From Dehalococcoidia bacterium (lineage in GTDB: Bacteria; Chloroflexota; Dehalococcoidia; Lucifugimonadales; UBA3495), in NCBI GenBank assembly GCA_965249065.1, contig CBDFLG010000001.1, positions 421,084 to 485,083 of the forward strand: a DNA stretch of 64,000 bases. Direction: 5' to 3'. Under the pieces are notes generated by a model that worked only from the letters and a program-made list of their open reading frames with translations, was not told the DNA's origin and did not search any database. The position numbers and the translations under genes were made by a program. This document shows positions 1 through 64,000 of the stretch, in pieces (position 1 is the first letter of the stretch; each line of letters starts with the position of its first letter).

Positions 1-1158
1 ACGTTTTTCTACCGTTTTCTCTTCGCCGCTACCGTATTCCAAGGTTTCGTAGGTGGCGGTTGAATGATCGGCCAGCCCTTCGTGGCAGTTGAAGTTCTGG
101 CGCAGGATATGGTCCACCGAACGCACGATGTAGGACACCACCGGCTCCGGCGTGTAATAGACACCGCGCCGCTCCCGCATCGCCGGGTCATAGGCCGCCA
201 GGAAGGTCTCGTAGAAGTGCAGAATCGGGTCTTGGCGAGCGGCCCTTTTGCCGAAGTCGGCCAGCACGGCCTCCATATCTGCGTTGCCCAAAAGCTGGGC
301 TAGGTCGTCCACGAAACCGACAAAAGGCTCGTCATCCAGAGCCGGGTCAGAAACCAGAAAGAATATGCGCCGGATGAAAGGGTTGGCTTGGGGAATATGG
401 CGAGCCGCGTCCTTCCGTTGAAACCCGCCGGAATCGTGGTTCACTCTGGCGGCGAACAGCCCATAGGCCAGAGTCTGGGCAAACATATCAGCGAAAGCGT
501 CTTGGCTGAGGTCGGGAACCAGCACGTCCTTTGATGCTTGGTAGAGGTCGGTTACGTCTTGGGACAGCTTGTCCAAGCGAAACCCCTCGGTCACGATGTC
601 GCGTACCAAATGCGTAAGGCGAGCCATGTGCCGCGCCAGTTCCTCAGCGCTGGCGACGGGAGCAGGGTTATGTTGCAGGAAATCGAAAAGCAGGGCGTCA
701 GTTTCGGCTATGCCGCCGTTGCGCAGTACCGGCTTGCCTCTGCCGTCCGGCTCCGCAAGGCGGGCAGTGTAGCGAAGCTGGCCGTCCACGTACCAGCGGA
801 ACTCGGCATAGTCGGTAAGCAGCAGGTTGGGCAGCGAGTTCCGGTAGCGCTTGAACTGCTGCCCGTTGGTCGTGGAAGGGTTAGGGCGGTTGCTGTCCCG
901 CTCAATATCAGCAAGGCTGGTTCCGATGTCTTTGGCCTCGACGTAGCCGACGGTTAAGCCGTCCTGCTTCCGGCTGACGGCATAATCGGGAGCGCCGCAC
1001 TCAACCCGCTTGGGTTCGTTGGTCGCCGCAATCCCGTCAACGGCGAACTCCAAGAGTTCTTGCAGCGCGGGCCGGTGGGTGTGTTCGGTGGCGTTGCCCC
1101 GCGACACGGCGGCCTGCAACTCTTTTACGTAATCTCGAAAAATCTTGGCGTCAGCCAT
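1..1158 (-). CDS. Type IIG-like restriction-modification enzyme, N-terminal 386 aa (PD-ExK nuclease domain followed by the start of an N6-adenine DNA methyltransferase); C-terminal part lies beyond the window
   Basis: Minus-strand frame is open from ATG at 1158 (AAGGAAG 8 nt upstream) to base 1 with no stop, so it is absent from the ORF track. Own translation: MADAKIFRDYVKELQAAVSRGNATEHTHRPALQELLE...ECGAPDYAVSRK...VGYVEAKDIG (PD...ExK)...RGVYYTPEPVVSYIVRSV (MTase pre-motif I region). Confidence 0.75.
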   Translation of the reverse strand, partial: MADAKIFRDYVKELQAAVSRGNATEHTHRPALQELLEFAVDGIAATNEPKRVECGAPDYAVSRKQDGLTVGYVEAKDIGTSLADIERDSNRPNPSTTNGQQFKRYRNSLPNLLLTDYAEFRWYVDGQLRYTARLAEPDGRGKPVLRNGGIAETDALLFDFLQHNPAPVASAEELARHMARLTHLVRDIVTEGFRLDKLSQDVTDLYQASKDVLVPDLSQDAFADMFAQTLAYGLFAARVNHDSGGFQRKDAARHIPQANPFIRRIFFLVSDPALDDEPFVGFVDDLAQLLGNADMEAVLADFGKRAARQDPILHFYETFLAAYDPAMRERRGVYYTPEPVVSYIVRSVDHILRQNFNCHEGLADHSTATYETLEYGSGEEKTVEKR

Positions 1159-1234
1159 GCGAGACTTCCTTTAGGCATAATCCGCGCCCATTATGGCAGC
1201 GGTTGCGGTGGTGCGGCATTGTACTACGCTACTG

Positions 1235-2110
1235 CTACCCCCGGTCCCCCGGCAGGCGGGTTGCCACCGCTGCCATGCCGGGCGGGGGCCAGTTGCCGGT
1301 TAGGTAGTCGTATAGGTTGGCGGCGCTTATGCGCATCACCATTGGGGCCATGCCTTCCTGCTCCACGTCCATCGGGTAGCGGTCGGTCAGCGCGGTCAGC
1401 GTGGCCGTTGCCTCCTCGCGGGTCAGGCCCCGGTCTATGGCGTCCTGCACGTAGTCCTTCCACTCGATGATGAACTCGCCCTGCTCGTCCAGGTAGTCCT
1501 TGCCGCACAGCGCGCCGTGGCCCGGAACGAAGATGTCCTCGCCCAGCTTGCGCAGCGACTCCAGAGCCGTCAGCCACAGGTCGGGGTTGGCCTCGTGGAG
1601 CCAGGTCTGCACTCCGTGGAAGATGTTGTCGCTGGTGAACACCACGCCCTCTTCCTTAATCACCACCGCCGCCTGATACAGCGTATGGCCGGGCATACTA
1701 ATCATCTCGAAGGTGTGGTCGCCGACGTGCAGGGTCATCGCGTCCTGGAAGGTGATGATTGGCGCGTTGGCCCGGTAGCCTTCCAGCAGCGCCGGCTCGT
1801 CCGGGCCGAAGGTGCCGACGCGGGCGGCGTGTTCCGCCATGTCGGTGTTCAGGATACGGGTGCGGACGCCCTCGTGGGCGATGACCGGCGCGTCGAAAAA
1901 GGCGTTGCCGGTCCAGTGGTCGCCGTGGGGTTCGGTGTTGATGATGTAGCGCAGCAGTCCGCGCTTCTCGATTTCGGCCCGCAGCCACATCGCAGTGCTG
2001 GGCTTGTGCGGGCTGTCAATCATCACGATGCCCTCGGAGGTGGTGACAAAGCCGAAGTTGCAGCCCCGCGCCTCGGTCTCGACCCATACGTTGCTGGTAA
2101 GCTGTTTCAT
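1235..2110 (-). CDS. MBL-fold metallo-hydrolase
   Basis: 291-aa ORF with a metallo-beta-lactamase His cluster (NTEPHGDHWTGN) and later PGHT and VPGHG sites. AGGGAGG lies 7 nt upstream of the ATG. Confidence 0.85.
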   Translation of the reverse strand: MKQLTSNVWVETEARGCNFGFVTTSEGIVMIDSPHKPSTAMWLRAEIEKRGLLRYIINTEPHGDHWTGNAFFDAPVIAHEGVRTRILNTDMAEHAARVGTFGPDEPALLEGYRANAPIITFQDAMTLHVGDHTFEMISMPGHTLYQAAVVIKEEGVVFTSDNIFHGVQTWLHEANPDLWLTALESLRKLGEDIFVPGHGALCGKDYLDEQGEFIIEWKDYVQDAIDRGLTREEATATLTALTDRYPMDVEQEGMAPMVMRISAANLYDYLTGNWPPPGMAAVATRLPGDRG

Positions 2111-2241
2111 AGCTGGCCTCCCTGATTAAGAGGAAGAGATTTGACCGGCGGATAAGCGTTCGCCGCCCTGCATTCTACACGGTTGACCGGCTGGGTGGGC
2201 GCGCCTATGCTGTATAACCAATTCATCGTGCTGGGGGAGCG

Positions 2242-2706
2242 TTGGACAGCCGCGACCTGGATCTTCACGGCAAGACTTGGCCCGAAGCCTTGGAAGAGTT
2301 TGTGGACGCCTACAACAAGGCCGTGCAGCCCGGCGGCCATGCTTGCCGCACGCTGCGGGTCATCCACGGCTACGGCTCCACCGGCGGCCCCGGCGTCCTG
2401 CGCACCCGTTTCCGCAAGTTCCTGGGGAAGCACGACACCCGGCTGGAATTCACGCCCGGCGAGAAGACCGACGGCAACCCCGGATACACAACGGTTACTC
2501 CGAAATACGCCCTCCCCGGCGCCGATGCCGCCTTGTCCGAGTTGGTCTGGGACTACTGCGAACAGCCGAAAACCCTAAACAAAATCGCGGGCCAGTTCCG
2601 CCGCTACGGTACGCCCCGGGTGCAGCAGGCGGTCCGCTCGCTGGTGGCGCAGCAACGGCTCCGAAAGGGGGCCAGGGCGCGCAACAGCGTGTACGAGGCG
2701 GTGTAA
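2242..2706 (+). CDS. Smr domain-containing protein
   Basis: 154-aa ORF. LDLHG...LRVIHGYGSTG matches the Smr/MutS2 C-terminal domain signature. The TTG start from the track is uncertain. Confidence 0.7.
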   Translation: MDSRDLDLHGKTWPEALEEFVDAYNKAVQPGGHACRTLRVIHGYGSTGGPGVLRTRFRKFLGKHDTRLEFTPGEKTDGNPGYTTVTPKYALPGADAALSELVWDYCEQPKTLNKIAGQFRRYGTPRVQQAVRSLVAQQRLRKGARARNSVYEAV

Positions 2707-2777
2707 CGGCTGCCATAACGGCAGGCCCACCGGGAACTCGCTGGCATAATTCACTCAACCGGGCTGGAGGACAAGCT

Positions 2778-3281
2778 ATGGGCGAAATGTTGCAGCAGGG
2801 GGGCCGATTTCCCCAATTGGAGTTGAAGTTGCTGGACGGCGGGACGCTGACTCTGCCCGGCGATGCGCCGAGCCGCTACACCGCGCTGCTGTTCTACCGG
2901 GGGCACTGGTGACCCTACTGCCAGCGGCAGTTGGCCGCGTATGAGGCAGCCAAACCGGAATTAGACGCGCTGGGCGTGACCGTCATAGCCGTCAGCACCG
3001 ACAACGAGGAGCAGGCGCAGGAAGTGAAGGGCCGCGGCTTGAGCTTCCCGGTCGCTTACGGCGCTAACAAGGCCGACGCCGACACCATCGGCGCCTGGTG
3101 GTCCGACGATCGCGGCGGCTTCGTCCAGCCTGCCGAGTTCCTGCTGGGACGCGGCGGCGTGGTGCTGGGGGCCATGTACGCCTCCGGCCCGGTGGGACGT
3201 ATGGCGTCCGACGAAGTCATCTATTCCATAACGTCCCGCGAGAACCGGCGGCGCCAAGAAGAAGGCGAAACGGCAGGATAG
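2778..3281 (+). CDS. AhpC/TSA-type peroxiredoxin-like thioredoxin-fold protein, probable selenoprotein (UGA-Sec at 2910-2912)
   Basis: ATG 2778 has GGAGG 7 nt upstream. The tail of ORF 2277..2912 and ORF 2931..3281 share a frame and are separated only by TGA. Read-through gives ALLFYRGHW-U-PYCQRQLAAYEAAKPELDALGVTVIAVSTDN, the FYRGxWCPxC motif with U in place of the first Cys. Confidence 0.7.
2918..2949 (+). promoter_or_regulatory. Candidate bacterial SECIS hairpin downstream of UGA 2910-2912
   Basis: Lower stem CUGCC (2918-2922) pairs with GGCAG (2945-2949). Upper stem GCGGC (2924-2928) pairs with GCCGC (2934-2938). Apical loop AGUUG contains GU about 17-21 nt after the UGA. Folded by eye only. 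Confidence 0.4.
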
Positions 3282-3292
3282 ATTATCCACAA

Positions 3293-3324
3293 TTTTAGGG
3301 GCGCACAGCCGTGCGCCCCTAAAA
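3293..3324. repeat. Hairpin repeat family 1 (AGGGGCGCAC-AGCC-GTGCGCCCCT), copy a
   Basis: Perfect 14-bp stem TTTTAGGGGCGCAC / GTGCGCCCCTAAAA with loop AGCC, in the gap between the Prx stop and the DinB start. The same 24-nt core recurs at 35637-35660, with a degenerate copy at 27392-27415. Confidence 0.8.
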
Positions 3325-3350
3325 GGTACTCTTGTGTACAAGGGACTCTT

Positions 3351-4184
3351 ATGAACGAAGCCAATCAGCAACTCGTAGACATGATGGAACACGTCTGGCG
3401 CTCCATCGCCACCCTCTGCAACGGCCTCACCGAAGCCCAGTGGAAGACGCCCACCGACTGCCCCGGCTGGTCGGTGCAGGACCAGATCTCGCATCTGGCA
3501 GGCTCCGAGACGGGGATCCTGGGCGACCCCGACCCCGGCCACACGCCCGCCGACCTCTCGCACACCCGCAGCGAGCAGGGACGGCACAACGAGATCGTGG
3601 TGGACTTCCGCCGCCCGTGGCCCGGCCAGCAGGTGCTTTCCGACTTCCGCGCCAAGACCGCCCGCCGGATGGAAAGCCTGCGCGCGATGTCCGACGACGA
3701 CTTTGCCGCCGAGATGCAGACCCCGGTCGGCCCCGGCAGCGTCTCCGAGTTCCTCAGCATCCGCATCATGGACGCCTGGATTCACGAGCAGGACATCCGC
3801 CGCGCCCTGAACCGCCCCGGCGAGATGGAGGGGGCGGTCGCCGCCCACGCGCTGGGCCGCGTCATCCGCGCCATGCCCTTCGTCGCCGCCCGCCGCGCCC
3901 AGGCCCCCGACGGCACGACCGTGCTGTTCGACATCTCCGGCCCTGCCGGACGCCTCATGCCCATCGGCGTCACCGTAACCTCCGACGGAAGCCGACGCGG
4001 CCGCGAGCTGGAGCAGGCCCCCGGCAGCCCCACCGTCCGCATCACCCTCGACGCCGAGACCTTCGGCTGCCTCGGCTGCGGCCGCTGGGACCCCGACGAA
4101 GTCCTGCGGTCGGGCCAGGTGTCCATCGAGGGCGACACCACCCTCGGCGAGTCCATCGTCCGCCAAATGAACATAATGCCCTGA
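3351..4184 (+). CDS. DinB-fold / maleylpyruvate-isomerase-family (mycothiol-dependent enzyme type) protein with C-terminal SCP2-like domain
   Basis: 277-aa ORF. The N-terminus HVWRSIATLCNGLTEAQWKTPTDCPGWSVQDQISHL is typical of the TIGR03083-type DinB domain. The C-terminal LRSGQVSIEGDTTLGESIV is sterol-carrier-like. Confidence 0.75.
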   Translation: MNEANQQLVDMMEHVWRSIATLCNGLTEAQWKTPTDCPGWSVQDQISHLAGSETGILGDPDPGHTPADLSHTRSEQGRHNEIVVDFRRPWPGQQVLSDFRAKTARRMESLRAMSDDDFAAEMQTPVGPGSVSEFLSIRIMDAWIHEQDIRRALNRPGEMEGAVAAHALGRVIRAMPFVAARRAQAPDGTTVLFDISGPAGRLMPIGVTVTSDGSRRGRELEQAPGSPTVRITLDAETFGCLGCGRWDPDEVLRSGQVSIEGDTTLGESIVRQMNIMP

Positions 4185-4705
4185 CGCCACCACCTTTCCG
4201 TTTACCTGTTTCGCAGGGGGCAGGCGCCGGGCGCCCCTGGGCATCGAGTGTCTGCTCTGCAAGGCAGAACCGGCCAGGCGGGCGGTCTCGGTGCGCCATT
4301 CGGAAAACCGAGATTACGCCGGCTCCGCAGTTGTTGCGGCCCTCCTCGTCACTCCCTCCTCACCCGCCGGGATGCTCTCTTGGCAGTTGCATTGCATACC
4401 GCCGAGGACGTTTCCGGTGCGGCAACTTGGAGCTGCCTCGTCCCATCCCTCTCCCACTGGATACAGAAACGCCAAAATCGGCTGAAATCCCCTGACAGAC
4501 ATATTGAGTCGATTGCAAAATTGAACAGAACGTCAGAAAGCCACCCGCCCTTGGAGCAACAGCAGCCAGCCATACCGGACCGGAACACCAACTGATAATG
4601 TACGCAAGCAACCGGTTCACCACGGAGCTCGATGTGAGGTAATCCGATAGACATGGCCAGTCAGGAACAACCAAGTTTGCTGGACAAACGCCCTGAGAGT
4701 ACAAT

Positions 4706-4753
4706 CAGCCCAAACGCAAGGAGCATCGGCAGCCTAAACGCAAGGAGCACCGG
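4706..4753 (+). repeat. 2 x 24-bp tandem direct repeat, each unit carrying an AAGGAG Shine-Dalgarno-like core, directly upstream of ATG 4759
   Basis: CAGCCCAAACGCAAGGAGCATCGG (4706-4729) and CAGCCTAAACGCAAGGAGCACCGG (4730-4753), 22/24 identical. Confidence 0.85.
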
Positions 4754-4758
4754 GTCCA

Positions 4759-5211
4759 ATGACCACCATCAACACAGTAGATGACTTCCTCATAGATTAC
4801 TATGTCCAGAACCACGTCCAAAAGTTCGCGGAAGTAATCGCCGACAACCTGGATCTGAAGTGCGTCCAAACTCTCAGTCCCAAACAACTGCTGGACATCG
4901 CGAAGAAAATGACCGGCTCCACGGGAATAGACCAGAGCCAACGAAACAGCTTTGTGCACGCCGATCTCGTTATCGAAGCGACAGCAGAGAACGGCGAAAC
5001 CGCCTACGTTACGGTCGAAGCGTCATGGACCGCAGACAACAGGGACTCCGGCAGAGCTCTGCGCAACGCCAGGTATCTCGAAAACGCGACCGGGCACCGC
5101 GCAATTGCAGCCGTAGCCAGCGTCCGTAACGATTACGAAGTGGAAGAGCTGGTCGAAAACGGACAGCTACACTGGCACAGCATCCCAGACAATGACCTGC
5201 AACCCGAGTAG
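4759..5211 (+). CDS. Hypothetical protein (150 aa)
   Basis: ATG lies 11 nt after AAGGAG. The region is AT-richer than its flanks. The segment HADLVIEA...AYVTVEASWTADNRDSGRALRNARYL faintly recalls PD-(D/E)XK-like small proteins, but I cannot assign a family. Confidence 0.55.
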   Translation: MTTINTVDDFLIDYYVQNHVQKFAEVIADNLDLKCVQTLSPKQLLDIAKKMTGSTGIDQSQRNSFVHADLVIEATAENGETAYVTVEASWTADNRDSGRALRNARYLENATGHRAIAAVASVRNDYEVEELVENGQLHWHSIPDNDLQPE

Positions 5212-5246
5212 GAAGGGATAATTCACAAACAAGCTTCAAAGGACTA

Positions 5247-5624
5247 CTAGTGGCGGTGGCCCGTTGAGTGCATTATCAGGTTGCCCTTGGCGACTTCGGT
5301 CATCACCTCCACCGCCTCGGCCAGGGTCTCGTCGTCCACTCCGAGATGCTTCACGGCATCCAGATGGAAGCGCACTCAAACGCCGCAATTGTTCATGGCG
5401 GACACGATGTAGGCAATGAGCTTCTTGGTCTTCAGGTCCAGCCTTCCGGCAACCATGGTCTGCTGGTAGTAAGCCCAGTAGGATTCCAGGTGGGCCGGGT
5501 TGTGGGCGATTAGCTGGAAGGTCTGCGGCACAAATTCCCAACCCATGCTCGCCTTGATTTCTTCGTAAATTTCCTTCACCCTGCCGGTGGCTTGCTGTTC
5601 GGTTACCAGCTCTACTCTGGCCAA
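5247..5624 (-). CDS. Carboxymuconolactone decarboxylase / AhpD-like protein, probable selenoprotein (UGA-Sec at 5376-5378)
   Basis: TTG start at 5624 with AGGAG 8 nt upstream. The track ORF 5376..5624 stops at TGA. The same frame continues 42 codons to TAG at 5247-5249. Read-through gives SAMNNC-GV-U-VRFHLDAVKHLGVDDETL, matching the AhpD/CMD CxxCxxxH motif with U at the second Cys. Confidence 0.7.
5344..5371 (-). promoter_or_regulatory. Candidate SECIS region downstream of UGA 5376-5378
   Basis: Two alternative hairpins seen by eye: GCUUC/GAAGC (5 to 28 nt after the UGA), or GGAUG-CCGUGAAG-CAUCU (15 to 32 nt after the UGA, apical loop with GU). Weak. Confidence 0.3.
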
Positions 5625-5970
5625 CGCTTCGTCTCCTTTCTTGTGCGTGTCCCGCCGGAAGCTCCCGGCTCTCTCGGTGATGGTATCACCGGAAGCAATT
5701 GGCCGCAGATGCGCCGGGGGGAACGTCCAGCGAAATTGTTTCCGATTTGTTGCCGGACGGATTGGCGAGACTGTATGATTGGATAAGACTCTTCAGGGGA
5801 ATGGCGCCTCCCGCGCTTCCTTGGAGCTTGGGCCGGGGTGGGAGCAGGGGTTGGCATTCCCCGTCTGCGCTCATCGCTTGGGCCACGAATTGGGAAACCG
5901 GCCCGCAGGGCTCGTGTCAGCGCAGGACCGTTGGAGGCGGCCTCTCTGCGGCAAGTGGAATGTGGTGTTA

Positions 5971-6912
5971 ATGCGTATCACCGGGCTAATGCGTATCGCC
6001 AGGATGAGCAACAGCCGCCTCGCCGGAGTGCGAGAATGGTACGCTGGCGCAGGATTGACGCCGGCCCTTCCGGTATGGGCGAGAGCCTGGCTGGGGGTCT
6101 GCCAACGGACTCCGGCCGCGCAATGGGCGTGGGAGCAGAGGCGTGCGCTGATCGAGGTAGCGCTCTATCTCGGGGCCTATCTGGTCTACTTGTTCACTCG
6201 CGGCCTGGTTTATGACAATCCCCGCGCCATCGGCATCGTAAACAGCGGATATGTCGCTGAGCTTCAGGAACGGCTGGGGTTCCTTTGGGAACCGGGCTGG
6301 CAGCACTGGGCAATAGAACACGTTCACGGTCTCGTCGTTTTCCTCAATTGGGCCTATATTCTCACCTACTGGCCGGTGATCCTGGCGTTGGCCGTGGTGC
6401 TGTTCCTGCGCGACCGGGGCAAGTATTACTACTTCCGGTCTGTGGTGCTGCTGGACCTAGTTGCCGCGCTCCTGATCTTTATGCTGTTTCCGGTGGCCTC
6501 GCCCTTTGCTATTCCGGGCGTGGGGCTGCTGGACACGATTCAGGCTTTCGGCCCGGCTTTCTACGGCACGGAGACAATGGCCGCCTACTACAACACGTCG
6601 GCGGCGATGCCCAGCTTGCATTTCAGTTGGACCGTGATTCTGGGGGTCTACTGCTGGCGAACGCTGCCCGGCGGCTTCAAGGCAGTTGGCCTGCTCTATC
6701 CGGCGATCACCTTCTTCACCATCACCATCACCGGAAACCATTTCATTCTTGACGCCATCGCAGGGGGCGCGCTGGCGGGCCTGTCCTTTGGCGCGATTGA
6801 GGCGTACCTGTGGCTGGGCTCAAGGCGCAGGAGCGTCAACATTTTCTTGGCCCGGCGCCCGGCGCTGTCCCGGTGGCTGGTCAGGATCAGGCGTGACTCC
6901 GCCGCCGACTGA
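5971..6912 (+). CDS. PAP2-superfamily (PAP2_3-like) integral membrane phosphatase/phosphotransferase
   Basis: C-terminal 300 aa of ORF 5779..6912 is multi-pass hydrophobic, with AMPSLHFSW and ITGNHFILDAIAG motifs. Candidate starts are ATG 5971, 5989 or 6004. The upstream part of the ORF looks non-coding. Confidence 0.65.
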   Translation: MRITGLMRIARMSNSRLAGVREWYAGAGLTPALPVWARAWLGVCQRTPAAQWAWEQRRALIEVALYLGAYLVYLFTRGLVYDNPRAIGIVNSGYVAELQERLGFLWEPGWQHWAIEHVHGLVVFLNWAYILTYWPVILALAVVLFLRDRGKYYYFRSVVLLDLVAALLIFMLFPVASPFAIPGVGLLDTIQAFGPAFYGTETMAAYYNTSAAMPSLHFSWTVILGVYCWRTLPGGFKAVGLLYPAITFFTITITGNHFILDAIAGGALAGLSFGAIEAYLWLGSRRRSVNIFLARRPALSRWLVRIRRDSAAD

Positions 6913-6940
6913 AGGATGTCGCCCCAAGCGAGGCCCGGGC

Positions 6941-8113
6941 CTACGGTGACTGGGCGTTCTCCTGCCGCCGTGTCTGCAAGTAAATTGCCCCTAGCGTCCC
7001 GACCACCGACCCGCCCGACGCCATCCAGAATACCCACTTCATAGCCACGTAATCGGCAATCAGGCCGCCGATGGTGGGGGAAACGGTGCTGCCCAGCCCC
7101 GCTCCTACCGACATCAGCGCGAAGGCCGCCGCCGAGAAGCGCACTGGCACGTAGTCTCCCGACGAGGCCGCGCATATCGTGTAGGCCGCCCTCAGCGTCA
7201 CGCCCATCAGGGCCGAGGTTATCAGGAACGTCACAAACCCCGGCGCAACGGCCAGCAGCGCGAAGGCGACCCCCTGCACCACGAAGGAGTAGGCGAAGGC
7301 CTGCCCCCGTCCAAACTTGTCGGACATCCAGCCCCAACCCACCCCGCTGCCGATGCTAAGTGTGCCGATGAGGACGACCAACTGCCCGGCGGTAGCCAGC
7401 GATATGCCGTTTTCCTGGGTGAGATAAAGGCCGAAAAAGGTGGTGAACAGGTTCTGAGACCACCCCGAAGTGAAGGCGAGACAGGCGATGAGCCAAACGG
7501 CGGGATGCTTGAACGCCTCGATGGGCCAGGCGCTGCGGGCCGTCCCCGCCTGCCGCTCGGGTTCCAGGGGTTCGGCAGGCCGCTCCCGGACAAACAGCAG
7601 CGACACCACCCCTACCACCAATACCATACCGCCGAACAACTGCCAGCTATGGCGCCATCCATCATCCCAGTTTGACCCGGTCAGAATCGGCACCGCGACC
7701 CCGGCCACTATGAAGGCGATACTGCCGCCCGATGCCGCCAGCCCCGCCGCCAGCCCCCGGTCTCGCATCATGAACCAAGCGGACAGCAAACCCATCATCG
7801 GGGTCAACGCCGCGCCGCTGCCAATGCCCATCAGCACCCCGGCCCCTAAGGCAGTGCCGTAGTTCTGGGCAAACCCCAGCAGCACCATGCTGACGCCGGT
7901 GATCAATGTGCCGATAGCGGTGATGGAACGGCTGCCGTAGCGCGGGGCCAGTGTGCCGGAGGACAGCGCGCCCGCCATGCGAGTCGCCGCCGTGATGGTA
8001 ATCAGCAGCCCCACCTCAGTGTGCGAAAGGTGGAGCGCTGCCTCCATCGAGGGCAGGGTCAGGCTGTAACCGAACTGAACAAACCCGGTAGCCAGGTTGA
8101 CCAAAAAGGCCAC
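6941..8113 (-). CDS. MFS transporter
   Basis: 390-aa ORF with about 12 hydrophobic segments and a central loop (FVRERPAEPLEPERQ). GTG start; an in-frame stop lies 18 codons upstream. Confidence 0.85.
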   Translation of the reverse strand: MAFLVNLATGFVQFGYSLTLPSMEAALHLSHTEVGLLITITAATRMAGALSSGTLAPRYGSRSITAIGTLITGVSMVLLGFAQNYGTALGAGVLMGIGSGAALTPMMGLLSAWFMMRDRGLAAGLAASGGSIAFIVAGVAVPILTGSNWDDGWRHSWQLFGGMVLVVGVVSLLFVRERPAEPLEPERQAGTARSAWPIEAFKHPAVWLIACLAFTSGWSQNLFTTFFGLYLTQENGISLATAGQLVVLIGTLSIGSGVGWGWMSDKFGRGQAFAYSFVVQGVAFALLAVAPGFVTFLITSALMGVTLRAAYTICAASSGDYVPVRFSAAAFALMSVGAGLGSTVSPTIGGLIADYVAMKWVFWMASGGSVVGTLGAIYLQTRRQENAQSP

Positions 8114-8320
8114 CAGCAGCGTGACTCCGGAATAAGACCGGAGCCAGTAAACGGCAAGGCTGTTGACTAGAATAAGAGGCTCCCGGATTCAGATTTGCCG
8201 CTATATTACAATCAGTAACTAATCATACCAACCACCCGTCTCCGGTGAGAAAACGGACGGCTCTGCATCCCGGTCTCGCTCTTTACCAACCGCCTGCGAA
8301 TGGCAAAGACGGATGAGCCC

Positions 8321-8410
8321 TTAGCGCAGCGGGCGGAAGAAGTTACGGACGACGTCCTCCACCAACAGCTCCGGCTCCTCTAGGACGGCGAAGTGACCGC
8401 CGCTGGGCAT
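8321..8410 (-). pseudogene. C-terminal remnant (29 codons) of an epoxide-hydrolase-type alpha/beta hydrolase
   Basis: Own translation MPSGGHFAVLEEPELLVEDVVRNFFRPLR* matches the conserved GGHFAAxEePeL...FF tail carrying the catalytic His. No matching N-terminal body lies upstream. Confidence 0.55.
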
Positions 8411-8528
8411 TCTAGCCAAACTTGTGGCTGCGTGCAAAAGTTGGCGCCAGTACGCCAAGCGCCTCGCTCGCTGCGGCGAGTGCTTGAGCCAAGGTTTGCG
8501 TTCCTGCTCTCGCGAATGGGGTTTCTAA

Positions 8529-8860
8529 CCCTCTCGTCTGGCAGACATTATTGATTGCAAGAAAGTGGATATAGCCACCGGGGAAGTGGCCGGAGAGCGC
8601 TGGTATCTGCTGACCAGCCTGAGTCCCCGGCAGTGTGGTCCCCGAGAGCTGCTCCGGCTGTTCCGCAACCAGTGGAGCATTGAGAACAGCCAGCATCGTA
8701 TGAAAGACCGCAACTGGGATGAAGATGTCCAAAAGCTGCGCCTTCCGCCCAGCGCAGACCATCGCCCGCCTCTGCGGACGTGCTTTCTGACTTTGCAATC
8801 GTCTTGGTGCCTGGGTCTGCCGCCCTTTCCGATAGTCCGGTACGCGCCTATAATCCCCAT
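8529..8860 (+). pseudogene. 3' remnant of an IS4/ISAs1-type DDE transposase gene
   Basis: Translation ...VAGERWYLLTSLSPRQCGPRELLRLFRNQWSIENSQHRMKDRNWDEDVQKLR resembles the C-terminal W.IEN.LH...D...ED block. There is no N-terminal DDE region and no terminal inverted repeats. The tail is probably frameshifted. Confidence 0.5.
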
Positions 8861-8890
8861 CGACCGTAAATACGCGCAGGAGGCCGGGTT

Positions 8891-9712
8891 ATGGCTACGG
8901 CGAAAGTAAATGGCGCGGAGCTATATTACGAAGAGGCCGGGAGCGGCCCTCCGATTATTCTGTCGGCGGGCGGGCTGCAGGGGGTAGCCAGCAGTTACGG
9001 GCCGGTGATTGACGCCCTGTCGCAGGAGCACCGGGTGGTGGTCTACGACCGCAGGTTTGGCGGCCAGTCCCGCAGTCCCTTGGTGGTGCAGACTTGGGAC
9101 ATGGTGTGCGACGATGTGTTCGGGTTGATGGACGCTTTGGGAATCGAGCAGAGCTATCTGGGCGGAGGGTCGTTTGGCGCGGCCATTTCCTTCGGCTGTG
9201 CTTCCCGTCGCCCCGAACGGGTGAGAGCCATTTTCCCGTCGAACATCGCGGGCGGGGTCATCTGCGACGGCTATCTAACGTCCAAGCTGTTCAAGAGCAT
9301 GGAGCTAGCCGCGGCTGAGGGCATTTCGGCGGTGGTGGGCGCTTTCGACGCCGACGACCGCTTCGCCCCCTTCAGCCCGGAGATTGCCCAGACCGACGAC
9401 GGCTACCGCAAAGACCTGGAAGCGATGGACACCGAGGAGTTCATCCAGGTGATGCGAGACAGCATCTATGCCCTCTTCGGCGGCCCGTTCCCAACGCTGG
9501 GCAGCACCGAGAAGATGCTGAAAGGCGTCAGCGTACCGGCGATGATTATGCCGGGATGCAACGACGTGCATCCGAGGGCAGTGGCCGAGATGGCCCACCG
9601 TCTCGTCCCCAACTGCCAGTGGGGCGAGTGCAAACCCCACTCCGACGAGCCGGAAAAGTACGCCAAGCGGGTGCTGCAATTCCTGTCGGAAGTGGAGGCA
9701 AACGGCGCTTAA
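8891..9712 (+). CDS. Alpha/beta hydrolase
   Basis: 273-aa ORF with nucleophile elbow GGGSFGA. The N-terminal GSGPPIILSAGG and the length fit the fold. AGGAGG lies upstream. Confidence 0.8.
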   Translation: MATAKVNGAELYYEEAGSGPPIILSAGGLQGVASSYGPVIDALSQEHRVVVYDRRFGGQSRSPLVVQTWDMVCDDVFGLMDALGIEQSYLGGGSFGAAISFGCASRRPERVRAIFPSNIAGGVICDGYLTSKLFKSMELAAAEGISAVVGAFDADDRFAPFSPEIAQTDDGYRKDLEAMDTEEFIQVMRDSIYALFGGPFPTLGSTEKMLKGVSVPAMIMPGCNDVHPRAVAEMAHRLVPNCQWGECKPHSDEPEKYAKRVLQFLSEVEANGA

Positions 9713-10035
9713 CGACCGAGTTCGCTCGGTAAGTTACCAGACGGTGCTGGCACGAGGGGCTCGATTACGCTAACGTCGGTCGAGTCCCGGGCCCTCTCCA
9801 GGTCATAGAGCTTTTGCAGGTTTAGCCAGAAGTCCGGCGTCATTCGCAACGCCTTCCCGATGCGAAGCGCAGTGTCTGCTGAGATAGAGCGGTTGGCGTG
9901 AACGATCTCGTTGATGCGCCGTGGGGAAACTCCTATGGCTGTCGCTAGTCGATATTGGCTGATTTCCAATTCGCCCAGAATTTCAGCTAGGTGTTCCCCG
10001 GGATGGATGGGTGCGTTCTCTTCCAAGGCAGCCAC
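9709..10035 (-). CDS. higA: HigA-family antitoxin (XRE-type HTH)
   Basis: IHPGEHLAEILGELEISQYRLATAIGVSPRRINEIVHANRSISADTALRIGKAL is the HigA/VapI signature. The track start at 10062 overlaps higB. GTG 10035, just after the higB stop, is the more likely start. Confidence 0.85.
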   Translation of the reverse strand: MAALEENAPIHPGEHLAEILGELEISQYRLATAIGVSPRRINEIVHANRSISADTALRIGKALRMTPDFWLNLQKLYDLERARDSTDVSVIEPLVPAPSGNLPSELGR

Positions 10036-10036
10036 C

Positions 10037-10318
10037 TCACGAATGATAGTCCACCACTTCAATTTCCTTGGCGCCTTCGTCCGTCCAAGTGAAGCAAACT
10101 CTCCACTGGTCGTTGACTCGAATGCTGTATTGGCCTGCCCGGTTGCCTCTCAAAACTTCCAACCGGTGTGAAGGAGGCACAAGCAGATCCAACAGGTCAT
10201 CGGCGGCCACAACTCGCTGGAGCCTCATGCGAGTCCGCGTCCTGACGTCTGGCGGAAGCCAGCGGGGAAACCGCCCCAAGAAAGCAAGCTCGGTTTCCCT
10301 GTCGGCAAAGAGTCTCAA
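10037..10318 (-). CDS. higB: HigB-type toxin (RelE/ParE superfamily, plasmid maintenance system killer)
   Basis: 93 aa: FADRETELAFLG...LDLLVPPSHRLEVLRGNRAGQYSIRVNDQWRVCFTW...VVDYH. TTG start; an in-frame TAG lies 3 codons upstream. Confidence 0.85.
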   Translation of the reverse strand: MRLFADRETELAFLGRFPRWLPPDVRTRTRMRLQRVVAADDLLDLLVPPSHRLEVLRGNRAGQYSIRVNDQWRVCFTWTDEGAKEIEVVDYHS

Positions 10319-10336
10319 ACTATGCTAACACACGGC

Positions 10337-10361
10337 GTTAATAACACAAAGCGTTATTAAC
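10337..10361 (-). promoter_or_regulatory. Inverted repeat (putative HigA operator) overlapping promoter-like hexamers upstream of higB
   Basis: GTTAATAAC (10337-10345) and GTTATTAAC (10353-10361) are exact reverse complements separated by 7 nt. On the minus strand a TAGCAT -10-like box lies 3 nt before the TTG start. Confidence 0.45.
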
Positions 10362-10386
10362 TGGCCGGCCTATCTCCGCCCCGCTC

Positions 10387-11718
10387 TTACACCGTCACCC
10401 CGGTGAAGTTGAAGCTGCCCAGCTTTAGGGCTGGGACGCGGGTGGCGAAGCCGACCTCGTTCAGCACCAGCTTGGCCTCGTCGCCCACGCCTTCCACGCT
10501 GGCCAGCGCGTCGACGTAGGACTGGGTGAAGCGCAGGTCCTTGACCGGGTGGCGAAGCTCGCCGTCCTCGATTAGAAACGTGCCGTCGCGGGTCATGCCG
10601 GTCATCACGCAGCCCTTGTTGTGAGACAGGCGGGTGTAGAAGAAGCGGGTGATGTACAGCCCCCGTTCCGTAGACGCGATAAGCTGCTCCACCGTTTGGT
10701 CGCCGGGCCGCATGAACAGGTTGGAGGCTATGGGCGGGCCGGTGAAGTAAGCCTGATGGCCGGTGGAGGCCGTGCCGTCTTGGGCTGCGGTGTAGGTGTT
10801 ATGCACCGGAGCGTTGACCACGCCGTTCTCGATCAACTCCACCCGGCGGCGCGGCACTCCCTCGGTGTCGAAAGGCAGCGGCCAGCCGTGCAGCGACGCG
10901 CCGTCATCCCAGATGGACACCGAATCGCTCATCGCCCGGGTGTCTTGGAGTCCGTTCATCCAGCTTCGTCCTTCCTGCACCGCCTGCGCTCCCATGCCGT
11001 AGAGCGACAGCGCCTCAAGGATGTCGTCAACGGCGTAGTGGTCCAGCACTACCGTATATTCGCCGGGCGTTATCGGCTGTGGATTGCGGCCCTGTACCGC
11101 CTTGTCCACCGCCTCGCGGGCTAGGGCTGGGTAGTCGATTTCGTCCAGCCGCCACGAGCCGCCCTTGGCCCAGCCCGCCGAGGTATCGCTGCGGGTGGTG
11201 ATGATCAGCCCGGCGAAGGTTCCGGCGTGGTAGGCGCGGACACCCCGGCTGCTGACCACCGCGATTTCCTGTACCCCGGTGCGGTAGGCCCCGGCGGTGT
11301 CCAGTCCTTCGGCGGCGCCTTGTCGGCAGACCTCGCCGACCATCTGCGCCCGCAGTTGGGGCGAGCAGGCGGCGGCCGATTCGTCCCAGCTCGCCACTCG
11401 CGGCGCGGGCTGCGGCTCCGGCAGGCCGGGGAACGCAGGGTCTTCGGGCATCAGCAGGGCGTTGCGCTGTGCCGCCTCCATCGCCCGGCCAATACCGCCG
11501 TCCGACAGATCGTTGGTGGTGGCCCGTCCCAGCCGTTTCCCCTCCACGGCGCGGATGTTCAGCGTGACATTGCTGTGGGAAACATTCTGATGGATGGCGT
11601 TGCCCGCGAACCGGGTCAACCCCAGGTCCTGGCTGCTCAGGTATACGTCGGTCTGCTGCGCCGCCGAAAAAGACAGCGCGCGTTCCAGCAGGGTCAGGGC
11701 AGCGTCTTCGCCAATCAT
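10387..11718 (-). CDS. pmbA: TldD/PmbA-family metallopeptidase subunit (PmbA/TldE-like)
   Basis: C-terminal 443 aa of ORF 10387..11868. ATG 11718 overlaps the tldD stop (ATGA). It has family-typical length and sequence but lacks HExxxH. Confidence 0.8.
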   Translation of the reverse strand: MIGEDAALTLLERALSFSAAQQTDVYLSSQDLGLTRFAGNAIHQNVSHSNVTLNIRAVEGKRLGRATTNDLSDGGIGRAMEAAQRNALLMPEDPAFPGLPEPQPAPRVASWDESAAACSPQLRAQMVGEVCRQGAAEGLDTAGAYRTGVQEIAVVSSRGVRAYHAGTFAGLIITTRSDTSAGWAKGGSWRLDEIDYPALAREAVDKAVQGRNPQPITPGEYTVVLDHYAVDDILEALSLYGMGAQAVQEGRSWMNGLQDTRAMSDSVSIWDDGASLHGWPLPFDTEGVPRRRVELIENGVVNAPVHNTYTAAQDGTASTGHQAYFTGPPIASNLFMRPGDQTVEQLIASTERGLYITRFFYTRLSHNKGCVMTGMTRDGTFLIEDGELRHPVKDLRFTQSYVDALASVEGVGDEAKLVLNEVGFATRVPALKLGSFNFTGVTV

Positions 11719-13160
11719 CGCATCACCCCCACGCGGACGTTGCGGAAGCGGGCCGGGGCCGCGCCGTGGCCGGTGTGGCCGAGCTGGCCCGGCTGCCCCT
11801 TGCCGCAATTGGGCGTTCCCCACATGGTCCAGTGATTCGCGTTGCACACGGCGTCGCAGGAGTTCCAAAACTCCGGCGTGATGCCGGTATAGGTGCAGTT
11901 GCGCAGCAGCCGCCCCAGCTTGCCCTTCTTGATTTCGTAGCCAACCTCGGTGCCGAACTGAAAGTTATAGCGCCGGTCGTCTATGGACCAAGAGCGGTTC
12001 ATATCCACCAGAATGCCGTCGTCGGTGTCAGCAATCAGGTCGTCCAACTCCCACTCGCCCGGCTCAAGGCTGACGTTGGTCATGCGAATCAGCGGCAGCC
12101 GGTTCCACGACGCCGCCCGCACCGTGCCGTTGGACTCCAGCCCCAAGGTGGCGGCGGTCTCCCGCGACATCAGGTAGCCGACGAAGCGGCCCGCCTCGAC
12201 CACGGGCGCCGACTGCGCCGGCACTCCCTCATCGTCCCACCCGAAGGAGCCCAGCCCCGGCAACCGGACGCTGTCGGCGGTGATGTTCACCTGCTCGGAG
12301 CCGTAGCGGAAATTACGCAGTTTCTCGGTGGTCAGGAACGACGTGCCGGCGTAGGCCGCCTCGGAACCCAGCACCCGGTCCAGTTCGATGGCGTGTCCGC
12401 AGGACTCGTGTATCTGGAGGCCCACCTGCGAGCCGCCAATAATCAGCGTGGTGGTAATGTCGCTGGGGCAGCGGTCGGCGGTGAGCAGGGCCACGGCCTC
12501 GCTGGCCACCCGTTCGGCGTTGCCCGCCAGGTCGAAGTCGCGCACGTACTCCCACCCGCTGCATCCCTGCTGACGGCCCATGGACTGCGGGTAGGAGCGG
12601 CGCTGCACCTCGCCATTACCCACGGCAGTCGCTTGGATACCCCCGCCGGCCTCGTAGATGGTCTGCTCCACATCCGCGCCCTCGCTGTTGGCGAAGGTCT
12701 TGCGCTCGCGGATGAATATCAAGTTGGCCGTGCGCGTCGAGATGCCCTCCACCCGCCCCATCTGCTCGTCGGCCTCCAGCAGCAGGGCCAGCTTTTCCTC
12801 GGGCGCGACGCCGAAGGGGTCAACTTCCACCGGCGTAGCGTAGACGCCCCGGCTGGTCACTGGCTGCCCTAGGTTGACCGGCGGCCCTCCCGACGTTGCC
12901 GAGGCGCGCCCGATTTCCACGGCCAGCGCGGCGGCCCGGTCAACGGCCTCCGGCGTCATCGTGTTGGTCGAGGCGAAACCCCAGGCCCCGTCCACCACCA
13001 CGCGCACGCCGATGCCCAGCGATTCGTCGGAGCTAATCACGTCCGCCACGCCGCTCCGCACCGAATAGCGCTCCTGCGCCGTCTCCACCATACGCGCGTC
13101 GGCGTAAGTCGCGCCCCGCGCCGCGGCAGTGTCCAGCGCGCGGGCAATCAGACTGTCCAT
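11715..13160 (-). CDS. tldD: TldD-family zinc metallopeptidase
   Basis: 481-aa ORF with an HESCGHAIELD (HExxxH) motif, translationally coupled to the pmbA-like gene. Confidence 0.85.
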   Translation of the reverse strand: MDSLIARALDTAAARGATYADARMVETAQERYSVRSGVADVISSDESLGIGVRVVVDGAWGFASTNTMTPEAVDRAAALAVEIGRASATSGGPPVNLGQPVTSRGVYATPVEVDPFGVAPEEKLALLLEADEQMGRVEGISTRTANLIFIRERKTFANSEGADVEQTIYEAGGGIQATAVGNGEVQRRSYPQSMGRQQGCSGWEYVRDFDLAGNAERVASEAVALLTADRCPSDITTTLIIGGSQVGLQIHESCGHAIELDRVLGSEAAYAGTSFLTTEKLRNFRYGSEQVNITADSVRLPGLGSFGWDDEGVPAQSAPVVEAGRFVGYLMSRETAATLGLESNGTVRAASWNRLPLIRMTNVSLEPGEWELDDLIADTDDGILVDMNRSWSIDDRRYNFQFGTEVGYEIKKGKLGRLLRNCTYTGITPEFWNSCDAVCNANHWTMWGTPNCGKGQPGQLGHTGHGAAPARFRNVRVGVMR

Positions 13161-13232
13161 ATTCAGAGGCCCCCTAACCTAGGCTGCGCTGATTGTCGGC
13201 TATTGTGCGCAGAGGCGCAAGCGGCGCTGGCG

Positions 13233-13265
13233 CCCTTGCTTTCAGTCAGTCAGCAAGGGTAGCAT
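13233..13265 (+). promoter_or_regulatory. Putative parDE promoter with overlapping inverted repeat operator
   Basis: TTGCTT (13236-13241), an 18-nt spacer, then TAGCAT (13260-13265). The inverted repeat CCCTTGCT (13233-13240) / AGCAAGGG (13252-13259) spans the spacer. ATG is at 13293. Confidence 0.4.
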
Positions 13266-13292
13266 TAGTTATCGAAGGGGGAACGACAGGAT

Positions 13293-13577
13293 ATGGAAAT
13301 TTCAATTAGCGAAGAACTGCGCAAACGGATTCAGTGGAAAGTTGACGCTGGGATATATCCTTCAGCGGACGAGGTAGTCGAGCGAGCCCTCGATCTACTT
13401 GACCAGCGCGACGTAGCTGTGGCAATGGTTCAGGATATGGTACAGGAAGGTATCGACGATATAGAAAACGGGCGCTACAAGACATACTCAGCGGAAAATC
13501 GCGATGAGTTGCTGGAAGATATAAAGCAGCGTGCGCTGAAACTGGAAGCGGAACGCAAGCAAAGGCGCAACACTTGA
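13293..13577 (+). CDS. parD: ParD-family antitoxin (RHH)
   Basis: 94 aa: ISISEELRKRIQWKVDAGIYPSADEVVERALDLLDQRD is the ParD_antitoxin signature. Confidence 0.85.
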   Translation: MEISISEELRKRIQWKVDAGIYPSADEVVERALDLLDQRDVAVAMVQDMVQEGIDDIENGRYKTYSAENRDELLEDIKQRALKLEAERKQRRNT

Positions 13578-13873
13578 TGGAAAGCTATCACCTTACTGAC
13601 ACCGCGGCCGCAGACCTCGCTCATATCCGAAGCTTTCTTCGCAGAAGGGGTGGGGAGCAAGTTGCCAGCAGAATGATCGCTCGCCTACGGGACATTTTCG
13701 AACTCTTGGCCGAACAGCCCTTTATAGGGATTGAGCGTCCCTTACTGCCCGGAATGCGAAGCCACTCGGTTTCCCGCACGCGCTATATCATCCTTTACTT
13801 TCCCCACAAGACGCCGATCGAGATACATCGTGTCCTGCACGGTAGCCAAGACATCGAGCAACTTTTTGAGTAA
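13577..13873 (+). CDS. parE: ParE/RelE-family toxin
   Basis: ATG shares 1 nt with the parD TGA. Translation: YHLTDTAAADLAHIRSFL...AEQPFIGIERPLLPGMRSHSVSRTRYIILYF...IEIHRVLHGSQD. Confidence 0.85.
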   Translation: MESYHLTDTAAADLAHIRSFLRRRGGEQVASRMIARLRDIFELLAEQPFIGIERPLLPGMRSHSVSRTRYIILYFPHKTPIEIHRVLHGSQDIEQLFE

Positions 13874-13882
13874 TTGAAATCA

Positions 13883-15325
13883 CTACACCAACGGTGGCCG
13901 CCGCTGGTGCCAGTCCGTGACCTGCTGATAGGCGTGGCCTACGCGCATTACCAGTCCGTCGGCCATGGGCCGCCCCACGATTTGCAACGACAGCGGCAGG
14001 TTTCCCTCCGGTCCGGCCGAGGCTGTGAAGCCACAGGGAATGGACAGGGCCGGAACCCCCGCCACGTTGAACGCCCCGGTGAAATTGCGCACTCCGGAAA
14101 TTCGGCTGCGGGCATCCTCCTGGCTCTTGATGCCAGGCTCCCCGGGGAGTAGCGGCGCCACCGTCGGCGATGTGGGCAGTACGATAACGTCCACTTCCTC
14201 CAGCGCGTCCAGCACCGCTTGGCGAATCAGCGTCCGCACCTTTTGCGCCTTGTAGTAGGCTTGCGCCGGAGTGAGAATCGCCGTGAGCAGCCGCACCCGC
14301 GTGTTGTGGTCATACTCGGCGGCACGGTTTCGCAGCCTTTCGTGGTGGACAGCCGCGCCGTCCATGTCGGTGATGCACTTGGAGACCGCCCCGGCGTTTT
14401 CCACGATGGGGATGGAAATCTCCCGCACCGTCGCGCCCAGTTCGCCCAGTTGAGCGATGGCCGACTCAACAATCTGGCGCACTTCCGGCGCCAGCCCGCC
14501 CCCGGCAACCTTCTCACTCAGCACGCCGACGCGCAGGCCGCCGATGCCTCCCTGGATTTCCTGCGAATAGTCGGGAACCGGCGTGTTCCACGAATAGGGG
14601 TCATGCGGGTCGTGCCCTGCGATGGCCTGGAAGGTCAGGGCGCAGTCCTCCGCGGAGCGCGAGATGGGGCCGACGGTGTCCATTGACCACGACACTCCGG
14701 CCACCCCGCGACGGCTCACCCGCCCCCAAGTGGGCCGCAGCCCGGTCAGTCCGCTCCAGGCGGCGGGGATGCGCGTCGAGCCGCCGGTGTCCTCCGCCAG
14801 CGCCGTGGCGCACAGGAACGCCGCCGTAGCCGCCGCCGAACCACTGCTGGATATGCCGGGGTTGCGCGACAAGTCCCACGGGTTGCGTGGCTGCCCGCCC
14901 GGATGGTGAAAGCTCTCTCCCAAGGCGAACTCCGAGAGGTTCAGCTTGCCCAGCAGGACGGCTCCGGCCTCTTTCAGCCGCGCCACCACCACGGCATCCT
15001 CATCCGGCACGTTGTCCCAAGTGAGGCCGGAGCCGTAGGTGGTTCGGATGCCAATGGTGTCGAACTGGTCCTTCACCGCCACCGGCACGCCGTGCAGCGG
15101 CCCCAGATACCGCCCGGCGGCGATGGCCTGCTCCGCCTCCCGCGCCGCCTGCCGCGCTTCGTCTCCGCACACGGTGATGTAGGAGTTCAGCCGCCCGTCA
15201 ATCCGCCCGATGCGTTCCAGGTAGGCTTCGGTGGCCTCGACCGGCGAGACTTCCCTCGACCGAATCAGCCGGCCCAACTCGGCCACGCTGAGAAAGGGTA
15301 TTTCGCCGCGCTGAATGTTCGCCAT
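13883..15325 (-). CDS. Amidase (amidase-signature family)
   Basis: Contains GISSSGSAAATAA and GGSTRIPAA motifs plus VAVKDQF (catalytic Lys). ATG 15325 with GGAGAGG upstream is preferred over the track start at 15403. Confidence 0.85.
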   Translation of the reverse strand: MANIQRGEIPFLSVAELGRLIRSREVSPVEATEAYLERIGRIDGRLNSYITVCGDEARQAAREAEQAIAAGRYLGPLHGVPVAVKDQFDTIGIRTTYGSGLTWDNVPDEDAVVVARLKEAGAVLLGKLNLSEFALGESFHHPGGQPRNPWDLSRNPGISSSGSAAATAAFLCATALAEDTGGSTRIPAAWSGLTGLRPTWGRVSRRGVAGVSWSMDTVGPISRSAEDCALTFQAIAGHDPHDPYSWNTPVPDYSQEIQGGIGGLRVGVLSEKVAGGGLAPEVRQIVESAIAQLGELGATVREISIPIVENAGAVSKCITDMDGAAVHHERLRNRAAEYDHNTRVRLLTAILTPAQAYYKAQKVRTLIRQAVLDALEEVDVIVLPTSPTVAPLLPGEPGIKSQEDARSRISGVRNFTGAFNVAGVPALSIPCGFTASAGPEGNLPLSLQIVGRPMADGLVMRVGHAYQQVTDWHQRRPPLV

Positions 15326-15409
15326 CGAGACCTCTCCATTCCGGTGAATCAACGAAAGGGGCGCTGAGAACTCTCTCAGCGCCCTCTGTGTTTGGTCAGG
15401 CACACCGCC

Positions 15410-15871
15410 CTAGTCGGCGGGCGCGGCTTCCAGTTCGTAGGGGTCGAGGACGGCGCCGGTGTTGCGCATGAAGTCGCGGGCATCCGCGCCGTGCAGGTTC
15501 TGGAAGAAAATCTCGATGCGGTTGCCGCTGGGATCGAAGCAGTAGAAGCTCTTGGTCAGGCCGTGGTCGGCGGTGAAATCGATTTCGTAACCGGCAGCCT
15601 TGACCCGCCCGAACATTTCCTGCAACTCCGGCTCGCCGCCCTCCAGAGCCAGCGCGGTGTGCGACAGCCCGGGGCTGCCCGTCTCCACACCCTCCGGCGC
15701 CTTGATGAGCGCGATGTCATGGTCCGACTCGCCAAAGGACAGGAACGCCATGTCCATGCCTTGGTCGTGGTTCATCAGTTCCATGCCCAGCGCGTTGGTA
15801 TACCAGTCGATGGCCTCTATGGTGTCCGAAACATTCAGTACCACATGGCCGACCCGCGCGATTCTCGCCAT
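15410..15871 (-). CDS. VOC-family protein (glyoxalase / extradiol dioxygenase fold)
   Basis: 153 aa: VGHVVLNVSD...HDIALI...SHTALALE...DPSGNRIEIF pattern. Confidence 0.75.
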   Translation of the reverse strand: MARIARVGHVVLNVSDTIEAIDWYTNALGMELMNHDQGMDMAFLSFGESDHDIALIKAPEGVETGSPGLSHTALALEGGEPELQEMFGRVKAAGYEIDFTADHGLTKSFYCFDPSGNRIEIFFQNLHGADARDFMRNTGAVLDPYELEAAPAD

Positions 15872-15945
15872 AACATTCCCTCCCGGTGAGTTTGTGCCAG
15901 CATAACGCCCGTCCGTCCGTCGCGCAATCGTAGGTTCGGGCGAGA

Positions 15946-17526
15946 TTACCCCCGCAGCCGGTACCGCTGCACCTTGCCCGTTGCGGTCTTGGGCAAGTCT
16001 TCGACGAAGTTGACCCAGCGGGGATACTTGTAGCGGGCCAGGCCGCTCTTGCAGTGTTCCAGCAGTTCGTCGGCCAGTATGTCGCTGGCGTCTTGGGCGT
16101 CTTTCAGCACCACGAAGGCTTCCGGCTTGACCAGTTCATCGGCGTCGGCGCGGCCTACTACCGCGGCTTCCAGCACTCGCGGATGCTCGATTAGCCGCCC
16201 CTCGATTTCCACCGGAGAGCACCAGATGCCGCCGACCTTGAGCATATCGTCGCTGCGTCCGCAGTAGACGTAATAGCCGTCGGCGTCCTGGTAGTAGGTG
16301 TCGCCGGTGTTCAGCCAGCCGTCCACCATCGTCTCGGCGGTGCGCTCAGGGTTGTTCCAGTAATGCAAGGCGGTGGAGTCGCCGCGAATGAACAGCCGCC
16401 CGGTTTCTCCCGCCTCGACCGGCTGGCCTTCTTCGTCCACAATCCGGGCCCCGTATCCCGGCACCGGGCGGCCGCTGCTGCCAGGGCGGTAGTCGCCGGC
16501 GGTGTTGGAAATGAAGATGTGAAGCGCCTCGGTGGAGCCGATGCCGTCCAGAATCAGCGTGCCGGTGCGCTCCCGCCACCGCCGGAAGATGTCGGCGGGC
16601 AGTGCTTCCCCCGCCGACACGCAGCAGCGCACCGAGGACAAATCCCGGGGCGATTCGTCCAGCGCCCGCAGTTGGGCCGCATACAGCGTCGGCACCCCGA
16701 AGTACAGTGTCGGACGGTGTTGCTCGATAACGTCGAAGGTCATTTCCGGCGTGGGCCGCTGCCCGCTCAGCACCGCCGTCGCACCCGCCCACAGCGGGAA
16801 GGTCATAGCGTTGCCCAGCCCGTAGGCGAAGAACAGCTTGGCCGCCGAAAAGCATACGTCGTCCTCCTCCACCCCTAGTGTGCCGACGGCGTAATAGACG
16901 CAGGTGGTCACGATGTCGCGGTGCCGGTGTACCGCGCCTTTGGGCCGCCCGGTGGAGCCGGACGAATACAGCCAGAAGCATTCCGAGTCCGCCGAGGCGT
17001 CCGCCGGGGCCAGGATTGCCGACGTTTCTTCCATCATGTCGGCTACCGAGCTGGGGCCCTCGGTGCAGAGTATGAAGTTGGGCTGATGCGACGCTCCGGC
17101 AAGGGCCTGCGCCACCTCGCCCCGGTATTCCGGCGAATAGACCAGCCCGGCGCATCCTGAATCCTCGATGATGTGCCGGTAATCCCCGGAGCGCAGCAGC
17201 GTGTTGAGGGGAACCGGAATCAGCCCGGCCTTTATCGCGCCCCAGAACAGATAGAAGAACTCGGGGCAGTCCTTGACCACCATCAGAACCCGCCCGCCGG
17301 ACTCAGCGGCCAGCGTCCGCAGCAGGTTGCCGCAGCGGTTCACCCGCTCCGCCAACTGCGCATAGCTGACGGTGTCGCCGGTATCGTCGAAGACGATGGC
17401 CGTCTTGCCGCCCCGGCCCTCAGCCAAATGCCGGTCAATGAACGGCACGGCCACGTTGAAAACGTCCGGGTAGCAAATGCTGGACGGGCTGGCAATGGCG
17501 TCGATAACGACATCGTGCTGCGGCAT
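15946..17526 (-). CDS. bclA: Benzoate-CoA ligase family protein (AMP-forming)
   Basis: 526 aa with YSSGSTGRPKGAVHRHRD, GEALP, YRTGD-like NTGDTY and a C-terminal TATGKVQRYRLR. It lies next to boxB and boxC. Confidence 0.8.
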   Translation of the reverse strand: MPQHDVVIDAIASPSSICYPDVFNVAVPFIDRHLAEGRGGKTAIVFDDTGDTVSYAQLAERVNRCGNLLRTLAAESGGRVLMVVKDCPEFFYLFWGAIKAGLIPVPLNTLLRSGDYRHIIEDSGCAGLVYSPEYRGEVAQALAGASHQPNFILCTEGPSSVADMMEETSAILAPADASADSECFWLYSSGSTGRPKGAVHRHRDIVTTCVYYAVGTLGVEEDDVCFSAAKLFFAYGLGNAMTFPLWAGATAVLSGQRPTPEMTFDVIEQHRPTLYFGVPTLYAAQLRALDESPRDLSSVRCCVSAGEALPADIFRRWRERTGTLILDGIGSTEALHIFISNTAGDYRPGSSGRPVPGYGARIVDEEGQPVEAGETGRLFIRGDSTALHYWNNPERTAETMVDGWLNTGDTYYQDADGYYVYCGRSDDMLKVGGIWCSPVEIEGRLIEHPRVLEAAVVGRADADELVKPEAFVVLKDAQDASDILADELLEHCKSGLARYKYPRWVNFVEDLPKTATGKVQRYRLRG

Positions 17527-17547
17527 AACGCCTCCAAATCTCCCCGC

Positions 17548-17619
17548 TTAGGCTACACTTTAACAGAGGAAAATCAAGAGTTGCTACTGGAGGCATGGAA
17601 TGCCCGATTCAGCCCTTAA
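17548..17619 (+). pseudogene. 3' remnant of a DUF4160 gene (usual partner of DUF2442)
   Basis: The tail of ORF 17173..17619 reads ...LTEENQELLLEAWNARFSP*, resembling the DUF4160 C-terminal H.eEL...W motif. It overlaps the DUF2442 start by 20 nt, as intact pairs do. The rest of that ORF is antisense to bclA. Confidence 0.35.
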
Positions 17620-17965
17620 GCGTATGAACATTCCAGAAGCGGAAGACATTACTGTTACCGAAGACACCTTAACCGCTGAACTTTCTGATGGCCGGACTAT
17701 CGCTGTACCTCTATCCTGGTATCCCCGGCTGATTCATGCAACGCCGGAGGAGCGCAATAACTGGTGGCTTATTGGCACAGGTCAAGGCATACACTGGCCC
17801 GACCTGGATGAGGACATCAGCGTGGAGGGAATGCTGGCGGGCTGGCCCTCTCGTGAGAGTCAAAAGTCCCTTAAGCAGTGGCTCGAGGCCAAGAAGGAAG
17901 GACGCGGGCTGACGCTGTACGAGCTAATGGCCTACGAAAAGGAGCAGCAGCAGAGCGGGCGGTAA
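17600..17965 (+). CDS. DUF2442 domain-containing protein
   Basis: 121 aa: VTEDTLTAELSDGRTIAVPLSWYPRLIHATPEERNNWWLIGTGQGIHWPDLDEDISVEGMLAG. Confidence 0.8.
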   Translation: MPDSALKRMNIPEAEDITVTEDTLTAELSDGRTIAVPLSWYPRLIHATPEERNNWWLIGTGQGIHWPDLDEDISVEGMLAGWPSRESQKSLKQWLEAKKEGRGLTLYELMAYEKEQQQSGR

Positions 17966-17992
17966 CCGCACAAGCCGCCAACTCCTGTACCT

Positions 17993-19417
17993 TCAGTTGA
18001 AGCGGACGTACTCGAAGTCCCACGGCTTGCCGTCTACGCCGCGTACCGGGGGCGCAATCCAGCCGGCGATTTTGCCCGGCTCGATGACCCGGCGCATCAG
18101 CGAGTCCACGAAGGCCATATCCTCCGGGGTGGGCAGCCAGCGGGATACGTTGGCCTGCCATTCCGCTTCGCCGGTTACCCGCCCGTCCGGCGAAACCCGC
18201 AGACCGGCGGCGTTGCCGATGCGCCGGTTGAAGAAGCGATGCGGCAGTTCCAGCCGGAAATCCACGCCCAGCGTTTCCAGCGCCCGGTTCCAGCGGTCGA
18301 GGCCGCGCTGGCAGTCCTTGATGTAGTCGTCGCGCAGCCGTTCGTTGACCACGCTCAGGGCCGGCAACTGCTCCACGCTGATTCGTCCGTCTTGCACCGT
18401 ATGCACCGGCCACAGATCCGCCGTCAGGCGGTGGTCGCCGTCGAGCCGCGACTCCAGGTAGCGCCCCTTCAGCCCGGCGGTGAAGTAGTTGGCGGCGTTG
18501 GTCGAGGCCTCCTGCCCAAACAGGTCCACCGACACGCTGTAATGAAGGTTGACGTACTTCTGGATTGTTGGCAGGTCTATGACGCCCGCCGCCCGCAGGC
18601 GCTCCGGGTCGTCGGTTCCCAGCTCCCGCATCACCTCGCCGGTGCGCTGCGCCACCCGCATGACGCCGGTCTCGCCCACGAACATATGATGGGCCTCTTC
18701 GGTGAGCATGAAGCGGCAGGTGCGGGCCAGCGGGTCGAACCCTGACTCGGCCAGCGCCGCCAACTGGTACTTGCCGTCGCGGTCGGTGAAGTAGGTGAAC
18801 ATCAGGTAGGACAGCCAGTTGGGTGTCTGCTCATTGAACGCGCCCAAGATGCGCGGCCGGTCGGCGTCGCCGGAGTGCCGGTCCAGCATCGCCTCGGCTT
18901 CCTCTCGTCCGTCGCGCCCGAAATAGGCGTGGAGCAGGTAGACCATCGCCCACAGGTGCCGCCCTTCCTCCACGTTTATCTGGAACAGGTTGCGCAGGTC
19001 ATAGAGCGACGGGCAGGTAAGCCCCAGCCGCCGCTGCTGCTCCACCGACGCCGGTTCCGTGTCGCCCTGCGTGACGATGAGCCGCCGCAATGGTGCGCGA
19101 TACTCGCCCGGCACCTCCTGCCATACCGGCTGGCCCTGGTGGTCGCCGAAGGGTATGACCCGGTCGGGTTCAGGTTTCGCCAGAAAAATACCCCAACGGT
19201 ATTCCGGCATCTTGACGAAGCCGAAGTTGGCCCAACCGTCCGACTCGACACTGATTGCCGTTCGTAGATAAACGTCGAAGTCAGTGGAGCCGTCCGGCCC
19301 CATCTCGTCCCACCATTTCATATAGTTGGGCTGCCACGACTCCAAGGCGCGTTGCAGCCGCCGGTTGTCCGACAGCCCCACGTTGTTGGGAATGCGGTCA
19401 GTGTAGTTGATGCTCAT
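17993..19417 (-). CDS. boxB: Benzoyl-CoA 2,3-epoxidase, oxygenase subunit BoxB
   Basis: MSINYTDRIPNNVGLSDNRRLQRALESWQPNYMKWWDEMGP...VTQGDTEPASVEQQRRLGLTCPSLYDLRNLFQINVEEGRHLWAMVYLLHAYFGRDGREE...FEYVRFN is near-colinear with BoxB as I remember it. ATG 19417 follows GAGGGG. Confidence 0.9.
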   Translation of the reverse strand: MSINYTDRIPNNVGLSDNRRLQRALESWQPNYMKWWDEMGPDGSTDFDVYLRTAISVESDGWANFGFVKMPEYRWGIFLAKPEPDRVIPFGDHQGQPVWQEVPGEYRAPLRRLIVTQGDTEPASVEQQRRLGLTCPSLYDLRNLFQINVEEGRHLWAMVYLLHAYFGRDGREEAEAMLDRHSGDADRPRILGAFNEQTPNWLSYLMFTYFTDRDGKYQLAALAESGFDPLARTCRFMLTEEAHHMFVGETGVMRVAQRTGEVMRELGTDDPERLRAAGVIDLPTIQKYVNLHYSVSVDLFGQEASTNAANYFTAGLKGRYLESRLDGDHRLTADLWPVHTVQDGRISVEQLPALSVVNERLRDDYIKDCQRGLDRWNRALETLGVDFRLELPHRFFNRRIGNAAGLRVSPDGRVTGEAEWQANVSRWLPTPEDMAFVDSLMRRVIEPGKIAGWIAPPVRGVDGKPWDFEYVRFN

Positions 19418-19420
19418 AAT

Positions 19421-19458
19421 TCCCCTCACCCTGGCCCTCTCCCGTAATAAGGAGAGGG
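19421..19458 (-). repeat. Hairpin repeat family 2 (CCCTCTCC-loop-GGAGAGGG followed by AGGGTGAGGG), copy a
   Basis: CCCCTCACCCTGGCCCTCTCCCGTAATAAGGAGAGGG lies between the boxC stop and the boxB start. Related copies are at 40871-40915, 59314-59347 and 60149-60180, with a degenerate one at 29094-29153. Confidence 0.75.
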
Positions 19459-19467
19459 AACTGACGA

Positions 19468-21150
19468 TTACGCCCGCCGCCGGTCGAACTCCGCCCGCGC
19501 CCCGGTGCCGTAGGCTTGGAGCGCGCCCTGGCCGCCCGAGGCGTTGGGGCGCTGGAATATCCAGTTCTGCCAGGCGCTGAGGCGTCCGAAAATCTTGCTC
19601 TCCAGCGTTTCCGGGCCGCCGAAACGCAGGTTGGCCTCCATGCCCGTCAGCGCGTCGGGCGAGAAACTGGCCCGCTCCTCCAACGCCAGCCGCACCTCGT
19701 CTTCCCAGTCAATGTCGTCGGGTATAAACGTAACCAGGCCAAGCTCGTGCGCGGCTTCGGCGTCCAACTCGCGCCCAGTGTGCTCCTCCAGTTCGTCGGT
19801 GTCCAAGAACCGGCCCTCCGTCCGCGTCAGGCCGTTGACCATCGGCAGCGGCCCAAAGTTCATGCCGGTAAGCCGGACGGTGGGCGGCTCTTCGCCGTCT
19901 TCCAGCACACCGTCCAGCATATAGCAGCGGTCGGCGGCTAGGGCCAGTTCCAGCAGCGTGCCGGCGAAGCAGCTTCCCGGCTCAATCAGGGCCACCAGCG
20001 AACGCGAGCTGACATCCAGACGTTTCAGTGTGCGCTTCAGATACAGCGTGACTTCGCGCACCAGCCAGTGGCCGACGGATTCCAGCAACAGACGGTCATA
20101 GGCTTCTACCAGCGCGGCGTCGCCCGCGGCGCGGAACACCCAGGTTCCCACCTCGCCCTCGTTGGCCCGCAGGTGCAGGATGGCGTCGTCCAGTTGCCGA
20201 GCCAAAGCCAGCGGCCAGAATCGGTCGCCCTCGGCGAGGATGCCGTCGGCGTCTTTCGGTGGCGGACTGTCCGGTCCGCGAACCTCGAAAAAGGCCGCGC
20301 CCAACTGACGGTCAATCTCCACGCTGAGGTGTTCGTAGGCCACGCCGTCATCGCTGAAGTCCCGCGCCAGCGGAGTCAGCGCGATGCCCTCGCTCGCTGC
20401 CGGGCGGACACTTTCTGACGCCAGTTCCGCTGCCCGCTCCGATACCGCCGCGTCGAACCGGGAACGGGGGGCCAGTTCATCCACCAGTCCCCACTCCAGG
20501 GCGCGCGAGCCGCGCACTCCCTCGGACGCGGTGCAGAGGTAGTCGGCGTGGTCGCGGCGCACCCGGCGCTTGTCCACCAGCCGGGTCAGGCCGCCGGTGC
20601 CAGGCAGCACCGCCAGCAGCGGCAGTTCCGGCAAGGCTACCGTACTCGACCCGTCGTCTACCAGGATGATGTGGTCGCAGGCCAAGGCCAGCTCATAGCC
20701 GCCGCCGGCCGCCGGCCCGTTGACGGCGCAGATGTAGCGCTGGCCGGAGTTGGCGCTGGCGTCCTCGATGCCGTTGCGCGTTTCGTTGGTGAACTTGCAG
20801 AAGTTCACCTTCAGCGCGTGTTCGGCCTGGGCCAGCATACGGATGTTGGCGCCGGCGCAGAACACCCGCTCGTGCCCCGACGTAATCACCACCGCGCCCA
20901 CCTGCGGATGCTCGAACCGCAGCCGCTGCACCGCGTCATACAGCTCGATGTCCACGCCCAGATCATAGGAGTTCAGCTTCAACTCGTAGCCCGGATGCAG
21001 CGGTGCATCCTCCTGCACCCGCAGGATCAGGCGCGCCACCGCGCCGTCCACTTCCAGCCGCCAGTGCCGGTACTGCTCCGGCGCGGTGGCGAAGTCAATT
21101 CGCCACCCGCCCTCTTTCGCCGCAACCAAGGTAGTTTCCGCCGACGCCAT
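19468..21150 (-). CDS. boxC: 2,3-epoxybenzoyl-CoA dihydrolase BoxC (crotonase superfamily)
   Basis: 560-aa ORF with an enoyl-CoA hydratase-like N-terminal half (VFCAGANIRML). Length and position directly downstream of boxB fit BoxC. Confidence 0.85.
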   Translation of the reverse strand: MASAETTLVAAKEGGWRIDFATAPEQYRHWRLEVDGAVARLILRVQEDAPLHPGYELKLNSYDLGVDIELYDAVQRLRFEHPQVGAVVITSGHERVFCAGANIRMLAQAEHALKVNFCKFTNETRNGIEDASANSGQRYICAVNGPAAGGGYELALACDHIILVDDGSSTVALPELPLLAVLPGTGGLTRLVDKRRVRRDHADYLCTASEGVRGSRALEWGLVDELAPRSRFDAAVSERAAELASESVRPAASEGIALTPLARDFSDDGVAYEHLSVEIDRQLGAAFFEVRGPDSPPPKDADGILAEGDRFWPLALARQLDDAILHLRANEGEVGTWVFRAAGDAALVEAYDRLLLESVGHWLVREVTLYLKRTLKRLDVSSRSLVALIEPGSCFAGTLLELALAADRCYMLDGVLEDGEEPPTVRLTGMNFGPLPMVNGLTRTEGRFLDTDELEEHTGRELDAEAAHELGLVTFIPDDIDWEDEVRLALEERASFSPDALTGMEANLRFGGPETLESKIFGRLSAWQNWIFQRPNASGGQGALQAYGTGARAEFDRRRA

Positions 21151-21377
21151 AGCCCCTCAATCACCTGCCACCTGCGCGATTCTTACTATCATTGTATCAA
21201 ACCCGGATGCCTTGCCGGCGGGCCTTGCCGCCGGGCGAAATTGACCGGCAGGTTGGCCGACGTTTAAACGCCGCAGATTGACAAGCGTTGAGCGGTTGCC
21301 GTAGAAGACTGATACACTGCATAGGTAGAGAGACATGGCAAAGTCAGACTCTGGTCTAGCTGTGTAGGAGGCTGAAC

Positions 21378-22013
21378 ATGACACTAGCAACTGCTACTAT
21401 TTTGAGCAATGGGCCCAATGCCTATATCTCAGATTCGGGAGCACAAGCAATTCACGTATCTCGTTTGGAAGAGGCGGCAAGTGGCAGGCCTAAAACCATC
21501 ACCATCGAGGAAATCATCGTCCCGATTCTCGAAAGCGAAGACATTGCCGCAACGCTGCAAGAAAAATGGACGGCTTTCAAAGAGTGGCGAGATAAGGACG
21601 TCAGAGTTCGGGCTGCTAATGCCCCCTCCGACTTGACCGCGTTGTTGCAAGAAGAAGACAGCATTGACGAAAAATTGCGGCGCATATTTACCAAGTCGTC
21701 AGGAAATATCGGCGAAGCGTGGGTGAGGCCTTTGCTCGGCGGGCTTCATCTCAGGAAAATTGTTAGGGAGTCTGTGCTGCCGAATATCGAACAATGGGCA
21801 ACTGATTCTCGGCACATAATCTCCGATCGCATGGCTCTCAACGAGCTTTGCTTGACCTGCGTTCTGCATCACTTGGCAACCGGAGCCGGACGGAAGCCCG
21901 ACGTGCAAAAGTTGGCAGTATGGAGCTTCAAGTACGCCCAAGAGGCCTATTTCGAAGCCGGTTACAGCGGGAAGGACGCAGACGGCGGACGCAAGCTGGA
22001 ACAGGAAGAATGA
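21378..22013 (+). CDS. Hypothetical protein (211 aa), putative partner of the downstream RelE-like gene
   Basis: ATG with AGGAGG 7 nt upstream. AT-richer than the flanks. No domain recognised. Confidence 0.6.
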   Translation: MTLATATILSNGPNAYISDSGAQAIHVSRLEEAASGRPKTITIEEIIVPILESEDIAATLQEKWTAFKEWRDKDVRVRAANAPSDLTALLQEEDSIDEKLRRIFTKSSGNIGEAWVRPLLGGLHLRKIVRESVLPNIEQWATDSRHIISDRMALNELCLTCVLHHLATGAGRKPDVQKLAVWSFKYAQEAYFEAGYSGKDADGGRKLEQEE

Positions 22014-22333
22014 CGCCCCGATGGGATGCAGTTCTTCGGGAAGCGGCAAGAGAATTCCTTGCTTCTCTACCGTTGGGAGAGCGGCGAGATTGCAGGCAGG
22101 TCATCCTGAACGACCTTTGCAACAACCCTCTCCCGGCGAACAATCCGGCGCGGCGCGAATTGCTTAGGCAGCAGGGGACAATCCAGTGCTTCATCAAGGG
22201 TTGGCATTTCCTGTATGGAATCGAGAACGCTAACACCATCCGCGTCTACGGGATATATTACAGCCCCAACAACCCAAGTCACCCCATCTTCGGCCTCCCC
22301 TCTGACTCTCCTGAGTTGCCCGACATTCGGTAG
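22010..22333 (+). CDS. Hypothetical protein (107 aa) with a RelE/ParE-like sequence pattern
   Basis: ATG 22010 overlaps the upstream stop (ATGA). WDAVLREAAREFLASLPLGERRDCRQVILNDLCNNP...GWHFLYGIENANTIRVYGIYY follows the RelE/ParE layout. The track ORF start at 21848 is an antisense-type extension. Confidence 0.5.
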   Translation: MTPRWDAVLREAAREFLASLPLGERRDCRQVILNDLCNNPLPANNPARRELLRQQGTIQCFIKGWHFLYGIENANTIRVYGIYYSPNNPSHPIFGLPSDSPELPDIR

Positions 22334-22350
22334 CGAGTTGCGCCCGCCAT

Positions 22351-23121
22351 CTACCCCCGCCGGTAGTCCGGCTCCCGGCCCTCGCGGTAGGCGGCCAGTG
22401 CTTCCTTGTGATCGGGCGATGCCATGGCGATGGCCTGGCGGCGCAGGTACTCCTCAAAGAACTGGCCGTGCGGGTAGTCCTGATGGGCCGACAGCATCAG
22501 CTTGGTCTGGCGCGCGCCCTCGGAACTGATGGACAGGTAATGCTGCGTCAGGGCCTCCACCTCGGCGTCGAAGTTGTCGGCGTCAACCACGTAGTCCACT
22601 AGGCCGATGCGCTGCGCCTCGTGTCCGTCAACGTTTTCGCCCGACAACGCCATCCGCTTGGCGCGGCCCAAGCCGATGTAGCGGGGCAGGCGGTAGGTCC
22701 CGAGACCGGGGATGAAGCCTTCCTTGGCGGCGGGCAGACCCAGTTGACAGTCGGGCGTGGCGATGCGTATGTCGCAGGCCAGCGGGAGTTGCAGCCCGCC
22801 GCCCAGTGCGTAGCCCTGCATGGCGCACAGCACCAGCTTGTCCGACAGCTCCAGCAGCCGCAGCGCCCGGTCCCAGTGCTCGAAATAGGCGTGGGGCGTA
22901 CCTCCGGCGGCCAGTTCCTTCAGGTCAATCCCGGCGCAGAATGCGCGTCCCGCCCCGCGGATGATGACCGCTCGCGCCGTAGGGTCGTCGTGGATAGCCT
23001 GCGCCGCCTGGTGAAGCTCCACCGCCCCCTGGAAGTTGACGGCGTTCAGCGCATGGGGCCGGTTCAGCGTAAGGCGGATGAGGTCGCCGTCGCTTTCGAA
23101 GCGCATCATTTCTAGGTTCAT
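22351..23121 (-). CDS. Enoyl-CoA hydratase/isomerase family protein
   Basis: 256 aa: LNRPHALNAV...RAFCAGIDLKE...GYALGGGLQLPLACDIRIA crotonase motifs. Confidence 0.85.
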   Translation of the reverse strand: MNLEMMRFESDGDLIRLTLNRPHALNAVNFQGAVELHQAAQAIHDDPTARAVIIRGAGRAFCAGIDLKELAAGGTPHAYFEHWDRALRLLELSDKLVLCAMQGYALGGGLQLPLACDIRIATPDCQLGLPAAKEGFIPGLGTYRLPRYIGLGRAKRMALSGENVDGHEAQRIGLVDYVVDADNFDAEVEALTQHYLSISSEGARQTKLMLSAHQDYPHGQFFEEYLRRQAIAMASPDHKEALAAYREGREPDYRRG

Positions 23122-23138
23122 GGCTCCCCCACTTCGTT

Positions 23139-23215
23139 GGCCCTGAGCTTGTCGAAGGGCGCCTGTTCATCCTTCGACAAGCTCAGGACCAACGGGTTTG
23201 GGCTTGCATACGCGC
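23139..23215. repeat. Hairpin repeat family 3 (CCTGAGCTTGTCGAAGG / CCTTCGACAAGCTCAGG arms plus the AACGGGTTTGGG tail), full copy
   Basis: GGCCCTGAGCTTGTCGAAGG (23139-23158) and CCTTCGACAAGCTCAGGACC (23171-23190) form a 19/20 inverted repeat, followed by AACGGGTTTGGGCTTGCA. The same module occurs at 50975-51003, and one arm at 39267-39285. Confidence 0.8.
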
Positions 23216-23230
23216 CAACGGGCTTGGGGT

Positions 23231-24532
23231 CTACACCCGCCGGTTGTCAATGATGCGGGCGGCTTTGCCCTCGCTGCGGGGCAGTTGGCGGCGCGCGACG
23301 ATTTCGACGCGGCAGCCGATGCCCAAGCTGCTCTGCAACATTGCGGCCAGCCTTTGCCCGGCGTCGGTAACGGAGGCGCGGTCGCGGTGCAGTTCCTCAG
23401 ACGCCTCCACCCGGACGGTCAGCTCGTCCATACGCGCCGCGCCCCGTTCCAGCAGCAGCTCGTAGTGCGGTTCGAGCCCTTCCGTTCGGAGCAGCGCGGC
23501 TTCAATCTGCGAGGGAAACACGTTCACCCCGCGAATGATGAGCATATCGTCGGTGCGGCCCAGCGGCTTGTCCATCCGTACCGTGGCGCGGCCGCAGGGG
23601 CATTGCCCGCGCCTGAGCCGGGTCAGGTCGCCGGTGCGATAGCGCAGCAGGGGCAGGGCCTCCTTGGTGACGCAGGTCAGCGTCAGGTCGCCGGTCTCGC
23701 CGTCGGGCAGCGTCTCGCCGCTGTTCGGGTCTACGATTTCCGGGATGAAGTGGTCTTCGGCCAGGTGCATCCCCTGCTTTGCCGGGCATTCCATTGCCAC
23801 CGCAGGCCCCATCACCTCGGAGAGTCCGTAGATGTCGAGGGCGACGATGCCCAGACGCGCCTCGATTTCCGCCCGCATTTCCTCCGACCACGGCTCCGCG
23901 CCGAATATGCCCAGCCGCAGACGGCTCAGGTCTGCGCCGGACTCCGCTGCCTGCTCCCCGATGAGCAGCGAATAGGACGGTGTGGAGCATAGCACGGTTG
24001 CGCCGAAGTCCTGCGCCAGTTCGATCTGCCGCCGCGTGTTGCCCGCCGACACCGGGACCACCGTCGCGCCCATACGCTCTGCGCCATAGTGCAACCCCAG
24101 CCCGCCGGTGAACAGGCCGTAGCCGTAGGCGTTGTGGATAATGTCGCGCCGGTTCACGCCCGCCATGCTCAGCGCCCGGGCGGCCAAATCTCCCCACGCG
24201 GCGATGTCCTTGGCGGTGTAGCCCACCACCGTCATCTTGCCGGTGGTGCCGCTGGAAGCGTGCAGCCGCACCACGTCCTCCATCGGGACGGCGAACATCC
24301 CGAAGGGGTAGTTGTCGCGCAGGTCCTGCTTGACGGTGAAGGGCAGCCGGGCCAGGTCTTCCGGCGAGCTTATATCCTCCGGGGCCACGCCCGCCGCGCC
24401 CAGCTTCTCGCGGTAGAATGGCACGTTTTCGGCCACGCGCTCCATGCAGTCGCGCAGTCGCTCCGTCTGCAAAGCGGCCATCGCATCCCGCGAAATTAGC
24501 TCCACCGGATCCCAGGCCGGACTGTCCAACAT
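23231..24532 (-). CDS. paaK: Phenylacetate-CoA ligase family protein (PaaK-like)
   Basis: MLDSPAWDPVELISRDAMAALQTERLRDCMERVAENVPFYREKL...HASSGTTGKMTVV. ATG 24532 with GGAAGGA upstream. The track start at 24880 would overlap the Uma2 gene region. Confidence 0.8.
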   Translation of the reverse strand: MLDSPAWDPVELISRDAMAALQTERLRDCMERVAENVPFYREKLGAAGVAPEDISSPEDLARLPFTVKQDLRDNYPFGMFAVPMEDVVRLHASSGTTGKMTVVGYTAKDIAAWGDLAARALSMAGVNRRDIIHNAYGYGLFTGGLGLHYGAERMGATVVPVSAGNTRRQIELAQDFGATVLCSTPSYSLLIGEQAAESGADLSRLRLGIFGAEPWSEEMRAEIEARLGIVALDIYGLSEVMGPAVAMECPAKQGMHLAEDHFIPEIVDPNSGETLPDGETGDLTLTCVTKEALPLLRYRTGDLTRLRRGQCPCGRATVRMDKPLGRTDDMLIIRGVNVFPSQIEAALLRTEGLEPHYELLLERGAARMDELTVRVEASEELHRDRASVTDAGQRLAAMLQSSLGIGCRVEIVARRQLPRSEGKAARIIDNRRV

Positions 24533-24640
24533 TCTTCCTTCCAGTACAATATAGCCAGTATACTCCATTGCGATTCCCCGGATGCCCGATATGTTAAACA
24601 TTGCCGCCGGGCCCGGCTCGGCGATTTCCTGGAGGCTGCG

Positions 24641-25321
24641 ATGACGACAACTATGACTGATCTCCCCCCGGCGCGCCCGTTCACCCTGGAAGAGTGCGAG
24701 ACCCTGGTATCGGCTGGCATCATCGCTGAGGGCGAGCAGTCCGGCGTAATGGCCGGCACCCGCCTCTTCACCGTGGACGAATACCTGGACATGGAAAAAG
24801 CAGGCATCCTCCACGAAGACGACCGAATCGAACTGATGGATGGGAAAATTGTAATTATGGCGCCCATAGGAGACCCCCACGAATTTGGCACCGACTGGCT
24901 AACTATGCTCTTGGCTCCGGCTTTGGCCGGACGTGCGATAGTGCGGGTGCAAGGATCCATCCGGTTGAATAACCGCAGCGCGCCTCAGCCCGACGTCGCC
25001 GTGCTGAGACTGCGTCCTGTCACAGAGGTGGCCCCCTACTACCCGGCCGACGTGTACTTTGTCATCGAAGTTGCTGACAGTTCGCTGCGGTACGATCACG
25101 GCGCGAAACTGGCGCGGTACGCTGCCGCCGGCGTCGTGGAGGTGTGGATTGCCAACTTGCGGGCGCGGGAGGTAATGGTCTTCACCGACCTCACGGGTAC
25201 AGAATACGCCACTTCCCGCACCTACCGCGCAGGGGACAGCATCAGCCCCCGCGCCTTCCCCGACGTCGTGCTGGCGCTGGACGACTTCATGCCCCCGGCC
25301 AGCCGTGGTCAGGACGCATAA
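24641..25321 (+). CDS. Uma2-family (DUF820) endonuclease
   Basis: 226 aa: FTVDEYLDMEKAGILHEDDRIELMDGKIVIMAP...QPDVAVLR...DVYFVIEVADSSLRYDHGAKLARYAAAGVVEVWI. Confidence 0.85.
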   Translation: MTTTMTDLPPARPFTLEECETLVSAGIIAEGEQSGVMAGTRLFTVDEYLDMEKAGILHEDDRIELMDGKIVIMAPIGDPHEFGTDWLTMLLAPALAGRAIVRVQGSIRLNNRSAPQPDVAVLRLRPVTEVAPYYPADVYFVIEVADSSLRYDHGAKLARYAAAGVVEVWIANLRAREVMVFTDLTGTEYATSRTYRAGDSISPRAFPDVVLALDDFMPPASRGQDA

Positions 25322-25399
25322 AAGCGCCCGTTTGACCGCCGCCGTTCCCAAACCCTAGAATTACCCGCGACTCCGATCCCCACCCGCGGCGGTGTTGCT

Positions 25400-25912
25400 T
25401 TGCCCGTTTCCTCTACTAACTCCAAAGTCATCTACGACGCCCTGAAAGACGCCGGGGTCAGCATCATCTCGGCCCTGCCGGAGACCTGGCTGGTCCACTT
25501 GGTGAGCATGGCCGACGACGACCCCGAGGTTACGCTGGTGCGCCTGAACAAGGAAGAAGAAGGTGTGGGCATTTCCGCCGGGGCGCACTTGGCCGGGCGT
25601 AAGTCGGCCATGCTGATGCAGAATCACGGGCTGCTGACCTCGGTTAACGGCATCGTATCGCTGGCCCAACTCTACCGAATCCCGCTGCTGATGCTGGTCA
25701 GCTACCGGGGCGAGATGGGCGAGCGAGACCCCTGGCAGACCGAGGGCGGACTGGTAACTGAGCGAGTGCTGGACGCGCTGGGCATCATGTACCGCAAGAT
25801 GTCCGACCCGGCGCTGGTGGCGCGAGACATCCGGCAGGCCCAAACGCTGGCGGAAAGCTCGCTGCGTCCGGTGGCGCTGCTGCTCACCCGCGAACTGATG
25901 TGGGAGGAATGA
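25400..25912 (+). CDS. Sulfopyruvate decarboxylase alpha-subunit-like TPP enzyme (ComD-like)
   Basis: 170 aa: VIYDALKDAGVSIISALPETWLVHL...EEEGVGISAGAHLAGRKSAMLMQNHGL. TTG start from the track. Confidence 0.7.
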   Translation: MPVSSTNSKVIYDALKDAGVSIISALPETWLVHLVSMADDDPEVTLVRLNKEEEGVGISAGAHLAGRKSAMLMQNHGLLTSVNGIVSLAQLYRIPLLMLVSYRGEMGERDPWQTEGGLVTERVLDALGIMYRKMSDPALVARDIRQAQTLAESSLRPVALLLTRELMWEE

Positions 25913-26478
25913 TGCTGAGGGATGACGCGCTGCGGGCCATCTATCCCCGCCTCAAAGACCAGGTTGTGGTTACCATTATGGGCGCGGTGGCGGTGGAACT
26001 GTACAACCTGGGACACCGGCCCAACTTCTTCTACTTGGAGCACGGGATGGGCCTGGCGTCGTCGATGGGCCTGGGGCTGGCCCTGTCGCTGCCGGACCAG
26101 AGGGTGACCGTGCTGGACGGCGACGCTTCGCTGCTGATGAACCTGGGTACGCTGAGCACCATGGCCCGCTACCGCCCGCCCAACCTGACGCACCTCATAT
26201 TCGACAACGAAAGCCTGCTGTCAGTGGGCGGCTTTCCCTCGGCCACCGGCACCGGCACCGACCTGGCCGGCGTGGCCCGCGAGGCCGGCGTGGAGCACGT
26301 CGCCAAAGCCGACACCGTGGAGGCGTTAGAGGAAGCCTACGCCGCCGCCACCGAACGCCACGGCCTGTCGGTAATCCACTCCAAAGTCGAAGCCGTCGGC
26401 CCGCCCTCCTTCGCCATGGACATCGGCCTCCTGGAAAACCGCTTCGAGTTCGCCCGGCACTTGCGGACTTTAACTTAA
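25909..26478 (+). CDS. Sulfopyruvate decarboxylase beta-subunit-like TPP enzyme (ComE-like)
   Basis: ATG 25909 overlaps the alpha-subunit stop (ATGA). TPP-binding motif LDGDASLLMNLGTLSTMARYRPPNLTHLIFDNES. Confidence 0.7.
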   Translation: MMLRDDALRAIYPRLKDQVVVTIMGAVAVELYNLGHRPNFFYLEHGMGLASSMGLGLALSLPDQRVTVLDGDASLLMNLGTLSTMARYRPPNLTHLIFDNESLLSVGGFPSATGTGTDLAGVAREAGVEHVAKADTVEALEEAYAAATERHGLSVIHSKVEAVGPPSFAMDIGLLENRFEFARHLRTLT

Positions 26479-27348
26479 CGCCGCCTCTGCCACCCGCTCC
26501 AGTGCGTCCAGCGTGGAGCGTTCGTCGTGGGTGGTGAGCATATGGACTATGTGGTCGGCGCCCGCGTCGAAGAAGCGGCGGTTCTGCTCCCGGTCGGGAG
26601 GCGCGTCCCACATGGTGATGTTGAGCGACGACGGATCGCGCCCGTTGGCCCGGTACAATTCCTCGATATGGCGGCGGGCCTCGGGCAGCTTCCCCGGGTC
26701 GCTGTATACCGAGGTGTTGCGGGCGCGGGGCAGCCAGCCGTCGCCGTAGTCAGCCACCCGCTGCCCTGCCCACCGCAGTTCGCCCCCGATAAGCACCGGC
26801 GGATGGGGCTGCTGCACCGGCTTGGGATTGCAAATCACCGGCGGGAAGTCCACCCACTTGCCGTGAAATTCCGGCGCGGGATTGGTCCACAGTTCCTTCA
26901 TCGCGTTGACGTACTCCCGTGTCTGCGCCCAGCGGCGGGGGAAGTCCGCGCCCAGGATTTCCGCCTCGCCTTGCAGCCATCCGGCCCCGATGCCGAACAG
27001 GAAACGCCCGCCGGAAATCAGGTCCAGCGTCGCCACCTCCTTCGCCAGCCGGATTGGGTTGCGCTCCGGCACAAGGCAGATGCCCGTTCCCAGCTTGACC
27101 GTCTGCGTGGCCGATGCCGCCGCGGCCAGATAGACCAGCGGGTCGATAATCTGGTTGATGCGCCCGTCGGCGTAGGCACTGGGCGCGCCCGCCCTGGCGC
27201 CCGCCGCGCCCACGCTGAAATCGGCCGGCACCACCCCATGCTCCGGCGCCCACAGCGAGCCAAACCCCAGTTCCTCCACCTTGCGCGCCAGCCCAACGAT
27301 GTCAAAATCATGCTGCGTCATCAGCAGGCAAATGCCAATGTCTGCCAT
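26470..27348 (-). CDS. LLM-class (luciferase-like, probably F420-dependent) oxidoreductase
   Basis: MADIGICLLMTQHDFDIVGLARKVEELGFGSLWAPEH...GGRFLFGIGAGW. ATG 27348 with GAGGGA upstream is preferred over the track start at 27468. Confidence 0.8.
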   Translation of the reverse strand: MADIGICLLMTQHDFDIVGLARKVEELGFGSLWAPEHGVVPADFSVGAAGARAGAPSAYADGRINQIIDPLVYLAAAASATQTVKLGTGICLVPERNPIRLAKEVATLDLISGGRFLFGIGAGWLQGEAEILGADFPRRWAQTREYVNAMKELWTNPAPEFHGKWVDFPPVICNPKPVQQPHPPVLIGGELRWAGQRVADYGDGWLPRARNTSVYSDPGKLPEARRHIEELYRANGRDPSSLNITMWDAPPDREQNRRFFDAGADHIVHMLTTHDERSTLDALERVAEAALS

Positions 27349-27391
27349 AAATTCCCTCACGATCACTGCGTTTTTACCCATTGGTTCCGGT

Positions 27392-27415
27392 AGGGGCGCG
27401 CAGCCGTGCGCCTGG
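27392..27415. repeat. Hairpin repeat family 1, degenerate copy
   Basis: AGGGGCGCGCAGCCGTGCGCCTGG, compared with the core AGGGGCGCACAGCCGTGCGCCCCT. It sits in the gap between the LLM start and the MTase stop. Confidence 0.5.
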
Positions 27416-27442
27416 TCTGCGGCGCCGGAACACCACCGGAAT

Positions 27443-28480
27443 CTACGCACAGCCGCGCGCCCCAACATTTACGGAACTGCGAGCATCCCCAACAGCCCGC
27501 CAGTCTATATTAGCGGCCCGCAACTGCCTCTCAATGACATCCCACGCCGCCGGCGAATTATCCATCCCAACAAACCGGCGGCCCAGACGGGCGGCTTCCA
27601 GCAGCGTTCCGCCGCTGCCCGCGTAGCAGTCCAGCACCGTGTCGCCCGGCTCCGATGATGTAAGTATGATGCGCTCCAGCATCGCCGCGTTCTTCTGGGT
27701 GGGGTAGCTGGGGCGCTGTGGGTCCTTGTAGACCCACACGTCCTGCGGCAGCTTGCCTGGGGACTGGTCGGCGTAGATTATCTTGCGCGGGTTGCCGGTG
27801 CTGCTCCAGGCGATACGGCCGCTGGCGTCCAGTTCCTCCAGTTTGTCCGGCGGGTATCTCCAGTGGCGGCCCGCCGGCGGAGGCATCCCACGCCAGAGTC
27901 CGCCCGTAGGTCCGTTGCGCGTTGTACCGGGAGCGTGGAGGGGCGTTGTGGCGTAGCGGCGGCCTGCATCGTCCACCAGCGGATAGCGGGATTCCACGTC
28001 AGCTCCGGTTAGCGGCTCTTCCTGCGGATGCCACTTGATGCGGTTGGGCGACACGGAATAGAAGAGGATAGTGTCCTTGATGTTGCCGTAGGAGTGGCGG
28101 GCGAAGTTCTTGGGATTGCACTTTATGCGGGTGATGCTGTTGCGGAAGTTGCGCGGGCCAAATACTTCGTCCAGTAGCAGGCGGACGTGATGCTCCATCT
28201 TTACGTCTATGTGAACATAGACCGAGCCGTCGTCGGCCATAATCCGGTGGATGGCCTCAAACCGCAGCCGCAGTTGCTCTAGGTAGTCGCCGCCCCGTAA
28301 GGTGTCGGCGTAGGCCAACTCGCCCGAGGCGCTAATGGCGTTGGCGCGATGGGCGTCAATCAGAAACTCGTTGTTGGTGGCGAAGGGCGGGTCAATGTAC
28401 AGTAGGTCAACCTTGATGCCCAACCCGGCAAGGCGAACCAGCCCGTCCAGGTTGTCCCCGGCGTGAAACAGGTGCTCCAT
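27443..28480 (-). CDS. Site-specific DNA methyltransferase, beta-class (N6-adenine or N4-cytosine), no adjacent nuclease
   Basis: 345 aa: motif IV LLYIDPPFATN near the N-terminus and motif I VLDCYAGSGGTLLEAARLGRRFVGMD near the C-terminus. Confidence 0.85.
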   Translation of the reverse strand: MEHLFHAGDNLDGLVRLAGLGIKVDLLYIDPPFATNNEFLIDAHRANAISASGELAYADTLRGGDYLEQLRLRFEAIHRIMADDGSVYVHIDVKMEHHVRLLLDEVFGPRNFRNSITRIKCNPKNFARHSYGNIKDTILFYSVSPNRIKWHPQEEPLTGADVESRYPLVDDAGRRYATTPLHAPGTTRNGPTGGLWRGMPPPAGRHWRYPPDKLEELDASGRIAWSSTGNPRKIIYADQSPGKLPQDVWVYKDPQRPSYPTQKNAAMLERIILTSSEPGDTVLDCYAGSGGTLLEAARLGRRFVGMDNSPAAWDVIERQLRAANIDWRAVGDARSSVNVGARGCA

Positions 28481-28646
28481 TTCGGCGTTCCCTTGCGTCT
28501 AAAAAACAGCGGCGCAAATCCTGAAAATAAACCACGCAGACTGTATATCACGCGGACGCCGCCGCCGTCACACGGCAAATGTCAGCAAAACGGAACGATT
28601 TCCCGATTGCCGGGCTATGCCGCCGGGACGGTGGAACACCAAAATG

Positions 28647-28682
28647 CCCTCCTTTCCCGGAGCGGCCGGATTAAAAGGAGGG
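28647..28682 (-). terminator. Intrinsic terminator-like hairpin downstream of the ferredoxin gene
   Basis: CCCTCCTTT (28647-28655) pairs with AAAGGAGGG (28674-28682). On the minus-strand RNA the hairpin is followed by CAUUUUGG. Confidence 0.5.
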
Positions 28683-28709
28683 CTTGCAGTTTTGGCGTGA
28701 CAGCGGTAG

Positions 28710-28934
28710 CTACGGGAAAAGCTGCTCGCCGGTCTCGGCGTCGGAAACGGTGATGGCAGCCATCGGGCACTGCTCGGCGGCTTCGCGGATTACTTCCTCG
28801 GTGTCGGCGTCCACGTCTGCCGGGATTGCCTGCCGGTCGTCGTTGAGCGTGAGCGCCTTGGTGGCGATACTGATGCACATCTGATTGCCAACGCACAGGT
28901 TGTGGTCGACCGATACGCTTAATTTCCTAGCCAT
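28710..28934 (-). CDS. Ferredoxin (single-cluster, P450-associated type)
   Basis: MARKLSVSVDHNLCVGNQMCISIA...AAEQCPMAAITV. ATG 28934 is preferred over the track start at 29015. Confidence 0.75.
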   Translation of the reverse strand: MARKLSVSVDHNLCVGNQMCISIATKALTLNDDRQAIPADVDADTEEVIREAAEQCPMAAITVSDAETGEQLFP

Positions 28935-29203
28935 GTCTTCCCCCCAGCATTGCGGGATGTAGCTGTCGGCAGCCCTTTGGGAAGTCGCTTCCTGCCGTCC
29001 GGCCGACCCGGACAAGGTGGCCGCATTCTATCAGCGGCCCAATCCCCGGTCAACCGCGCCCAAGCCCCTCCATTTAAGGGAGATACCCCGATTTCTCCCT
29101 CTCCCTCTGGGGGAGGGGCGTTCCATCGCGGGAAAGGTTGCGGGGTGAAGGCGCCCCGGGAAAACCGTGTACAATGTCGAAAACCAACTCAGGGAGCTTC
29201 TCC

Positions 29204-30781
29204 ATGAAGTACGACCATATCATCATCGGCGGCGGCACGGCCGGGTGCATCGTTGCGGCGCGGCTGTCGGAGGACCCGGCGCGCTCAGTGCTGCTGCTGG
29301 AGGCCGGCCCCGACTTTCCCGACTTCGCGCAACTGCCCGATATGCTCAAGCTGGGCTGGGGAACGGTGAACCTGGAGGCCCGCGCCGCCGGTGCGCCCTA
29401 CAACTGGTCCTTCACCGGCACGGCCACGCCGGAGCAGGATCCCATGCCCGTGCCCCGCGGCAAGGTGCTGGGCGGCTCCAGCGCCATCAACGGCCAGACC
29501 TTCATACGCGGCGCGCCCGAGGACTTCGACACCTGGGCGTCTTGGGGCAACGACGGCTGGTCCTACCTGGACTGCCTGCCCTACTTCCGCAAACTGGAGA
29601 ATGACGCCGACTTTCACGACGATTTCCACGGCACCGACGGCCCGGTGCCCGTCCGACATCATCAGCGCGAGACCTGGCCGGCCGTGCAGGAGGCCTTTTT
29701 CCAGGCTGTAACCGCCGCTGGATACCCCTACCATCCCGACGTGAACCACCCAGAGGCCACTGGCATCAGTCAGCGCGCCGAGAACAACATTGACGGCGTG
29801 CGCATGAGCATGGCCTTGGCCTACATAGACTTGGTCCGGCACCGGCTGAACCTCACCATCCGCCCCAACGCCCAGGCCCACCGTGTGGTGCTGGCTCCTC
29901 CTGCTGTCCCCCCCGCCGGGGGGGAACTACAAGGGGGGGCGCAGCGCGCCGTCGGTGTAGAAGTGGGAAGCGGCGGAGAGAGTTTCGTGGTAGAAGGCGG
30001 CGAGGTCATCCTGTGCGCCGGGGCGGTGGCCTCACCGCAACTGCTGATGCTGTCGGGCCTGGGCGCCGCCGCGCAGTTGGAGGAGCTGGGCATTCCCGTG
30101 GCTGTGGATCTGCCCGGCGTGGGCCGGAATATGCGCGACCACCCCAACGTGTCGGTGCGCTTCCGGGTCAAGGATGACGTTCCCGAAGACCCCAACGCCA
30201 TGCGGGCCCTGCGCCTGCGCTACACCGCCACGGGTTCCGGCACGCCCCACGACATGATTCTTTCCCCTGCATCTCTCAACACGGTAGTCCGGGACAACAA
30301 TCCGGCCCACACCATCAATTGCGGGCTGTATCTGGCAGCGGGGCAGGGCGAGCTGTGGCTGACCTCCGCCGACCCCAACGCGCCGCCCAGCATGAACTAT
30401 CACTATCTGGAAGATGCGTGGGATGTGGAGCGGCTGCGCGAGGCAGTGCGGCTGTGCGTAAGTCTGCTGCAAGGCGACGCCTACGCCCCATACATCGAGG
30501 AAATCATCTCGCCCACGCCCGCCGACCTAGAAACCAACGAGGCGCTCGACGGCTGGCTGCGCCGCAACGTCAGCACCTCATACCACATCTCCGGCACCTG
30601 CAAGATGGGGCCGCCCGGCGATTCGATGGCCGTCGTAGACCGGCAGTTGCGAGTCCGGGGCGTCTCCAACCTCCGCGTGGCCGACGCCTCCATAATGCCC
30701 GACGTAGTCCGGGCCAACACCAACGTAACCACCATGATGATAGCCGAGCGAGTCACCGACTTCATCAAGGCTGGGAATTAA
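29204..30781 (+). CDS. GMC-family oxidoreductase (choline/alcohol dehydrogenase-like flavoprotein)
   Basis: MKYDHIIIGGGTAGCIVAARLSED (FAD Rossmann)...GGSSAINGQ...SYHISGTCKMG. ATG 29204 lies 7 nt after AGGGAG. Confidence 0.85.
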   Translation: MKYDHIIIGGGTAGCIVAARLSEDPARSVLLLEAGPDFPDFAQLPDMLKLGWGTVNLEARAAGAPYNWSFTGTATPEQDPMPVPRGKVLGGSSAINGQTFIRGAPEDFDTWASWGNDGWSYLDCLPYFRKLENDADFHDDFHGTDGPVPVRHHQRETWPAVQEAFFQAVTAAGYPYHPDVNHPEATGISQRAENNIDGVRMSMALAYIDLVRHRLNLTIRPNAQAHRVVLAPPAVPPAGGELQGGAQRAVGVEVGSGGESFVVEGGEVILCAGAVASPQLLMLSGLGAAAQLEELGIPVAVDLPGVGRNMRDHPNVSVRFRVKDDVPEDPNAMRALRLRYTATGSGTPHDMILSPASLNTVVRDNNPAHTINCGLYLAAGQGELWLTSADPNAPPSMNYHYLEDAWDVERLREAVRLCVSLLQGDAYAPYIEEIISPTPADLETNEALDGWLRRNVSTSYHISGTCKMGPPGDSMAVVDRQLRVRGVSNLRVADASIMPDVVRANTNVTTMMIAERVTDFIKAGN

Positions 30782-30800
30782 GCGCATTTGTGCCGCTTGT

Positions 30801-32345
30801 CTACAAGATAAGCATCTTGTCCTGAGTGTCGCCCACCAGCGAACGAGGGTCAACCGGTGGTAATGCAGGCCGCTCATCCCGTTGCAGCATTTCCTGTACG
30901 CTGATGGCCTGCATTACCGGATACTCGACAGTGCCCTTTTCTCGCGTAGTGATGGTTACGCGGCCCTGCTGGGCTGCGAATACACGCAGTGATTCGGGAG
31001 GTTGATAAAGGCTAATCATGAGGGACATAGGGGCGTGCAGCCCCCGGTTCTGCATTGCTGTTTGCGTACCCAGCAGGCGGTCCATATCAGGGCGGCCTAC
31101 CGATGACGGGTTGCGATGCATTTTTACTTGTATGGGAATAGTCACGCCTTCGTTGCGTTCGGTGTCCATTGCGCCGAAATAGCGGGCATCAACGCCGCCG
31201 TCGCCCGTTTTGCGCTCATTGGGCACGGCGTTGAGCAGGCCTGCAACCTTGTCCTCGGCCCAAGCCCATCCAGGGGTGCCGTCTTCCGCCTCATCCCGTG
31301 ACATCAGAGAGCGTCGCTCAAATTCTGTCCAATTGAAATCGTCCAAATCCAGCCCGTAGACCACCGGTACGGCGGCGGCTCCCCGAGATTCCAGCCGCTG
31401 CTGCATCACCCGCACGGCGATGCCGCTGATGTCTATGCCCAGATACTTGCGCCCCAGCGATGCCGCAGCATCCGCCGCCGTTCCGCAGCCGCAGAACGGG
31501 TCCAAAACTAGGTCACCGGGGTTGGACGAGGCCTTGATGATGCGCTCCAACAACGCCAGCGGCTTTTGCGTGGGGTAGCCAAGCCGCTCTTTAGCAATGG
31601 GAGCTATGATACCGATATCCCAAACATCTGACATAGGCGCGCCTTTGGATTCTTTGTCGGTCTGACTTGGCTTACGTCGTCCAGAAGAAAAATCTGCGAC
31701 TTGCTGTTTAGTTCCCCACGTTTTCTTTGTAGATGGGGCTAGGTCTTCATAAAGTTGATTAAATGTCCCTGGTTCTCCTCCACTCTTGCAATACATTAAG
31801 ATTACATCATGCATCCGCTGGAATCTGCGCTGCTTCGCAGGCCATCGTCGATAACGCCATATTACTTCGTTTTGGAAATTCGATGGAGAGAAAACTTCGT
31901 CCATCAATATCCGCAGATAAGCGTCGGCGTGAGGGTCGCAGTGCAGATAGATACTGCCAGTAGGTTTCAGGACGCGACGCATTTCGATTAGGCGGCGGCC
32001 CATATAAACGCAGTAGGCCGCCATTTTGGACTGTTCGCCAGTTTGCAGCCGAATACCGCGCAGGCAGTCATACAGGCTACCGTGTGGCAGACGCTGAAAG
32101 GTGTTTTCCGTCTCCACCGTCCAGCGCCAGACATCGCGGAGCTGCTGCGCCACCGTCCCTTTATCCCCAAAGGCGGCGACGTAGAACTGGTTGGAGTTGA
32201 AGGGAGGGTCGAGATAAATCAGGTCGACGCATTCGTCGGGCAGTTCGCGCAGGACGTCCACATTGTCCCCGCAGACGAGAGCGTTGCCAGTCAGGTATTT
32301 GTGGCTAAAACTCGGGGGGGTAGCGGAGCGTCGGCGGGGCGGCAT
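30801..32345 (-). CDS. Beta-class DNA methyltransferase fused to a C-terminal Mrr-like (PD-(D/E)XK) restriction-endonuclease domain
   Basis: Motif IV DLIYLDPPFNSN and motif I VLDPFCGCGTAADAAASLGRKYLGIDIS, then about 190 aa with GDGGVDARYFG...TIPIQVKMH (D...QxK). ATG 32345 lies 6 nt after GAGGG. The track start is TTG 32351. Confidence 0.75.
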   Translation of the reverse strand: MPPRRRSATPPSFSHKYLTGNALVCGDNVDVLRELPDECVDLIYLDPPFNSNQFYVAAFGDKGTVAQQLRDVWRWTVETENTFQRLPHGSLYDCLRGIRLQTGEQSKMAAYCVYMGRRLIEMRRVLKPTGSIYLHCDPHADAYLRILMDEVFSPSNFQNEVIWRYRRWPAKQRRFQRMHDVILMYCKSGGEPGTFNQLYEDLAPSTKKTWGTKQQVADFSSGRRKPSQTDKESKGAPMSDVWDIGIIAPIAKERLGYPTQKPLALLERIIKASSNPGDLVLDPFCGCGTAADAAASLGRKYLGIDISGIAVRVMQQRLESRGAAAVPVVYGLDLDDFNWTEFERRSLMSRDEAEDGTPGWAWAEDKVAGLLNAVPNERKTGDGGVDARYFGAMDTERNEGVTIPIQVKMHRNPSSVGRPDMDRLLGTQTAMQNRGLHAPMSLMISLYQPPESLRVFAAQQGRVTITTREKGTVEYPVMQAISVQEMLQRDERPALPPVDPRSLVGDTQDKMLIL

Positions 32346-32375
32346 TGTCAACCCTCATCGGTGAATGATGGCGCG

Positions 32376-32404
32376 AATATATGAGACGACGCTCCGTTTG
32401 TCAA
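32376..32404 (-). promoter_or_regulatory. Near-consensus sigma-70-type promoter for the MTase-Mrr fusion gene
   Basis: Minus strand reads TTGACA (32404-32399), the 17-nt spacer AACGGAGCGTCGTCTCA, then TATATT (32381-32376). The ATG lies about 30 nt downstream. Confidence 0.55.
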
Positions 32405-32456
32405 CCTATGTATTTAGACCAGTCGGTCTCCTTTCAGGAAAGGGATATGGTAGCCC

Positions 32457-33572
32457 CTACCCGTCCAACCCGTACAGCCGGGCGCAGTTGTCCCACAGGA
32501 ACTTGCGCCTAGCGTCATCGGACAGCGGCATTTCCAGGAAGCGGTCCACCGATTGGGGATACTTCGAGTCGGCGTGGGGGTAGTCGGTGGAGAAGACCAC
32601 GTTGTCTTCCAGCCCGAAGCGCGACACGATTTCCGCCGGCTCCTCGTCGCACTCCACCGACAGGTAGCACTGGCGGCGGAAGTACTCGCTAGGCTCCATT
32701 GTCAGGTCGGGATGGTCATAGGACGCCGACATCTCGTAATGCTCGTCCAGCCTCCAGAGCAGCCACGGCGCCCAAGAACAGTTGCCCTCCAGGAAGGCCA
32801 CGGTCAGATCGGGGAAGCGCTCCAGCACGCCGCCGCCCACGATGTCCACCACCGCCAGCATCATGCCCATGGGGTGGGTGCAGGTGTGGTAGAGCATATG
32901 CGTGTCGAAGTTGTCGCCCGGTTGCGGCAGGTTGACCCGTCCGCCCTCGTGGAAGCTGAGAGGCACGCCCAGCCGCTCGATTTCGGCCCATAGCGGGTCG
33001 TAATAGGGATCGTGCCAGTTGCGACCGGCCACCGGGTTGGGCCGGACGAACACCGTCTTGAAACCCAGTTCGTTCACCGCCCGCCGCGCCTCGGCCACGG
33101 CGCCCGCAATGTCTTGGGGCGGAATCATCGCCGCGCCGAACAGCCGGCCCGGCCCGCCGCCGCAGAAGTCGGCCAGCCAGTTGTTGTAGGCCCGCGATAT
33201 GGCGGTGGCGAGGGCCGGGTCGAGGCCGCTGTCGCCCAAGGTGAACAGGCCGCGGCTGGGGAACAGCACGGCAACGTCGATGCCCTCATTGTCCATCGCG
33301 CTCAACTGCGACCCGCTGTCCCAACTGCGCCGCTCCGACTCGGCGTAGACGTCCTGCTGGCCGGTCATCAGGGGTGTGATGGCGTTGGAGTAGCTGCGGT
33401 TGGGCAGCGGGAACACATTCTCGCCCACCTGCACGCCCAGGTCGCGCGGGTGGCGGCTCATTCCTTGCGGAGCGCGATCCCGGAACGCAGGATCTATGTA
33501 ACGCTCCCACAAGTCCACCGGCTCCACCACGTGCATATCCGAGTCCATAACCCTGTAACCGCTCTTCGCCAT
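32457..33572 (-). CDS. Amidohydrolase-2 family protein (ACMSD-like metal-dependent hydrolase/decarboxylase)
   Basis: 371 aa: VMDSDMHVVEPVDLWERYIDPAFRDRAP...FSTDYPHADS. Confidence 0.8.
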   Translation of the reverse strand: MAKSGYRVMDSDMHVVEPVDLWERYIDPAFRDRAPQGMSRHPRDLGVQVGENVFPLPNRSYSNAITPLMTGQQDVYAESERRSWDSGSQLSAMDNEGIDVAVLFPSRGLFTLGDSGLDPALATAISRAYNNWLADFCGGGPGRLFGAAMIPPQDIAGAVAEARRAVNELGFKTVFVRPNPVAGRNWHDPYYDPLWAEIERLGVPLSFHEGGRVNLPQPGDNFDTHMLYHTCTHPMGMMLAVVDIVGGGVLERFPDLTVAFLEGNCSWAPWLLWRLDEHYEMSASYDHPDLTMEPSEYFRRQCYLSVECDEEPAEIVSRFGLEDNVVFSTDYPHADSKYPQSVDRFLEMPLSDDARRKFLWDNCARLYGLDG

Positions 33573-33706
33573 TGGCGCGTCTCCTCCGGCTGGGGTGTTG
33601 CTGATTGGTGAGATGATAGCAGATGAGGGGCGGCGCCGGTCGCTGGTATGATAATATCCGATTGAGCGACAATTGGCGTTAGACAGATCGTCCCCGGAAG
33701 GTAACT

Positions 33707-34027
33707 ATGACCTGGAGGGTAACTATGAGCGGAGATTCAGGTACTAGCGGGGCAGGAACACCCAGATGGGAAAGGTTCTATGACGACAGTCTCCGGGAGA
33801 AGTTCAAGCAGTTCGAGACTGACAGGCATTTTCTTGAAACTCACCAGTCTAAATGGCTCGGACAGTACCCCGATATGTTCGTGGCGGTTTACCGGGAACA
33901 GTTGGTGGGCGCAGCGCCTACTGCGGCAGAACTGGCAAAACAGTTGGCAGCAAAGGGTGTTCCGGCTGGCCGGTCTTACTGGCGGTTTCTTTCATCCAAT
34001 CCTATTGATTTGGTAGTGCCCGGTTAA
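33707..34027 (+). CDS. DUF5678 domain-containing protein
   Basis: 106 aa: HQSKWLGQYPDMFVAVYREQLVGAAPTAAELAKQLAAKGVPAGRSYWRFL. The alternative ATG 33725 also has a GGAGGG SD. Confidence 0.65.
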   Translation: MTWRVTMSGDSGTSGAGTPRWERFYDDSLREKFKQFETDRHFLETHQSKWLGQYPDMFVAVYREQLVGAAPTAAELAKQLAAKGVPAGRSYWRFLSSNPIDLVVPG

Positions 34028-34028
34028 T

Positions 34029-34496
34029 ATGGTTATTTTCGGGCATTACGAAACGGACCAAATCAGAGTACCAAGGCCACGCATCCGCGGATATGTGAAT
34101 TTTACCCGCCTCGGCGTTCAGGGAATGGTTGATTTTCTCGTGGATTCTGGCGCGGACAGCGTGATTATTCACCCTGCCGACGTTCGCAACATTGGCATCC
34201 TGCAACGAACGCTACGGGAAAATAGCGTCAGGGAGTCAGTCGGCATAGGGGGGAGACAAAAGTATTTCACCGAATCCGGGTCAATATCTTTTGCGGATGG
34301 CCAATTCTCCTACGTCAGATGCTATTTGGACATTTGCATTGCCGGAGACGACATATCCACAACATCAGAGAGAGTCCCGTCTATTTTGGGGCGGGATTTT
34401 TTGAACCTTTGTGACGTGCGCCTCAACTATTCGACTGCTCTCGTCGCCTTGCAACCGGTAAGCGCTAATGATTATGGAGAGATTTCCTTCCCATAA
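34029..34496 (+). CDS. Retropepsin-like (clan AA) aspartic protease
   Basis: 155 aa: VDFLVDSGADSVIIHPADV contains the DSGA catalytic motif. The start lies 1 nt after the upstream stop. Confidence 0.7.
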   Translation: MVIFGHYETDQIRVPRPRIRGYVNFTRLGVQGMVDFLVDSGADSVIIHPADVRNIGILQRTLRENSVRESVGIGGRQKYFTESGSISFADGQFSYVRCYLDICIAGDDISTTSERVPSILGRDFLNLCDVRLNYSTALVALQPVSANDYGEISFP

Positions 34497-34522
34497 CCGC
34501 GCTCACTGTCTCACATACATTA

Positions 34523-34558
34523 CGCAAGCCCCGGAGTTGAATATCTCCGGGGCTTGCG
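34523..34558. terminator. Bidirectional terminator-like hairpin between convergent genes
   Basis: Perfect 14-bp stem CGCAAGCCCCGGAG / CTCCGGGGCTTGCG with loop TTGAATAT, between the protease stop (34496) and the quinone reductase stop (34588). Confidence 0.55.
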
Positions 34559-34587
34559 CTTATCGCCGTGGGGATGCTGCGTCCCTG

Positions 34588-35574
34588 CTACCCCTCGCCT
34601 ACGTCCACAATCACGTTGCCGATGGCGCCGCCCTCGACTGCCCGGTGGGCCTGTATCGCCTGCTCCAGCGGGAAGTGGGGGCCTACCAAGTGGGTCAGCG
34701 AGCCCGCTTCCAGCCAGGCCGTGATGTCGGCGATGGCGGCATCCTTCGCCGGTTCCGGCATATCGTAGACCAGCACGTTGCGCACCACTGTGTTGCTTCG
34801 CCGGAATTGCAGGGGAACCGGCGGCTGCTGGCCTGTCCCGGCGGCGTAGATTGCCACCACTCCCGACGATTTCAGCACTTGGCTGGTCACCGGGAAATTG
34901 GCGGCGAAGTCAACTTCAACGATGTGGTCAACGCCCTCTCCGCCGGTGATGTCCATGATGCGGGCCGCCGTGTCTTCGGTGCGGTAGTTGATGGTGTAGT
35001 CCGCTCCGGCGGCCTTGGCGATGCTGGCCTTGTGGTCGGAACTGATGGTGCTGATGACCGTGGCCCCGGCCAGTTTGGCTTCCTGCACCGCGTAGTGGCC
35101 CACGGCTCCGGCCCCGCCAGGCGCCAGCACCGTCTTGCCGTCCAGTGGCCCGTCGGCGAACAGGCAGCGGTGGGCAGTCATGGCCGGCACGCCCAAGCAT
35201 GCGCCCTGCTCGTAAGTCACCGAACTGGGCATTGCCACCACGTGACCCGACGGCTGCACGGTATACTCCGCAGCTGTGCCGAAGGGCCGCCCGAACTGCG
35301 ACTCGAAGAGCCAGACCCGCTCGCCAACCCGCGACTCCGGTACGCCGGGGCCAACGCGGTCAATGACGCCCGCACCGTCTTGGTTGGGGATGACGCGCTG
35401 GAAGCCCATAGGCTGGGTCAGCCCGGCGCGCCGCTTCCAGTCGGAGGGATTAACGCCCGAAGACACCACGCGAATCCGCACTTCTCCCGGCCCCGGTTCC
35501 GGGTCGGGCATTTCGCCGATTTGCATCACCTCGGCGGGGCCGTTCTGTTCGTACCAGACTGCTTTCATGGTCAA
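34588..35574 (-). CDS. NADPH:quinone reductase / zeta-crystallin-type MDR oxidoreductase
   Basis: 328 aa: VRIRVVSSGVNPSDWKRRAG...APGGAGAVGHYAVQEAKLAGATVI. Confidence 0.85.
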   Translation of the reverse strand: MTMKAVWYEQNGPAEVMQIGEMPDPEPGPGEVRIRVVSSGVNPSDWKRRAGLTQPMGFQRVIPNQDGAGVIDRVGPGVPESRVGERVWLFESQFGRPFGTAAEYTVQPSGHVVAMPSSVTYEQGACLGVPAMTAHRCLFADGPLDGKTVLAPGGAGAVGHYAVQEAKLAGATVISTISSDHKASIAKAAGADYTINYRTEDTAARIMDITGGEGVDHIVEVDFAANFPVTSQVLKSSGVVAIYAAGTGQQPPVPLQFRRSNTVVRNVLVYDMPEPAKDAAIADITAWLEAGSLTHLVGPHFPLEQAIQAHRAVEGGAIGNVIVDVGEG

Positions 35575-35633
35575 TTCCGGCCTTTTTGCTCAGAAAATCC
35601 GATTTGCCCATAGTGGCGGGGCAACCAATACCC

Positions 35634-35661
35634 GCAGGGGCGCACAGCCGTGCGCCCCTGC
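35634..35661. repeat. Hairpin repeat family 1, copy b
   Basis: GCAGGGGCGCAC-AGCC-GTGCGCCCCTGC, a 12-bp perfect stem whose core is identical to 3296-3319. Confidence 0.8.
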
Positions 35662-35709
35662 ATGAAGCGCTGCCTAAAAACTATCGCACCCGATTACCCG
35701 GCCACCCGG

Positions 35710-36879
35710 TTACCTGGCGCGGCCCGCGTAGTCGGCCTTGGCGCGGTCTATCGCCGCCGCGCGCCCCGACTTCAGGGTGTCGCGGCGTTCATAAGCCCAC
35801 TGGTTCGACCCGGCGGTGCTGGCCGTGGTGCCTTGGAACGCCGGCATGACGTAGCGGGCCAGCAGCTCGTAGCTGTGCATCACGTGCTCCCGGGACGCCC
35901 AGTCAATAGCCTGGACCATGAAGCCGCCGAAGCCGCCGCTGCGCTCCTCCAGCTTCTTGATGCCCTCGATGCAGTCGTCGGGCGTGCCGATGATCCAGGA
36001 TCCCCTTTCGTCCATCACCTCTATGATGTCTTCCAGCGGCCCGTCTACGATGGCATCGCGTCCCATGGTGTGCTCGAAGTATTCCCGCTGGTAGCGCCCG
36101 GCCCCGACGCGGGCCTGCTTCATCGCGTCCTTTTTGCTCTCGGCCAAGTGTACCGGCAACACCAGCCGCCAGTCGTTGCGGTCAACCGTTTGGCCGTGCT
36201 CGGCGGCCGATGTTTCGGCAACGTCCCACAGCGCCCGCAGGTCGGAGTCGGGCGCGCCCGGGTCGCGCGGCACTGTAATAGTCAGAACCGCCGCCCCGTA
36301 CTTGCCAGCCAGCGCCACGCCCGAAGGCGACTGCACCGAGGCCACGGCGATGGGCATATGCGGCTTGGTGTAGGGGCGAAGCTGCAGCATCGCCTCTCTC
36401 AATGTAAACCAGTCGCTTTCGTAAGTAATCGGCTCGGTCTCAGTCATCAGGCGCAGCACCATGCCGAACCCCTCGTCCATCCGCAGCCGCTGCGTCGTCG
36501 GATCAATGCCCAGCATATAGGCGTCGCCGGGGAGCGCGCCCGGCCCCACGCCCAGCATCACCCGCCCGTGGGTCATGTGGTCAAGCTGCACCATGCGGTT
36601 GGCGACGTTGAAGGGATGATGGTAGGGGATGCTGATGACGCCGGTGCCCAGCTTGATATGCTTGGTGCGGTCGGCGGCTACCCCGATAAAAACCTCCGGC
36701 GAAGATATGGTCTCCCAGCCCGCGCTGTGATGCTCGCCAATCCAGGCCTCATCGAAGCCCAGGTAGTCGAGCCACTGCACCAGTTCCAGGTCCCGGTCCA
36801 AGGCCAGCGTTGGATTCTCGCCAACCCGGTGGAAGGGGCCCATAAAGATTCCGAATTTCATGCGTTCCGGCAAGGACAT
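35710..36879 (-). CDS. LLM-class flavin-dependent oxidoreductase
   Basis: MSLPERMKFGIFMGPFHRVGENPTLALDRDLELVQWLDYLGFDEAWIGEHH. ATG 36879 with AGGAGAG upstream is preferred over the track start at 36948. Confidence 0.8.
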   Translation of the reverse strand: MSLPERMKFGIFMGPFHRVGENPTLALDRDLELVQWLDYLGFDEAWIGEHHSAGWETISSPEVFIGVAADRTKHIKLGTGVISIPYHHPFNVANRMVQLDHMTHGRVMLGVGPGALPGDAYMLGIDPTTQRLRMDEGFGMVLRLMTETEPITYESDWFTLREAMLQLRPYTKPHMPIAVASVQSPSGVALAGKYGAAVLTITVPRDPGAPDSDLRALWDVAETSAAEHGQTVDRNDWRLVLPVHLAESKKDAMKQARVGAGRYQREYFEHTMGRDAIVDGPLEDIIEVMDERGSWIIGTPDDCIEGIKKLEERSGGFGGFMVQAIDWASREHVMHSYELLARYVMPAFQGTTASTAGSNQWAYERRDTLKSGRAAAIDRAKADYAGRAR

Positions 36880-37184
36880 AACGGCCAACTCTCCTATTAA
36901 CTCTTCCTGCGATGCCGCAATTATAGCCCCAAAGCAACACGATGCCAACGAAAGGCCCGCCAGCCGTATCTCACTGCGCGCCTAGCGAGGCATGGAACGA
37001 GAGACTGCCAATGGTAAGCCATCGCGACCGCCCACCGCGGCACGCCGCTATTCCCCAAGGCGGAAGCAGGACACACTCCCGGGCCCGAACTCGGATGCGT
37101 TGAATAATCCGCCTCCCCGGGGACATAATCGCATGGGATAAAACTCAGACAGACCGAGGCCTTCCCGCTCCACGCCTTTTCCGG

Positions 37185-38537
37185 CTACGCCCGCACCGGC
37201 CGGGCCAGCCCCAGGTTGTCGCGCAGCGTTCCCGGCGTGTACTCGCGGCGGAACAGCCCGCGCCGTTGCAGTTCCGGGACGACCAGCCGGGCGAAGTCCT
37301 CGTAGGCCCCCGGCATATGGGTGGCGGCCAGGACAAAGCCGTCGCAGGACTCCGATGCGAACCACGATTCCATCTGGTCAGCCACCTGCGACGGTGTGCC
37401 GGTGAACACCGGCAGCTCCCGCAGCGTGCCCCGGCCCGACCAGCGCACGAAGTCGTTTACCGTCGGGTTGGGCTTGCCGCTGAGCTGCACCACGCGGTCG
37501 AGGAACCCCCGCAGCCCCGTCATCGAAGCCATCACTTCGTCCGACAGCGGCTCATCGGGCGGGTGTTGCGAGAAGTCATAATTGAATACCTCGGAGAGCA
37601 GCGCCAGCGAGTCCACGGGCCGCGCCAGAGCATCAATGAATGCCAGCTTTTCCGCCGCTTCCTGCTCCGTCTCTCCCACTACCACGTACACCGCCGGGGC
37701 CACCTTCACCGCGTTCGCCTCCCTGCCTGCGGCGGCGGCGCGGCCCCGCAGGTCGTCGCGGTAGGCCCGGCATCCCTCGGCGGTAGGGAAGATGACAAAC
37801 AGCAGCTCGCCCCAGCGGGCGGCGAAGCGGCGGCCCCGCTCGCTCTGCCCAGCCTGGATGATTACCGGATGCCCCTGCGGCGGGCGGGGCACGGTCAGCG
37901 GCCCTCGCGAGCTGAAATGCTGGCCCTCATAATCCGTCCTCCGCACCTTCGAGGAATCAGCGAACCGGCCCCCGTCGCGGTCTGCTATGACCGCCCCATC
38001 ATCCCACGAGTCCCACAGGGCGCAAGCCGCCTCCATAAACTCGTCGGCCACGCCGTAGCGGTCGTCATGCTCCAGATGCTCGGCCAACCCGAAGTTGTGG
38101 GCCTCCGAGTCGTTCAGCGACGTCACCACGTTCCAGGCGGCCCGTCCGGCGGTGAAGTGGTCCAATGATGCAAACACACGCGCCACGTGGAACGGCGAAT
38201 AGTAGGTGGTGGAGTAGGTGGCGCCCAGCCCGAGATGCGACGTTGCCAGCCCCATCGCGGTTATCACCGGCACTAGGTCCAGTTTCACCACCCGCACGCC
38301 GTGCTCCACCGCCTCGGCGAAGGAGTCGCCGTAACGGCTGGGCATCGCCAGCCGGTCGTCAATGAACGCCATGTGAAACATCGCGGCTTCCAGCGTCCGG
38401 GCGATGTCTTGGTAATAACGCAGGTCAAGGAAATCCGGCGACGTTTCAGGATGCCGCCAAGAGCCGGTATAGTTCGAGCAATTGGAAGCCTGCATAAAGG
38501 CCACTAGCAGCATTTCCCGGTTAGCGGGTTGCCTCAT
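37185..38537 (-). CDS. NtaA/SnaA/DszA-family FMN-dependent monooxygenase
   Basis: 450 aa: LLVAFMQASNCSNYTGSWRHPETSPDFLDLRYYQDIARTLEAAMFHMAFIDD. Confidence 0.85.
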   Translation of the reverse strand: MRQPANREMLLVAFMQASNCSNYTGSWRHPETSPDFLDLRYYQDIARTLEAAMFHMAFIDDRLAMPSRYGDSFAEAVEHGVRVVKLDLVPVITAMGLATSHLGLGATYSTTYYSPFHVARVFASLDHFTAGRAAWNVVTSLNDSEAHNFGLAEHLEHDDRYGVADEFMEAACALWDSWDDGAVIADRDGGRFADSSKVRRTDYEGQHFSSRGPLTVPRPPQGHPVIIQAGQSERGRRFAARWGELLFVIFPTAEGCRAYRDDLRGRAAAAGREANAVKVAPAVYVVVGETEQEAAEKLAFIDALARPVDSLALLSEVFNYDFSQHPPDEPLSDEVMASMTGLRGFLDRVVQLSGKPNPTVNDFVRWSGRGTLRELPVFTGTPSQVADQMESWFASESCDGFVLAATHMPGAYEDFARLVVPELQRRGLFRREYTPGTLRDNLGLARPVRA

Positions 38538-38595
38538 TTCAATTCACCAGACAGGGCCGCAAGGCATGAAAGTCCACTCTCCCATAGGAGGAGGG

Positions 38596-39912
38596 TTAAG
38601 GCAAGGGCGTATTCTGGACCGGCCGGCGGGCATTGATTACCAGCATACTGGCGGCCGCAGCGATGGCGGCAAAGGCCAAGAAAATAAAGGTATAGTTGCC
38701 CCGGATATCGAACACCACGCCCGCCAGCAGCGGGCCTGTCGACTGGCCGACCAGTACCCCGATTTCGCCCATGCCCCGGATTTTACCCAAAGACGCCCGC
38801 CCATAGTAGTCGGCATAGACCACCGCGGGAATGATGTTGCCCCCGGCGGCCACCAGCCCGATGACCGCCGCGGCGGCCAATGCCCCGGCGATCCCGCTCG
38901 CCATCAGCAGCAGCAGCACCGCTCCGGCCAGCATCGCCAGCATCACCGAATACAGCAGCCGGGCCGCTGTGCGCTCCATCAGCCAGCCCCAGCCGACGCT
39001 GCCAGCCGCCGATACCACCCAGCTCGCCGTTACCACCGAGGCTGCGTCGGTCAGCGTCAGCCCCTGGTCTCGCAGGTAGGCAGCAATGTGAACGTTGACC
39101 CCGGCATGGACGAAAAAAGTGGCGAACCCCACGGACGCCAGAATCCAGAATGCCGGGGTACGGATGGCTTCCCGCACCGTCCAGGACTCGTTGTCTCGCC
39201 TGATGCCCGCCGCGCCCTGTTCTTCCCCGGCGCCCCCATATACATCCTGAGCATCCTGCCGTTCATCCTGAGCTTGTCGAAGGGGATCCCCGTCCGGCCT
39301 CAACCCCAGGTCTTCGGGGCGCTCCGCCACCAGCAGCAGGTTGGGCAGCAGCGCCACGGCCAGGCAGATGACGCCCAAGGTAATCCAGGCGGCGGCGACT
39401 CCGAAGTTGCCTATGACCACCGCTGCCGACATGGTGAACACCACGCCGCCGATGGCCCCGCAGAAATAGATGACGCCAATGGCCCGTCCCCGCATCCGAA
39501 CGAACCAGCGGGAAGCGACAGTGCTGGCCCCGATGGGCGCGGCGGTGTGGAACACCACCCGCCCGGCAGCATAGGCCAGATAGAAAGTAACCGGCAGCGT
39601 AGCCCATGCCAGCGAAATCATGGACGCGCCCACCGTAAGCACCCCGGCCACCAGCACCAGGCGCGAGCCGAAACGGTCGATGGCCCATCCGATGGCCGGC
39701 GACAGCACGATGGAAGACAGCGCCCCCGCGCTCACCGCCCCCGCAATCAACGTCCGCGACCAGCCCAGTTCCTGCGACATCGGATAGATGAAGACAGTCA
39801 GCGTGGTGATGGCCGGCGCCATCCGCGCGAACACCGCCGTTCCTGAAGCCACGACCACCACCCAGCCGTAGTAGAAAGGCAGGATACCCTGGAGTCTGGA
39901 AGCTAAAAGCAT
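38596..39912 (-). CDS. MFS transporter with a repeat-derived insert in the central loop
   Basis: 438 aa with 12 hydrophobic segments. The central loop DPLRQAQDERQDAQDVY is encoded by a family 3 repeat arm (39243-39285). Confidence 0.85.
   Translation of the reverse strand: MLLASRLQGILPFYYGWVVVVASGTAVFARMAPAITTLTVFIYPMSQELGWSRTLIAGAVSAGALSSIVLSPAIGWAIDRFGSRLVLVAGVLTVGASMISLAWATLPVTFYLAYAAGRVVFHTAAPIGASTVASRWFVRMRGRAIGVIYFCGAIGGVVFTMSAAVVIGNFGVAAAWITLGVICLAVALLPNLLLVAERPEDLGLRPDGDPLRQAQDERQDAQDVYGGAGEEQGAAGIRRDNESWTVREAIRTPAFWILASVGFATFFVHAGVNVHIAAYLRDQGLTLTDAASVVTASWVVSAAGSVGWGWLMERTAARLLYSVMLAMLAGAVLLLLMASGIAGALAAAAVIGLVAAGGNIIPAVVYADYYGRASLGKIRGMGEIGVLVGQSTGPLLAGVVFDIRGNYTFIFLAFAAIAAAASMLVINARRPVQNTPLP
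39243..39285 (+). repeat. Hairpin repeat family 3, single arm located inside the MFS coding sequence
   Basis: ATCCTGAGCATCCTGCCGTTCATCCTGAGCTTGTCGAAGGGG. The CCTGAGCTTGTCGAAGG core is identical to the arm at 23142-23158. Confidence 0.75.
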
Positions 39913-40031
39913 ATTTCAACGCAGAGTTCACAGAGAATCACGCCAAGGACGCAGAGGTTCAGATTACCTAGGCGGCCTCTGCGTTCTCAGCGTGTGCTTC
40001 TGCGCCCTCTGCGTTGAAGAAAGGGAGTGTG

Positions 40032-40775
40032 TTAGCCCAAGTGCTGGCCGAAGAAGGCCAGAGTCTTCTCCCAGCCGTCCACCGCGGCCTCGACCCGGTA
40101 GCTCGAGCGGTCAACCGCGAAGAAGCCGTGGCCTGCCCCGTCGTAGCGGTGGAACTCGTAGTCCTTCCCGTGCTTCTTCAGCGCCTCTTCCGTCTCGTCC
40201 ACGTCGGCCGGCGAGGGGCGCGCGTCGTCGTTGCCGAACAGCCCCAGCAGCGGGCAGTTCAGCCCGGCGGTGAAGTCCACCGGCCAGGCCGGCATGGCCG
40301 GGGTCAACTGGTCGTTGCCTTGGGTCACGCCGCCGCCCCAGCAGTCCACCGCCGCGTCCACGCCGCTGAGCGTGCAGGCGCCCAGGTAGGTCTGGCGTCC
40401 GCCGGAGCAGAATCCGATGAGTCCCACCTTGCCGTTCAGGTACGGCAGCGTCCGCAGGTAGGCCATGGCCGCTTCCACGTCGCCCATGGTGCGGACGTCG
40501 GGCATTCCGCCCTTTTCGCGGATGCTGGCGCTGTTCTCTTGGGGCGTGGCCTGGCCCTCGCGGAAGTGCAGGTTGGGGGAGATGGCCACGAGCCCGTTGT
40601 GGGCCAGCTTGCGGGCCATTTCCTTGGACGCCTCGTCCCAGCCGGGCATATGGTGGATCAGCACCACGCCACCGCGCGGGCCGCCGCCCAGCGGACGGGC
40701 CAGGTAGGCGTCGATCTGGTCGCCTTCGTGACCCTGGATATTAACCGTCTCCGCTATCATTCCCTCGTAGCTCAT
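40032..40775 (-). CDS. Dienelactone hydrolase family protein
   Basis: MSYEGMIAETVNIQGHEGDQIDAYLARP...VVLIHHMPGW...LIGFCSGGRQ (nucleophile Cys). ATG 40775 with GGAGG upstream. Confidence 0.8.
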   Translation of the reverse strand: MSYEGMIAETVNIQGHEGDQIDAYLARPLGGGPRGGVVLIHHMPGWDEASKEMARKLAHNGLVAISPNLHFREGQATPQENSASIREKGGMPDVRTMGDVEAAMAYLRTLPYLNGKVGLIGFCSGGRQTYLGACTLSGVDAAVDCWGGGVTQGNDQLTPAMPAWPVDFTAGLNCPLLGLFGNDDARPSPADVDETEEALKKHGKDYEFHRYDGAGHGFFAVDRSSYRVEAAVDGWEKTLAFFGQHLG

Positions 40776-40870
40776 TTCAGTAACGCCTCCGCAGAATTGC
40801 GGGCCGCCCAAGAATACGGACAGCCCGCCCGTAGCCTACTATCGGCGCAATCTTACGTCAATCCGCAGTC

Positions 40871-40944
40871 AGGAAAAGTCCCATCTCCCTCTGGGAGATG
40901 GTTAGGGTGAGGGCGTCCCCCCACGGGAGGAAAAGTCCCATCTC
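40871..40944 (+). repeat. Hairpin repeat family 2 copy, plus a 17-nt direct repeat
   Basis: CATCTCCC-TCT-GGGAGATG (40882-40900) followed by GTTAGGGTGAGGGCG. AGGAAAAGTCCCATCTC occurs at both 40871-40887 and 40928-40944. Confidence 0.7.
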
Positions 40945-41026
40945 TTTACTGGAAGAAGGAAAATTGAAAGGCCCTGTTGGAGGCCGCGTCCTGTAGGCCG
41001 CATCCTGGAGGGCTGGCGCAGAGAGG

Positions 41027-41539
41027 CTACGGGCAGGGGACGGCGTCCGCGGCGTATTCCCGAATCTCCTGCAGGGTTGGCAGCTCCCCGTCGGCGTTCA
41101 GGGGCAGCGCGTGCCAGGGGTGCGCGTCACCGTCCAGCAAGCGGATGTGCAGCCCGCCCAGGCGGAAGGGCGGCCCGCCGTCCCGCCGCCAAGTCTCGGC
41201 CTGGCCGCAGCGGATGACGGTCAGCGGCCCCGGCAGCGACACCGGGGACGGAAAAGCCACGTCGCCATAGACCCCGGCGCGCTCTCCGTTGCGGGTCAGC
41301 GCGGCAACGTCGGCGAACTCCCAGCCTTCGGTGCCTGCGCCGCTCCATTCAGGGGCGGACAGGAAGGCATTGACGGCCTCCCGCAGCATTGCTTCATCTG
41401 CCGAATTGGCTACGGGGAACTCGGGTGTTAGAGGAAGGGGATAGCCTGCATCAGCTGGACCCTGCTGACCGGAGCAGGCAACTCCAGCCAACAGCAGCAG
41501 CCCCGCCATCAGCGCGGCCAGCCTGGTCAGCGCGGTCAT
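41027..41539 (-). CDS. Hypothetical secreted lipoprotein-like protein (170 aa)
   Basis: ATG shares 1 nt with the upstream stop (TGATG). The signal-like N-terminus MTALTRLAALMAGLLLLAGVACSG is followed by no recognisable domain. Confidence 0.55.
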   Translation of the reverse strand: MTALTRLAALMAGLLLLAGVACSGQQGPADAGYPLPLTPEFPVANSADEAMLREAVNAFLSAPEWSGAGTEGWEFADVAALTRNGERAGVYGDVAFPSPVSLPGPLTVIRCGQAETWRRDGGPPFRLGGLHIRLLDGDAHPWHALPLNADGELPTLQEIREYAADAVPCP

Positions 41540-42552
41540 CACGAAGAGGAGCGGGCCTGCCGCACTGCTTGAAGCAGCATCGGCGCACCCACCCACAGCA
41601 CCACCAGGGCCACCATCGCGCCAATGCCAGAGCTGAAGGGAGCGCCGGAGTACCACGGAGTTCCCGGCACTGGGGGCCAGGCTTGCAGGATGTTCCGGCC
41701 CGAGCCCCACTCCAGTTCAGCGGCGATGGAGTAGACCGGGGAGTCGGTCACGCTTTCGTCCAGCAGAAACGTTTCGTCAAACTCAAAGGGAGCCAGGGAA
41801 TCCATCGCGCCCTGCTCCCAGCGGTGAAGCTGCTGGCTGCCGTCCTCGTGAAACACCCGGGCCCGCACTTCCAGTTGGCGAGCCGCCCAGCCCCGGTTCT
41901 CCCCATTGAGCCGCAGGCGGACCTGGCTCCCTTCTATGTCCGCCTGAGCCTTGGCGTCAATGTTTGTAGACGGCAACGAAGTGACGACTATCTCCGATTC
42001 CTTCTTGACCAATAACTGAATGTCCTTGTTGGATGCGTCCAAGAGAGACAGGGAGATGGAGACTTCATTCCAGCCGGGCTGCACCGCTCTAATCTGGGCA
42101 AAATTAGTAGAGGCGGCGCGGAAAGTAGTACCGGTCTCGTACCCTTTGCTATGACCATTAACCAAGTCTGTCATTTGCCATTGAAACCCTTCATCCAAAG
42201 CGGCAAGCCTTTTAATCTCGAGCAAATAAAACCCCAAGTCATTCCAACGGCCCCGGAGATAGGCAATGTCTCCCGCATCTCCCGGATTGCCTTGCCATTC
42301 GTACTCCAGCCGGACTCCATACAGGTTAGGCTGCCCCTGCCTGACGTCCTCGGGCAGCTGGAAACGCACAATGGCAGGAGCTGATTCGGCGGTCACCAAG
42401 AGGTCCTCAGTCCAACCGAGTTGTCGAAAAGAAAGCCCCCATTCGCCGGGAATGCCTAGCGGCCAGTTTGCGGCCTGCTCTTGGCTGGAACATGCTGCAA
42501 AGCCAATTACAGCCAAGAGCAAAGGCAAAGCGAGTCGCGAAATGTCCAACAA
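41539..42552 (-). CDS. Hypothetical lipoprotein with a C-terminal membrane anchor (337 aa)
   Basis: N-terminal LLLAVIGFAACSS (lipobox-like). The C-terminus is PGTPWYSGAPFSSGIGAMVALVVLWVGAPMLL followed by the basic tail QAVRQARSSS. Confidence 0.6.
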   Translation of the reverse strand: MLDISRLALPLLLAVIGFAACSSQEQAANWPLGIPGEWGLSFRQLGWTEDLLVTAESAPAIVRFQLPEDVRQGQPNLYGVRLEYEWQGNPGDAGDIAYLRGRWNDLGFYLLEIKRLAALDEGFQWQMTDLVNGHSKGYETGTTFRAASTNFAQIRAVQPGWNEVSISLSLLDASNKDIQLLVKKESEIVVTSLPSTNIDAKAQADIEGSQVRLRLNGENRGWAARQLEVRARVFHEDGSQQLHRWEQGAMDSLAPFEFDETFLLDESVTDSPVYSIAAELEWGSGRNILQAWPPVPGTPWYSGAPFSSGIGAMVALVVLWVGAPMLLQAVRQARSSS

Positions 42553-42573
42553 GCTATCCGTCCAGCACCCTTG

Positions 42574-43392
42574 CTAGTCGTTTCCTGACACGGAAATAAA
42601 AGCGCCCCAACCATCGCTGTAATAAAGCTGCTCATCACCACCAACGTTAATGTCAACCGGGTCGGCCGCAGTACCAGCCCCGTTATTCCAGTTGATAGCG
42701 TCTTCCGTTACAACCCAATTGTACGGGCTGGCGGCAAGATTATCCCGGATCCGATTCAACCACCAGTCCTCGTGTTCCTCGAAACTGCGGAATTCATTGT
42801 CACAAGTGACATTTGCACCATAGCCTAAGTAAGGCAAATCTTCTGAATCCTCATGAATAGTCGCAATTACATAGTTTCCCAGACCTAAACTATAATTGCT
42901 GTGATCATTTCGGCCATACACCCGCATATGTCCTTCATTCCAATCACAATCTCTGAGATATTTGATGCCATTATCGGGATTCCAAAGAGAACTTCCACCT
43001 TGTTCTGGTCCATCATCAAGATACGCGTGCATATTGCCAATACCTTCAAAGTCATCATTCAATGTAGGATCAATGTCAGGATCATTACCAAAGCCGTCCA
43101 GGCGATCTTTCACGTAGTCAACACTCGCCTCGTTTCCGAAGATAAACCGGAAACCCCAATCAACATCATTTGAAACGGCGGTGTCGTCCCCGAAATCCCA
43201 ATTCCAGACGTAATCGAAGTCATAAGGACCGTCGCCCAACTCCAGTTGCACATAGGTGCCGTCTGGCGCGGTACTCGCGCCGACTTTTATAGCGTCTGAG
43301 GCGAGGCTTACCAATGATATTGCCAAATACGCTGTTGCTCCTGCCAGAATCACGGCCAAAGCGAAACTCTGAACTCCATTTGAAAGGTTCAA
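42574..43392 (-). CDS. Hypothetical membrane-anchored protein (272 aa), Asp/Asn/Trp-rich ectodomain
   Basis: N-terminal TM segment FALAVILAGATAYLAISLVSLA. AT-richer than the window average. No family recognised. Confidence 0.6.
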   Translation of the reverse strand: MNLSNGVQSFALAVILAGATAYLAISLVSLASDAIKVGASTAPDGTYVQLELGDGPYDFDYVWNWDFGDDTAVSNDVDWGFRFIFGNEASVDYVKDRLDGFGNDPDIDPTLNDDFEGIGNMHAYLDDGPEQGGSSLWNPDNGIKYLRDCDWNEGHMRVYGRNDHSNYSLGLGNYVIATIHEDSEDLPYLGYGANVTCDNEFRSFEEHEDWWLNRIRDNLAASPYNWVVTEDAINWNNGAGTAADPVDINVGGDEQLYYSDGWGAFISVSGND

Positions 43393-43433
43393 TTTATGCC
43401 CTCCTATTGAGATGCGCTACTGTATTGTTCGCC

Positions 43434-44057
43434 TCAGTTGTATTTTCGATGGACCAAGGACGGGCAATGCTCGTCTTCCTTTTCCAACGTCCAGTCACTG
43501 CTCTTTCCGTCGAATCGTAGTTCACCTGTCTTGAAATCGTATACCTTAAATGGGTAGTTCAGGGCAGTGGAGTCGTAAGCGAAGTCTTGATCATCATCGT
43601 CCGCCGTAACGGAATACGCCAAGATCTCCCGATCCTCCAAATCCACATGTATTATCAGCCTGGTAAAATTGCTGATGTCACGCATTGTGACAGCCAGATG
43701 CTTTCCGCCACACGTTACGATAAGCCAAGGGCCCCGGCCGTCAACAGGCTCTTGCCATTTGACAATCAAAGACGCTGCCTCGTATCCGTCTACCCCATCC
43801 CTCCGGATGCTCTCCACGACCCAGTCCTGTCCGCTATTTATCGACTCCACGACAAGCGATTCCTGCGTAATCGCCACTATGTCCCGTTTCTGCTCATCTG
43901 TGAGAGGAACCTTCGTCGGTTTAACCGGAGAGGGAATGAAGCGGGTCTTGATTACTGGGTCCCCACCCTCTGCCAGCAACATCGCCGAGGTGGTCAAGAC
44001 GCCAATCAGCAGCAGCATCGCAATCAGCAACCTGGGACGGTACACTTTGAATTTCAC
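43434..44057 (-). CDS. Hypothetical signal-anchored protein (207 aa)
   Basis: N-terminal LLIAMLLLIGVLTTSAMLLA. AT-richer region. No family recognised. Confidence 0.6.
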   Translation of the reverse strand: MKFKVYRPRLLIAMLLLIGVLTTSAMLLAEGGDPVIKTRFIPSPVKPTKVPLTDEQKRDIVAITQESLVVESINSGQDWVVESIRRDGVDGYEAASLIVKWQEPVDGRGPWLIVTCGGKHLAVTMRDISNFTRLIIHVDLEDREILAYSVTADDDDQDFAYDSTALNYPFKVYDFKTGELRFDGKSSDWTLEKEDEHCPSLVHRKYN

Positions 44058-44092
44058 GGCTTTTCTCCATCCATCGGATTATCCCGGCGCAT

Positions 44093-44112
44093 CCAGCGTT
44101 CCGGAACGCTGG
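44093..44112. promoter_or_regulatory. Perfect 20-bp palindrome in a divergent intergenic region (possible operator)
   Basis: CCAGCGTTCCGGAACGCTGG, between the start of the 43434..44057 gene (minus) and LLM gene 44278 (plus). Confidence 0.35.
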
Positions 44113-44277
44113 CAAACAGTACCACCCCCCTCCAGCGATCGTCCATCGGGAAATCCCCGGGGCCGCGCGGCGATGACGCCCCCCGCCGGAATCCTGAGTG
44201 TGCTAGACTTACCATCCGCCGCGCCGGGCGCCAGGTGACGGCGCCGGAACTGAGATGCCGCCGGAGGAGCCGCCGCC

Positions 44278-45207
44278 ATGCGTATCGGTCTGTTTGCGGG
44301 CGCGCTGGAGCTGATGCGGGACATTGCAGAACGGCTGGAGCGCATATCCGACGCCGAGAGGGATGGGTTCGACAGCTATTGGCTTCCCCAGCATTTCGGG
44401 GCGGATATGCTCACTGTGATCGCCATGGCCGGAATGCAAACCAGCCGCATCGAGCTGGGCACCGCTGTCGTCCCAATCTATCCGCGCCATCCCGTGGCCC
44501 TGGCGCAGCAGGCTCTCACGGCGCAGGTGGCCACCGGCGGGCGGCTGACGCTGGGCATCGGCGTCTCCCACCGCTCGACCATAGAGGACTGGCTGGGCCT
44601 GTCGTATGCCCGCCCGGCGCGGCACATGGAGGAATACCTGTCGGTGTTGCGGCCGCTGCTCAACGAGAGCAGCGTGGACTTTTCCGGGCGGGAGTTCCGC
44701 GTGGCGGGGGAGTTGCAGATTCCCGACGCCGACATGGTGAGCTGCCCGGTGCTGATGGCGGCCCTGGGCCCGCGAATGCTGGAAATCGCCGGGCGCCTGG
44801 CCGACGGCGCAGTGACCTGGATGACCGGCCCGGCCAGCCTGCGGGAGCACGTCATTCCGCGCCTTAGAGAGGCGGCGGATGCAGCCGGCAACCCCGCGCC
44901 CCGCATCTGCGTTGGTATGCCCATTGCGGTTACCGACCACCCGGAACGGGCTCGCGCCCGGGCGGACCGCCTCTTCCAGCACTATGCCGCGCTTCCCAGC
45001 TACCGCGCCATGCTGGAACGGGAGGGCGTCGGCAGTCCCGGCGGCATCGCCATCGTGGGCGATGAGGCAGCGGTGGAAGAGCAACTCCGCGCCCTGGCCG
45101 AGATCGGCGCCACCGACCTGCTGGCCACCATCTTCCCCGTGGACGACTCCGAGACCTCCGTCGCCCGCACCCGCGCCCTCTTGCAAAGTCTGGTCGGACG
45201 CATCTAG
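44278..45207 (+). CDS. LLM-class F420-dependent oxidoreductase
   Basis: 309 aa: MRIGLFAG...DGFDSYWLPQHFGADMLTVIAMAGMQTSRIELGTAVVPIYPRHPVALAQQALT. Confidence 0.8.
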   Translation: MRIGLFAGALELMRDIAERLERISDAERDGFDSYWLPQHFGADMLTVIAMAGMQTSRIELGTAVVPIYPRHPVALAQQALTAQVATGGRLTLGIGVSHRSTIEDWLGLSYARPARHMEEYLSVLRPLLNESSVDFSGREFRVAGELQIPDADMVSCPVLMAALGPRMLEIAGRLADGAVTWMTGPASLREHVIPRLREAADAAGNPAPRICVGMPIAVTDHPERARARADRLFQHYAALPSYRAMLEREGVGSPGGIAIVGDEAAVEEQLRALAEIGATDLLATIFPVDDSETSVARTRALLQSLVGRI

Positions 45208-45282
45208 GCGCCAGCCAGTCCGCTCAGCAGGCGGCGAGCCAACGGGCATTCTCAGGGCGGGTGGGGATTTTTCGCACAAATT

Positions 45283-45298
45283 TGTGATTGTTTGCACA
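45283..45298 (+). promoter_or_regulatory. CRP/FNR-family-type binding site
   Basis: TGTGATTGTTTGCACA matches TGTGA-N6-TCACA at 9 of 10 half-site positions. It lies immediately upstream of, or overlapping, the promoter hexamers of the usp-cNMP gene. Confidence 0.45.
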
Positions 45299-45301
45299 TT
45301 G

Positions 45302-45330
45302 TTGACCGCCTCCCAATGTATAACTACAAT
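45302..45330 (+). promoter_or_regulatory. Sigma-70-type promoter upstream of the usp-cNMP gene
   Basis: TTGACC (45302-45307), a 17-nt spacer, then TACAAT (45325-45330). An alternative -10, TATAAC, is at 45319-45324. ATG 45403 is preceded by GGGAGG. Confidence 0.5.
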
Positions 45331-45402
45331 GTTAGTTATCAGGTAATCAGATGCTAACCAGCCGGTTTCAGGGCCACAGAATCCAATCCGGGAGGCTTCC
45401 AA

Positions 45403-46350
45403 ATGTATCAAAACGTGCTAGTTCCCCTAGACCGTTCAGCGGAGTCCGAAGGAATTCTCGATGTTATCTCGGGACTGGTCAACGTCGGCGGACAAGCAAC
45501 ATTGCTGACGGTGATTCCGACAGGGCGCACCAAGTCCTTTGGGGAGTTGGTGGTGTTGGGAACCCAGCAGGAAGAGGAAGACCGTGGCCGCGCATTGGCC
45601 TACCTCAACCGGATCGCCAGCCGTTTGCAGGAGTCCTCGATTCAGGCCTCCACCGCCGTTGTGGTCAACGACTCGGTGCCTGCCGCCATTGTGGCCTACG
45701 CCAACCGCAACTCCGTTGACCTGATTTCGATGTTCACCCACGACCGGCGCGGGCTGGCCAGGCTGGTGAAGGGAAGTGTGGCCCGGGAGGTGGAGCGCCG
45801 CTCGGTGATGCCTGTGAGAGTGTTCCGCCCCGAAGACCTGACCCCAGGCCAAGAGGCGGGCGCCGCCGGGGGGCAAGAGTTCGACTTCAGCTCAGTTGAT
45901 ATGTTCGCCCGGCTTTCGAGAGAGCAGATTTCCGCAGTAGTAGCCTTGGGCAGCACCGTTTCCGTCAAGGAAGGGGAAACCTTGGGCGCTGGCGGCGAGG
46001 CTGGCCAGAATCTGTACGTCATCCAGTCCGGGGAAGCGCAGTTGACTGCCCAAGCGGAGATTGGACAGATTGCCGTCCGCGTGGCAGGCCCCGGTGAGTC
46101 CTTCCCCCAGGCTGTCCTTTTGGGCGAGGGTACCCTGATTACCGCCGGTTCCGCCCTAGGCGAAATGACCCTGTTGCAGATTCCCCGCGCTCCCCTGCTG
46201 GACCTGTGCACTCAGGACGCAGGTATCGGGCGAGGCATTTACGCCGCCACCGCCCAGCTTTTCGCCAACCGCTACAGCCGCACTCTGACCCAGTTGGGCA
46301 TGAGCGCAAGCCGGGAAGCTCGCGACGAGAACGAGGAAGAGGACTCGTAG
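45403..46350 (+). CDS. Universal stress protein (UspA) domain fused to a cyclic-nucleotide-binding domain
   Basis: 315 aa. The N-terminal half is Usp-like (YQNVLVPLDRSAESEGIL...GSVAREVERRSVMPVRV). The C-terminal half is cNMP-binding-like (MFARLSREQISAVVALGSTVSVKEGETL...YVIQSGEAQL...GPGESFPQAVLL). Confidence 0.75.
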   Translation: MYQNVLVPLDRSAESEGILDVISGLVNVGGQATLLTVIPTGRTKSFGELVVLGTQQEEEDRGRALAYLNRIASRLQESSIQASTAVVVNDSVPAAIVAYANRNSVDLISMFTHDRRGLARLVKGSVAREVERRSVMPVRVFRPEDLTPGQEAGAAGGQEFDFSSVDMFARLSREQISAVVALGSTVSVKEGETLGAGGEAGQNLYVIQSGEAQLTAQAEIGQIAVRVAGPGESFPQAVLLGEGTLITAGSALGEMTLLQIPRAPLLDLCTQDAGIGRGIYAATAQLFANRYSRTLTQLGMSASREARDENEEEDS

Positions 46351-46482
46351 TTTCAAGGCTGCGCCTGAAAGCGGGGCAGGAACAGATAGGCAGGAATAGA
46401 CAGAGGCAAGGAGTTTGATGGTAGAGCCGAAGTAGCCGTCATAACGGCAAGCATCTCTTCACGAAAGTATTGGAGGTGTGCA

Positions 46483-46716
46483 ATGGTTACGATTGTAAGG
46501 CCCAGTGAGACACTCCCGGTCGAATCCGCCCCGGCGCCGGAGACGCCCCAGCCCCAGGCTGAGCCGCCTGAATGGCGCTACTCGATGCCCTTTGCCGGCG
46601 TCAAGTACTACTCCTACCGGCCCGCGCCGCGCCAAGCGAAGCCGCTGCCGGACGAGGAGGCAACCCGCCCGGCCCTGCAGGTCCAGCTCATCGACGAACG
46701 GGTCATTCTCATATAG
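46483..46716 (+). CDS. Hypothetical small Pro-rich protein (77 aa)
   Basis: ATG lies 6 nt after GGAGG. No family recognised. Confidence 0.45.
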   Translation: MVTIVRPSETLPVESAPAPETPQPQAEPPEWRYSMPFAGVKYYSYRPAPRQAKPLPDEEATRPALQVQLIDERVILI

Positions 46717-46765
46717 AATCGCATCCCCTGGCCGGACCCGGCGAACCTGGATAAAGGCGTGAGAA

Positions 46766-47410
46766 ATGTACGTACAGATGGCATGGGGACGGGCGCGCTC
46801 TGGAGCTTGGGACGACCTGAGACAATTCTACGTCGAAAAAGTCATCCCCTTTACGATGGGGATGCCAGGGTTGCAGGAGCGTCAACTGTGGCGCGGCACT
46901 TCGGACCCCGACGAGATGGCGTTCTGGAGCGTATGGGAGTCACTGCAGGAACTTCGCAACTACGAAACCAGCCAGACCCGCCGGGAACTGGCCGGCGACG
47001 CCGAGCAGTATTTCCACCCGATGGCCTACCCGATGGGAGAAACCTGGATTAAGCACTTGGAAATCGTGGCGTCCGCCGAGAACTCCGGTGCCCGTCCCGC
47101 AGTGGAGCAGTCCCTCATTATGATGGCTTGGGGCAAGCTCCGCCTCGGCTCTTGGGACCAGTACGAGCAGTTCTACCGCGATCAGGTGCTGCAGGGCGGC
47201 GGGCAATTCGAGGGCCTCAGCGACCGGCTGCTCCTCCGCAGCACGGAAGACCCCGACGAGGGCATCAGCGTCAGCGTCTGGGACAGCGAGGAATCCCTGC
47301 TCCGCTACGAGCGCAGCGAAGTCCGCCGCAACATGGCCCAAGAGGTCGAGAATCTCTACCGCGGCCAGTTCTGGATCAAGCACTTCCAGGTCACCGACAG
47401 CAACCGGTAA
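46766..47410 (+). CDS. Tandem ABM (antibiotic biosynthesis monooxygenase / dimeric alpha-beta barrel) domain protein
   Basis: 214 aa with two homologous halves: MAWGRARSGAWDDLRQFY...WSVWESLQELRNYETS and MAWGKLRLGSWDQYEQFY...VSVWDSEESLLRYERS. Confidence 0.65.
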   Translation: MYVQMAWGRARSGAWDDLRQFYVEKVIPFTMGMPGLQERQLWRGTSDPDEMAFWSVWESLQELRNYETSQTRRELAGDAEQYFHPMAYPMGETWIKHLEIVASAENSGARPAVEQSLIMMAWGKLRLGSWDQYEQFYRDQVLQGGGQFEGLSDRLLLRSTEDPDEGISVSVWDSEESLLRYERSEVRRNMAQEVENLYRGQFWIKHFQVTDSNR

Positions 47411-47435
47411 GCCGGAAACCGGGAACGCGAAACGC

Positions 47436-47591
47436 CTAAAGGGGCGGGTTCATCATCCCCGCCCCTTTTAGTCTCTCAGAGAAGCCCCAGCCGACGGGCG
47501 TCCTGCTCCGTCCATCTCGCTCCAAAGCTCGAACCAGTTCTCTGACTGATACATTCCGCAGGAGATTAACAAGACCGGGCGGGAGCGTCAC
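47436..47591 (-). pseudogene. hicA: HicA-like toxin gene, apparently truncated or degenerate (51 codons)
   Basis: The GTG start overlaps the hicB stop (GTGA). The N-terminal VSVRELVRALERDG matches the HicA start. The expected GSH-containing core is missing, and the ORF ends inside the terminator hairpin. Confidence 0.4.
47438..47468. terminator. Bidirectional intrinsic terminator
   Basis: AAAGGGGCGGG (47438-47448), loop TTCATCATC, then CCCGCCCCTTT (47458-47468), followed by T-rich sequence on both strands. It lies between convergent ends of the ABM gene and the hicA-like ORF. Confidence 0.65.
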
Positions 47592-47836
47592 GCAGTAACT
47601 GCCGTGATTGTAACAGCTACTGTCAGATCGCCTGCGTCTCCAATTTCTGCAATGGGAATATCCTCGCCGCACTCCAGCATATCTTCGACGTACAGCTCCG
47701 CCCCATTCTGCAACGCCTCCAGTGCTTCCTCTCTGCTGTAACCCCAGGCAGCACAACCCGGCAATATGCCAACCCTGGAACTCCAACGCCCATCCTCTTC
47801 CTCGTATACCTCAGCCTTGAACACGTAAGTAGTCAT
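47588..47836 (-). CDS. hicB: HicB-family antitoxin (UPF0150)
   Basis: 82 aa: YVFKAEVYEEEDGRWSSRVGILPGCAAWGYSREEALEALQNGAELYVEDMLECGEDIP. Confidence 0.8.
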   Translation of the reverse strand: MTTYVFKAEVYEEEDGRWSSRVGILPGCAAWGYSREEALEALQNGAELYVEDMLECGEDIPIAEIGDAGDLTVAVTITAVTA

Positions 47837-47931
47837 AGTTCGGCACCTTTTGGGGTGGATTGATGTTCACTCTAACCCGCGCCGTCGTCCAATCCGCAAT
47901 TCTAGTCGGCGACTGCGGCTAGGTGACAGCA

Positions 47932-47959
47932 CAGGGGCGGGTTGTTAAACCCGCCCCTG
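47932..47959. repeat. GGGGCGGG-type hairpin, related to the stem at 47441-47465
   Basis: CAGGGGCGGG, loop TTGTTAAA, then CCCGCCCCTG. It lies downstream of the dctM stop at 47983. No U-tract follows it on the minus strand. Confidence 0.5.
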
Positions 47960-47982
47960 CTTTAATCGCCGTTGGCTGAGGG

Positions 47983-49668
47983 TTAAGCTCTTGCGCCGAA
48001 GATGGCGTTCGGGAGCCATAGGGCGATACCCGGGAAAGCCAGCACTAGAGCGGTGGTAACGGCCATACAGCCCATGAAGGGCAGCACCCCGATCCACACG
48101 TCGGCGATGGTGCTTTGCTGCAACACCTCGTTGGCGGCTTCAGCCTGCTCCCGGTCTATGTCGAGCCGCACACCGTGCAACACGTAGAGGTTGATGCCCT
48201 CCGGCGGGCTGATCAGGGCAGCTTCTACCAGCAGCACCATGATGACGCCGAACCAGACCAGGTCAACGCCCGCTCCCTCCAGCGTCGGCAGCAGAATTGG
48301 CACCGTTGTGACCATCATGGCGAAGCTTTCCATAAAGGTGCCCAGCACCAAGTAGAAAACTACCAGCACCAGCACCAGTTGGACTTCGTTCAGGTTCAGG
48401 CTGGAAATTGCCTCGGCAATCTGCTGGGAGATGCCCAGCCGGGCGAAGGCGAACGACAAGGTGAAAGCGGCCAGCACTATCAGGAAGATCATACCCGTAG
48501 TGCGGACCGTCGAGGTCATAGCGTCCTGCACGATGTTGAAGTTGCGCCGGATGAGTTGCTTCTGTACCGCATTGTCGGGGAACCGCGCGTTGCGGAGCTC
48601 TTCTTGAGTCGCGTTTACCAGGAATGGCACCCAGCCGGTCCACGGGACAATCACCACCTCGACGAGAAAGATGTTTTCACCAACAATTGCACCGAGGAAA
48701 ATGTTGGGGTCACCCAAATCCTCCCCTTTGAGAGCCAAGCCTATCTGCAAGGCCAGATGCACCAGCAACAGGCCCACCAGCAGTCCCAGCGACCACTTTA
48801 CAAAGCTCGATATACTGATGAGTCCCAGGCTCCGCATCGCGGTGCCGAAGAAGGGGAGCAAGATTTCTTCCGTGTTCAGGATGATCGCCAGCACGAAAGC
48901 GCCGTATACCCCGAAGGCCGCCGCTTCGCTGGGGGTGGCGATGCCGCCGTAGATGGAGCCAATCACCACGATAATCAGCGCGACTATCGGTATAAGGGAG
49001 ATAGAGCCGAGGAGCCGGTTCACCCAACCTCGTATGGTGAAGAAACTGTCGCCGTGCTCGCGCGGGGCCAATCCCTTCCAGACAATGGCAAGGGCGAAGA
49101 TCATGAGCATAAAAGTCCCGGTCAGCACCATGCCGGGAACGAACCCGGCCATGTACAGGCGCCCGATGGATTCCTCCACCAGCACGCCGTAAATAATGAG
49201 GCTGATGCTGGGCGGAATCAGAATCCCCAGAGTTCCCCCAGCGGCCAGGGAGCCAATCACCATGCGCTCCGAGTAGCCCCGCTGCCGGAAGCTGGGCAGC
49301 GACACGCGGCTGATGGTGGCCGAGGTTGCTACGCTGGACCCGGAGCAGGCGGCGAAAATGGCGCACGAAACGATGTTGGTATGAATCAGGCCACCGGGCA
49401 ACCACCAAATCCAGCGGGTGATGCCCGCATACATCCGCTCGCCCATACCGCTCCGGTTCATCAGCTCGCCCATCAGGATGAACAGCGGCACGGCCACCAG
49501 AATGAAGCTGGTATTCCCTTCCCACGCCTTGTTGGCCATGATGTTCCACAAAGGAGCATCGGAGAAGAAAAACATGATGATGAGGGACAGAGAGCCCAGC
49601 GCCGCGGCCACGTAAAGCCCTGCCAGGAAGAAGGCTCCCATCAATCCGAATGCTACGCCAATTGCCAC
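47983..49668 (-). CDS. dctM: TRAP transporter large permease (DctM family), unusually long (561 aa)
   Basis: Multi-pass protein with a DctM-like N-terminus MAIGVAFGLMGAFFLAGLYVAAALG and the conserved LFILMGELMNRSG. It has an extra central segment of about 120 aa. Confidence 0.85.
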   Translation of the reverse strand: MAIGVAFGLMGAFFLAGLYVAAALGSLSLIIMFFFSDAPLWNIMANKAWEGNTSFILVAVPLFILMGELMNRSGMGERMYAGITRWIWWLPGGLIHTNIVSCAIFAACSGSSVATSATISRVSLPSFRQRGYSERMVIGSLAAGGTLGILIPPSISLIIYGVLVEESIGRLYMAGFVPGMVLTGTFMLMIFALAIVWKGLAPREHGDSFFTIRGWVNRLLGSISLIPIVALIIVVIGSIYGGIATPSEAAAFGVYGAFVLAIILNTEEILLPFFGTAMRSLGLISISSFVKWSLGLLVGLLLVHLALQIGLALKGEDLGDPNIFLGAIVGENIFLVEVVIVPWTGWVPFLVNATQEELRNARFPDNAVQKQLIRRNFNIVQDAMTSTVRTTGMIFLIVLAAFTLSFAFARLGISQQIAEAISSLNLNEVQLVLVLVVFYLVLGTFMESFAMMVTTVPILLPTLEGAGVDLVWFGVIMVLLVEAALISPPEGINLYVLHGVRLDIDREQAEAANEVLQQSTIADVWIGVLPFMGCMAVTTALVLAFPGIALWLPNAIFGARA

Positions 49669-49754
49669 AGCTTTAACCTCTCAGGCCTTTTTTTGCAGAC
49701 CCGGCCGAATTTACCGGTTTTGGCTCGTTTCGGTCTTCTGGTACACCAAAATCA

Positions 49755-50603
49755 CTAGTCGGCTACGCCGGCAGCCTCCCCGCCGGTTATGGTAATCGCA
49801 TCGATTTCCTCGCCGCCTTGCGCCCGGTTCCAGCGCACCAGCGCCCCCTCAGCCACCATCGAGTACATCATTTGCAGGGCGGTCAAGCATAGGAGGGTAA
49901 AGCCCAGGGAGACGACGATTTTGGGTATGAACAGAGGGGTGAGGGGATAATCATTGGTGACCACGCCGCGCTCGTAGTTGTTCACCACGTTTTCCCACAT
50001 CTTCCACATGGTGACCCAGCCGAGGAACAGAACGGAGAAAATTGCCAGCCAGTCGGCGAAAGCCCGTGTTCTGGTGCCCATATAAGGCAACAACACGTCG
50101 ATTCGGACGTGGGCGCCGGAGCGCAGCGAGTAAGAAAAGGCCCAAGTTGCCGCCATGGCCAGAACGTAGCCGCTCATGACGTCGGTGCCGGGTGCCTGCG
50201 TCCAGTCGAGCTTGCGAGCCACTACCTGGTAGGTAATAAAAAAGCCCAGCAGCAACAGTTCCACGCCACAGACGTAGCCCAGAATGTAATATAGACGATC
50301 CATTATAGCTGTCACTGCCCGGGAACCTAGCAACGCCTTGCGTGGGCCCATCAGGAAACCCGCTAAGAGTATCAGAACAGGGAGTACCCCTGTGGCTACG
50401 GACATGAACAACATTTCCGGGTTGTCTGGCCAGAACCAAATCAGGGAGGTCAGTGCCATAATCACTGCAATCCCCAAAAACGATCCTATGATGGCCATGT
50501 GGTGGTCAAGAATGTTCACGGTTATCGCGTCCCCAATAAAACTTGGATTACTTCCCAAGCCAGTTAGCTGCGGATTGCCCCAAGCTATCAGTCCTGTCCG
50601 CAA
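49755..50603 (-). CDS. dctQ: TRAP transporter small permease (DctQ family), extended N-terminus (282 aa; start uncertain)
   Basis: The C-terminal 190 aa has a DctQ-like four-helix pattern (DRLYYILGYVCGVELLLLGFFITYQVVARKL...HVRIDVLL). The gene lies directly upstream of dctM. Confidence 0.7.
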   Translation of the reverse strand: MRTGLIAWGNPQLTGLGSNPSFIGDAITVNILDHHMAIIGSFLGIAVIMALTSLIWFWPDNPEMLFMSVATGVLPVLILLAGFLMGPRKALLGSRAVTAIMDRLYYILGYVCGVELLLLGFFITYQVVARKLDWTQAPGTDVMSGYVLAMAATWAFSYSLRSGAHVRIDVLLPYMGTRTRAFADWLAIFSVLFLGWVTMWKMWENVVNNYERGVVTNDYPLTPLFIPKIVVSLGFTLLCLTALQMMYSMVAEGALVRWNRAQGGEEIDAITITGGEAAGVAD

Positions 50604-50714
50604 TTTGCGTCATTCTACACTAATTTTGAGTTGGTGCAATCCCTTATCCGATGAATTACCAGGACGATTGCAAAGTCATTCAGGCGCCTAGAATGTCCTG
50701 GGGGACGAATTTTT

Positions 50715-50756
50715 AATTTCCCGGTCATTTCCGGCCAATTCCCGCCATTTTCGTTG
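50715..50756. repeat. Four phased 10-12-bp A/T-tract repeats upstream of dctQ
   Basis: AATTTCCCGGTC, ATTTCCGGCC, AATTCCCGCC, ATTTTCGTTG. Confidence 0.55.
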
Positions 50757-50880
50757 TTCTGCCGGGCTGGCCGTGTTGAGGGCCGAATGGCGAACGGGCA
50801 GGGGTTTGCAGGAACTATTTTAGGGGGGTGTCATGGGGCTTGGCAAGGGGGAGGTGTCATCATAAGGCTGGGGTGAGGGC

Positions 50881-51027
50881 AGGACGATTGCAAAGTCCAT
50901 CAAAGCCCGTTCGTGGTTCGGCAAGCTCAGGGCAGGCTTGCCGAACCACGAACGGACTCTGACGGCTGGTCCTGCGACAAGCTCAGGACTAACGGTTTGG
51001 GGGCTTACATTACTTTGCAATCGTTCT
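50881..51027. mobile_element. MITE-like non-coding element bounded by 16-bp terminal inverted repeats, with nested hairpins
   Basis: TIRs are AGGACGATTGCAAAGT (50881-50896) and ACTTTGCAATCGTTCT (51012-51027), 15/16 complementary. An internal perfect 20-bp stem pairs 50907-50926 with 50936-50955. A family 3 module lies at 50969-51003. A solo TIR copy lies at 50661-50677. Confidence 0.6.
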
Positions 51028-51034
51028 GGATGAA

Positions 51035-51793
51035 TTACTGGCTTTGCTGACGGCGGAGTTGGTCTTCCAGTTGCCGGATGCGTTCCTGTGCGGCAGCTCG
51101 CTCGGCCTGGGCGGCGGCTTGTGCGGCAGCTCGCTCGGCCTGGGACTGGCGCAGGGCTTCCTCCAGTTCCGACGGGTTCAGCAGGTATTGCTGATTCACC
51201 CGCTCCCAAAAGCGCAGTTGCCGGTCAACCCAGCACAGCGACAGCCCCAGGGTCTCGCTGTATCCCCAGATCACCCCGTCCGGTTCGGTGAACAACTCAA
51301 TGGAGCGGTAGACGCCGCCCTCCGTGAGCCGGTCACCGGCCAGCGCCGCGTCGTATTGACGGCCCCCGGTGTGGTCGAAGCGCCAGTACTCGGTTACTCC
51401 CAGTTCCGCATAGATGTCACGCTTGACGGTATAGTCCCGGCGGGCGGTGTGCGACGACGCCACTTCCATCACCAGTTCCGGCGGTTTGCCCGCTTCGCTA
51501 ATCACGTAGCCGTTGGTATCCGCGAGGTCGGCGGCGATGACGTCAAAAGACACGAGCATATCGGGGTAAGGACAGGAGGGCAGGTCGCTGCGCTGGCGGC
51601 AAAGATAGCCTCTCCCGGCGATGAACGTGGTGGCGTCGTCGCGCATGGCGTCCAGGTGGCGGGCCAGGGTGTTGGCCACGGCAGGGAGGTCGAAATGGAG
51701 GTATTCTTGCATATCGCTTTTCTTCGGCGGGTTGGGCAGCGGCGGCAGCCGGATGGCGCTGCCCGGGAACCCGGGACGGGGCTGGGCTGTCAT
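51035..51793 (-). CDS. Uma2-family endonuclease with a C-terminal coiled-coil tail, tandem copy 1
   Basis: 252 aa: PDMLVSFDV...PPELVMEVASSHTARRDYTVKRDIYAELGVTEYWRFD. The tail is ...AERAAAQAAAQAERAAAQERIRQLEDQLRRQQSQ. Confidence 0.85.
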   Translation of the reverse strand: MTAQPRPGFPGSAIRLPPLPNPPKKSDMQEYLHFDLPAVANTLARHLDAMRDDATTFIAGRGYLCRQRSDLPSCPYPDMLVSFDVIAADLADTNGYVISEAGKPPELVMEVASSHTARRDYTVKRDIYAELGVTEYWRFDHTGGRQYDAALAGDRLTEGGVYRSIELFTEPDGVIWGYSETLGLSLCWVDRQLRFWERVNQQYLLNPSELEEALRQSQAERAAAQAAAQAERAAAQERIRQLEDQLRRQQSQ

Positions 51794-51848
51794 GGCAAAC
51801 CTCGCGGCGGCAGGTGCCGCAGACGGTATTAATAGGCACTAGGGCTAA

Positions 51849-52574
51849 TTACAGGCTTTGCTGACGGCGAAGTTGGTCTTCCAGTTGCCGGATGCGTTCC
51901 TGTGCGGCGGCGCGCTCGGCCTGGGACTGGCGCAGGGCTTCCTCCAGTTCCGACGGGTTCAGCAGGTATTGCTGATTCACCCGCTCCCAAAAGCGCAGTT
52001 GCCGGTCAACCCAGCACAGCGACAGCCCCAGGGTCTCGCTGTATCCCCAGATCACCCCGTCCGGTTCGGTGAACAACTCAATGGAGCGGTAGACGCCGCC
52101 CTCCGTGAGCCGGTCACCGGCCAGCGCCGCGTCGTATTGACGGCCCCCGGTGTGGTCGAAGCGCCAGTACTCGGTTACTCCCAGTTCCGCATAGATGTCA
52201 CGCTTGACGGTATAGTCCCGGCGGGCGGTGTGCGACGACGCCACTTCCATCACCAGTTCCGGCGGTTTGCCCGCTTCGCTAATCACGTAGCCGTTGGTAT
52301 CCACGAGGTCGGCGGCGATGACGTCAAAAGACACGAGCATATCGGGGTAAGGACAGGAGGGCAGGTCGCTGCGCTGGCGGCAAAGATAGCCTCTCCCGGC
52401 GATGAACGTGGTGGCGTCGTCGCGCATGGCGTCCAGGTGGCGGGCCAGGGTGTTGGCCACGGCAGGGAGGTCGAAATGGAGGTATTCTTGCATATCGCTT
52501 TTCTTCGGCGGGTTGGGCAGCGGCGGCAGCCGGATGGCGCTGCCCGGGAACCCGGGACGGGGCTGGGCTGTCAT
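51849..52574 (-). CDS. Uma2-family endonuclease, tandem copy 2
   Basis: Identical to copy 1 except for A/V and Q/L substitutions and the absence of an 11-aa repeat in the tail. The track ORF extends to 52610. ATG 52574 corresponds to the copy 1 start. Confidence 0.85.
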   Translation of the reverse strand: MTAQPRPGFPGSAIRLPPLPNPPKKSDMQEYLHFDLPAVANTLARHLDAMRDDATTFIAGRGYLCRQRSDLPSCPYPDMLVSFDVIAADLVDTNGYVISEAGKPPELVMEVASSHTARRDYTVKRDIYAELGVTEYWRFDHTGGRQYDAALAGDRLTEGGVYRSIELFTEPDGVIWGYSETLGLSLCWVDRQLRFWERVNQQYLLNPSELEEALRQSQAERAAAQERIRQLEDQLRRQQSL

Positions 52575-52696
52575 GGCAAACCTCGCGTCGGCAGGTGCGA
52601 TAATCGGCATTATACCGGCATTGTACCCCGGACGGGTGAACCGCGCGCCCGGAGACTTTCGATTTCCCGACGGACTTCCGGGAGGCCGGAAATGAA

Positions 52697-52726
52697 AGCG
52701 CCCCTCCCTGTCTTGGGAGGGGCGCT
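52697..52726 (-). terminator. Intrinsic terminator downstream of dctP-1
   Basis: Perfect 12-bp stem AGCGCCCCTCCC / GGGAGGGGCGCT with loop TGTCTT. On the minus-strand RNA it is followed by UUUCAUUUCC. Confidence 0.65.
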
Positions 52727-52747
52727 CGCGGCTTATCCGGTGGTTCC

Positions 52748-54307
52748 TTATTGGGCGTTTGGGCCCTTGGTTATCGGGGCGTCGGACACGGAGCCGTCGG
52801 CGTTGATAGCGAGGCCGACGTAGGGGCCGACGTGTTCGTTGAATATCCCAACGACCTCGTCCCCTTTGCCGGGGTAGCCCACCCGCCGCAGCCAGCCGGG
52901 GATGACGTGCTGGACTACGGACACGTTAAAGCTGTGGTCGGCCAGTTCGGGCGAGAACTCCACCAGTTCCATTCCGGCATCCACGTTCTTCTGTACGCCG
53001 GTGACGTTCTGGATGGAGGTGAGCCGCAACTGCTCCAGCTCGGCCTTGGCCCCTTCCTCAATGAAAATCTGCTGGAGGTCGGCGGGGATGCTCTCCCAGA
53101 CATCCGCGTTGACCACGTTGTTGGTGGAAAGCAGGCTCTTCAGCGGGCCGTTTAGGTATGCGGTGACTTCATACCACCGCTGACCGTGCCCTGGGGTGGA
53201 GCCGGTTACGCCAGCCTCGAGGATGCCGCGCTCCAAGGCGGTGTAGACCTCGGCGAAGGCCACGAACTGGGCTTCGGCGCCCATGCCCTGAATCCAGTCG
53301 GACAGGGCGGCGGCGTGGCTGCGTGTCTTGAGTCCTTCGAAGTCGGCGAGGGTGCGCAGGGGCTTCTTGCTGAAGAAGAACTGGTCGTTGCCGGAATACC
53401 AGTTGTGGTTGATGATGAGACCGCCGCCGGTTTCTACGGCCACCATCTCTTCCAACTGCGGGTGCATATCGGTTAGCGACAGGTACATCGTCTCCCAGTC
53501 GGGGTAGATGCCCCAGAGCGATTGCACTTCGATGGCGGGCAGCGCGCCGGCCACGTAGCCAGTGTAGATGTTGGCCATGGAGATGGTGCCATCAGAGACC
53601 AGTTGCAGAGTATCCGGGCCGGCTAGGCCCAACTCTGGGAAGGAGCTGACCACCAGATTTAGCTGCCCGTTGGTGCGGGCCTCCAGGTTGGGGGCCCAAT
53701 GCTGCTCAATGAGCTTGCAGGGCAGCAGGGCGCGGTTGATGCAGGCGTGCTGAACCTTGATAGATTCCCCGCTGGAAACCAGCTCGGTGGGGTTGGTTAA
53801 GTTGGCCCTCTCGATGAGCGATTGATAATAGTCGCTTTCGTACAGCCACAGATGGTCGGTCAGGGCGTCTAGGGGCACGTTGCCCTCGGAGTCGCCTAGG
53901 TCGTTGTCCGGTCCGCCGCCGGCGGTGAGCGGGGCGGGGCCGGCCATCTGACTGATGTCGCCCACGTAAATCGCGCCGGGGCCGCCGGCGTTATCGGCGG
54001 CGTATTCCATCAGGGCATCGTCTCCGGTCATCATTGCCGCGGTCGGCTCGGGCATGGCCGTAGGCTCTTCGACGCCAGTGGTGTCCGTGGGCTCGGGCAT
54101 GGCCGTGGGCTCTTCGGCGCCAGTGGTGTCCGTGGGCTCGGGCATGGCCGTGGGCTCTTCGGCGGCCGCAGGCGCGGCGGTAGCAGTCGGCGGCACCGCG
54201 GTTGGGGGAGGCGAAGTTGCCGCCTCGCCGCAGGCGGCCAGCCCTGCCGTCAGCAGCAGCATTGAGACCATCAGTAGAATCGCGATTGGTAGTCTGGGGT
54301 TAATCAT
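52748..54307 (-). CDS. dctP: TRAP substrate-binding protein (DctP family) with lipoprotein signal and a long Pro/Thr/Glu-rich tether, paralog 1
   Basis: 519 aa: LLLTAGLAACGE lipobox and a 3x EEPTAMPEPTDTTG repeat, followed by a DctP-like body. AGGAGG lies 11 nt upstream of the ATG. Confidence 0.8.
   Translation of the reverse strand: MINPRLPIAILLMVSMLLLTAGLAACGEAATSPPPTAVPPTATAAPAAAEEPTAMPEPTDTTGAEEPTAMPEPTDTTGVEEPTAMPEPTAAMMTGDDALMEYAADNAGGPGAIYVGDISQMAGPAPLTAGGGPDNDLGDSEGNVPLDALTDHLWLYESDYYQSLIERANLTNPTELVSSGESIKVQHACINRALLPCKLIEQHWAPNLEARTNGQLNLVVSSFPELGLAGPDTLQLVSDGTISMANIYTGYVAGALPAIEVQSLWGIYPDWETMYLSLTDMHPQLEEMVAVETGGGLIINHNWYSGNDQFFFSKKPLRTLADFEGLKTRSHAAALSDWIQGMGAEAQFVAFAEVYTALERGILEAGVTGSTPGHGQRWYEVTAYLNGPLKSLLSTNNVVNADVWESIPADLQQIFIEEGAKAELEQLRLTSIQNVTGVQKNVDAGMELVEFSPELADHSFNVSVVQHVIPGWLRRVGYPGKGDEVVGIFNEHVGPYVGLAINADGSVSDAPITKGPNAQ
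54045..54160 (-). repeat. 42-bp tandem repeat (2.7 units) inside the dctP-1 linker region
   Basis: GGCTCGGGCATGGCCGTRGGCTCTTCGRCGCCAGTGGTGTCCGTG at 54045-54086 and 54087-54128, with a partial unit at 54129-54160. It encodes EEPTAMPEPTDTTG. Confidence 0.8.
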
Positions 54308-54436
54308 CCTGGGGTTTACCTCCTAAATTTGCCCCCCGCCTGGGGGGTTCCTGATAGGTATTCTCTGAGTTTTCCGTGTTCTCTCCGGCCCTTTCGACGG
54401 CTGGCTTGCGGGCGGCCACCCCTGCAAGGTTCGCGT

Positions 54437-56068
54437 TTATTGGCCGGCGCGCGAGCCCTTGGTGATTGGAACCTGCGTAATCGTACCGTCCTCGTTAACC
54501 CAGACTCCTGTATAGGGGCTCATCTTGTCGTTGAAGATGGCCACAATGTCGGCACTCCTCTCCGGGTACCCCAGACGGCGCAGCCAGCCCGGCATGACGT
54601 GTTGCGGCACAACCACGGTCTGGATATGCTCCAGGATCTCCGGAGAGAATGGCACCGGCTGCATACCAAGCTGCATATTGATTTGCACTGCGGCGAGGTT
54701 CTGGAACGGAGCTAATCGCAGCCCTTCCAGTTCGGCTTTCGCACCCTCCTCGACGATAATCTGTTGCAGGTCCTCGGGTATCTCGCTCCAAACGTCCTTG
54801 TTGATGACGTTGTTGGTATAGCCGAAGCCGATGATTGGCCCCGACATATAGTCGGTCACCTCATGCAGTTTGGCGGACGCTGCCAGCAGAGCGTCATACA
54901 CGGCCACGTCTACCACCCCGGTGTTCAGGGCGGTATAAAGTTCGGCTATGGAGGTGAAGTTCGCCTCACCACCCATCCCAACGATGAAATCCGACATGGA
55001 CGCAGAGTTGGAACGAATCTTCAGGCCGTCGTAGTCTTCCACACTCTGAAGCGGCTTGCTGCTGTAGAACCACTGGTCTGATCCGGCAAACCAGTTGCGG
55101 TTCAGCACGTGGCTACCGCCCGTCGCGTCTAACATCAACCGGTCTATGTCGTCGGCGACCGCGGTGAGGCTAAGGTACGACGTCTCCCAGTCGGGGGCCG
55201 TGCCCCAGAGTGATTGAACCTCTAGGGCGGGCAGCTCTCCCGCTACGTAGCCGGTAAAGATGTTGACCATATCCAGGGTGCCGTCGGTCACTTGGCTCAG
55301 GGTGTCGGGGCCGGCTATCTGTAATTCTACGAGGGATACCACCGAGAGTTTGACTTGGCCGTTGGTGCGTTTTGCTATGTTGGGCGCCAAGTAGGTTTGA
55401 ATTAGCACACAGGCCGGCAGGTTGCGGTCTAGGCAGACGTGCTGAATCTTGATGTCCTCGCCGGAGGAAGTCAACTCGGCAGGGCTGGTCAGGTTGGCTT
55501 TTTCCAGCAGACCCTGGTAGTACTCGCTGGTGTAGATGAACAGGTGGCTGGGCACGCCCAACTCCGGCAACCCGAACAAACCTAGAGTGGCAGCTTGGGT
55601 GTAGGCTTCCTCCGGGAACCGGAACATCAGCCCCTCATGGGGTGGTGGGCCGATTAGCTGCATAGGGTCGCCAATGAAAATCGCGCCCGGGCCGTTGGCG
55701 TATTCGGCAGCGTAAGCCGCCAGCTTCTCTTCCTCCTCCGACATCACGGGCGGAGTAGTGGGATCCGGGGTTGCAGGTGCAGCGACGGCTGCGGTCTGGG
55801 CAGGCTCGGTGGTAGCGACCGGCTCGGCTGTGGTGGCGGGAACCGGCGTTGGGGTGGCCGCAGGTTCGGGAGTGGCAGGGGCAGGGGCAGACGAGGTGGG
55901 CATAGCAGTGGGTGGAACGGGTGTAGGCTCCGGCGCGGCGGTGGCCGCCGGTTCCGTCGGCGCGGCGTCATCCCCGCCGCAGGCCGTCAGACCGGCTAGC
56001 AAGGCGATGATCAAAATTACCGGAATAATCAACCGCGCCAAAGCTGCCTCTCTTTGCTGTACATACAA
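54437..56068 (-). CDS. dctP: TRAP substrate-binding protein (DctP family) with lipoprotein signal and Pro/Thr/Ala-rich tether, paralog 2
   Basis: 543 aa: ALLAGLTACGG lipobox. The body is colinear with paralog 1 (for example GPDTLSQVTDGTLDMVNIFTGYVAGELPALEVQSLWG). Confidence 0.8.
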   Translation of the reverse strand: MYVQQREAALARLIIPVILIIALLAGLTACGGDDAAPTEPAATAAPEPTPVPPTAMPTSSAPAPATPEPAATPTPVPATTAEPVATTEPAQTAAVAAPATPDPTTPPVMSEEEEKLAAYAAEYANGPGAIFIGDPMQLIGPPPHEGLMFRFPEEAYTQAATLGLFGLPELGVPSHLFIYTSEYYQGLLEKANLTSPAELTSSGEDIKIQHVCLDRNLPACVLIQTYLAPNIAKRTNGQVKLSVVSLVELQIAGPDTLSQVTDGTLDMVNIFTGYVAGELPALEVQSLWGTAPDWETSYLSLTAVADDIDRLMLDATGGSHVLNRNWFAGSDQWFYSSKPLQSVEDYDGLKIRSNSASMSDFIVGMGGEANFTSIAELYTALNTGVVDVAVYDALLAASAKLHEVTDYMSGPIIGFGYTNNVINKDVWSEIPEDLQQIIVEEGAKAELEGLRLAPFQNLAAVQINMQLGMQPVPFSPEILEHIQTVVVPQHVMPGWLRRLGYPERSADIVAIFNDKMSPYTGVWVNEDGTITQVPITKGSRAGQ

Positions 56069-56231
56069 AAACTTGGTTGCCGTATACGACGGCGCATTTT
56101 AAAGGCTGAAAGCGTTCAGGCCAACAACCGCTAACTGACGCAATTACCGATGCACATTACGAAAACAGGCGGCGTTGCGACAGAATCGGGTATGTAAGTT
56201 CCGGCGAAGGATGTGCAAAGACGGGCGGCGC

Positions 56232-57923
56232 TCAACGGGCTCCCTTCGCTTGGTCCGGCAGCCAGGTGACGATCTCGGGGAACAGCATCAGAATGCCGAT
56301 AACCACGGCCATACATACCATAAAAGGCAAGACCCCGATATAGACGTCGTTGATCGTCTCGGTTTCGGTCACTCCCCGCAGTTCCGCCGTCTCGTGCCGC
56401 GCGCCGTGCAGGACGTAGAGCGAAAGGCCTTGGGGAGGGCTGATTTGCGCCGCCTCCAGCAGGATAATCATTATGATGCCGAACCAGAGCATATCGATTC
56501 CGCTCTGGAACAGCGTCTCCAGCAGGATGGGCAGCGTGGTCGCCAGCATGGAGTAGCTTTCCATGAAAGTGCCAAGCAGAAGGTAGAAGATTACCAGTAT
56601 CCCCACCAACTGCCAGTCGGCCAAATCCAGGCTCACTACCAGGTCGGCCAGGGCGTGGGAGATTCGCAGGTAGGCGAAGGCAAATTGCAGGGTAAACGCC
56701 GCCATCAGAATGAACATAATCATGCAGGTGGTGCGCATGGTGGACGTGAACACTTCCTGCAGCATTGACAGGTTGGAGCGCATTACCATGCTGACGTTGA
56801 CCATCGAGGGCATTCGAGATTCCTCTAACTCCTCGCGAGATACTTCCGACAATACAGGCACCCAGCCCATCGGCGGGAGGAACAGCACCTCGATCAGGAA
56901 TATCGCCTCGGCGATTTCGGGGTCCACGAAAAGCGAACTGTCAGGGAAGAAGACCAGAAAGACCGTCTGAACAGTCAGGTGCAACACCACCAGACCGATG
57001 AATGTTCCCACGGCCAGGCGCAGGGGAGAGTAGAAGCGGATGAGTCCGGTGTTACGCAGCACAGCGCCGATTACCGGCACCCATAGCGGTTTCGAGTTGT
57101 AGAGGCAGGCGAGGATGAAAGCGCCGTATACCCCGATGGCCGCCGCTTCGCTGGGGGTAGCGATGCCCCCGTAGATGGAGCCAAGCACGGCCAGAATCAG
57201 AATAGTCACCGGCCCCACGGCGATGGAGCCGACGAGCCGGTCGCGCCATCCCCGCCAGTAGCCCGGCTGCCAGAAGCATACGTAGGCATTTAAGAAAGTC
57301 AACTCTCCCTGGACCCTGGGAGCGACGCCCGGCCAGACCACGGCAGCGAAACCAATTAAAGCCATAAAGGTAAACGCCATCAGCGCACCGGGGATGAACC
57401 CGGCCAGAAACAGCCGGCCAATGGAGGTGCCGGTGCTGAGTCCGTAGATGAGCAGCAGGACGCTGGGCGGAATCAGGATGCCCAGCGTACCTCCGGCAGC
57501 CAGCGAACCCACCACCAGCCGCTCGTTGTAGCCGCGGGTGTGGAACGTCGGCAACGCTACCCGGCTGATGGTGGCCGCGGTGGAGATACTGGATCCGGAG
57601 CAGGCGGCGAAGATGGCGCAGGACACGATGTTGGTGTGCAGCAGTCCGCCTGGTATTGGCGCCACCCAGCGGTCCAGCGCCCGGTACATTCGATCGGCGA
57701 TTCCGCTGCGCAGCACCAACTCGCCCATCAAAATGAACAGCGGAATGGCCACCAGCAGGAATCTGGTATAGGTTTCCCATACCCGGTTGGCCATGATGTT
57801 GGACAGCGGCGCTTCGGAGAAGAACTCCATGAGCAGCAGAGCCAAGCCCCCCAGCGCTCCAGCCACGTACAGCCCGGCTAGGAAGAAGACGGTCATCAGG
57901 ATGAATGCTACGGCTATAACCAA
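56232..57923 (-). CDS. dctM: TRAP transporter large permease (DctM family), paralog 2, unusually long
   Basis: The track ORF runs to 58022 (596 aa). TTG 57923 gives MVIAVAFILMTVFFLAGLYVAGALG, colinear with the paralog 1 N-terminus. It has the same central extra segment. Confidence 0.8.
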   Translation of the reverse strand: MVIAVAFILMTVFFLAGLYVAGALGGLALLLMEFFSEAPLSNIMANRVWETYTRFLLVAIPLFILMGELVLRSGIADRMYRALDRWVAPIPGGLLHTNIVSCAIFAACSGSSISTAATISRVALPTFHTRGYNERLVVGSLAAGGTLGILIPPSVLLLIYGLSTGTSIGRLFLAGFIPGALMAFTFMALIGFAAVVWPGVAPRVQGELTFLNAYVCFWQPGYWRGWRDRLVGSIAVGPVTILILAVLGSIYGGIATPSEAAAIGVYGAFILACLYNSKPLWVPVIGAVLRNTGLIRFYSPLRLAVGTFIGLVVLHLTVQTVFLVFFPDSSLFVDPEIAEAIFLIEVLFLPPMGWVPVLSEVSREELEESRMPSMVNVSMVMRSNLSMLQEVFTSTMRTTCMIMFILMAAFTLQFAFAYLRISHALADLVVSLDLADWQLVGILVIFYLLLGTFMESYSMLATTLPILLETLFQSGIDMLWFGIIMIILLEAAQISPPQGLSLYVLHGARHETAELRGVTETETINDVYIGVLPFMVCMAVVIGILMLFPEIVTWLPDQAKGAR

Positions 57924-58225
57924 ACAGCCACGACCTTCATTTTTACGGTGTAGACCGGAAGTCTGGAATTTTCGGTACTTGAGATCGGGCTTGGGATAAT
58001 GGAACTGAAGGGCCTGTTTCACAAGCAGAGGCCCCCGCAGGAAATCGGGGGCCGTTTCCGATCGCGCTCTTTGTCAGGAACCACCCGGACCAAATACCCG
58101 GCTAAGTTATCACTAACGGGCCGCCTTGAAAAGGATAGCACAAGACGGCCGGGGCCTTTCGGCGGTTCTTGGCAGCCCCTTCTCTCCGGGGAGAAGGGAC
58201 TGCAATCCAAAAGCGCCCACCCATC

Positions 58226-59251
58226 TTAGTATTCGACGCGGTAGACGCGGGCCGCTACGTCGTGGAACATATCGGCCTGCTCGGAAGCCGAGTATTGGGT
58301 GCTCAGCCGCTTGAAAGCGTTGTACATCACCGTGTAGGAATAGGAGACCTTGTCCACTGGGAAGTTGCTCTCGAACATACAGCGGTTGGGGCCGAACTGT
58401 TCTATGCAGTAATCTATGATGGGCTTCATGTCCGCTGCCAGTTCTTCGGAGCCGATGGGCCGGGTGCGGGTGTGCCAGTCGAAGCCGGTGCGGGGCATTC
58501 CGATGCCGCCCAGCTTGACGACAACATTGGGGCAGGAAGCGGCGGCGGCGATGCCCTTGCGCCACGTCTCCATGACCTCGCCGTCGCGGCCGGCGTATGG
58601 GCCGTCCCGCAGCAGCCCGCCGATGTGGTTCAGGATGATGGTCAGGTTGGGCACGGCGCGGGCGAACTCGGCCAGTTCCGTCATCTGGGGGAAGAACATC
58701 CAGCCTTCCAGCGTCAGGCCCATATCGGCCAGCACCTTGGCGCCGGCGCGGAAGTTGTCGCTGCTCATCTGGCCTTCGGCCTTATGGGCCGCGGTGTTCT
58801 CCACCTCCGGGTTCGGGTCCCAAGTGACCGAGTGGCGGATGCCCCGGAAGCGGTTGGGGCTGGCCGCCTGCAACGCTTCCAGCACCGGGCGCACGTTTTC
58901 GCCCAAGTTCAGGTTGGCATGGCCGACGATGGACGCCGCCGCCCTGGACGAGCCGTATAGTCCGGTGGCGCTGGCCGCCGCCAAGCCCTGCACGAACTCC
59001 ACCTCGCCCACCGGGCGCAGTTCTTCGGGGCCGCCGGTGCGATACATTGAGCGGGCCTCGACGAACACCGTCGAGCGCACGTTGTGGCCGCCGTTCAGGT
59101 CGTCGGCCAGTTCGTGGAGCAGATAACGCTGGTAGGGGATTCGTTCGGTGCGGAAGTCCCAGAAATGATGATGCGGGTCGCAGATGGGCATCTCCGGTTC
59201 CAGAGCCTCCTCCGGGGTCAAGGCAAGCCAGTCGTTGCCTCCAAACGGCAT
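58226..59251 (-). CDS. Amidohydrolase-2 family protein (lactonase / PDC-hydrolase-like)
   Basis: 341 aa: MPICDPHHHFWDF...LNHIGG...FESNFPVDK. Confidence 0.8.
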   Translation of the reverse strand: MPFGGNDWLALTPEEALEPEMPICDPHHHFWDFRTERIPYQRYLLHELADDLNGGHNVRSTVFVEARSMYRTGGPEELRPVGEVEFVQGLAAASATGLYGSSRAAASIVGHANLNLGENVRPVLEALQAASPNRFRGIRHSVTWDPNPEVENTAAHKAEGQMSSDNFRAGAKVLADMGLTLEGWMFFPQMTELAEFARAVPNLTIILNHIGGLLRDGPYAGRDGEVMETWRKGIAAAASCPNVVVKLGGIGMPRTGFDWHTRTRPIGSEELAADMKPIIDYCIEQFGPNRCMFESNFPVDKVSYSYTVMYNAFKRLSTQYSASEQADMFHDVAARVYRVEY

Positions 59252-59313
59252 GAGCGGGCCTCCATATCAAACGCTTCAGGAATGAGGACGGCCCAATGAT
59301 AGCACAAAAAAAT

Positions 59314-59347
59314 CCCTCTCCATTGGGAGAGGGTCAGAGTAAGGGGA
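59314..59347 (+). repeat. Hairpin repeat family 2, copy next to tRNA-Pro
   Basis: CCCTCTCC-ATTG-GGAGAGGG followed by TCAGAGTAAGGGGA. Confidence 0.75.
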
Positions 59348-59385
59348 AATCGTATGCTGCAAGCGACGGGCGGATAGGAAGAAGT

Positions 59386-59461
59386 TGGTCGGGGTGAGTG
59401 GATTCGAACCACCGGCCTCTACGTCCCGAACGTAGCGCGCTAGCCACTGCGCTACACCCCG
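59386..59461 (-). tRNA. tRNA-Pro (anticodon CGG), CCA encoded
   Basis: Own fold of the 76-nt sequence: acceptor CGGGGTG/CACCCCG, D arm GCGC-AGTGGCTA-GCGC, anticodon arm CTACG-TTCGGGA-CGTAG, T arm GGTGG-TTCGAAT-CCACT, discriminator A, then CCA. Confidence 0.95.
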
Positions 59462-59546
59462 ATGAAGTTATTTTAACACAGAGAGCGCAAAGCGCACAGA
59501 GGAATAATGATTCCTTTCCTCTGTGCGCCCTCGGTTTCGCCGGACT

Positions 59547-60137
59547 CTAGCTGTCCAGCATCTCCTGCGCCTGCTCGATGAGGGTTTCTTCGGTCAGGGC
59601 GCCGGTCCACTTGTTGTGGATGGAGCCGTCGGCATTGATGAAGACGGTGGTGGGCAGGGCCAGGACTCTGTACTTGGGGAGCACATCCGAGTCCTCGGTG
59701 TAGCCCGCCGGGAAGCTGACGCCAAGTTCGGCCAGCAGTTCCCGGCCCTGCTCCGGAGTTCCTTGTTTGGTGAACTGGCCCAAATCCACACCCAGCACCA
59801 GTATCTCGTCGCGGTACTCGCCGTAAAATTTCTGGAACTCCGGCAGCTCGGCGCGGCAGGGCGGACATTCCGCGGCCCAGAAGTTGAGCACCACCGGCTT
59901 TTCGCCTACCAGCGACGCCATCGCCACCTGTTCACCGCCCAATATGTCCTGCCCCTGCGACACCATGATGGGGAAGTCGGGCGCCGTTTCCTTGTCGCTG
60001 CCGACTCCATTTCCGCTGCCGGAATCGCCGCCGACTCCATTTCCGTTGCCGGAATCGCCGCCGCACGCCACCAGCAGCGCCAACGCCAGTAGCAACGCCG
60101 CCGCTATCATTATCCCCGTCCGGTTTTTGCAAATCAT
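59547..60137 (-). CDS. TlpA/ResA-type thiol-disulfide oxidoreductase lipoprotein
   Basis: 196 aa: signal LLLALALLVACGG, Gly/Asp/Ser/Asn repeat linker, and thioredoxin motif VVLNFWAAECPPCRAELPEF. Confidence 0.85.
   Translation of the reverse strand: MICKNRTGIMIAAALLLALALLVACGGDSGNGNGVGGDSGSGNGVGSDKETAPDFPIMVSQGQDILGGEQVAMASLVGEKPVVLNFWAAECPPCRAELPEFQKFYGEYRDEILVLGVDLGQFTKQGTPEQGRELLAELGVSFPAGYTEDSDVLPKYRVLALPTTVFINADGSIHNKWTGALTEETLIEQAQEMLDS
60001..60060 (-). repeat. 2 x 30-bp tandem repeat in the TlpA linker
   Basis: CCGACTCCATTTCCGCTGCCGGAATCGCCG and CCGACTCCATTTCCGTTGCCGGAATCGCCG (29/30). They encode GDSG(N/S)GNGVG. Confidence 0.85.
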
Positions 60138-60148
60138 CTCTGTGTTCT

Positions 60149-60180
60149 CCCCTCACCCTGTACCTCTCCCTATGGAGAGG
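60149..60180 (-). repeat. Hairpin repeat family 2, copy upstream of the tlpA-like gene
   Basis: CCCCTCACCCTGTACCTCTCCCTATGGAGAGG, in the same orientation and architecture as the copy at 19421-19458. Confidence 0.7.
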
Positions 60181-60399
60181 GAATTTGTTGGCGCGTAGCC
60201 CCGTCAGTCCAAGATTTCCTCGACGTTCTCCCTTAAATCGTTCTCCCACAGGCCACCGGATACCTTGGAGCGATAATGCCTGTTGTTCTTGTAGCCTGTT
60301 GTTCTGGTAGAAGGAAGTAGTGGGCAATAGTTTTATTTCATACTCTTCAATAACTTGACCCTCTCTCCGGATAGGAGAATCTCCTATTTCCGTTTGAGT

Positions 60400-63300
60400 T
60401 TATCCCGCGGCGGCGTCTGCGGCCAGTTGACGCATATTGTCCATAAAGACTTGCAGCCGCTCCAGCGTCCGGGTGAGGCGGGTGAGCCATTGGTCGCCCA
60501 GAGGGCGGAGGGGCATCTGGATTTGCGCGTTGCCTACTTGGGCCGCCGGGCCTAGGGCGCGCTGCAAGGGGCTTTTAGCGCCGCCCACTGGGTTCCTCAA
60601 TGATATTACGATGGACTCGGTGGTGCGGATTACCGACTCGGCCCCGGCGGCCCCGGCGATGGCGCGGATTTCGGCCACTTTCAGCAGGCTTTCCACCTCG
60701 TCCGGGACGGGGCCGAAACGGTCGCGCAGCTCTTCGCGTATCTCCGGGAGTTCACGGCGCTGGGTCAGTTTCGCCAGCCGCTGATAGACCGACAGGCGTG
60801 TCGGCAGATGCCCGATGTAGTCGTCCGGGATGCCGGCGTTCAGTGGCAGTTCAATGCGGGGCGGCTCTTCCGTGCCCGGCTCCGGGCCGGACAGGGCCGA
60901 CTGCCCCCCTTCCCGCTCCAGTTCCCGCACCGCTTCATGGAGCAGTTGGGTGTAGAGGTCGAGGCCGACCTCCTGAATGTGGCCGCTCTGGTCGGCCCCT
61001 AGGATGTTGCCCGCGCCGCGAATCTCTAGGTCGCGCATGGCGATGCGGAACCCGGCGCCGAGTTCCGACGCCTCTAGGATCGCCTGCAAACGCATTTCGG
61101 CGGCCTCGGTTATGCGCCGCCCCCGGGGGGCCAGCAGGTAGGCATAGGCGCGATGCTGGCCGCGTCCGACCCGGCCCCGTAGCTGGTAGAGCTGCGCTAG
61201 GCCGAAGCGGTCGGCCCGCTCCACGATTAGCGTGTTGACATTGGGCATATCGAGGCCCGATTCGATGATGGTGGTGCAGACCAGAACGTCGGCCTGGCCG
61301 TTGGCGAAGTCCATCATCACGTCTTCCAGATCCGACTCCGCCATCTGGCCGTGTCCCACCACGACGCGGGCCTGCGGGACCAGCTCGCGGATGTCCCCGG
61401 CAGTCTGATGGATACTCCTGACCCGGTTGTGGAGATAAAAGACCTGCCCGCCGCGCTCCATTTCTCTCAGAATGGCTTCCTTGACCACGTCTTCCGAGTA
61501 TTCGGAGACGAAGGTCTTGACCGGCAGCCGCTCCTCGGGGGCCGATGACATCGACGACAGGTCGCGCAGACCGGACATCGCCATGTTCAGCGTTCGCGGG
61601 ATGGGCGTTGCGCTCAGCGTCAACACGTCCACTTGGCGGCGAAGCTGCTTCAGCCGCTCCTTGTGGCTTACGCCAAAACGCTGCTCCTCGTCCACCACGG
61701 CCAGCCCCAGGTTCTTGAACTGCACGTCCTTTTGGAGCAGGCGGTGGGTACCAATTACGATGTCCACGTCTCCGGCCTTCAACCCCTCGATGACCTGCTG
61801 CTGCTCCTTGGGCGTGCGGAAGCGGCTGAGCACCTCGACGCGCACCGGAAAGGGGCTAAGCCGTTCGGTAAAGGTGGCATAGTGTTGCTGGGCCAGCACG
61901 GTGGTCGGCACCAGCAGGCCCACCTGCATACCGTCGCTGACTGTCTTGAAGGCCGCCCGGAGCGCCACCTCGGTCTTGCCATAGCCAACGTCCCCGCAGA
62001 TGAGCCGGTCCATTGGCTGTGTCCGCTCCATGTCGGCCTTGACGTCCATGATGGCGTTGGCTTGGTCGGGGGTCTCGACGTAGGGGAAGGAGTCCTCCAG
62101 TTCCTGTTGCCACGCGGTATCCGGGCTGAATTCGTGGCCTTGGGCAATCTGCCGGGCTGCGTTGAGACGGATGAGTTCCTGGGCCATTTCCCGCGCCGCG
62201 CCCTTCACCCGCTGCTTGATGCGGTTCCAGTCGGCTGCGCCCAGGCGGGTCAGGGCCGGCTCGTGTTCCTGGGCGCCCACGTAGGCGCTGACCCGGTCCA
62301 GATGGTCGGTCGGCACATAGAGCCGGTCGCTGTCGGCGTATTCGAGAACCAGATATTCCCGGTCTTCGCCGCCGTCGCCCATGCGCGTGGTACCGGCGAA
62401 CCGGGCTACGCCGTGGTCTATGTGAACAACGAACACTCCCGGCTCCAGATCGGCCAGCGATATGTCCGGCCCGCGTTCGGCGCGGCGAGGACGGCGCTGC
62501 CGGCGCTCCTTGGCTGTGCCGAACAGCTCGGTGTCGGTTAGCAATTCCAGCCGGGCCACTCCGTTCCGCCTTGCCGCCCGGCCCTTGCCATTCCGGCCCG
62601 GCTTACCCGAAGTCCCTCCTTCGGCCGGGAGTTCGATGGTCCAGCCGTTGCGCAGAGAGCCGGAAACGATGCAAACCTCGTCCGGAGCGGGGGTGTCCTC
62701 CAGCGCGTCAAGCACCGATGCGCTAATCCCCTGCTGCTCTAGGATTTCGGCGAGCCGGCGGGCGTGTTGAGTCACGGCCACCAGCGCCGCGCCCCTGCCC
62801 TGCCTCTGCCGCAGGTCCTCCGAAAGTTGCTCCAGCCTCCCGTAGTAAGGAGTGGCGGGCAGGAAAACGTGGTCGTCCTCTTCGCCGACCCAGGTTTGCA
62901 GGTCCACTCGCCGGAGGCTGCCGAGGCGAGCAGAGAACTCCTCCCAGCTCATGTAGGGCGAGGGGAAGTTGCCCGGCAGTTCGCCCCGCTCCTCCCGGGC
63001 CGCCCGCATCCGCCCGAAGCGTTCTTCCAGTTCCGACGCCTCGGCTTCCACGCGACCGCCCCGCTCAAGCAATACGGTTGCGTTTGGCCCCAAGTATTCC
63101 AGCAGTGGCGTGCGATTCACCAGCCCGCTGTAGAAGGAGAGGGTTTCCTGGTTGCTTTCCAAGCCGCCAGGGTCGGTCAGCGTTTGCAGGTCTTCTTCGA
63201 TGCGCTCTTGGACGGCGGGGCTGCAACGGGAGAAGTCCATCGCACCGGCCCTGGCGGCCAGCGCTGGCGCGTCCGCCTGCCCCTGTAATTGCTCGCGGGC

Positions 63301-64000
63301 GGGAATGGGCCGCACTTCGTCTGCCGCTCCCACCGACCGCTGGGTCAGCGGATCGAAGCGCCGGATGGTATCTATTTCGTCGTCGAACAGTTCGATGCGC
63401 AGCGGCAGTTCGCAGTTGGGCGGAAAGATGTCGAGAATTCCCCCGCGGTGGCTGAACGAGCCGGGCGAGTCCACCACCGGCTCGTGGCGGTAGCCCAGGT
63501 CCACCCACTGCGACAGTACGGCGTCCAGCCGCACCCGGTCGCCCACCCGCCAGACGCAAGGAGCCGCCCATTCCGGGTTGCCCGGAGGGTGGGCGGCAGA
63601 GAGCAGCCGCCCGGCCATCAACTCCGGCGGCGCGGTGTAGAGCAGCGCTGAGCCGATGGAGCAGACCACCAGGGGCGGATGGCAATGTTCCCCGCCGGAC
63701 TCCGCAATTTCGTGCTCTTTGCCGCCCTCTTCGTCGCAGACTTGACGGGCCGAGGCCAGGGCAGCAAGGGCGGCCAGGCGTTGATTGCCGGTGTTGGCGT
63801 CGACGGCCAGCCGCTCGAAAGGCAGCACTTCCGGCTCCGGCAGCAGATGGACCGCCGCATCTTCGCCCAGCCAACTCAGCATCTGGTCGTGCAGGCGGCG
63901 GGCGTCCTCCGGGCGCGGGGCGATTACCAGCAGCGGCCCTGGCCGGCGCCTGACCAGCGAGGCGATGAACGCCGGCCTGGCCCCTTGCCGCACCGTGGCC
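60400..64000 (-). CDS. mfd: Transcription-repair coupling factor Mfd, N-terminus beyond the window
   Basis: ORF longer than 1197 aa and still open at base 64000. CarD-like domain (VVHIDHGVARF), helicase motifs (GDVGYGKTEVALRAAF, VVDEEQRFGV, LSATPIPRT) and a TRCF C-terminal domain. Confidence 0.95.
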   Translation of the reverse strand, partial: ATVRQGARPAFIASLVRRRPGPLLVIAPRPEDARRLHDQMLSWLGEDAAVHLLPEPEVLPFERLAVDANTGNQRLAALAALASARQVCDEEGGKEHEIAESGGEHCHPPLVVCSIGSALLYTAPPELMAGRLLSAAHPPGNPEWAAPCVWRVGDRVRLDAVLSQWVDLGYRHEPVVDSPGSFSHRGGILDIFPPNCELPLRIELFDDEIDTIRRFDPLTQRSVGAADEVRPIPAREQLQGQADAPALAARAGAMDFSRCSPAVQERIEEDLQTLTDPGGLESNQETLSFYSGLVNRTPLLEYLGPNATVLLERGGRVEAEASELEERFGRMRAAREERGELPGNFPSPYMSWEEFSARLGSLRRVDLQTWVGEEDDHVFLPATPYYGRLEQLSEDLRQRQGRGAALVAVTQHARRLAEILEQQGISASVLDALEDTPAPDEVCIVSGSLRNGWTIELPAEGGTSGKPGRNGKGRAARRNGVARLELLTDTELFGTAKERRQRRPRRAERGPDISLADLEPGVFVVHIDHGVARFAGTTRMGDGGEDREYLVLEYADSDRLYVPTDHLDRVSAYVGAQEHEPALTRLGAADWNRIKQRVKGAAREMAQELIRLNAARQIAQGHEFSPDTAWQQELEDSFPYVETPDQANAIMDVKADMERTQPMDRLICGDVGYGKTEVALRAAFKTVSDGMQVGLLVPTTVLAQQHYATFTERLSPFPVRVEVLSRFRTPKEQQQVIEGLKAGDVDIVIGTHRLLQKDVQFKNLGLAVVDEEQRFGVSHKERLKQLRRQVDVLTLSATPIPRTLNMAMSGLRDLSSMSSAPEERLPVKTFVSEYSEDVVKEAILREMERGGQVFYLHNRVRSIHQTAGDIRELVPQARVVVGHGQMAESDLEDVMMDFANGQADVLVCTTIIESGLDMPNVNTLIVERADRFGLAQLYQLRGRVGRGQHRAYAYLLAPRGRRITEAAEMRLQAILEASELGAGFRIAMRDLEIRGAGNILGADQSGHIQEVGLDLYTQLLHEAVRELEREGGQSALSGPEPGTEEPPRIELPLNAGIPDDYIGHLPTRLSVYQRLAKLTQRRELPEIREELRDRFGPVPDEVESLLKVAEIRAIAGAAGAESVIRTTESIVISLRNPVGGAKSPLQRALGPAAQVGNAQIQMPLRPLGDQWLTRLTRTLERLQVFMDNMRQLAADAAAG

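Follow-up and report, generated by a model that had tools for sequence, protein, structure and literature searches.

A peroxiredoxin-like gene of a Dehalococcoidia bacterium, interrupted by an in-frame UGA, very probably encodes a UxxC selenoprotein

RESULTS

Positions 2778 to 3281 (plus strand) of the 64,000-nucleotide stretch of Dehalococcoidia DNA analyzed here, called the window throughout, very probably constitute one functional gene. Its predicted product, a cytoplasmic redoxin, would have a peroxiredoxin-like fold and the active site Sec45-Pro-Tyr-Cys48, in which selenocysteine (Sec) would be specified by a UGA codon read by means of a SECIS element. The original prediction, a probable selenoprotein gene split by the ORF caller, was upheld by the conservation of the TGA, its pairing with Cys in homologs, and a constrained hairpin. 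The window maps to contig ctg362357_77x_l (4,304,876 bp) of ENA entry ERZ25766727.

Reading frame and gene calls

Translation of 2778-3281 gave 167 codons, the Sec codon included, followed by the stop codon TAG at 3279-3281. The sole internal stop is the TGA at 2910-2912 (residue 45), found in the context ...RYTALLFYRGHW*PYCQRQLAAYEAAK... and within the motif FYRGHW-TGA-PYC. Read as Sec, it would complete a selenoprotein CDS with an AhpC/TSA-Redoxin domain and the motif W-U-P-Y-C, an assignment that draws on translation, Pfam, the orthologs, and pN/pS. The TGC at 2919-2921 encodes Cys48, the presumed partner (resolving) Cys of UxxC.

As predicted, a Shine-Dalgarno-like GGAGG could be read from the sequence 7 nt 5' of the ATG at 2778 (2766-2770), and the mechanically called ORFs 2277..2912 and 2931..3281 were found by translation to share a frame and to be parted by TGA 2910-2912. 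No ribosome-binding site could be read 5' of the TTG at 2931. The N-terminus of the redoxin contains no hydrophobic segment, and no match to a sigma-70 promoter or an intrinsic terminator was obtained around the gene. The expectation that automated annotation would yield fragments also held: public gene calls are truncated products and report only a 116-residue C-terminal fragment of the redoxin.

Conservation of the TGA and its exchange with Cys

In a scan restricted to a single genome for each species, 44 clear homologs (L001 to L044) were recovered. The genes L001 to L042 are full-length orthologs with 44 to 94% protein identity to the window gene; they derive mostly from Dehalococcoidia, SAR202, or other Chloroflexota MAGs, together with one gammaproteobacterial and two alphaproteobacterial MAGs. 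The occurrence of the gene in these proteobacterial MAGs (L039, L040, and L042) would be consistent with horizontal spread. The Sec codon is TGA in every one of the 43 genes (the window gene plus 42 orthologs), which come from species-level genomes assembled independently, and the equivalent of Cys48 is a Cys in 42 of 42 orthologs. A base error or frameshift, raised in the original prediction as a possible artifact, is contradicted by TGA at the same codon in 42 other genomes.

In distant homologs, the TGA column is occupied by Cys. Both Thermomicrobiales genes (L043 and L044) have TGC at this position, P0007 and L084 have TGT, and P0010 likewise carries Cys; in the alignment, about 22 full-length homologs read xWCPYC here, and for about 20 homologs with Cys the identity is roughly 50%. 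Alignment of a homologous Cys with the UGA, which had been proposed as a check, was therefore observed both in these homologs and in L043 and L044. The locus thus combines an in-frame UGA in an intact conserved ORF with a Sec/Cys pair, the features by which selenoprotein genes are recognized. A search of 5.8 billion proteins gave a marked pattern. Matches at 70 to 99% identity were almost all 113 to 116 residues long and comprised the C-terminal fragment only, while full-length matches (164 to 177 residues) appeared at 50 to 68% identity.

Residues other than Cys were seen at this column in a few database entries. Four JGI orthologs show Trp; for one of them (P0002, locus L082) the DNA has TGA at this codon, so its Trp is a product of the gene caller. 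A single short metagenome scaffold (L083) has TCA (Ser) at the Sec codon, with the hairpin intact.

Selection was evaluated in 30 ungapped comparisons with the window gene, the part upstream of the TGA comprising 44 codons. The pN/pS values of 0.15 upstream and 0.22 downstream denote purifying selection on both halves, and both parts are therefore translated in one frame and kept by selection.

A stem-loop directly downstream of the UGA

The base pairs of the two-tier hairpin in the original prediction can form at the positions proposed. A 5-bp upper stem (2924-2928 with 2934-2938) closes the loop AGUUG (2929-2933), and this putative SECIS core, 2924-2938, is supported by RNAalifold, covariation, and synonymous constraint. 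A lower stem (2918-2922 with 2945-2949) completes the full hairpin, 2918-2949, which is the minimum-energy fold of that segment at -14.0 kcal/mol; the core folded alone reached -8.2 kcal/mol. The upper stem begins 11 nt 3' of the TGA, and the spacing from UGA to loop is 16 nt.

Folding of the region, suggested as a check, gave a divided answer. Whereas the proposed hairpin was the best fold of 2918-2949, segment 2905-2965 alone (61 nt) scored z = -0.9 relative to shuffles and adopted a minimum-energy structure that differs from the two-tier hairpin. When a longer stretch was folded, a competing hairpin, pairing 2917-2922 with 2926-2931, was slightly more stable, at -16.3 versus -15.1 kcal/mol. 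Because the single-sequence fold is not distinguishable from chance, the case for the hairpin rests on comparative evidence.

This evidence comes from an alignment (A2) of the 48 nt from the TGA onward in 40 distinct sequences. The only helix returned by RNAalifold pairs columns 15-19 with 25-29, equivalent to 2924-2928 with 2934-2938 in the window. Within this upper stem, 98% of cells are paired, and compensatory changes occur at pair 15/29 (G-C in 29, U-A in 7, and C-G in 2 sequences) and at pair 18/26 (G-C, G-U, and U-A). The covariation score of the two-tier structure, 0.160, was higher than in any of 500 column shuffles or any slid control. The lower stem fared less well, with 84.5% of cells paired, and divergent homologs instead extend the upper stem contiguously; of the predicted structure, it is thus the upper tier that is well supported. 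The competing hairpin 2917-2922/2926-2931 was rejected as a conserved element, being 93% paired with no compensatory change and a score within the range of the shuffles.

Codon usage points to the same segment. Normalized synonymous-codon entropy was 0.10 at codons 49 to 53 (2922-2936) and 0.67 elsewhere in the gene, making these codons the lowest 5-codon entropy window of the gene (Mann-Whitney P = 1e-4). Ala53 is encoded by GCC in 40 of 40 genes, and the next Ala uses all four codons. The Cys homolog P0007, with TGT in place of TGA, has the same R-Q-L-A-A peptide encoded as AGG-CAG-CTC-GCG-GCG, from which the stem cannot form. The constraint therefore acts on the RNA, because P0007 encodes RQLAA without the hairpin. 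The hairpin is also absent from L043 and L044, the Cys forms of Thermomicrobiales.

The published bSECIS model specifies a loop of 3 to 9 nt, an upper stem of 4 to 16 bp, a G within the first two loop positions, a spacing of 16 to 37 nt, and a minimum free energy of -7.5 kcal/mol or below (PMC13188914). The stem-loop described here has a 5-nt loop, a 5-bp stem, a G at loop position 2 followed by U, a 16-nt spacing, and a free energy below the limit, whether the core (-8.2 kcal/mol) or the full hairpin (-14.0 kcal/mol) is folded. The prediction that it lies in the position range of bacterial SECIS elements is thereby confirmed. The hairpin matched no Rfam family, and no SECIS family of Rfam was matched in the whole window at gathering thresholds or in 2850-3000 at E <= 10, a null result that is uninformative because bacterial SECIS elements have little sequence in common (PMC13188914).

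Protein family and fold

With Cys in place of the stop, the product matched the Pfam families AhpC-TSA (1.5e-18; 67.3 bits against a cut-off of 26) and Redoxin (4.5e-14). The domain spans the TGA, since the match covers residues 7 to 130. Assignments to PrxU (NF040737; 22.9 bits against a cut-off of 270) and to the SelL-related redox proteins (NF040769; 25.3 bits against 120) were rejected, as these NCBIfam scores are far under the cut-offs. Among solved structures, the closest in sequence were ResA and StoA, two thiol-disulfide oxidoreductases of the WCxxC type; the similarity is weak (E of about 1e-4), and their W-C-x-x-C aligns with W-U-P-Y-C. The Pfam matches and this alignment agree with the proposal of an AhpC/TSA-type thioredoxin-fold motif with the stop at the first redox Cys.

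P0010, a Cys homolog with 60% identity, was modeled with AF2 (pLDDT 90.6) as one compact domain spanning the TGA position, with strands on either side of the break. The top Foldseek matches of the model in the PDB were Bcp4, Bcp1, AhpC2, and PrxQ (TM 0.78 to 0.85), indicating a Prx fold for this homolog. BLASTP comparison with Escherichia coli BCP placed FYRGHW-U-PYC over FYPKAM-T-PGC. From this alignment, Sec would stand at the conserved Thr of PxxxTxxC and Cys48 at the peroxidatic Cys. The PxxxTxxC motif itself is absent: the window gene reads R41-G-H-W-U45-P-Y-C48, lacking both the Pro and the Thr, with Sec at the Thr position. A classical peroxiredoxin (Prx/BCP/AhpC) was rejected on these grounds. 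The description of the gene as peroxiredoxin-like therefore stands for the AhpC/TSA domain and the fold but not in the sense of a classical peroxiredoxin.

UxxC is found at the position of CxxC, with the second Cys kept in 42 of 42 orthologs. Prx-like thiol:disulfide oxidoreductase selenoproteins (PF00578, UxxC) have been described as distinct from true Sec-peroxiredoxins, which have TxxU (PMC2398784, PMC13188914), and WP_010940744.1 is a published representative of the UxxC family. Judged by its AhpC-TSA domain and motif, the redoxin is very probably a member of this described 'Prx-like thiol:disulfide oxidoreductase, UxxC' class, because Sec is at the Thr position, Cys48 is at the peroxidatic position, and the nearest structures are ResA and StoA.

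UGA usage and Sec machinery

Of the three stop codons, TGA is used least often in the window, terminating 5 of 31 long coding ORFs, among them the adjoining gene at 3351-4184; the related loci have it at the end of 37 of 88 such ORFs. It therefore acts as an ordinary stop, in line with the original claim that TGA is not globally reassigned. Among 33 genes examined, 32 of them Pfam supported, only two contain an in-frame TGA. A scan of the window for TGA codons flanked on either side by coding signal likewise gave two credible sites, both at redox-Cys positions. Candidates at 30032 (minus strand) and 28882 (plus strand) were dismissed as antisense to real genes.

Genes for selA, selB, and selD (Pfam, about 39 window ORFs) and for tRNA-Sec were absent from the 64-kb window and from approximately 6 kb past its right end. 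Neither ARAGORN nor Rfam detected a tRNA-Sec in the window, where ARAGORN found only tRNA-Pro, and ARAGORN found none in the 44 homolog loci. BSepDB includes a species only if at least two of SelA, SelB, and SelD are detected, and its top 10 contains Dehalococcoidia bacterium UBA1141 with 49 selenoprotein genes and Dehalococcoidia bacterium 10f4566d-ab44-49ae-b774-fc9f760c6436 with 46 (PMC13326102). Both genomes (L037 and L035, respectively) carry the TGA form of the redoxin gene. By analogy with these relatives listed in BSepDB, we infer that the genome of the window possesses the Sec machinery.

A second candidate selenoprotein gene

The other in-frame TGA (5376-5378) lies in a CMD/AhpD-like candidate selenoprotein gene at 5247-5624 on the minus strand, identified by a Pfam CMD match (6.9e-14) and by homolog lengths. 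The frame reads ...IVSAMNNCGV-TGA-VRFHLDAVKHLG..., which gives C-G-V-U-V-R-F-H (CxxU) and the motif C-x-x-U-x-x-x-H. AhpD-like 2 (pfam02627, CxxU) is a known selenoprotein family (PMC2398784), and the window gene resembles it in having a CMD domain and CxxU followed by xxxH. A SECIS-like hairpin (5341-5363, minus strand) lies 20 nt after the UGA, with the stem GAUGC (5360-5356) paired to GCAUC (5349-5345) around the loop CGUGAA (5355-5350).

Of 87 homolog clusters retrieved, most have a length of 82 residues, truncated at the same codon, and all of the homologs read (P0121, P0124, P0128, and P0198, together with translated DNA of L079 to L081) end in ...MNNCGV. In the DNA of L079 to L081, the TGA, the downstream frame, and the hairpin are all conserved. 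The word-indexed search retrieved no full-length Cys homolog, and the Sec/Cys pairing of this gene rests for that reason on the family motif only. The gene is located 2.4 kb from the redoxin gene on the opposite strand and does not form an operon with it. Synteny was not seen: in other genomes, no AhpD-like gene occurred within 3 kb of the Prx-like gene. The sister genome L079 also contains a UGSC-family gene split by an in-frame TGA.

Gene neighborhood

Directly downstream of the redoxin gene is an MDMPI_N/DinB_2-family gene (3351-4184, plus strand; Pfam MDMPI_N, 1.5e-29) with an ordinary TGA stop. Of 42 loci, 35 have an MDMPI/DinB gene at this position in the same orientation, those of the most divergent Dehalococcoidia among them. 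Upstream, an MBL-fold gene is present in 25 loci and an Smr gene in 25 loci. The spacer between the redoxin and MDMPI genes measures about 35 to 110 nt in related loci and is often hairpin forming; in the window, it contains a strong palindrome without a T-run. From this arrangement, cotranscription of the redoxin and MDMPI/DinB genes is possible.

DISCUSSION

Conservation of the TGA together with selection on both parts of the gene effectively eliminates three alternatives: a pseudogene, an error of sequencing, and a pair of independent products. Loss of an ordinary Cys-redoxin through a TGC or TGT codon changed to TGA, by mutation or by an assembly or sequencing error, would agree with the 116-residue fragment of public callers, and the TCA codon on scaffold L083 demonstrates that single-base variants occur at this site. 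Such a loss is hard to reconcile with a TGA shared by all 43 genes across independent assemblies, with strong purifying selection on both flanks, and with a constrained hairpin directly 3', and we give it next to no chance. A 44-residue N-terminal peptide and an independent 116-residue protein started from TTG 2931 would match the reading of the locus by ORF callers. However, Cys homologs are single chains, the modeled one forms a compact domain of Trx/Prx fold to which both sides of the break contribute strands, the cut would split the redox motif, and TTG 2931 has no ribosome-binding site; two products are extremely improbable.

The remaining alternatives accept readthrough or the conserved RNA but interpret them differently. 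UGA might be recoded without selenium: either the hairpin promotes insertion of Trp, Cys, or Arg by a suppressor or near-cognate tRNA, or UGA is a sense codon throughout the lineage. In favor of this explanation, the window yielded no Sec machinery, a JGI pipeline puts Trp at the site in four orthologs, and TGA is the rarest stop in the window (5 of 31 ORFs). Yet TGA terminates many window genes and 37 of 88 ORFs in relatives, in-frame TGA is confined to two redox-Cys positions, and the hairpin matches SelB-dependent SECIS elements in its G-U loop signature and its spacing. The aligned residue is the Cys of CxxC, the classical Sec/Cys exchange, and sister genomes are catalogued as Sec users. 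We therefore consider selenium-free recoding very unlikely, if the least so among these alternatives. Alternatively, the stem-loop could be a pause site, an element of mRNA stability or regulation, or a consequence of codon bias, with any SECIS element located elsewhere, as might be argued from the slightly more stable alternative hairpin at 2917-2931 in the window sequence and from the missing Rfam SECIS match. That the constraint falls exactly in the SECIS distance window, that the hairpin occurs only in TGA genes and is lost in Cys homologs with the same peptide, and that the alternative hairpin shows no covariation make a role other than SECIS highly improbable.

Under the selenoprotein reading, decoding of the redoxin mRNA would follow the established scheme. 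In bacterial Sec decoding, a complex of SelB, GTP, and Sec-tRNA(Sec) acts together with an apical stem-loop at the UGA. SelB, the Sec-specific elongation factor, would bind the stem-loop 2924-2938 as the ribosome reaches the UGA. Because SelB-GTP would bring Sec-tRNA(Sec) to UGA 2910-2912, Sec45 would be inserted instead of translation being terminated. By analogy with the UxxC/CxxC chemistry of Trx-fold oxidoreductases, the redoxin is most likely a thiol/selenol-disulfide oxidoreductase. The exposed selenolate of Sec45 would attack an oxidized substrate, whether a disulfide, a sulfenic acid, or possibly a peroxide; Cys48 would then resolve the intermediate to form a selenenylsulfide, and a thioredoxin-type reductant would recycle the enzyme.

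DinB/MDMPI proteins are thiol-dependent enzymes, which makes a functional link between the redoxin and its downstream neighbor plausible, albeit speculative. In its strongest form, the two would constitute a dedicated two-component system for selenium-dependent detoxification involving low-molecular-weight thiols, specific to selenoprotein-rich marine Dehalococcoidia, in which the selenol redoxin recycles or partners a DinB-type thiol S-transferase or isomerase. We regard so specific an arrangement as unlikely.

Among known systems, the redoxin most closely recalls the Prx-like UxxC selenoproteins ('Prx-like 1') of the Sargasso Sea and GOS data, with which it has in common the AhpC-TSA domain, UxxC with Sec first, abundant Cys homologs, and a SECIS element right after the UGA. 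One GOS read carries adjacent Prx-like 1 and AhpD-like 2 selenoprotein genes (PMC2398784). The window genes are likewise near each other, though on opposite strands with 2.4 kb between them, and the conserved partner of the window redoxin is an MDMPI/DinB-family gene instead. Selenocysteine peroxiredoxins (Prx, TxxU), such as PrxU of Eubacterium acidaminophilum, belong to the same fold superfamily and also have Sec in the active-site turn; there, however, Sec replaces the peroxidatic Cys, whereas in the window protein Sec would lie three residues earlier and the peroxidatic equivalent stays Cys. The WCxxC motif of ResA, StoA, and TlpA is aligned with that of the redoxin, but the similarity is weak and the modeled fold appears closer to Bcp/PrxQ. 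Those proteins are membrane anchored and extracytoplasmic, in contrast to the window redoxin with no N-terminal hydrophobic segment. As in SECIS elements of the E. coli fdhF type, the stem-loop lies in the coding region 3' of the UGA and has a small G-U loop; it differs in showing no sequence similarity, in its spacing of 16 nt at the lower limit of the model, and in its variable lower stem.

Both UxxC Prx-like and CxxU AhpD-like selenoproteins have been known since the Sargasso Sea and GOS analyses, and sister genomes were already recognized as selenoprotein rich, so the redoxin gene leaves the understanding of Sec decoding and of the prokaryotic selenoproteome unchanged. It does offer a naturally controlled example of a minimal SECIS element, a 5-bp stem with a 5-nt loop placed 11 nt from the UGA, which the UGA forms keep and which changes at synonymous sites have removed from a Cys form with the same peptide. 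Gene callers routinely split bacterial selenoproteins of this kind, and in public collections the redoxin family appears as more than 100 clusters of 113- to 116-residue "AhpC-TSA" fragments. Reading the UGA correctly restores the active site of the redoxin and, with the AhpD-like candidate, would add two selenoproteins to this 4.3-Mb Dehalococcoidia genome.

Probable second selenoprotein gene, AhpD-like

A carboxymuconolactone decarboxylase (CMD)/AhpD-like gene on the reverse strand (5247-5624) is probably the second selenoprotein gene of the window. Its motif, C-G-V-U-V-R-F-H, contains an in-frame TGA (5376-5378), and a SECIS-like hairpin with the loop CGUGAA (5341-5363, same strand) lies 20 nt after the UGA. 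The TGA, its downstream frame, and the hairpin are all kept in three other genomes. ORF callers cut this gene in two, into fragments of 82 and 42 residues.

The same type of misannotation is systematic in public protein sets, where AhpC-TSA fragments of 113 to 116 residues make up more than 100 clusters and 82-residue fragments account for most of the 87 clusters of CMD homologs. Four JGI entries display Trp at the Sec site of the redoxin; for one of these (L082), the DNA was checked, and the codon is TGA.

Stop codons and variation at the Sec codon

Long coding ORFs in the window terminate with TAA (15), TAG (11), or TGA (5), a small sample in which TGA is the rarest stop despite a G+C content of 62%. 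Across the related loci, TGA is the commonest stop (37 of 88). At the Sec codon itself, a single 755-bp metagenome scaffold (L083:71-574) carries TCA (Ser) in place of TGA and retains the CGGCAGUUGGCCG hairpin. The cause is either a read error or a mutation that arose very recently.

Outside Chloroflexota, the TGA form of the redoxin gene was found in a gammaproteobacterial MAG (L039), a "Candidatus Azophilus" MAG (L040), and a Rhodospirillaceae MAG (L042), each time with the hairpin in a compensated form, such as GUCGUC-AGGUU-GACGAC in L042. Horizontal transfer would fit this distribution, as would an ancient origin.

Genomic context

The Sec-redoxin gene and the MDMPI_N/DinB_2-family gene directly 3' of it (3351-4184, forward strand) are a conserved pair, the latter being immediately downstream in 35 of 42 genomes. 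The intergenic region contains a near-perfect 14-bp palindrome (UUUUAGGGGCGCAC-AGCC-GUGCGCCCCUAAAA; 3293-3324) followed by a second hairpin, both together yielding -33 kcal/mol. The palindrome lacks a T-run. Relatives do not share its sequence, and their spacers contain other hairpins.

A second AhpC-TSA/thioredoxin-like gene, without an in-frame stop, is located on the reverse strand (59547-60137) and adjoins mfd (60400-63993) and tRNA-Pro (59386-59461). Elsewhere, several Uma2-family (putative restriction endonuclease-like) genes occur in tandem amid TRAP-transporter genes (window 51849-52610, reverse strand; L086:17580-19898). The window also carries two N6/N4 DNA methylase genes (27443-28480 and 30801-32351).

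Split UGSC-family gene in a sister genome

On the 4,810,504-bp contig of a sister Dehalococcoidia genome (L079), a UGSC-family (PF24696) gene (L079:5694-6251, reverse strand) contains an in-frame TGA at ...VTGIGD-U-GGCSSG... and is reported as two ORFs. With this split gene, the clade has a third family of selenoproteins.

Follow-up and report, generated by a model that had tools for sequence, protein, structure and literature searches.

Does a pair of neighboring genes, each interrupted by an in-frame UGA codon at the position of a redox-active cysteine, encode one selenium-dependent system or two unrelated selenoproteins? This question arose from a 64-kb stretch of DNA (the window) from a Dehalococcoidia bacterium, for which the initial annotation proposed a clustered relay of two selenocysteine (Sec) proteins, one peroxiredoxin-like (Prx-like, here Prx-U) and one AhpD-like (AhpD-U), with a DinB-family enzyme between them. 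The gene content described there was confirmed. Both UGAs fall at redox Cys columns, the DinB/MDMPI gene and an orphan 150-aa gene lie between the two selenoprotein genes, and the assignments to the Prx fold, the AhpD/CMD family, and the DinB/MDMPI family are correct, with domain models scoring above their cut-offs (Table 1).

Table 1. Features of the locus, in window coordinates.
Feature	Position	Strand	Remarks
Metallo-beta-lactamase-fold (MBL) gene	1235..2110	-	Conserved upstream neighbor of Prx-U
Smr-domain gene	2242..2706	+	Conserved upstream neighbor of Prx-U
Prx-like (AhpC/TSA-fold) predicted selenoprotein gene	2778..3281	+	167 codons; active site W-U-P-Y-C
Predicted Sec-UGA of Prx-like gene (codon 45)	2910..2912	+	Context FYRGHW-U-PYC
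Candidate bacterial SECIS, Prx-like gene	2918..2949	+	Upper hairpin 2924-2938 = GCGGC-AGUUG-GCCGC
REP-like perfect palindrome, Prx/DinB spacer	3296..3321		Outside conserved unit
DinB/MDMPI-family (TIGR03083) gene	3351..4184	+	SCP2-like C-terminal domain; downstream partner of Prx-U
Synteny break	4189..5246		DNA present only in this one of the sampled genomes
Orphan 150-aa ORF	4759..5211	+	Within non-syntenic segment
AhpD-like (CMD-domain) predicted selenoprotein gene	5247..5624	-	125 codons, TTG start; C80-G-V-U83-V-R-F-H87
Candidate bacterial SECIS, AhpD-like gene	5335..5369	-	Upper hairpin 5360-5345 = GAUGC-CGUGAA-GCAUC
Predicted Sec-UGA of AhpD-like gene (codon 83)	5376..5378	-	Context NNC-GV-U-VRFH
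PAP2_3 phosphatase-family gene	5971..6912	+	Divergent from AhpD-U; syntenic block in close relatives

Prx-U matches the AhpC-TSA domain (Pfam PF00578; 67 bits, cut-off 26) over residues 8–129, and hence the domain spans the TGA. Alignments obtained by tblastn passed through this codon, covering residues 1–165, at 80 loci from other genomes and metagenomes, all of which (80/80) carry TGA at the same codon; in full-length homologs (P0007, P0010, P0031, and others), this column holds the first Cys of HWCPYC or TWCPYC. The predicted structure of the Cys ortholog P0010 (pLDDT 91) resembled peroxiredoxin structures in Foldseek (TM 0.75–0.82), with Bcp4, Prx6, and AhpC2 as the top matches. The best PDB matches by sequence, ResA/StoA/TlpA, were very weak (E about 2e-4); the W-C-x-x-C motif of these oxidoreductases aligns with the W-U-P-Y-C of Prx-U, whereas the fold of the latter is nearer to peroxiredoxins and it carries neither a membrane anchor nor a signal peptide. 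Prx-U is likely cytoplasmic, because a hydrophobic N-terminal segment is absent from its sequence.

The active site does not bear out the label of peroxiredoxin. In place of the peroxidatic motif PxxxT/SxxC, the sequence R41-G-H-W-U45-P-Y-C48 has Arg at the Pro position, Sec at the Thr position, and a thioredoxin-type UxxC. C48 matches the peroxidatic Cys when Prx-U is aligned with 5xbs. The catalytic Arg of that protein (..tvR-gvf..) is paired, in one weak pairwise alignment, with Gln117-Pro118, which are invariant in Prx-U. A pfam00578 domain with UxxC defines the Prx-like 1 family, also termed Prx-like thiol:disulfide oxidoreductase (Zhang, Fomenko and Gladyshev, 2005, PMC1088965; Zhang and Gladyshev, 2008, PMC2398784, Table 2), and places Prx-U within it. 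The two share the AhpC/TSA domain, the Prx fold, marine bacterial origin, a bacterial SECIS element (bSECIS) just past the UGA, and a thioredoxin-like UxxC where Sec-peroxiredoxins have TxxU. Differences are the signature WUPYC...QP...YASGPVGRM, fixed in the SAR202/Dehalococcoidia clade of Prx-like proteins, and the DinB/MDMPI gene found downstream at about three-quarters of the loci.

AhpD-U matches the CMD domain (Pfam PF02627; 52 bits, cut-off 23) over residues 43–119 and the AhpD core-domain model TIGR00778 (37.2, cut-off 27.8). Its score of 25.7 against the AhpD family model TIGR00777 (cut-off 191.95) indicates that it is not a bona fide AhpD equivalog. Residues 1–125 aligned through the TGA in tblastn, with protein-level conservation and continuing synonymous variation beyond it, and 43 of 44 loci from other genomes and metagenomes have TGA at the same codon; the sole exception, L113 (53% identical), has TGC (Cys). 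The best PDB match was 2ouw ('AhpD core'), in which CSYC is aligned to CGVU, and both 2ouw and 6k40 have Cys in the Sec column. The catalytic C-x-x-C-x-x-x-H motif of AhpD (PMC3141380) is present with Sec at the second Cys position. Lys68 takes the place of the proton-relay Glu, 12 positions ahead of the first Cys, in all Sec-form sequences (29/29), whereas L113 (Cys form) and 2ouw retain Glu there. AhpD-U resembles the AhpD-like 2/CMD selenoproteins in its single CMD/AhpD core domain, its CxxU motif with His at +4, and its small SECIS loop containing GU; it differs in having Lys for the relay Glu and in lacking a conserved Prx partner. AhpD-U would act as an independent AhpD-type hydroperoxide/disulfide reductase in which the C-terminal Cys of CxxC has become Sec and the relay Glu has become Lys.

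Each UGA is followed by a small hairpin. That of the Prx-like gene has a 5-bp stem and an AGUUG loop beginning 16 nt after the UGA (−9.6 kcal/mol), and a lower stem (2918–2922/2945–2949) that forms in this genome extends it (−15.1 kcal/mol). That of the AhpD-like gene combines a 5-bp upper stem (−6.2 kcal/mol alone) with a lower stem (−16.4 kcal/mol in the extended form), and its CGUGAA loop begins 20 nt after the UGA. Both lie within the published bounds for bSECIS elements: a loop of 3–9 nt on a stem of 4 bp or more, a G within the first two loop nucleotides, a spacing of 16–37 nt from the UGA, and a minimum free energy of −7.5 kcal/mol or lower (PMC13188914). Since single-sequence folding energies were no better than those of shuffles for either hairpin, the case for SECIS elements rests on comparative evidence. 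The consensus folds were paired in 96.6% of cells for the Prx-like gene (14–53% in slid controls) and in 98.3% for the AhpD-like gene (31–47%). Moreover, synonymous entropy reaches its extreme minimum in each gene at the codons of the hairpin: normalized entropy was 0.086 at codons 50–53 of the Prx-like gene (CGG CAG TTG GCC; median 0.65) and 0 at codons 89–93 of the AhpD-like gene (GAT GCC GTG AAG CAT; median 0.65), which are invariant in 29/29 sequences. The stems are almost invariant, which limits true covariation to one pair. The Cys-form AhpD-like gene of L113 lacks the hairpin.

Retention of TGA at both codons across these loci far exceeds chance expectation. Because the TGA, the flanking coding sequence, and the synonymous sites of the hairpin are all conserved, the comparative evidence identifies both UGAs as Sec codons, predicted to be read with the help of the downstream hairpin. 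If one or both were true stops, and the genes truncated, split, or pseudogenes, this would agree with public gene calls, which, as the initial annotation had anticipated, divide the Prx-like gene on the public contig into fragments of 44 and 116 aa and give 82 aa for the AhpD-like gene. It would also agree with the absence of visible Sec machinery: selA, selB, selC, and selD were not found within the 64 kb read of this 4.3-Mb genome; the only tRNA in the window is tRNA-Pro, and the ten large ORFs scanned there are aromatic-CoA and other catabolic genes. Yet stops would cost each domain the half bearing its active site, TGA always falls in the redox Cys column, in-frame selection at the protein level continues beyond it at 80 and 43 loci (53–94% identity on both sides) while both genes go on varying synonymously past the UGA, and a conserved hairpin in which synonymous change is suppressed sits at the distance expected of a SECIS element; we regard true stops as extremely improbable. 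Reassignment of UGA in this organism (e.g., to Trp or Gly, genetic codes 4/25) is just as improbable. It could explain the W in some JGI calls of close homologs (HWWPYC in P0002, P0003, and P0005), but the DinB gene stops at a TGA (4182–4184) exactly where homology to relatives ends, homologs have Cys rather than Trp at the site, and a reassigned codon would not need a site-specific hairpin. Most plausibly, the spurious Trp at the Sec position of these JGI entries reflects the genetic code that the gene caller selected for short contigs. Hundreds of public gene calls for the clade split or truncate the two genes, so that protein catalogs lack the active-site half of both redox enzymes. The clade is abundant, marine, and sponge-associated, and the SAR202-type lineage is known for the oxidation of recalcitrant organic matter.

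Gene neighborhoods in related genomes separate the two selenoprotein genes. One conserved block comprises the MBL, Smr, Prx-U, and DinB genes, and another runs from PAP2 through AhpD-U and a 110-aa cupin-like gene on to ispDF and cysS. The window captures a junction of these blocks, with approximately 1 kb of foreign-looking filler: in blastn, homology of the Prx block stops at 4185–4188 and that of the AhpD block begins at 5247, and the GC content of the intervening segment is 51–56% compared to 60–74% in the flanks. The orphan ORF in this segment has no match in Pfam, NCBIfam, PHROGs, or PADLOC; in L016 and L019, homologs with 41–42% identity occur roughly 6 kb away from Prx-U. AhpD-U was found within ±10 kb of Prx-U at none of 80 loci, and neither Prx-U nor DinB was found near AhpD-U at any of 45 loci. 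Distances between the two genes on five related contigs are 0.32, 0.42, 1.48, 1.60, and 1.71 Mb. The closest AhpD homolog (L131, 91% identical) has neither Prx nor DinB nearby, and the conserved AhpD-U neighborhood contains no Prx gene. In the window, Prx-U and AhpD-U are convergent on opposite strands with 1.06 kb of non-syntenic, lower-GC DNA between them, and therefore are not co-transcribable. We consider it likely that these are two separate selenoprotein genes from already-described families, neighbors only through genome rearrangement in a SAR202-type Dehalococcoidia lineage.

The competing explanation is that Prx-U, DinB, and AhpD-U constitute a single selenium-dependent peroxide-detoxification relay in which AhpD-U re-reduces Prx-U, operating in trans in most genomes and clustered in this one. 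Its model is the AhpC/AhpD paradigm, in which mycobacterial AhpD re-reduces AhpC (PMC3141380). As in Mycobacterium tuberculosis, a Prx-fold protein and an AhpD-fold CxxC-type protein occur in one genome; in contrast to M. tuberculosis, the genes lie apart in relatives, both proteins use Sec, AhpD-U falls far short of the TIGR00777 cut-off, and Prx-U lacks PxxxTxxC and the catalytic Arg. The loss of the Prx Thr and Arg argues that Prx-U is not an AhpC-type peroxidase. Adjacency in the window favors a relay, but it is offset by the divided, convergent arrangement and by the absence of the partner gene from the 80 Prx-U and 45 AhpD-U neighborhoods compared. Prx-U and AhpD-U are also both present in at least five related assemblies, which is weak evidence because both genes are widespread in the clade. 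Further hints come from Cys forms and metagenomes. In L113, 37 nt separate the Cys-form AhpD-like gene from a WCLYC Prx-like gene downstream of it, a pairing seen again in L133, although the partner in L113 is a variant of secreted or lipoprotein type and only 38% identical over 77 aa. One GOS read carries adjoining Prx-like 1 and AhpD-like 2 selenoprotein genes (PMC2398784), and such a pairing has been called possibly functional (PMC13188914). On balance, a single relay appears unlikely; given the Cys-form pairs and the GOS read, a functional link between Prx-U and AhpD-U in trans is possible.

Nor is the combination itself new. Prx-like UxxC (pfam00578) and AhpD-like CxxU (pfam02627) selenoproteins are both listed in earlier surveys (PMC1088965; PMC2398784), and their co-location has been reported before (PMC2398784, from ocean metagenomes; PMC13188914). 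The proposed clustered double-selenium relay was thus not upheld, which cautions against deriving function from the gene order of a single genome.

The separation of Prx-U from AhpD-U leaves a different conserved partnership. Of the co-occurrence expected among the three genes, that of Prx-U with DinB held and that with AhpD-U failed at the level of neighborhoods: DinB directly follows Prx-U on the same strand at 59 of 80 loci, mostly with a gap of 34–270 nt. It does not adjoin Prx-U at the other 21 and is missing from three Cys-form Prx-like loci. By conserved gene order, the partner of Prx-U is DinB rather than AhpD-U. We found no mention of this pairing in the searchable literature. The DinB protein scored 139 bits against TIGR03083 (MDMPI_N/DinB; cut-off 50); no relative was detected for it among PDB sequences, and its structure prediction (pLDDT 41) was unusable. 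Invariant residues are C23, C37, H48, D141, H145, and the pair C240-x-x-C243. The His/Asp/His set, invariant in 59/59 orthologs and in 122/123 wider-family representatives, is shared with the mycothiol-dependent maleylpyruvate isomerase family, and by analogy with MDMPI these residues may be metal ligands. What distinguishes the protein from that family is its location downstream of a selenoprotein gene and its subfamily-specific C-terminal CxxC, present in 57/59 linked orthologs compared to 2/122 wider-family representatives.

These features are consistent with a tentative model, which we consider possible but less probable than not, in which SAR202-type Dehalococcoidia use Prx-U and the CxxC-bearing DinB protein as a dedicated selenol/thiol redox couple. 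Prx-U would be a cytoplasmic Prx-fold oxidoreductase with a thioredoxin-type selenol/thiol pair (U45, C48), and could act either in disulfide reduction or as a GPx-like peroxidase. It would work with the DinB-fold metalloenzyme whose gene follows directly, and might be that enzyme's built-in reductant or thiol-transfer partner; C240-x-x-C243 would be the likely site of selenenylsulfide/disulfide exchange, and AhpD-U might feed the couple in trans. The redox coupling is proposed from gene order and the conserved CxxC only. To our knowledge, no selenoprotein-reductant arrangement of this sort has been described for DinB-fold enzymes. The selenoprotein genes themselves are unremarkable. The Prx-U/DinB pairing offers a new, if modest, lead, which is testable and would connect the use of selenium with DinB-fold thiol enzymes, a poorly understood group.

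The spacer between these two genes also contains a perfect REP-like palindrome. A second copy is located at 35635–35660 of the window, and further copies occur elsewhere in related genomes.

The two selenoprotein gene candidates described in the initial annotation were recovered as reported, each as one reading frame broken only by a single TGA (see table). With Cys placed at the TGA, the Prx-like protein matched the Pfam AhpC-TSA domain (residues 8-129, 67 bits), while the AhpD-like protein matched the CMD domain (residues 43-119, 52 bits) and scored above the cut-off for the NCBIfam AhpD core domain; each domain therefore spans its TGA. The concern that both genes would be called as truncated was borne out by public data. 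Close database homologues of the Prx-like protein are nearly all products of 113-116 aa, i.e., the piece called after the TGA, and those of the AhpD-like protein are nearly all 82-aa products representing the piece before it. These lengths indicate that gene callers across hundreds of genomes break both genes at this one point. The orphan ORF has no match in Pfam, NCBIfam, PHROGs or PADLOC; homologues with 41-42% identity lie approximately 6 kb from Prx-U (the Prx-like selenoprotein gene) in two relatives (L016:3896-4243 and L019:3473-3820), indicating a real but unannotated gene family.

Features of the Prx-U/AhpD-U locus, with window coordinates
Feature	Coordinates	Strand	Details
Smr-domain gene and metallo-beta-lactamase-fold gene			upstream of the Prx-like gene
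Prx-like gene (Prx-U)	2778-3281	+	167 codons; one frame broken only by TGA
TGA of Prx-like gene	2910-2912	+	FYRGHW-U-PYCQR
Prx-like upper hairpin	2924-2938	+	GCGGC-AGUUG-GCCGC; UGA-to-loop 16 nt; -9.6 kcal/mol, or -15.1 kcal/mol with lower stem included
MDMPI_N/DinB protein gene	3351-4184	+	TIGR03083, 139 bits
Orphan ORF	4759-5211		150 aa; between the Prx-like and AhpD-like genes
AhpD-like upper hairpin	5360-5345	-	GAUGC-CGUGAA-GCAUC; UGA-to-loop 20 nt; -16.4 kcal/mol extended, -6.2 kcal/mol upper stem alone
TGA of AhpD-like gene	5378-5376	-	MNNCGV-U-VRFH
AhpD-like gene (AhpD-U)	5624-5247	-	125 codons; one frame broken only by TGA

We compared these codons across relatives. For the Prx-like gene, 80 of 267 hits were read, from Dehalococcoidia, SAR202 and Chloroflexota MAGs; all 80 loci carry TGA at the Sec codon, and tblastn alignments run through it from residue 1 to ~165 at 61-94% identity. 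Full-length homologues at 50-64% identity have HWCPYC or TWCPYC at this site. The AhpD-like Sec codon is TGA in 43/44 loci, the lone exception (L113, 53% identical) having TGC within CGLC, and the 42 residues past the TGA show strong protein-level conservation alongside continuing synonymous codon variation. Three full-length JGI calls (P0002, P0003 and P0005) show Trp at the Prx-like Sec position (HWWPYC), which is best explained by the genetic code used by the caller (UGA = Trp, short contigs). One AhpD homologue (L102) has a second in-frame TGA at codon 50 (SY-U-AHY), where Trp50 is otherwise invariant; the probable explanation is a sequencing error or pseudogene. A crude scan of the window for in-frame TGA with Cys-type motifs returned 219 candidates in GC-rich sequence and was too noisy for use. 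With respect to Sec machinery, tRNA-Pro is the only tRNA within the 64-kb window, and no selA, selB or selD was found in an NCBIfam scan of ten large window ORFs, which comprise box/paa aromatic-CoA genes, an amidase, TldD/PmbA and similar.

Bacterial SECIS (bSECIS) hairpins are described as having a loop of 3-9 nt with G in its first two positions, set on a stem of at least 4 bp, a UGA spacing of 16-37 nt and an MFE of -7.5 kcal/mol or lower (PMC13188914, a 2026 review). Single-sequence folding downstream of each UGA gave energies no better than those of shuffles, and comparative analysis was therefore used. The RNAalifold consensus structures of the Prx-like and AhpD-like alignments correspond to the two tabulated hairpins, with 96.6% and 98.3% of alignment cells paired, respectively, compared to 14-53% when partner columns were slid. 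True covariation was limited to one pair (G-C to U-A, 15 sequences) because the stems hardly vary. Prx codons 50-53 are nearly fixed (CGG in 80/81 sequences, CAG in 81/81, TTG or TTA only, GCC in 78/79), giving a normalised synonymous entropy of 0.086 against a next-lowest window of 0.61 and a median of 0.65. Likewise, AhpD codons 89-93 read GAT GCC GTG AAG CAT in 29/29 sequences (entropy 0; median 0.65). The hairpin is absent from the Cys-form relative L113. We regard the synonymous-site signal as the deciding evidence for Sec decoding: together with the retained TGA and the Cys in homologues, it upholds the reading of both UGAs as Sec codons rather than stops, and Sec decoding is established as far as sequence analysis reaches.

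The proposal that the two genes form a clustered, doubly Sec-dependent module with the intervening DinB gene did not survive comparison with relatives. No AhpD-like gene occurs within 10 kb on either side of Prx-U in any of 80 loci, and neither Prx-U nor DinB was found in 45 AhpD-U neighbourhoods. On the five contigs that carry both selenoprotein genes, they lie 0.32 Mb (CBDBPP010000004), 0.42 Mb (OZ252223), 1.48 Mb (OZ244112), 1.60 Mb (OZ243924) and 1.71 Mb (OZ250156) apart. Synteny breaks between them: nucleotide homology with the relatives' Prx block extends from window position 1245 to 4185-4188, stopping at the DinB stop codon, and homology to the AhpD block extends from the AhpD stop at 5247 to ~8410. 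The 1,058 bp between, which contain the orphan ORF, match neither block and have a GC content of 51-56%, compared to 60-74% in the flanks. Genes that flank AhpD-U on the junction side in relatives (a 110-aa cupin-like gene, esterase, SpoU, ispD/ispF and cysS) are missing from the window. The same junction is present in a public 4.30-Mb contig of the source organism and is thus real; it is absent even from the locus of the closest AhpD homologue (L131, 91% identical). The two genes are convergent on opposite strands. These observations indicate that the adjacency is a lineage-specific rearrangement and incidental. Of the proposed co-occurrence, the part that stands is the pairing of Prx-U with DinB, which is found downstream of it and co-oriented in 59/80 loci.

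Prx-U and AhpD-U could still be linked as a relay working in trans. A single lineage (L113 and L133) has a Cys-form AhpD-like gene 37 nt upstream of a Prx-like gene with a WCLYC motif, whose product is secreted or lipoprotein-like; a search for Cys-form AhpD relatives from L113 returned three proteins, all from this lineage, so that the operon amounts to one independent case. The GOS study also recorded one read with Prx-like 1 and AhpD-like 2 selenoprotein genes as neighbours (PMC2398784), restated in the 2026 review as hinting at a shared process (PMC13188914), so the idea of a functional link is not new. We consider a relay in trans unlikely and retain incidental adjacency as our reading.

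Neither Sec gene is unusual: each belongs to a selenoprotein family already known. Prx-U is an exact fit to the 'Prx-like' family that Zhang et al. described, listed in the GOS study as Prx-like 1 (pfam00578, UxxC, 225 sequences; PMC2398784), and AhpD-U corresponds to AhpD-like 2 (pfam02627, CxxU) of Zhang et al. and the GOS papers. AhpD-U keeps C-x-x-U-x-x-x-H. In contrast to AhpD, which has a proton-relay Glu (PMC3141380), all 29 Sec-form sequences have Lys at this position (codon 68; window 5421-5423, minus strand), whereas the Cys-form L113:17-427 keeps Glu; this may reflect a Sec-linked relaxation of the proton relay. In relatives, the 110-aa cupin-like gene is conserved and convergent to AhpD-U (L121:10561-10893, L136:5375-5707 and equivalents), which it does not adjoin in the window. 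A related chromosome (L119:11694-12251) carries two genes of the UGSC family, a known selenoprotein family, 1.4-2 kb downstream of AhpD-U.

The label 'peroxiredoxin' for Prx-U holds for the fold and overstates the active site. A model built on the Cys orthologue P0010 (pLDDT 91) is closest to the peroxiredoxins Bcp4, Prx6 and AhpC2 (TM 0.75-0.82). In an alignment with the peroxiredoxin 5xbs, U45 occupies the column of the conserved Thr and C48 that of the peroxidatic Cys; R41 stands where the conserved Pro would be, and the invariant Q117 takes the place of the catalytic Arg. The best PDB sequence matches are ResA and StoA (W-C-x-x-C). The predicted active site is thus not of the peroxiredoxin type. 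At L128:7181-7912, two genes downstream of a Prx-like gene in Cys form, there is a further candidate redoxin of the selenoprotein kind (FAWASW-U-ACREQ), with gene calls of 41 + 174 aa. At L129:4769-6504, a Cys-form Prx-like homologue lies 22 nt after a glutaredoxin + pyridine-nucleotide-disulfide oxidoreductase gene, fragmented in a 4x assembly, whose product is a possible reductant for Cys-form Prx-like proteins.

At linked loci, DinB identity spans 52-83%, and the gap to Prx-U is mostly 34-270 nt (69 nt in the window). DinB is absent at three loci with Cys-form Prx-like homologues, and the 21 Prx-U loci that lack it have heterogeneous neighbourhoods with no other conserved partner apparent. 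Residues H48, D141 and H145, predicted metal ligands by analogy with MDMPI, are conserved in the 59 linked orthologues and invariant in 122/123 wider-family representatives drawn from a 1.84-billion-protein library. Four cysteines (C23, C37, C240 and C243) are also conserved in the linked orthologues; the C-terminal C240-x-x-C243 is present in 57/59, compared to both Cys in 2/122 wider-family representatives. A PDB sequence search with DinB gave no match, and a single-sequence AlphaFold model was discarded (pLDDT 41). The pairing of Prx-U, a redoxin-type selenoprotein, with an adjoining DinB carrying a CxxC of its own suggests that the two may act as a selenol/thiol exchange couple. The conserved gene pair in SAR202-type Dehalococcoidia is modestly new.

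No convincing intrinsic terminator or promoter was found between the genes. The Prx/DinB spacer holds a strong palindrome, identified as a dispersed REP-like repeat, (T/C)AGGGGCGCAC-AGCC-GTGCGCCCCT(A/G), with window copies at 3296-3321 and 35635-35660; it recurs at other positions in L003, L008, L009, L013, L017 and L021, and the spacer copy is specific to this genome. Window positions 2515-12184 are identical to the public contig L132 (ERZ25766727:ctg362357). The differences all fall within 1173-2514 and comprise 11 SNPs plus an indel of 17 nt at 2498-2514, which lies in the Smr gene; no Smr gene is called in that contig. Elsewhere, the window encodes an aerobic aromatic-CoA catabolism cluster (15946-24880; benzoate-CoA ligase, BoxB, BoxC and a PaaK-like ligase), an F420/LLM oxidoreductase (26470-27468) and a GMC oxidoreductase (29138-30781).

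Follow-up and report, generated by a model that had tools for sequence, protein, structure and literature searches.

A minus-strand gene (5624..5247) in the 64-kb stretch of Dehalococcoidia DNA analysed here (the window, in what follows) is very probably a selenoprotein gene, in which the UGA at codon 83 is read as selenocysteine (Sec) at the second position of a CxxC motif. This reading of the in-frame UGA had been proposed in an original prediction made from the letters of the stretch, and our comparative analysis supports it. The predicted protein belongs to the AhpD/carboxymuconolactone decarboxylase (CMD) superfamily, and its match to the CMD profile extends over both sides of the UGA. 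This codon is paired with Cys in homologs and is strictly conserved, with TGA in all 49 sequences that we compared. The coding extension that follows it is under selection, and a hairpin within that extension is frozen in a manner that points to constraint at the level of the RNA.

A reading frame that continues beyond a UGA codon

The minus-strand open reading frame 5376..5624 has a TTG start and encodes 82 amino acids, ending ...IAYIVSAMNNCGV at a TGA (5378..5376). Past this TGA comes a run of 42 sense codons in the same frame, VRFHLDAVKHLGVDDETLAEAVEVMTEVAKGNLIMHSTGHRH (VRFHLDAVKH...STGHRH), which ends with a TAG at 5249..5247. The read-through product has 125 residues and carries the motif C80-G-V-U83-V-R-F-H87. 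When we re-derived the frame, every coordinate agreed with the original prediction, as did the translated sequence and its C-G-V-U-V-R-F-H motif. The positions of the features discussed below are collected in Table 1. The frame has a coding-like GC3 on both sides of the UGA (0.76 and 0.83); the GC content of the window is 62%, and the GC3 of its real genes is approximately 0.8.

Table 1. Features of the candidate selenoprotein gene (positions are those of the window)
Feature	Position	Strand	Description
Read-through CDS	5247..5624	minus	125 codons, TTG start, UGA as codon 83, plus TAG terminator
Shine-Dalgarno GGAG	5633..5636	minus	8 nt 5' of the TTG start (5624..5622)
Lys68 codon AAG	5421..5423	minus	Site of the AhpD-family proton-relay Glu, 12 residues N-terminal of the first Cys
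Cys80 codon TGC	5385..5387	minus	First Cys of C-x-x-U; column invariant in the alignment
In-frame UGA, codon 83	5376..5378	minus	Inferred Sec, second position of CxxC
His87 codon CAT	5364..5366	minus	His of C-x-x-U-x3-H; aligns with the conserved His
Apical SECIS-like hairpin	5345..5360	minus	5-bp stem GAUGC/GCAUC, 6-nt loop CGUGAA
Extended lower stem of hairpin	5335..5368	minus	13 pairs, two bulges in the window sequence
42-codon extension after UGA	5250..5375	minus	C-terminal half of the CMD domain
True terminator TAG	5247..5249	minus	Codon position of the stop shared by all orthologs

The UGA codon lies within a CMD domain

When U83 was represented as Cys, the 125-residue protein matched the Pfam CMD profile (PF02627) with a score of 52 bits (cut-off 23; E = 6.9e-14). 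The match extends from residue 43 to residue 119 (profile positions 1-77 of 84) and spans the UGA. The 82-residue part alone lacks half of the CMD domain and scored 21.5 bits, under the cut-off of 23, and the 42-residue tail by itself matched profile positions 43-77. The score against the NCBIfam ahpD_dom model (TIGR00778) was also above the cut-off (37.2 vs 27.8 bits).

The best match among solved structures was the AhpD-core chain 2ouw (E = 2.9e-11, residues 11-117). C80, U83, and H87 align with the motif CSYCAHSH of 2ouw, with CVYCAVSH of 6k40, and with CDDCIRYH of 1vke and 1p8c. In a 14-sequence alignment, the column that holds the UGA is the second Cys of CxxCxxxH in all 13 full-length homologs; C80 does not vary, and H87 hardly varies. 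The UGA therefore sits on the second Cys of the AhpD/CMD motif, at the correct spacing from the His, as had been suggested. On these sequence criteria the 125-residue protein is a single-domain member of the AhpD/CMD superfamily, and its homology to the solved AhpD-core chains implies an all-helical CMD fold.

We also compared the protein with the named models for AhpD-type subfamilies, and all of them scored under cut-off. These were TIGR01926, named 'AhpD-like' (51.1 vs 81.8), and NF041047, the GSU3128 family (20.9 vs 110), together with two further AhpD-type selenoprotein models, NF053654 (YciW-related; 22.2 vs 310) and NF041537 (ArsM/AhpD; 34.5 vs 510). The protein lies outside each named subfamily model, and the only category that suits it is the broad 'CMD-like, PF02627, CxxU' one of a 2026 review (PMC13188914).

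Orthologs retain the UGA codon and more distant homologs carry Cys

An ortholog scan, in which one genome was taken per species, identified 49 loci: 48 intact orthologs and one decayed copy (L049). Codon counts given for 49 sequences refer to the window sequence and the 48 intact orthologs. All 49 loci come from Dehalococcoidia/Chloroflexota metagenome-assembled genomes, and the protein identity of the intact orthologs is 61-93%. Codon 83 is TGA in 49/49 sequences, and the true terminator is TAG in 30, TGA in 12, and TAA in 7. The start codon is TTG in 38 sequences, ATG in 9, and GTG in 2, and essentially all orthologs have a GGAG/GGAGG-type Shine-Dalgarno sequence close to its 5' side.

Public gene calls do not extend beyond the UGA, and the 82-residue product of the window gene itself had no database entry. 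We found 87 close relatives in a collection of 5.8 billion protein clusters, essentially all of which had been called at or near 82 amino acids; none of these calls covers the extension, and those that carry a name are annotated as 'hypothetical' or 'AhpD/CMD family protein YurZ'. These 87 close homologs and the 48 orthologs included no Cys-form.

Cys-forms were found at greater distance. An exhaustive phmmer search of 50%-identity representatives, with the 81-residue N-terminal part as the query, returned 391 relatives. The closest Cys-form homolog (P0089) is a metagenomic protein of 125 amino acids (...NKCDACIRFHLDS...GRRH) that is 54% identical and has the motif CDACIRFH, and another full-length Cys-form homolog (P0092) has the motif CGLCVRFH. 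In the closest Cys-form genes, the codon that corresponds to the UGA is TGC. Sec/Cys pairs exist, with Cys opposite the UGA. P0089 resembles the window protein in its length, in its C-terminus (GxRRH), and in the sequence around the motif (NKC-DA-C-IRFHLD in P0089, NNC-GV-U-VRFHLD in the window). It differs in having TGC for TGA, in retaining the Glu of the AhpD proton relay (IKEIIAY), and in lacking the hairpin GAUGC-CGUGAA-GCAUC that is described below; the GC content of its gene is 0.42, compared with 0.57 for the window gene.

Approximately 24 other clusters among the distant homologs stop exactly after C-x-x, compared with 46 CxxCxxx[H/Y] proteins. The clusters that stop in this way are probably further Sec forms, and their abundance fits the literature, in which AhpD-like CxxU proteins are among the commonest prokaryotic selenoprotein families.

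A hairpin downstream of the UGA codon is under constraint

Folding of the window sequence gave a hairpin of 13 pairs with two bulges and the loop CGUGAA (-14.8 kcal/mol), which starts 10 nt past the UGA. Its stability is unremarkable: the z-score was -1.6 at best, with 14 of 200 shuffled sequences equalling it, and was approximately 0 in a longer context. A hairpin of this kind (GGAUG...CAUCU) had been drawn in the original prediction and described as weak; it exists, and by itself it is weak (z = -1.6). In its apical 16 nt, GAUGC-CGUGAA-GCAUC, the stem begins 15 nt past the UGA. The distance from the UGA to the loop is 20 nt, which we take to be inside the range of the bacterial SECIS consensus. 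The published bacterial criterion is a stem-loop that directly follows the UGA and whose apical loop is small and contains a G (PMC1088965), and the window hairpin has these properties.

The conservation of the hairpin is more telling than its stability. The apical 16 nt (positions 19-34 from the U of the UGA; window 5360..5345) are identical in 47 distinct sequences. They coincide with codons 89-93 (D-A-V-K-H), in which none of the five third positions varies, not even the four-fold degenerate sites of Ala90 and Val91. Third positions are invariant in 7 of the 116 degenerate codons of the gene, and five of the seven make up this run (permutation p ~1e-5). Asp89 is fixed as GAT while nearby Asp codons prefer GAC, and His93 is fixed as CAT while His87 is encoded by either CAT or CAC. 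A constraint on the RNA of codons 89-93 would freeze both the synonymous sites and the peptide DAVKH. In the closest Cys-form (TGC) genes, the corresponding site reads GAUUC-CUUAUA-CCAGU or GAUAU-AGCAAA-ACGCC, and no such hairpin forms.

The lower stem behaves differently. In the alignment 90% of its cells were paired, vs 36-45% once the partners had been slid, but covariation was no better than in column shuffles, and RNAalifold retained the apical stem only, with a different register beneath it. The support from the RNA therefore consists of invariance and suppression of synonymous change, not of compensatory change. As judged from these alignments, the SECIS-like hairpin is under RNA-level constraint. 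The suggestion that the region after the UGA holds a SECIS element is accordingly strengthened by an invariant hairpin in which synonymous change is suppressed and which is missing from the TGC homolog genes; the Rfam SECIS models were unmatched around the UGA, where no pertinent hit emerged with the gathering threshold or with E values as high as 10. We also scanned 388 kb of related DNA for in-frame TGAs followed by a hairpin of this pattern, and only AhpD-like genes were returned. Neither the window nor this related DNA yielded another UGA gene with a comparable hairpin, which would serve as an independent example.

Selenocysteine machinery and the identity of the inserted residue

We found no selA, selB, selD, or tRNA-Sec gene within the 64-kb window, in which the only tRNA is tRNA-Pro, and no tRNAs or sel genes were found at the 49 ortholog loci. 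The genes of the window have catabolic and housekeeping functions and include an amidase, CoA ligases, enoyl-CoA hydratases, luciferase-like monooxygenases, and amidohydrolases, as well as TRAP transporters, PmbA/TldD, Mfd, and toxin-antitoxin pairs. PMC4959059 and PMC5424206, consulted for the use of Sec in Chloroflexi or for alternative decoding of UGA, contain nothing that bears on this clade. BSepDB, which covers species with a Sec pathway, places 'Dehalococcoidia bacterium 10f4566d-ab44-49ae-b774-fc9f760c6436' in its top ten bacteria by number of selenoprotein genes, with 46. One of our ortholog loci (L036) comes from isolate 10f4566d, and its ortholog is 76% identical and has the same TGA and hairpin. 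The BSepDB listing of this genome provides indirect support for a Sec pathway at the level of the lineage.

We considered whether the UGA might be recoded to a residue other than Sec, either to Cys by a tRNA-Sec-like tRNA-Cys and a SelB-type factor, or to Trp or Gly by near-cognate or lineage-specific decoding. SECIS-dependent insertion of Cys occurs in some bacteria, the residue that a SECIS-dependent UGA specifies cannot be read from sequence, and the window itself is devoid of recognizable Sec machinery. However, UGA is the real terminator of 4 of the 28 confident genes in the window and of 12 of the 49 sequences in our codon counts, so that a global reassignment of the codon is excluded. 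If Cys were the residue required, a single change from TGA to TGC or TGT would provide it, yet no Cys-form was recovered from this clade. Furthermore, a related genome that bears an ortholog is catalogued with a Sec pathway and its complement of selenoproteins, and CxxU is a documented state of the AhpD/CMD family. To invoke a SECIS that directs a different residue, for example Cys, to the UGA would be unparsimonious, and we regard recoding to any residue other than Sec as very unlikely.

The original prediction had called this gene the second probable selenoprotein, which implies that there is another. Scans of the window for in-frame TGAs flanked by coding signal returned antisense-frame artefacts only. 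The best-looking candidate from these scans was a minus-strand frame (3365..4174) with a TGA at 3782 and a GC3 of 0.95; we rejected it as an antisense artefact that shares its third codon positions with a real plus-strand gene of the MDMPI/DinB family (3351..4184).

The AhpD-like gene appears to be monocistronic. A scan for promoters and terminators gave nothing on its strand, and no gene for an AhpC/Prx partner adjoins it; the neighbors encode a PAP2-family protein, an MFS transporter, and the MDMPI/DinB-family protein. We considered an operon partner and rejected this idea: the PAP2-family gene is divergent, lies upstream in only 22/49 loci, and the downstream side of the window is without synteny to other genomes. 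An MFS transporter is found nearby in 16/49 loci. On one of the ortholog contigs, genes for Ni-SOD, HSP20, and MerR lie at a distance of 4-6 kb; these neighbors are suggestive of a stress context, and we do not count them as evidence.

The extension after the UGA codon is under purifying selection

The extension comprises 42 codons in all 48 intact orthologs, which are collinear over residues 1-125 and contain no frameshift or internal stop. Codons 2-82 had a pooled dN/dS of 0.118 and codons 84-125 one of 0.092, at a pooled dS of ~0.9 to 1.3. Mean nucleotide identity was 0.76 in the N-terminal part and 0.81 in the extension, and it fell to 0.27 immediately past the second stop. On this evidence the extension is under strong purifying selection, and the conservation of the UGA and of the extension in 48/48 intact orthologs is far beyond chance. 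Orthologs that truly end after NNCGV, or an extension that drifts, would have been contrary to the original prediction; what we found was TGA in 49/49 sequences, followed by 42 codons with a dN/dS of 0.092.

These observations bear directly on the possibility that the UGA is a genuine stop, with the gene reduced to an 82-residue fragment and the 42 codons representing untranslated pseudogene remains. All public gene calls end at 82 amino acids, as this explanation would have it, and it is also in keeping with a hairpin that alone is not statistically stable and with a window that contains no sel genes. However, pseudogene remains would not be expected to be constrained as strongly as the N-terminal part by purifying selection despite such a high pooled dS, nor to keep a constant length, free of frameshifts and internal stops, with conservation that ends sharply at the second stop. 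The 82-residue part would be a protein without half of its CMD domain, under the Pfam cut-off. Copies that have truly decayed look different: L049 is frameshifted and carries C80R, and in P0199 the TGA has become TGG and the His and the stop have been lost. We consider a genuine stop extremely improbable.

Equally hard to credit is a split gene, in which translation stops at the UGA and restarts at the adjoining GUG to give 82- and 42-residue chains that form one CMD domain with Cys80 only: the window codon after the UGA is indeed GTG, a possible start, and 5247..5375 is a 42-amino-acid GTG ORF, but 9/49 sequences have GTC or GTA at codon 84, neither of which can serve as a start, and this codon has no evident Shine-Dalgarno sequence on its upstream side. 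Furthermore, the stop is TGA without exception (which termination-reinitiation would not need) and falls exactly at the catalytic second Cys, and the synonymous sites that do not vary are found 15 to 30 nt past the UGA and not at a ribosome-binding site.

A model for decoding and catalysis, and the substitution of the relay Glu

We infer that Sec is actually inserted at codon 83 and that SelB binds the message, as follows. The apical hairpin GAUGC-CGUGAA-GCAUC (5360..5345) would act as a bacterial SECIS element that recruits SelB and Sec-tRNA(Sec) to the ribosome at the UGA, with Sec incorporated in place of termination. For the catalytic cycle and its partner, our proposal is modelled on AhpD. 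As the nucleophile, the U83 selenolate would attack a peroxide or the oxidized thiol of a partner, for example a peroxiredoxin; C80 would then resolve the product to an intramolecular selenenylsulfide, and a cellular thiol reductant would re-reduce the enzyme.

The relay residues of AhpD are Glu118, Cys130, Cys133, and His137 (PMC6300522). K68, C80, U83, and H87 of the window protein have the same spacing (12, 3, and 4). The position taken by Sec is that of Cys133, which is presumably the nucleophilic Cys of AhpD. At the site of the relay Glu, the window protein and all members of its clade have Lys68, and 2ouw, 6k40, 1vke, and 11/13 of the Cys homologs have Glu. Across the wider set of representatives, the relay Glu is retained in 42/48 of the Cys type and 23/25 of the Sec type. 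The relay Glu is a catalytic detail of AhpD proper and not a requirement of the Pfam family, and, in the sequences compared, Lys in its place is specific to this clade.

The combination K68-x11-C-x-x-U-x3-H, together with the failure to recover a Cys-form among the close homologs, raises the possibility that the Dehalococcoidia clade is an obligate-Sec variant of AhpD with a changed catalytic apparatus. We offer this idea tentatively and think it rather unlikely. A selenolate can do without the Glu-His-water relay, so the Lys could instead serve to stabilize a selenolate or selenenate form, or could provide a binding site for an anionic substrate. If the clade is indeed obligately dependent on Sec, its substrate or mechanism would be unlike that of classical AhpD, and it would represent a natural case of active-site remodelling after a Cys-to-Sec switch, making reversion to Cys unfit.

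Significance and comparison with known selenoproteins

Because every public call is an 82-residue fragment, the half of the protein that completes the active site, and the dependence on selenium, are invisible in the annotation of Dehalococcoidia. Re-annotation would add one selenoprotein to each such abundant Dehalococcoidia genome, and the result supports the recent picture, drawn from BSepDB, of some Dehalococcoidia as rich in selenoproteins. The gene also offers a clean example of a putative SECIS element inside a coding sequence, with RNA constraint on five synonymous sites, and the change from Glu to Lys provides a small, testable lead on how an active site may adapt to selenocysteine.

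AhpD-like (COG2128/TIGR01926) selenoproteins with a CxxU motif were described in marine and other metagenomes in 2005 (Zhang, Fomenko & Gladyshev 2005, PMC1088965), and CxxU selenoproteins that contain a CMD domain (PF02627) were reported subsequently (Zhang & Gladyshev 2008, PMC2398784) and appear in the 2026 review (PMC13188914) and in BSepDB. The gene described here very probably encodes an additional AhpD/CMD CxxU selenoprotein, and since the family has been known for its selenoproteins since 2005, the finding is in that respect fairly ordinary. The window protein shares with the known members the same domain (PF02627, TIGR00778), Sec at the position of the second Cys, and a stem-loop immediately past the UGA with a G in its small apical loop. 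In contrast to them, it is 125 amino acids long (the TIGR01926 model has 178 positions), and its clade has Lys for the relay Glu, is confined to Dehalococcoidia/Chloroflexota among the 49 sequences, and yielded no close Cys-form. The spacing X-x11-C-x2-C/U-x3-H is identical to that of Mycobacterium tuberculosis AhpD, from which the window protein differs in having Sec for the second Cys, Lys for Glu118, and a single small domain; it matches only positions 118-159 of the 177 positions in the AhpD model TIGR00777.

Sequence context of the UGA codon and terminator usage

The codon immediately 5' of the UGA of the AhpD-like gene (codon 82) is GTT in all 42 of the orthologs that have Val at this position, whereas the Val codons elsewhere in the gene vary freely, which suggests that sequence context constrains the codon next to the one for Sec on its 5' side. 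TGA is usually the preferred terminator in G+C-rich genomes. Among 28 confident ORFs in the window, however, it is the rarest terminator (TAA, 14; TAG, 10; TGA, 4) despite a GC content of 62%, and this rarity may be connected with an extensive use of UGA as a Sec codon in this lineage.

Decayed copies of the AhpD-like gene

Two decayed copies show what non-functional forms of the gene look like. The copy at ortholog locus L049 (OY730490.1, 3001..3434) has a frameshift, the substitution C80R, and an early stop, and it retains the TGA. In the copy represented by protein homolog P0199, the TGA has become TGG (CGVWVRLNLD), and the His and the terminator are gone.

Gene neighborhood

The segment downstream of the AhpD-like gene (window ~2100..5240) has no counterpart among the 49 ortholog loci and may be variable or inserted; at its position 21 other loci carry a convergent 146-aa ORF instead. 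It contains a 150-aa ORF that has no Pfam match. Three long, mutually overlapping ORFs are found at 2961..4495, and the GC phase pattern identifies the MDMPI_N/DinB_2 family gene as the real one; its GC3 (~0.93) is unusually high. The minus-frame ORFs in this region, including one with an in-frame TGA (3782..3784), are artefacts.

In the closest ortholog, L050 (contig in ENA ERZ26694896), genes for a Ni-superoxide dismutase, HSP20, and a MerR regulator (4003..6034) lie upstream of the AhpD-like gene at a distance of 4–6 kb. This neighborhood may be stress related and was not seen in the window. Other genes of the window include two type II toxin-antitoxin pairs and two TRAP-transporter sets; both DctP-type binding proteins carry N-terminal extensions of ~200 residues preceding the DctP domain.

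Features of the window and their coordinates
Feature	Coordinates	Strand	Description
MDMPI_N/DinB_2 family gene	3351..4184	+	277 aa
ORF	4759..5211	+	150 aa, lower GC
AhpD-like gene, codon 82	5379..5381	-	GTT
AhpD-like gene, codon 68	5421..5423	-	Lys68
Type II toxin-antitoxin pair	9709..10318	-	HigB-like + HTH antitoxin
Type II toxin-antitoxin pair	13293..13873	+	ParD/ParE
Two TRAP-transporter sets	47983..49668, 52748..58022	-	DctM-type, 561 + 596 aa; DctP-type, 519 + 543 aa

The proton-relay position

Lys68 of the AhpD-like protein, 12 residues N-terminal of the first Cys, occupies the site of the AhpD proton-relay Glu. Lys is found at this site in the window protein and in 48 of 48 orthologs, whereas outside the clade the site is Glu in ~90% of Cys-type and ~90% of Sec-type relatives.
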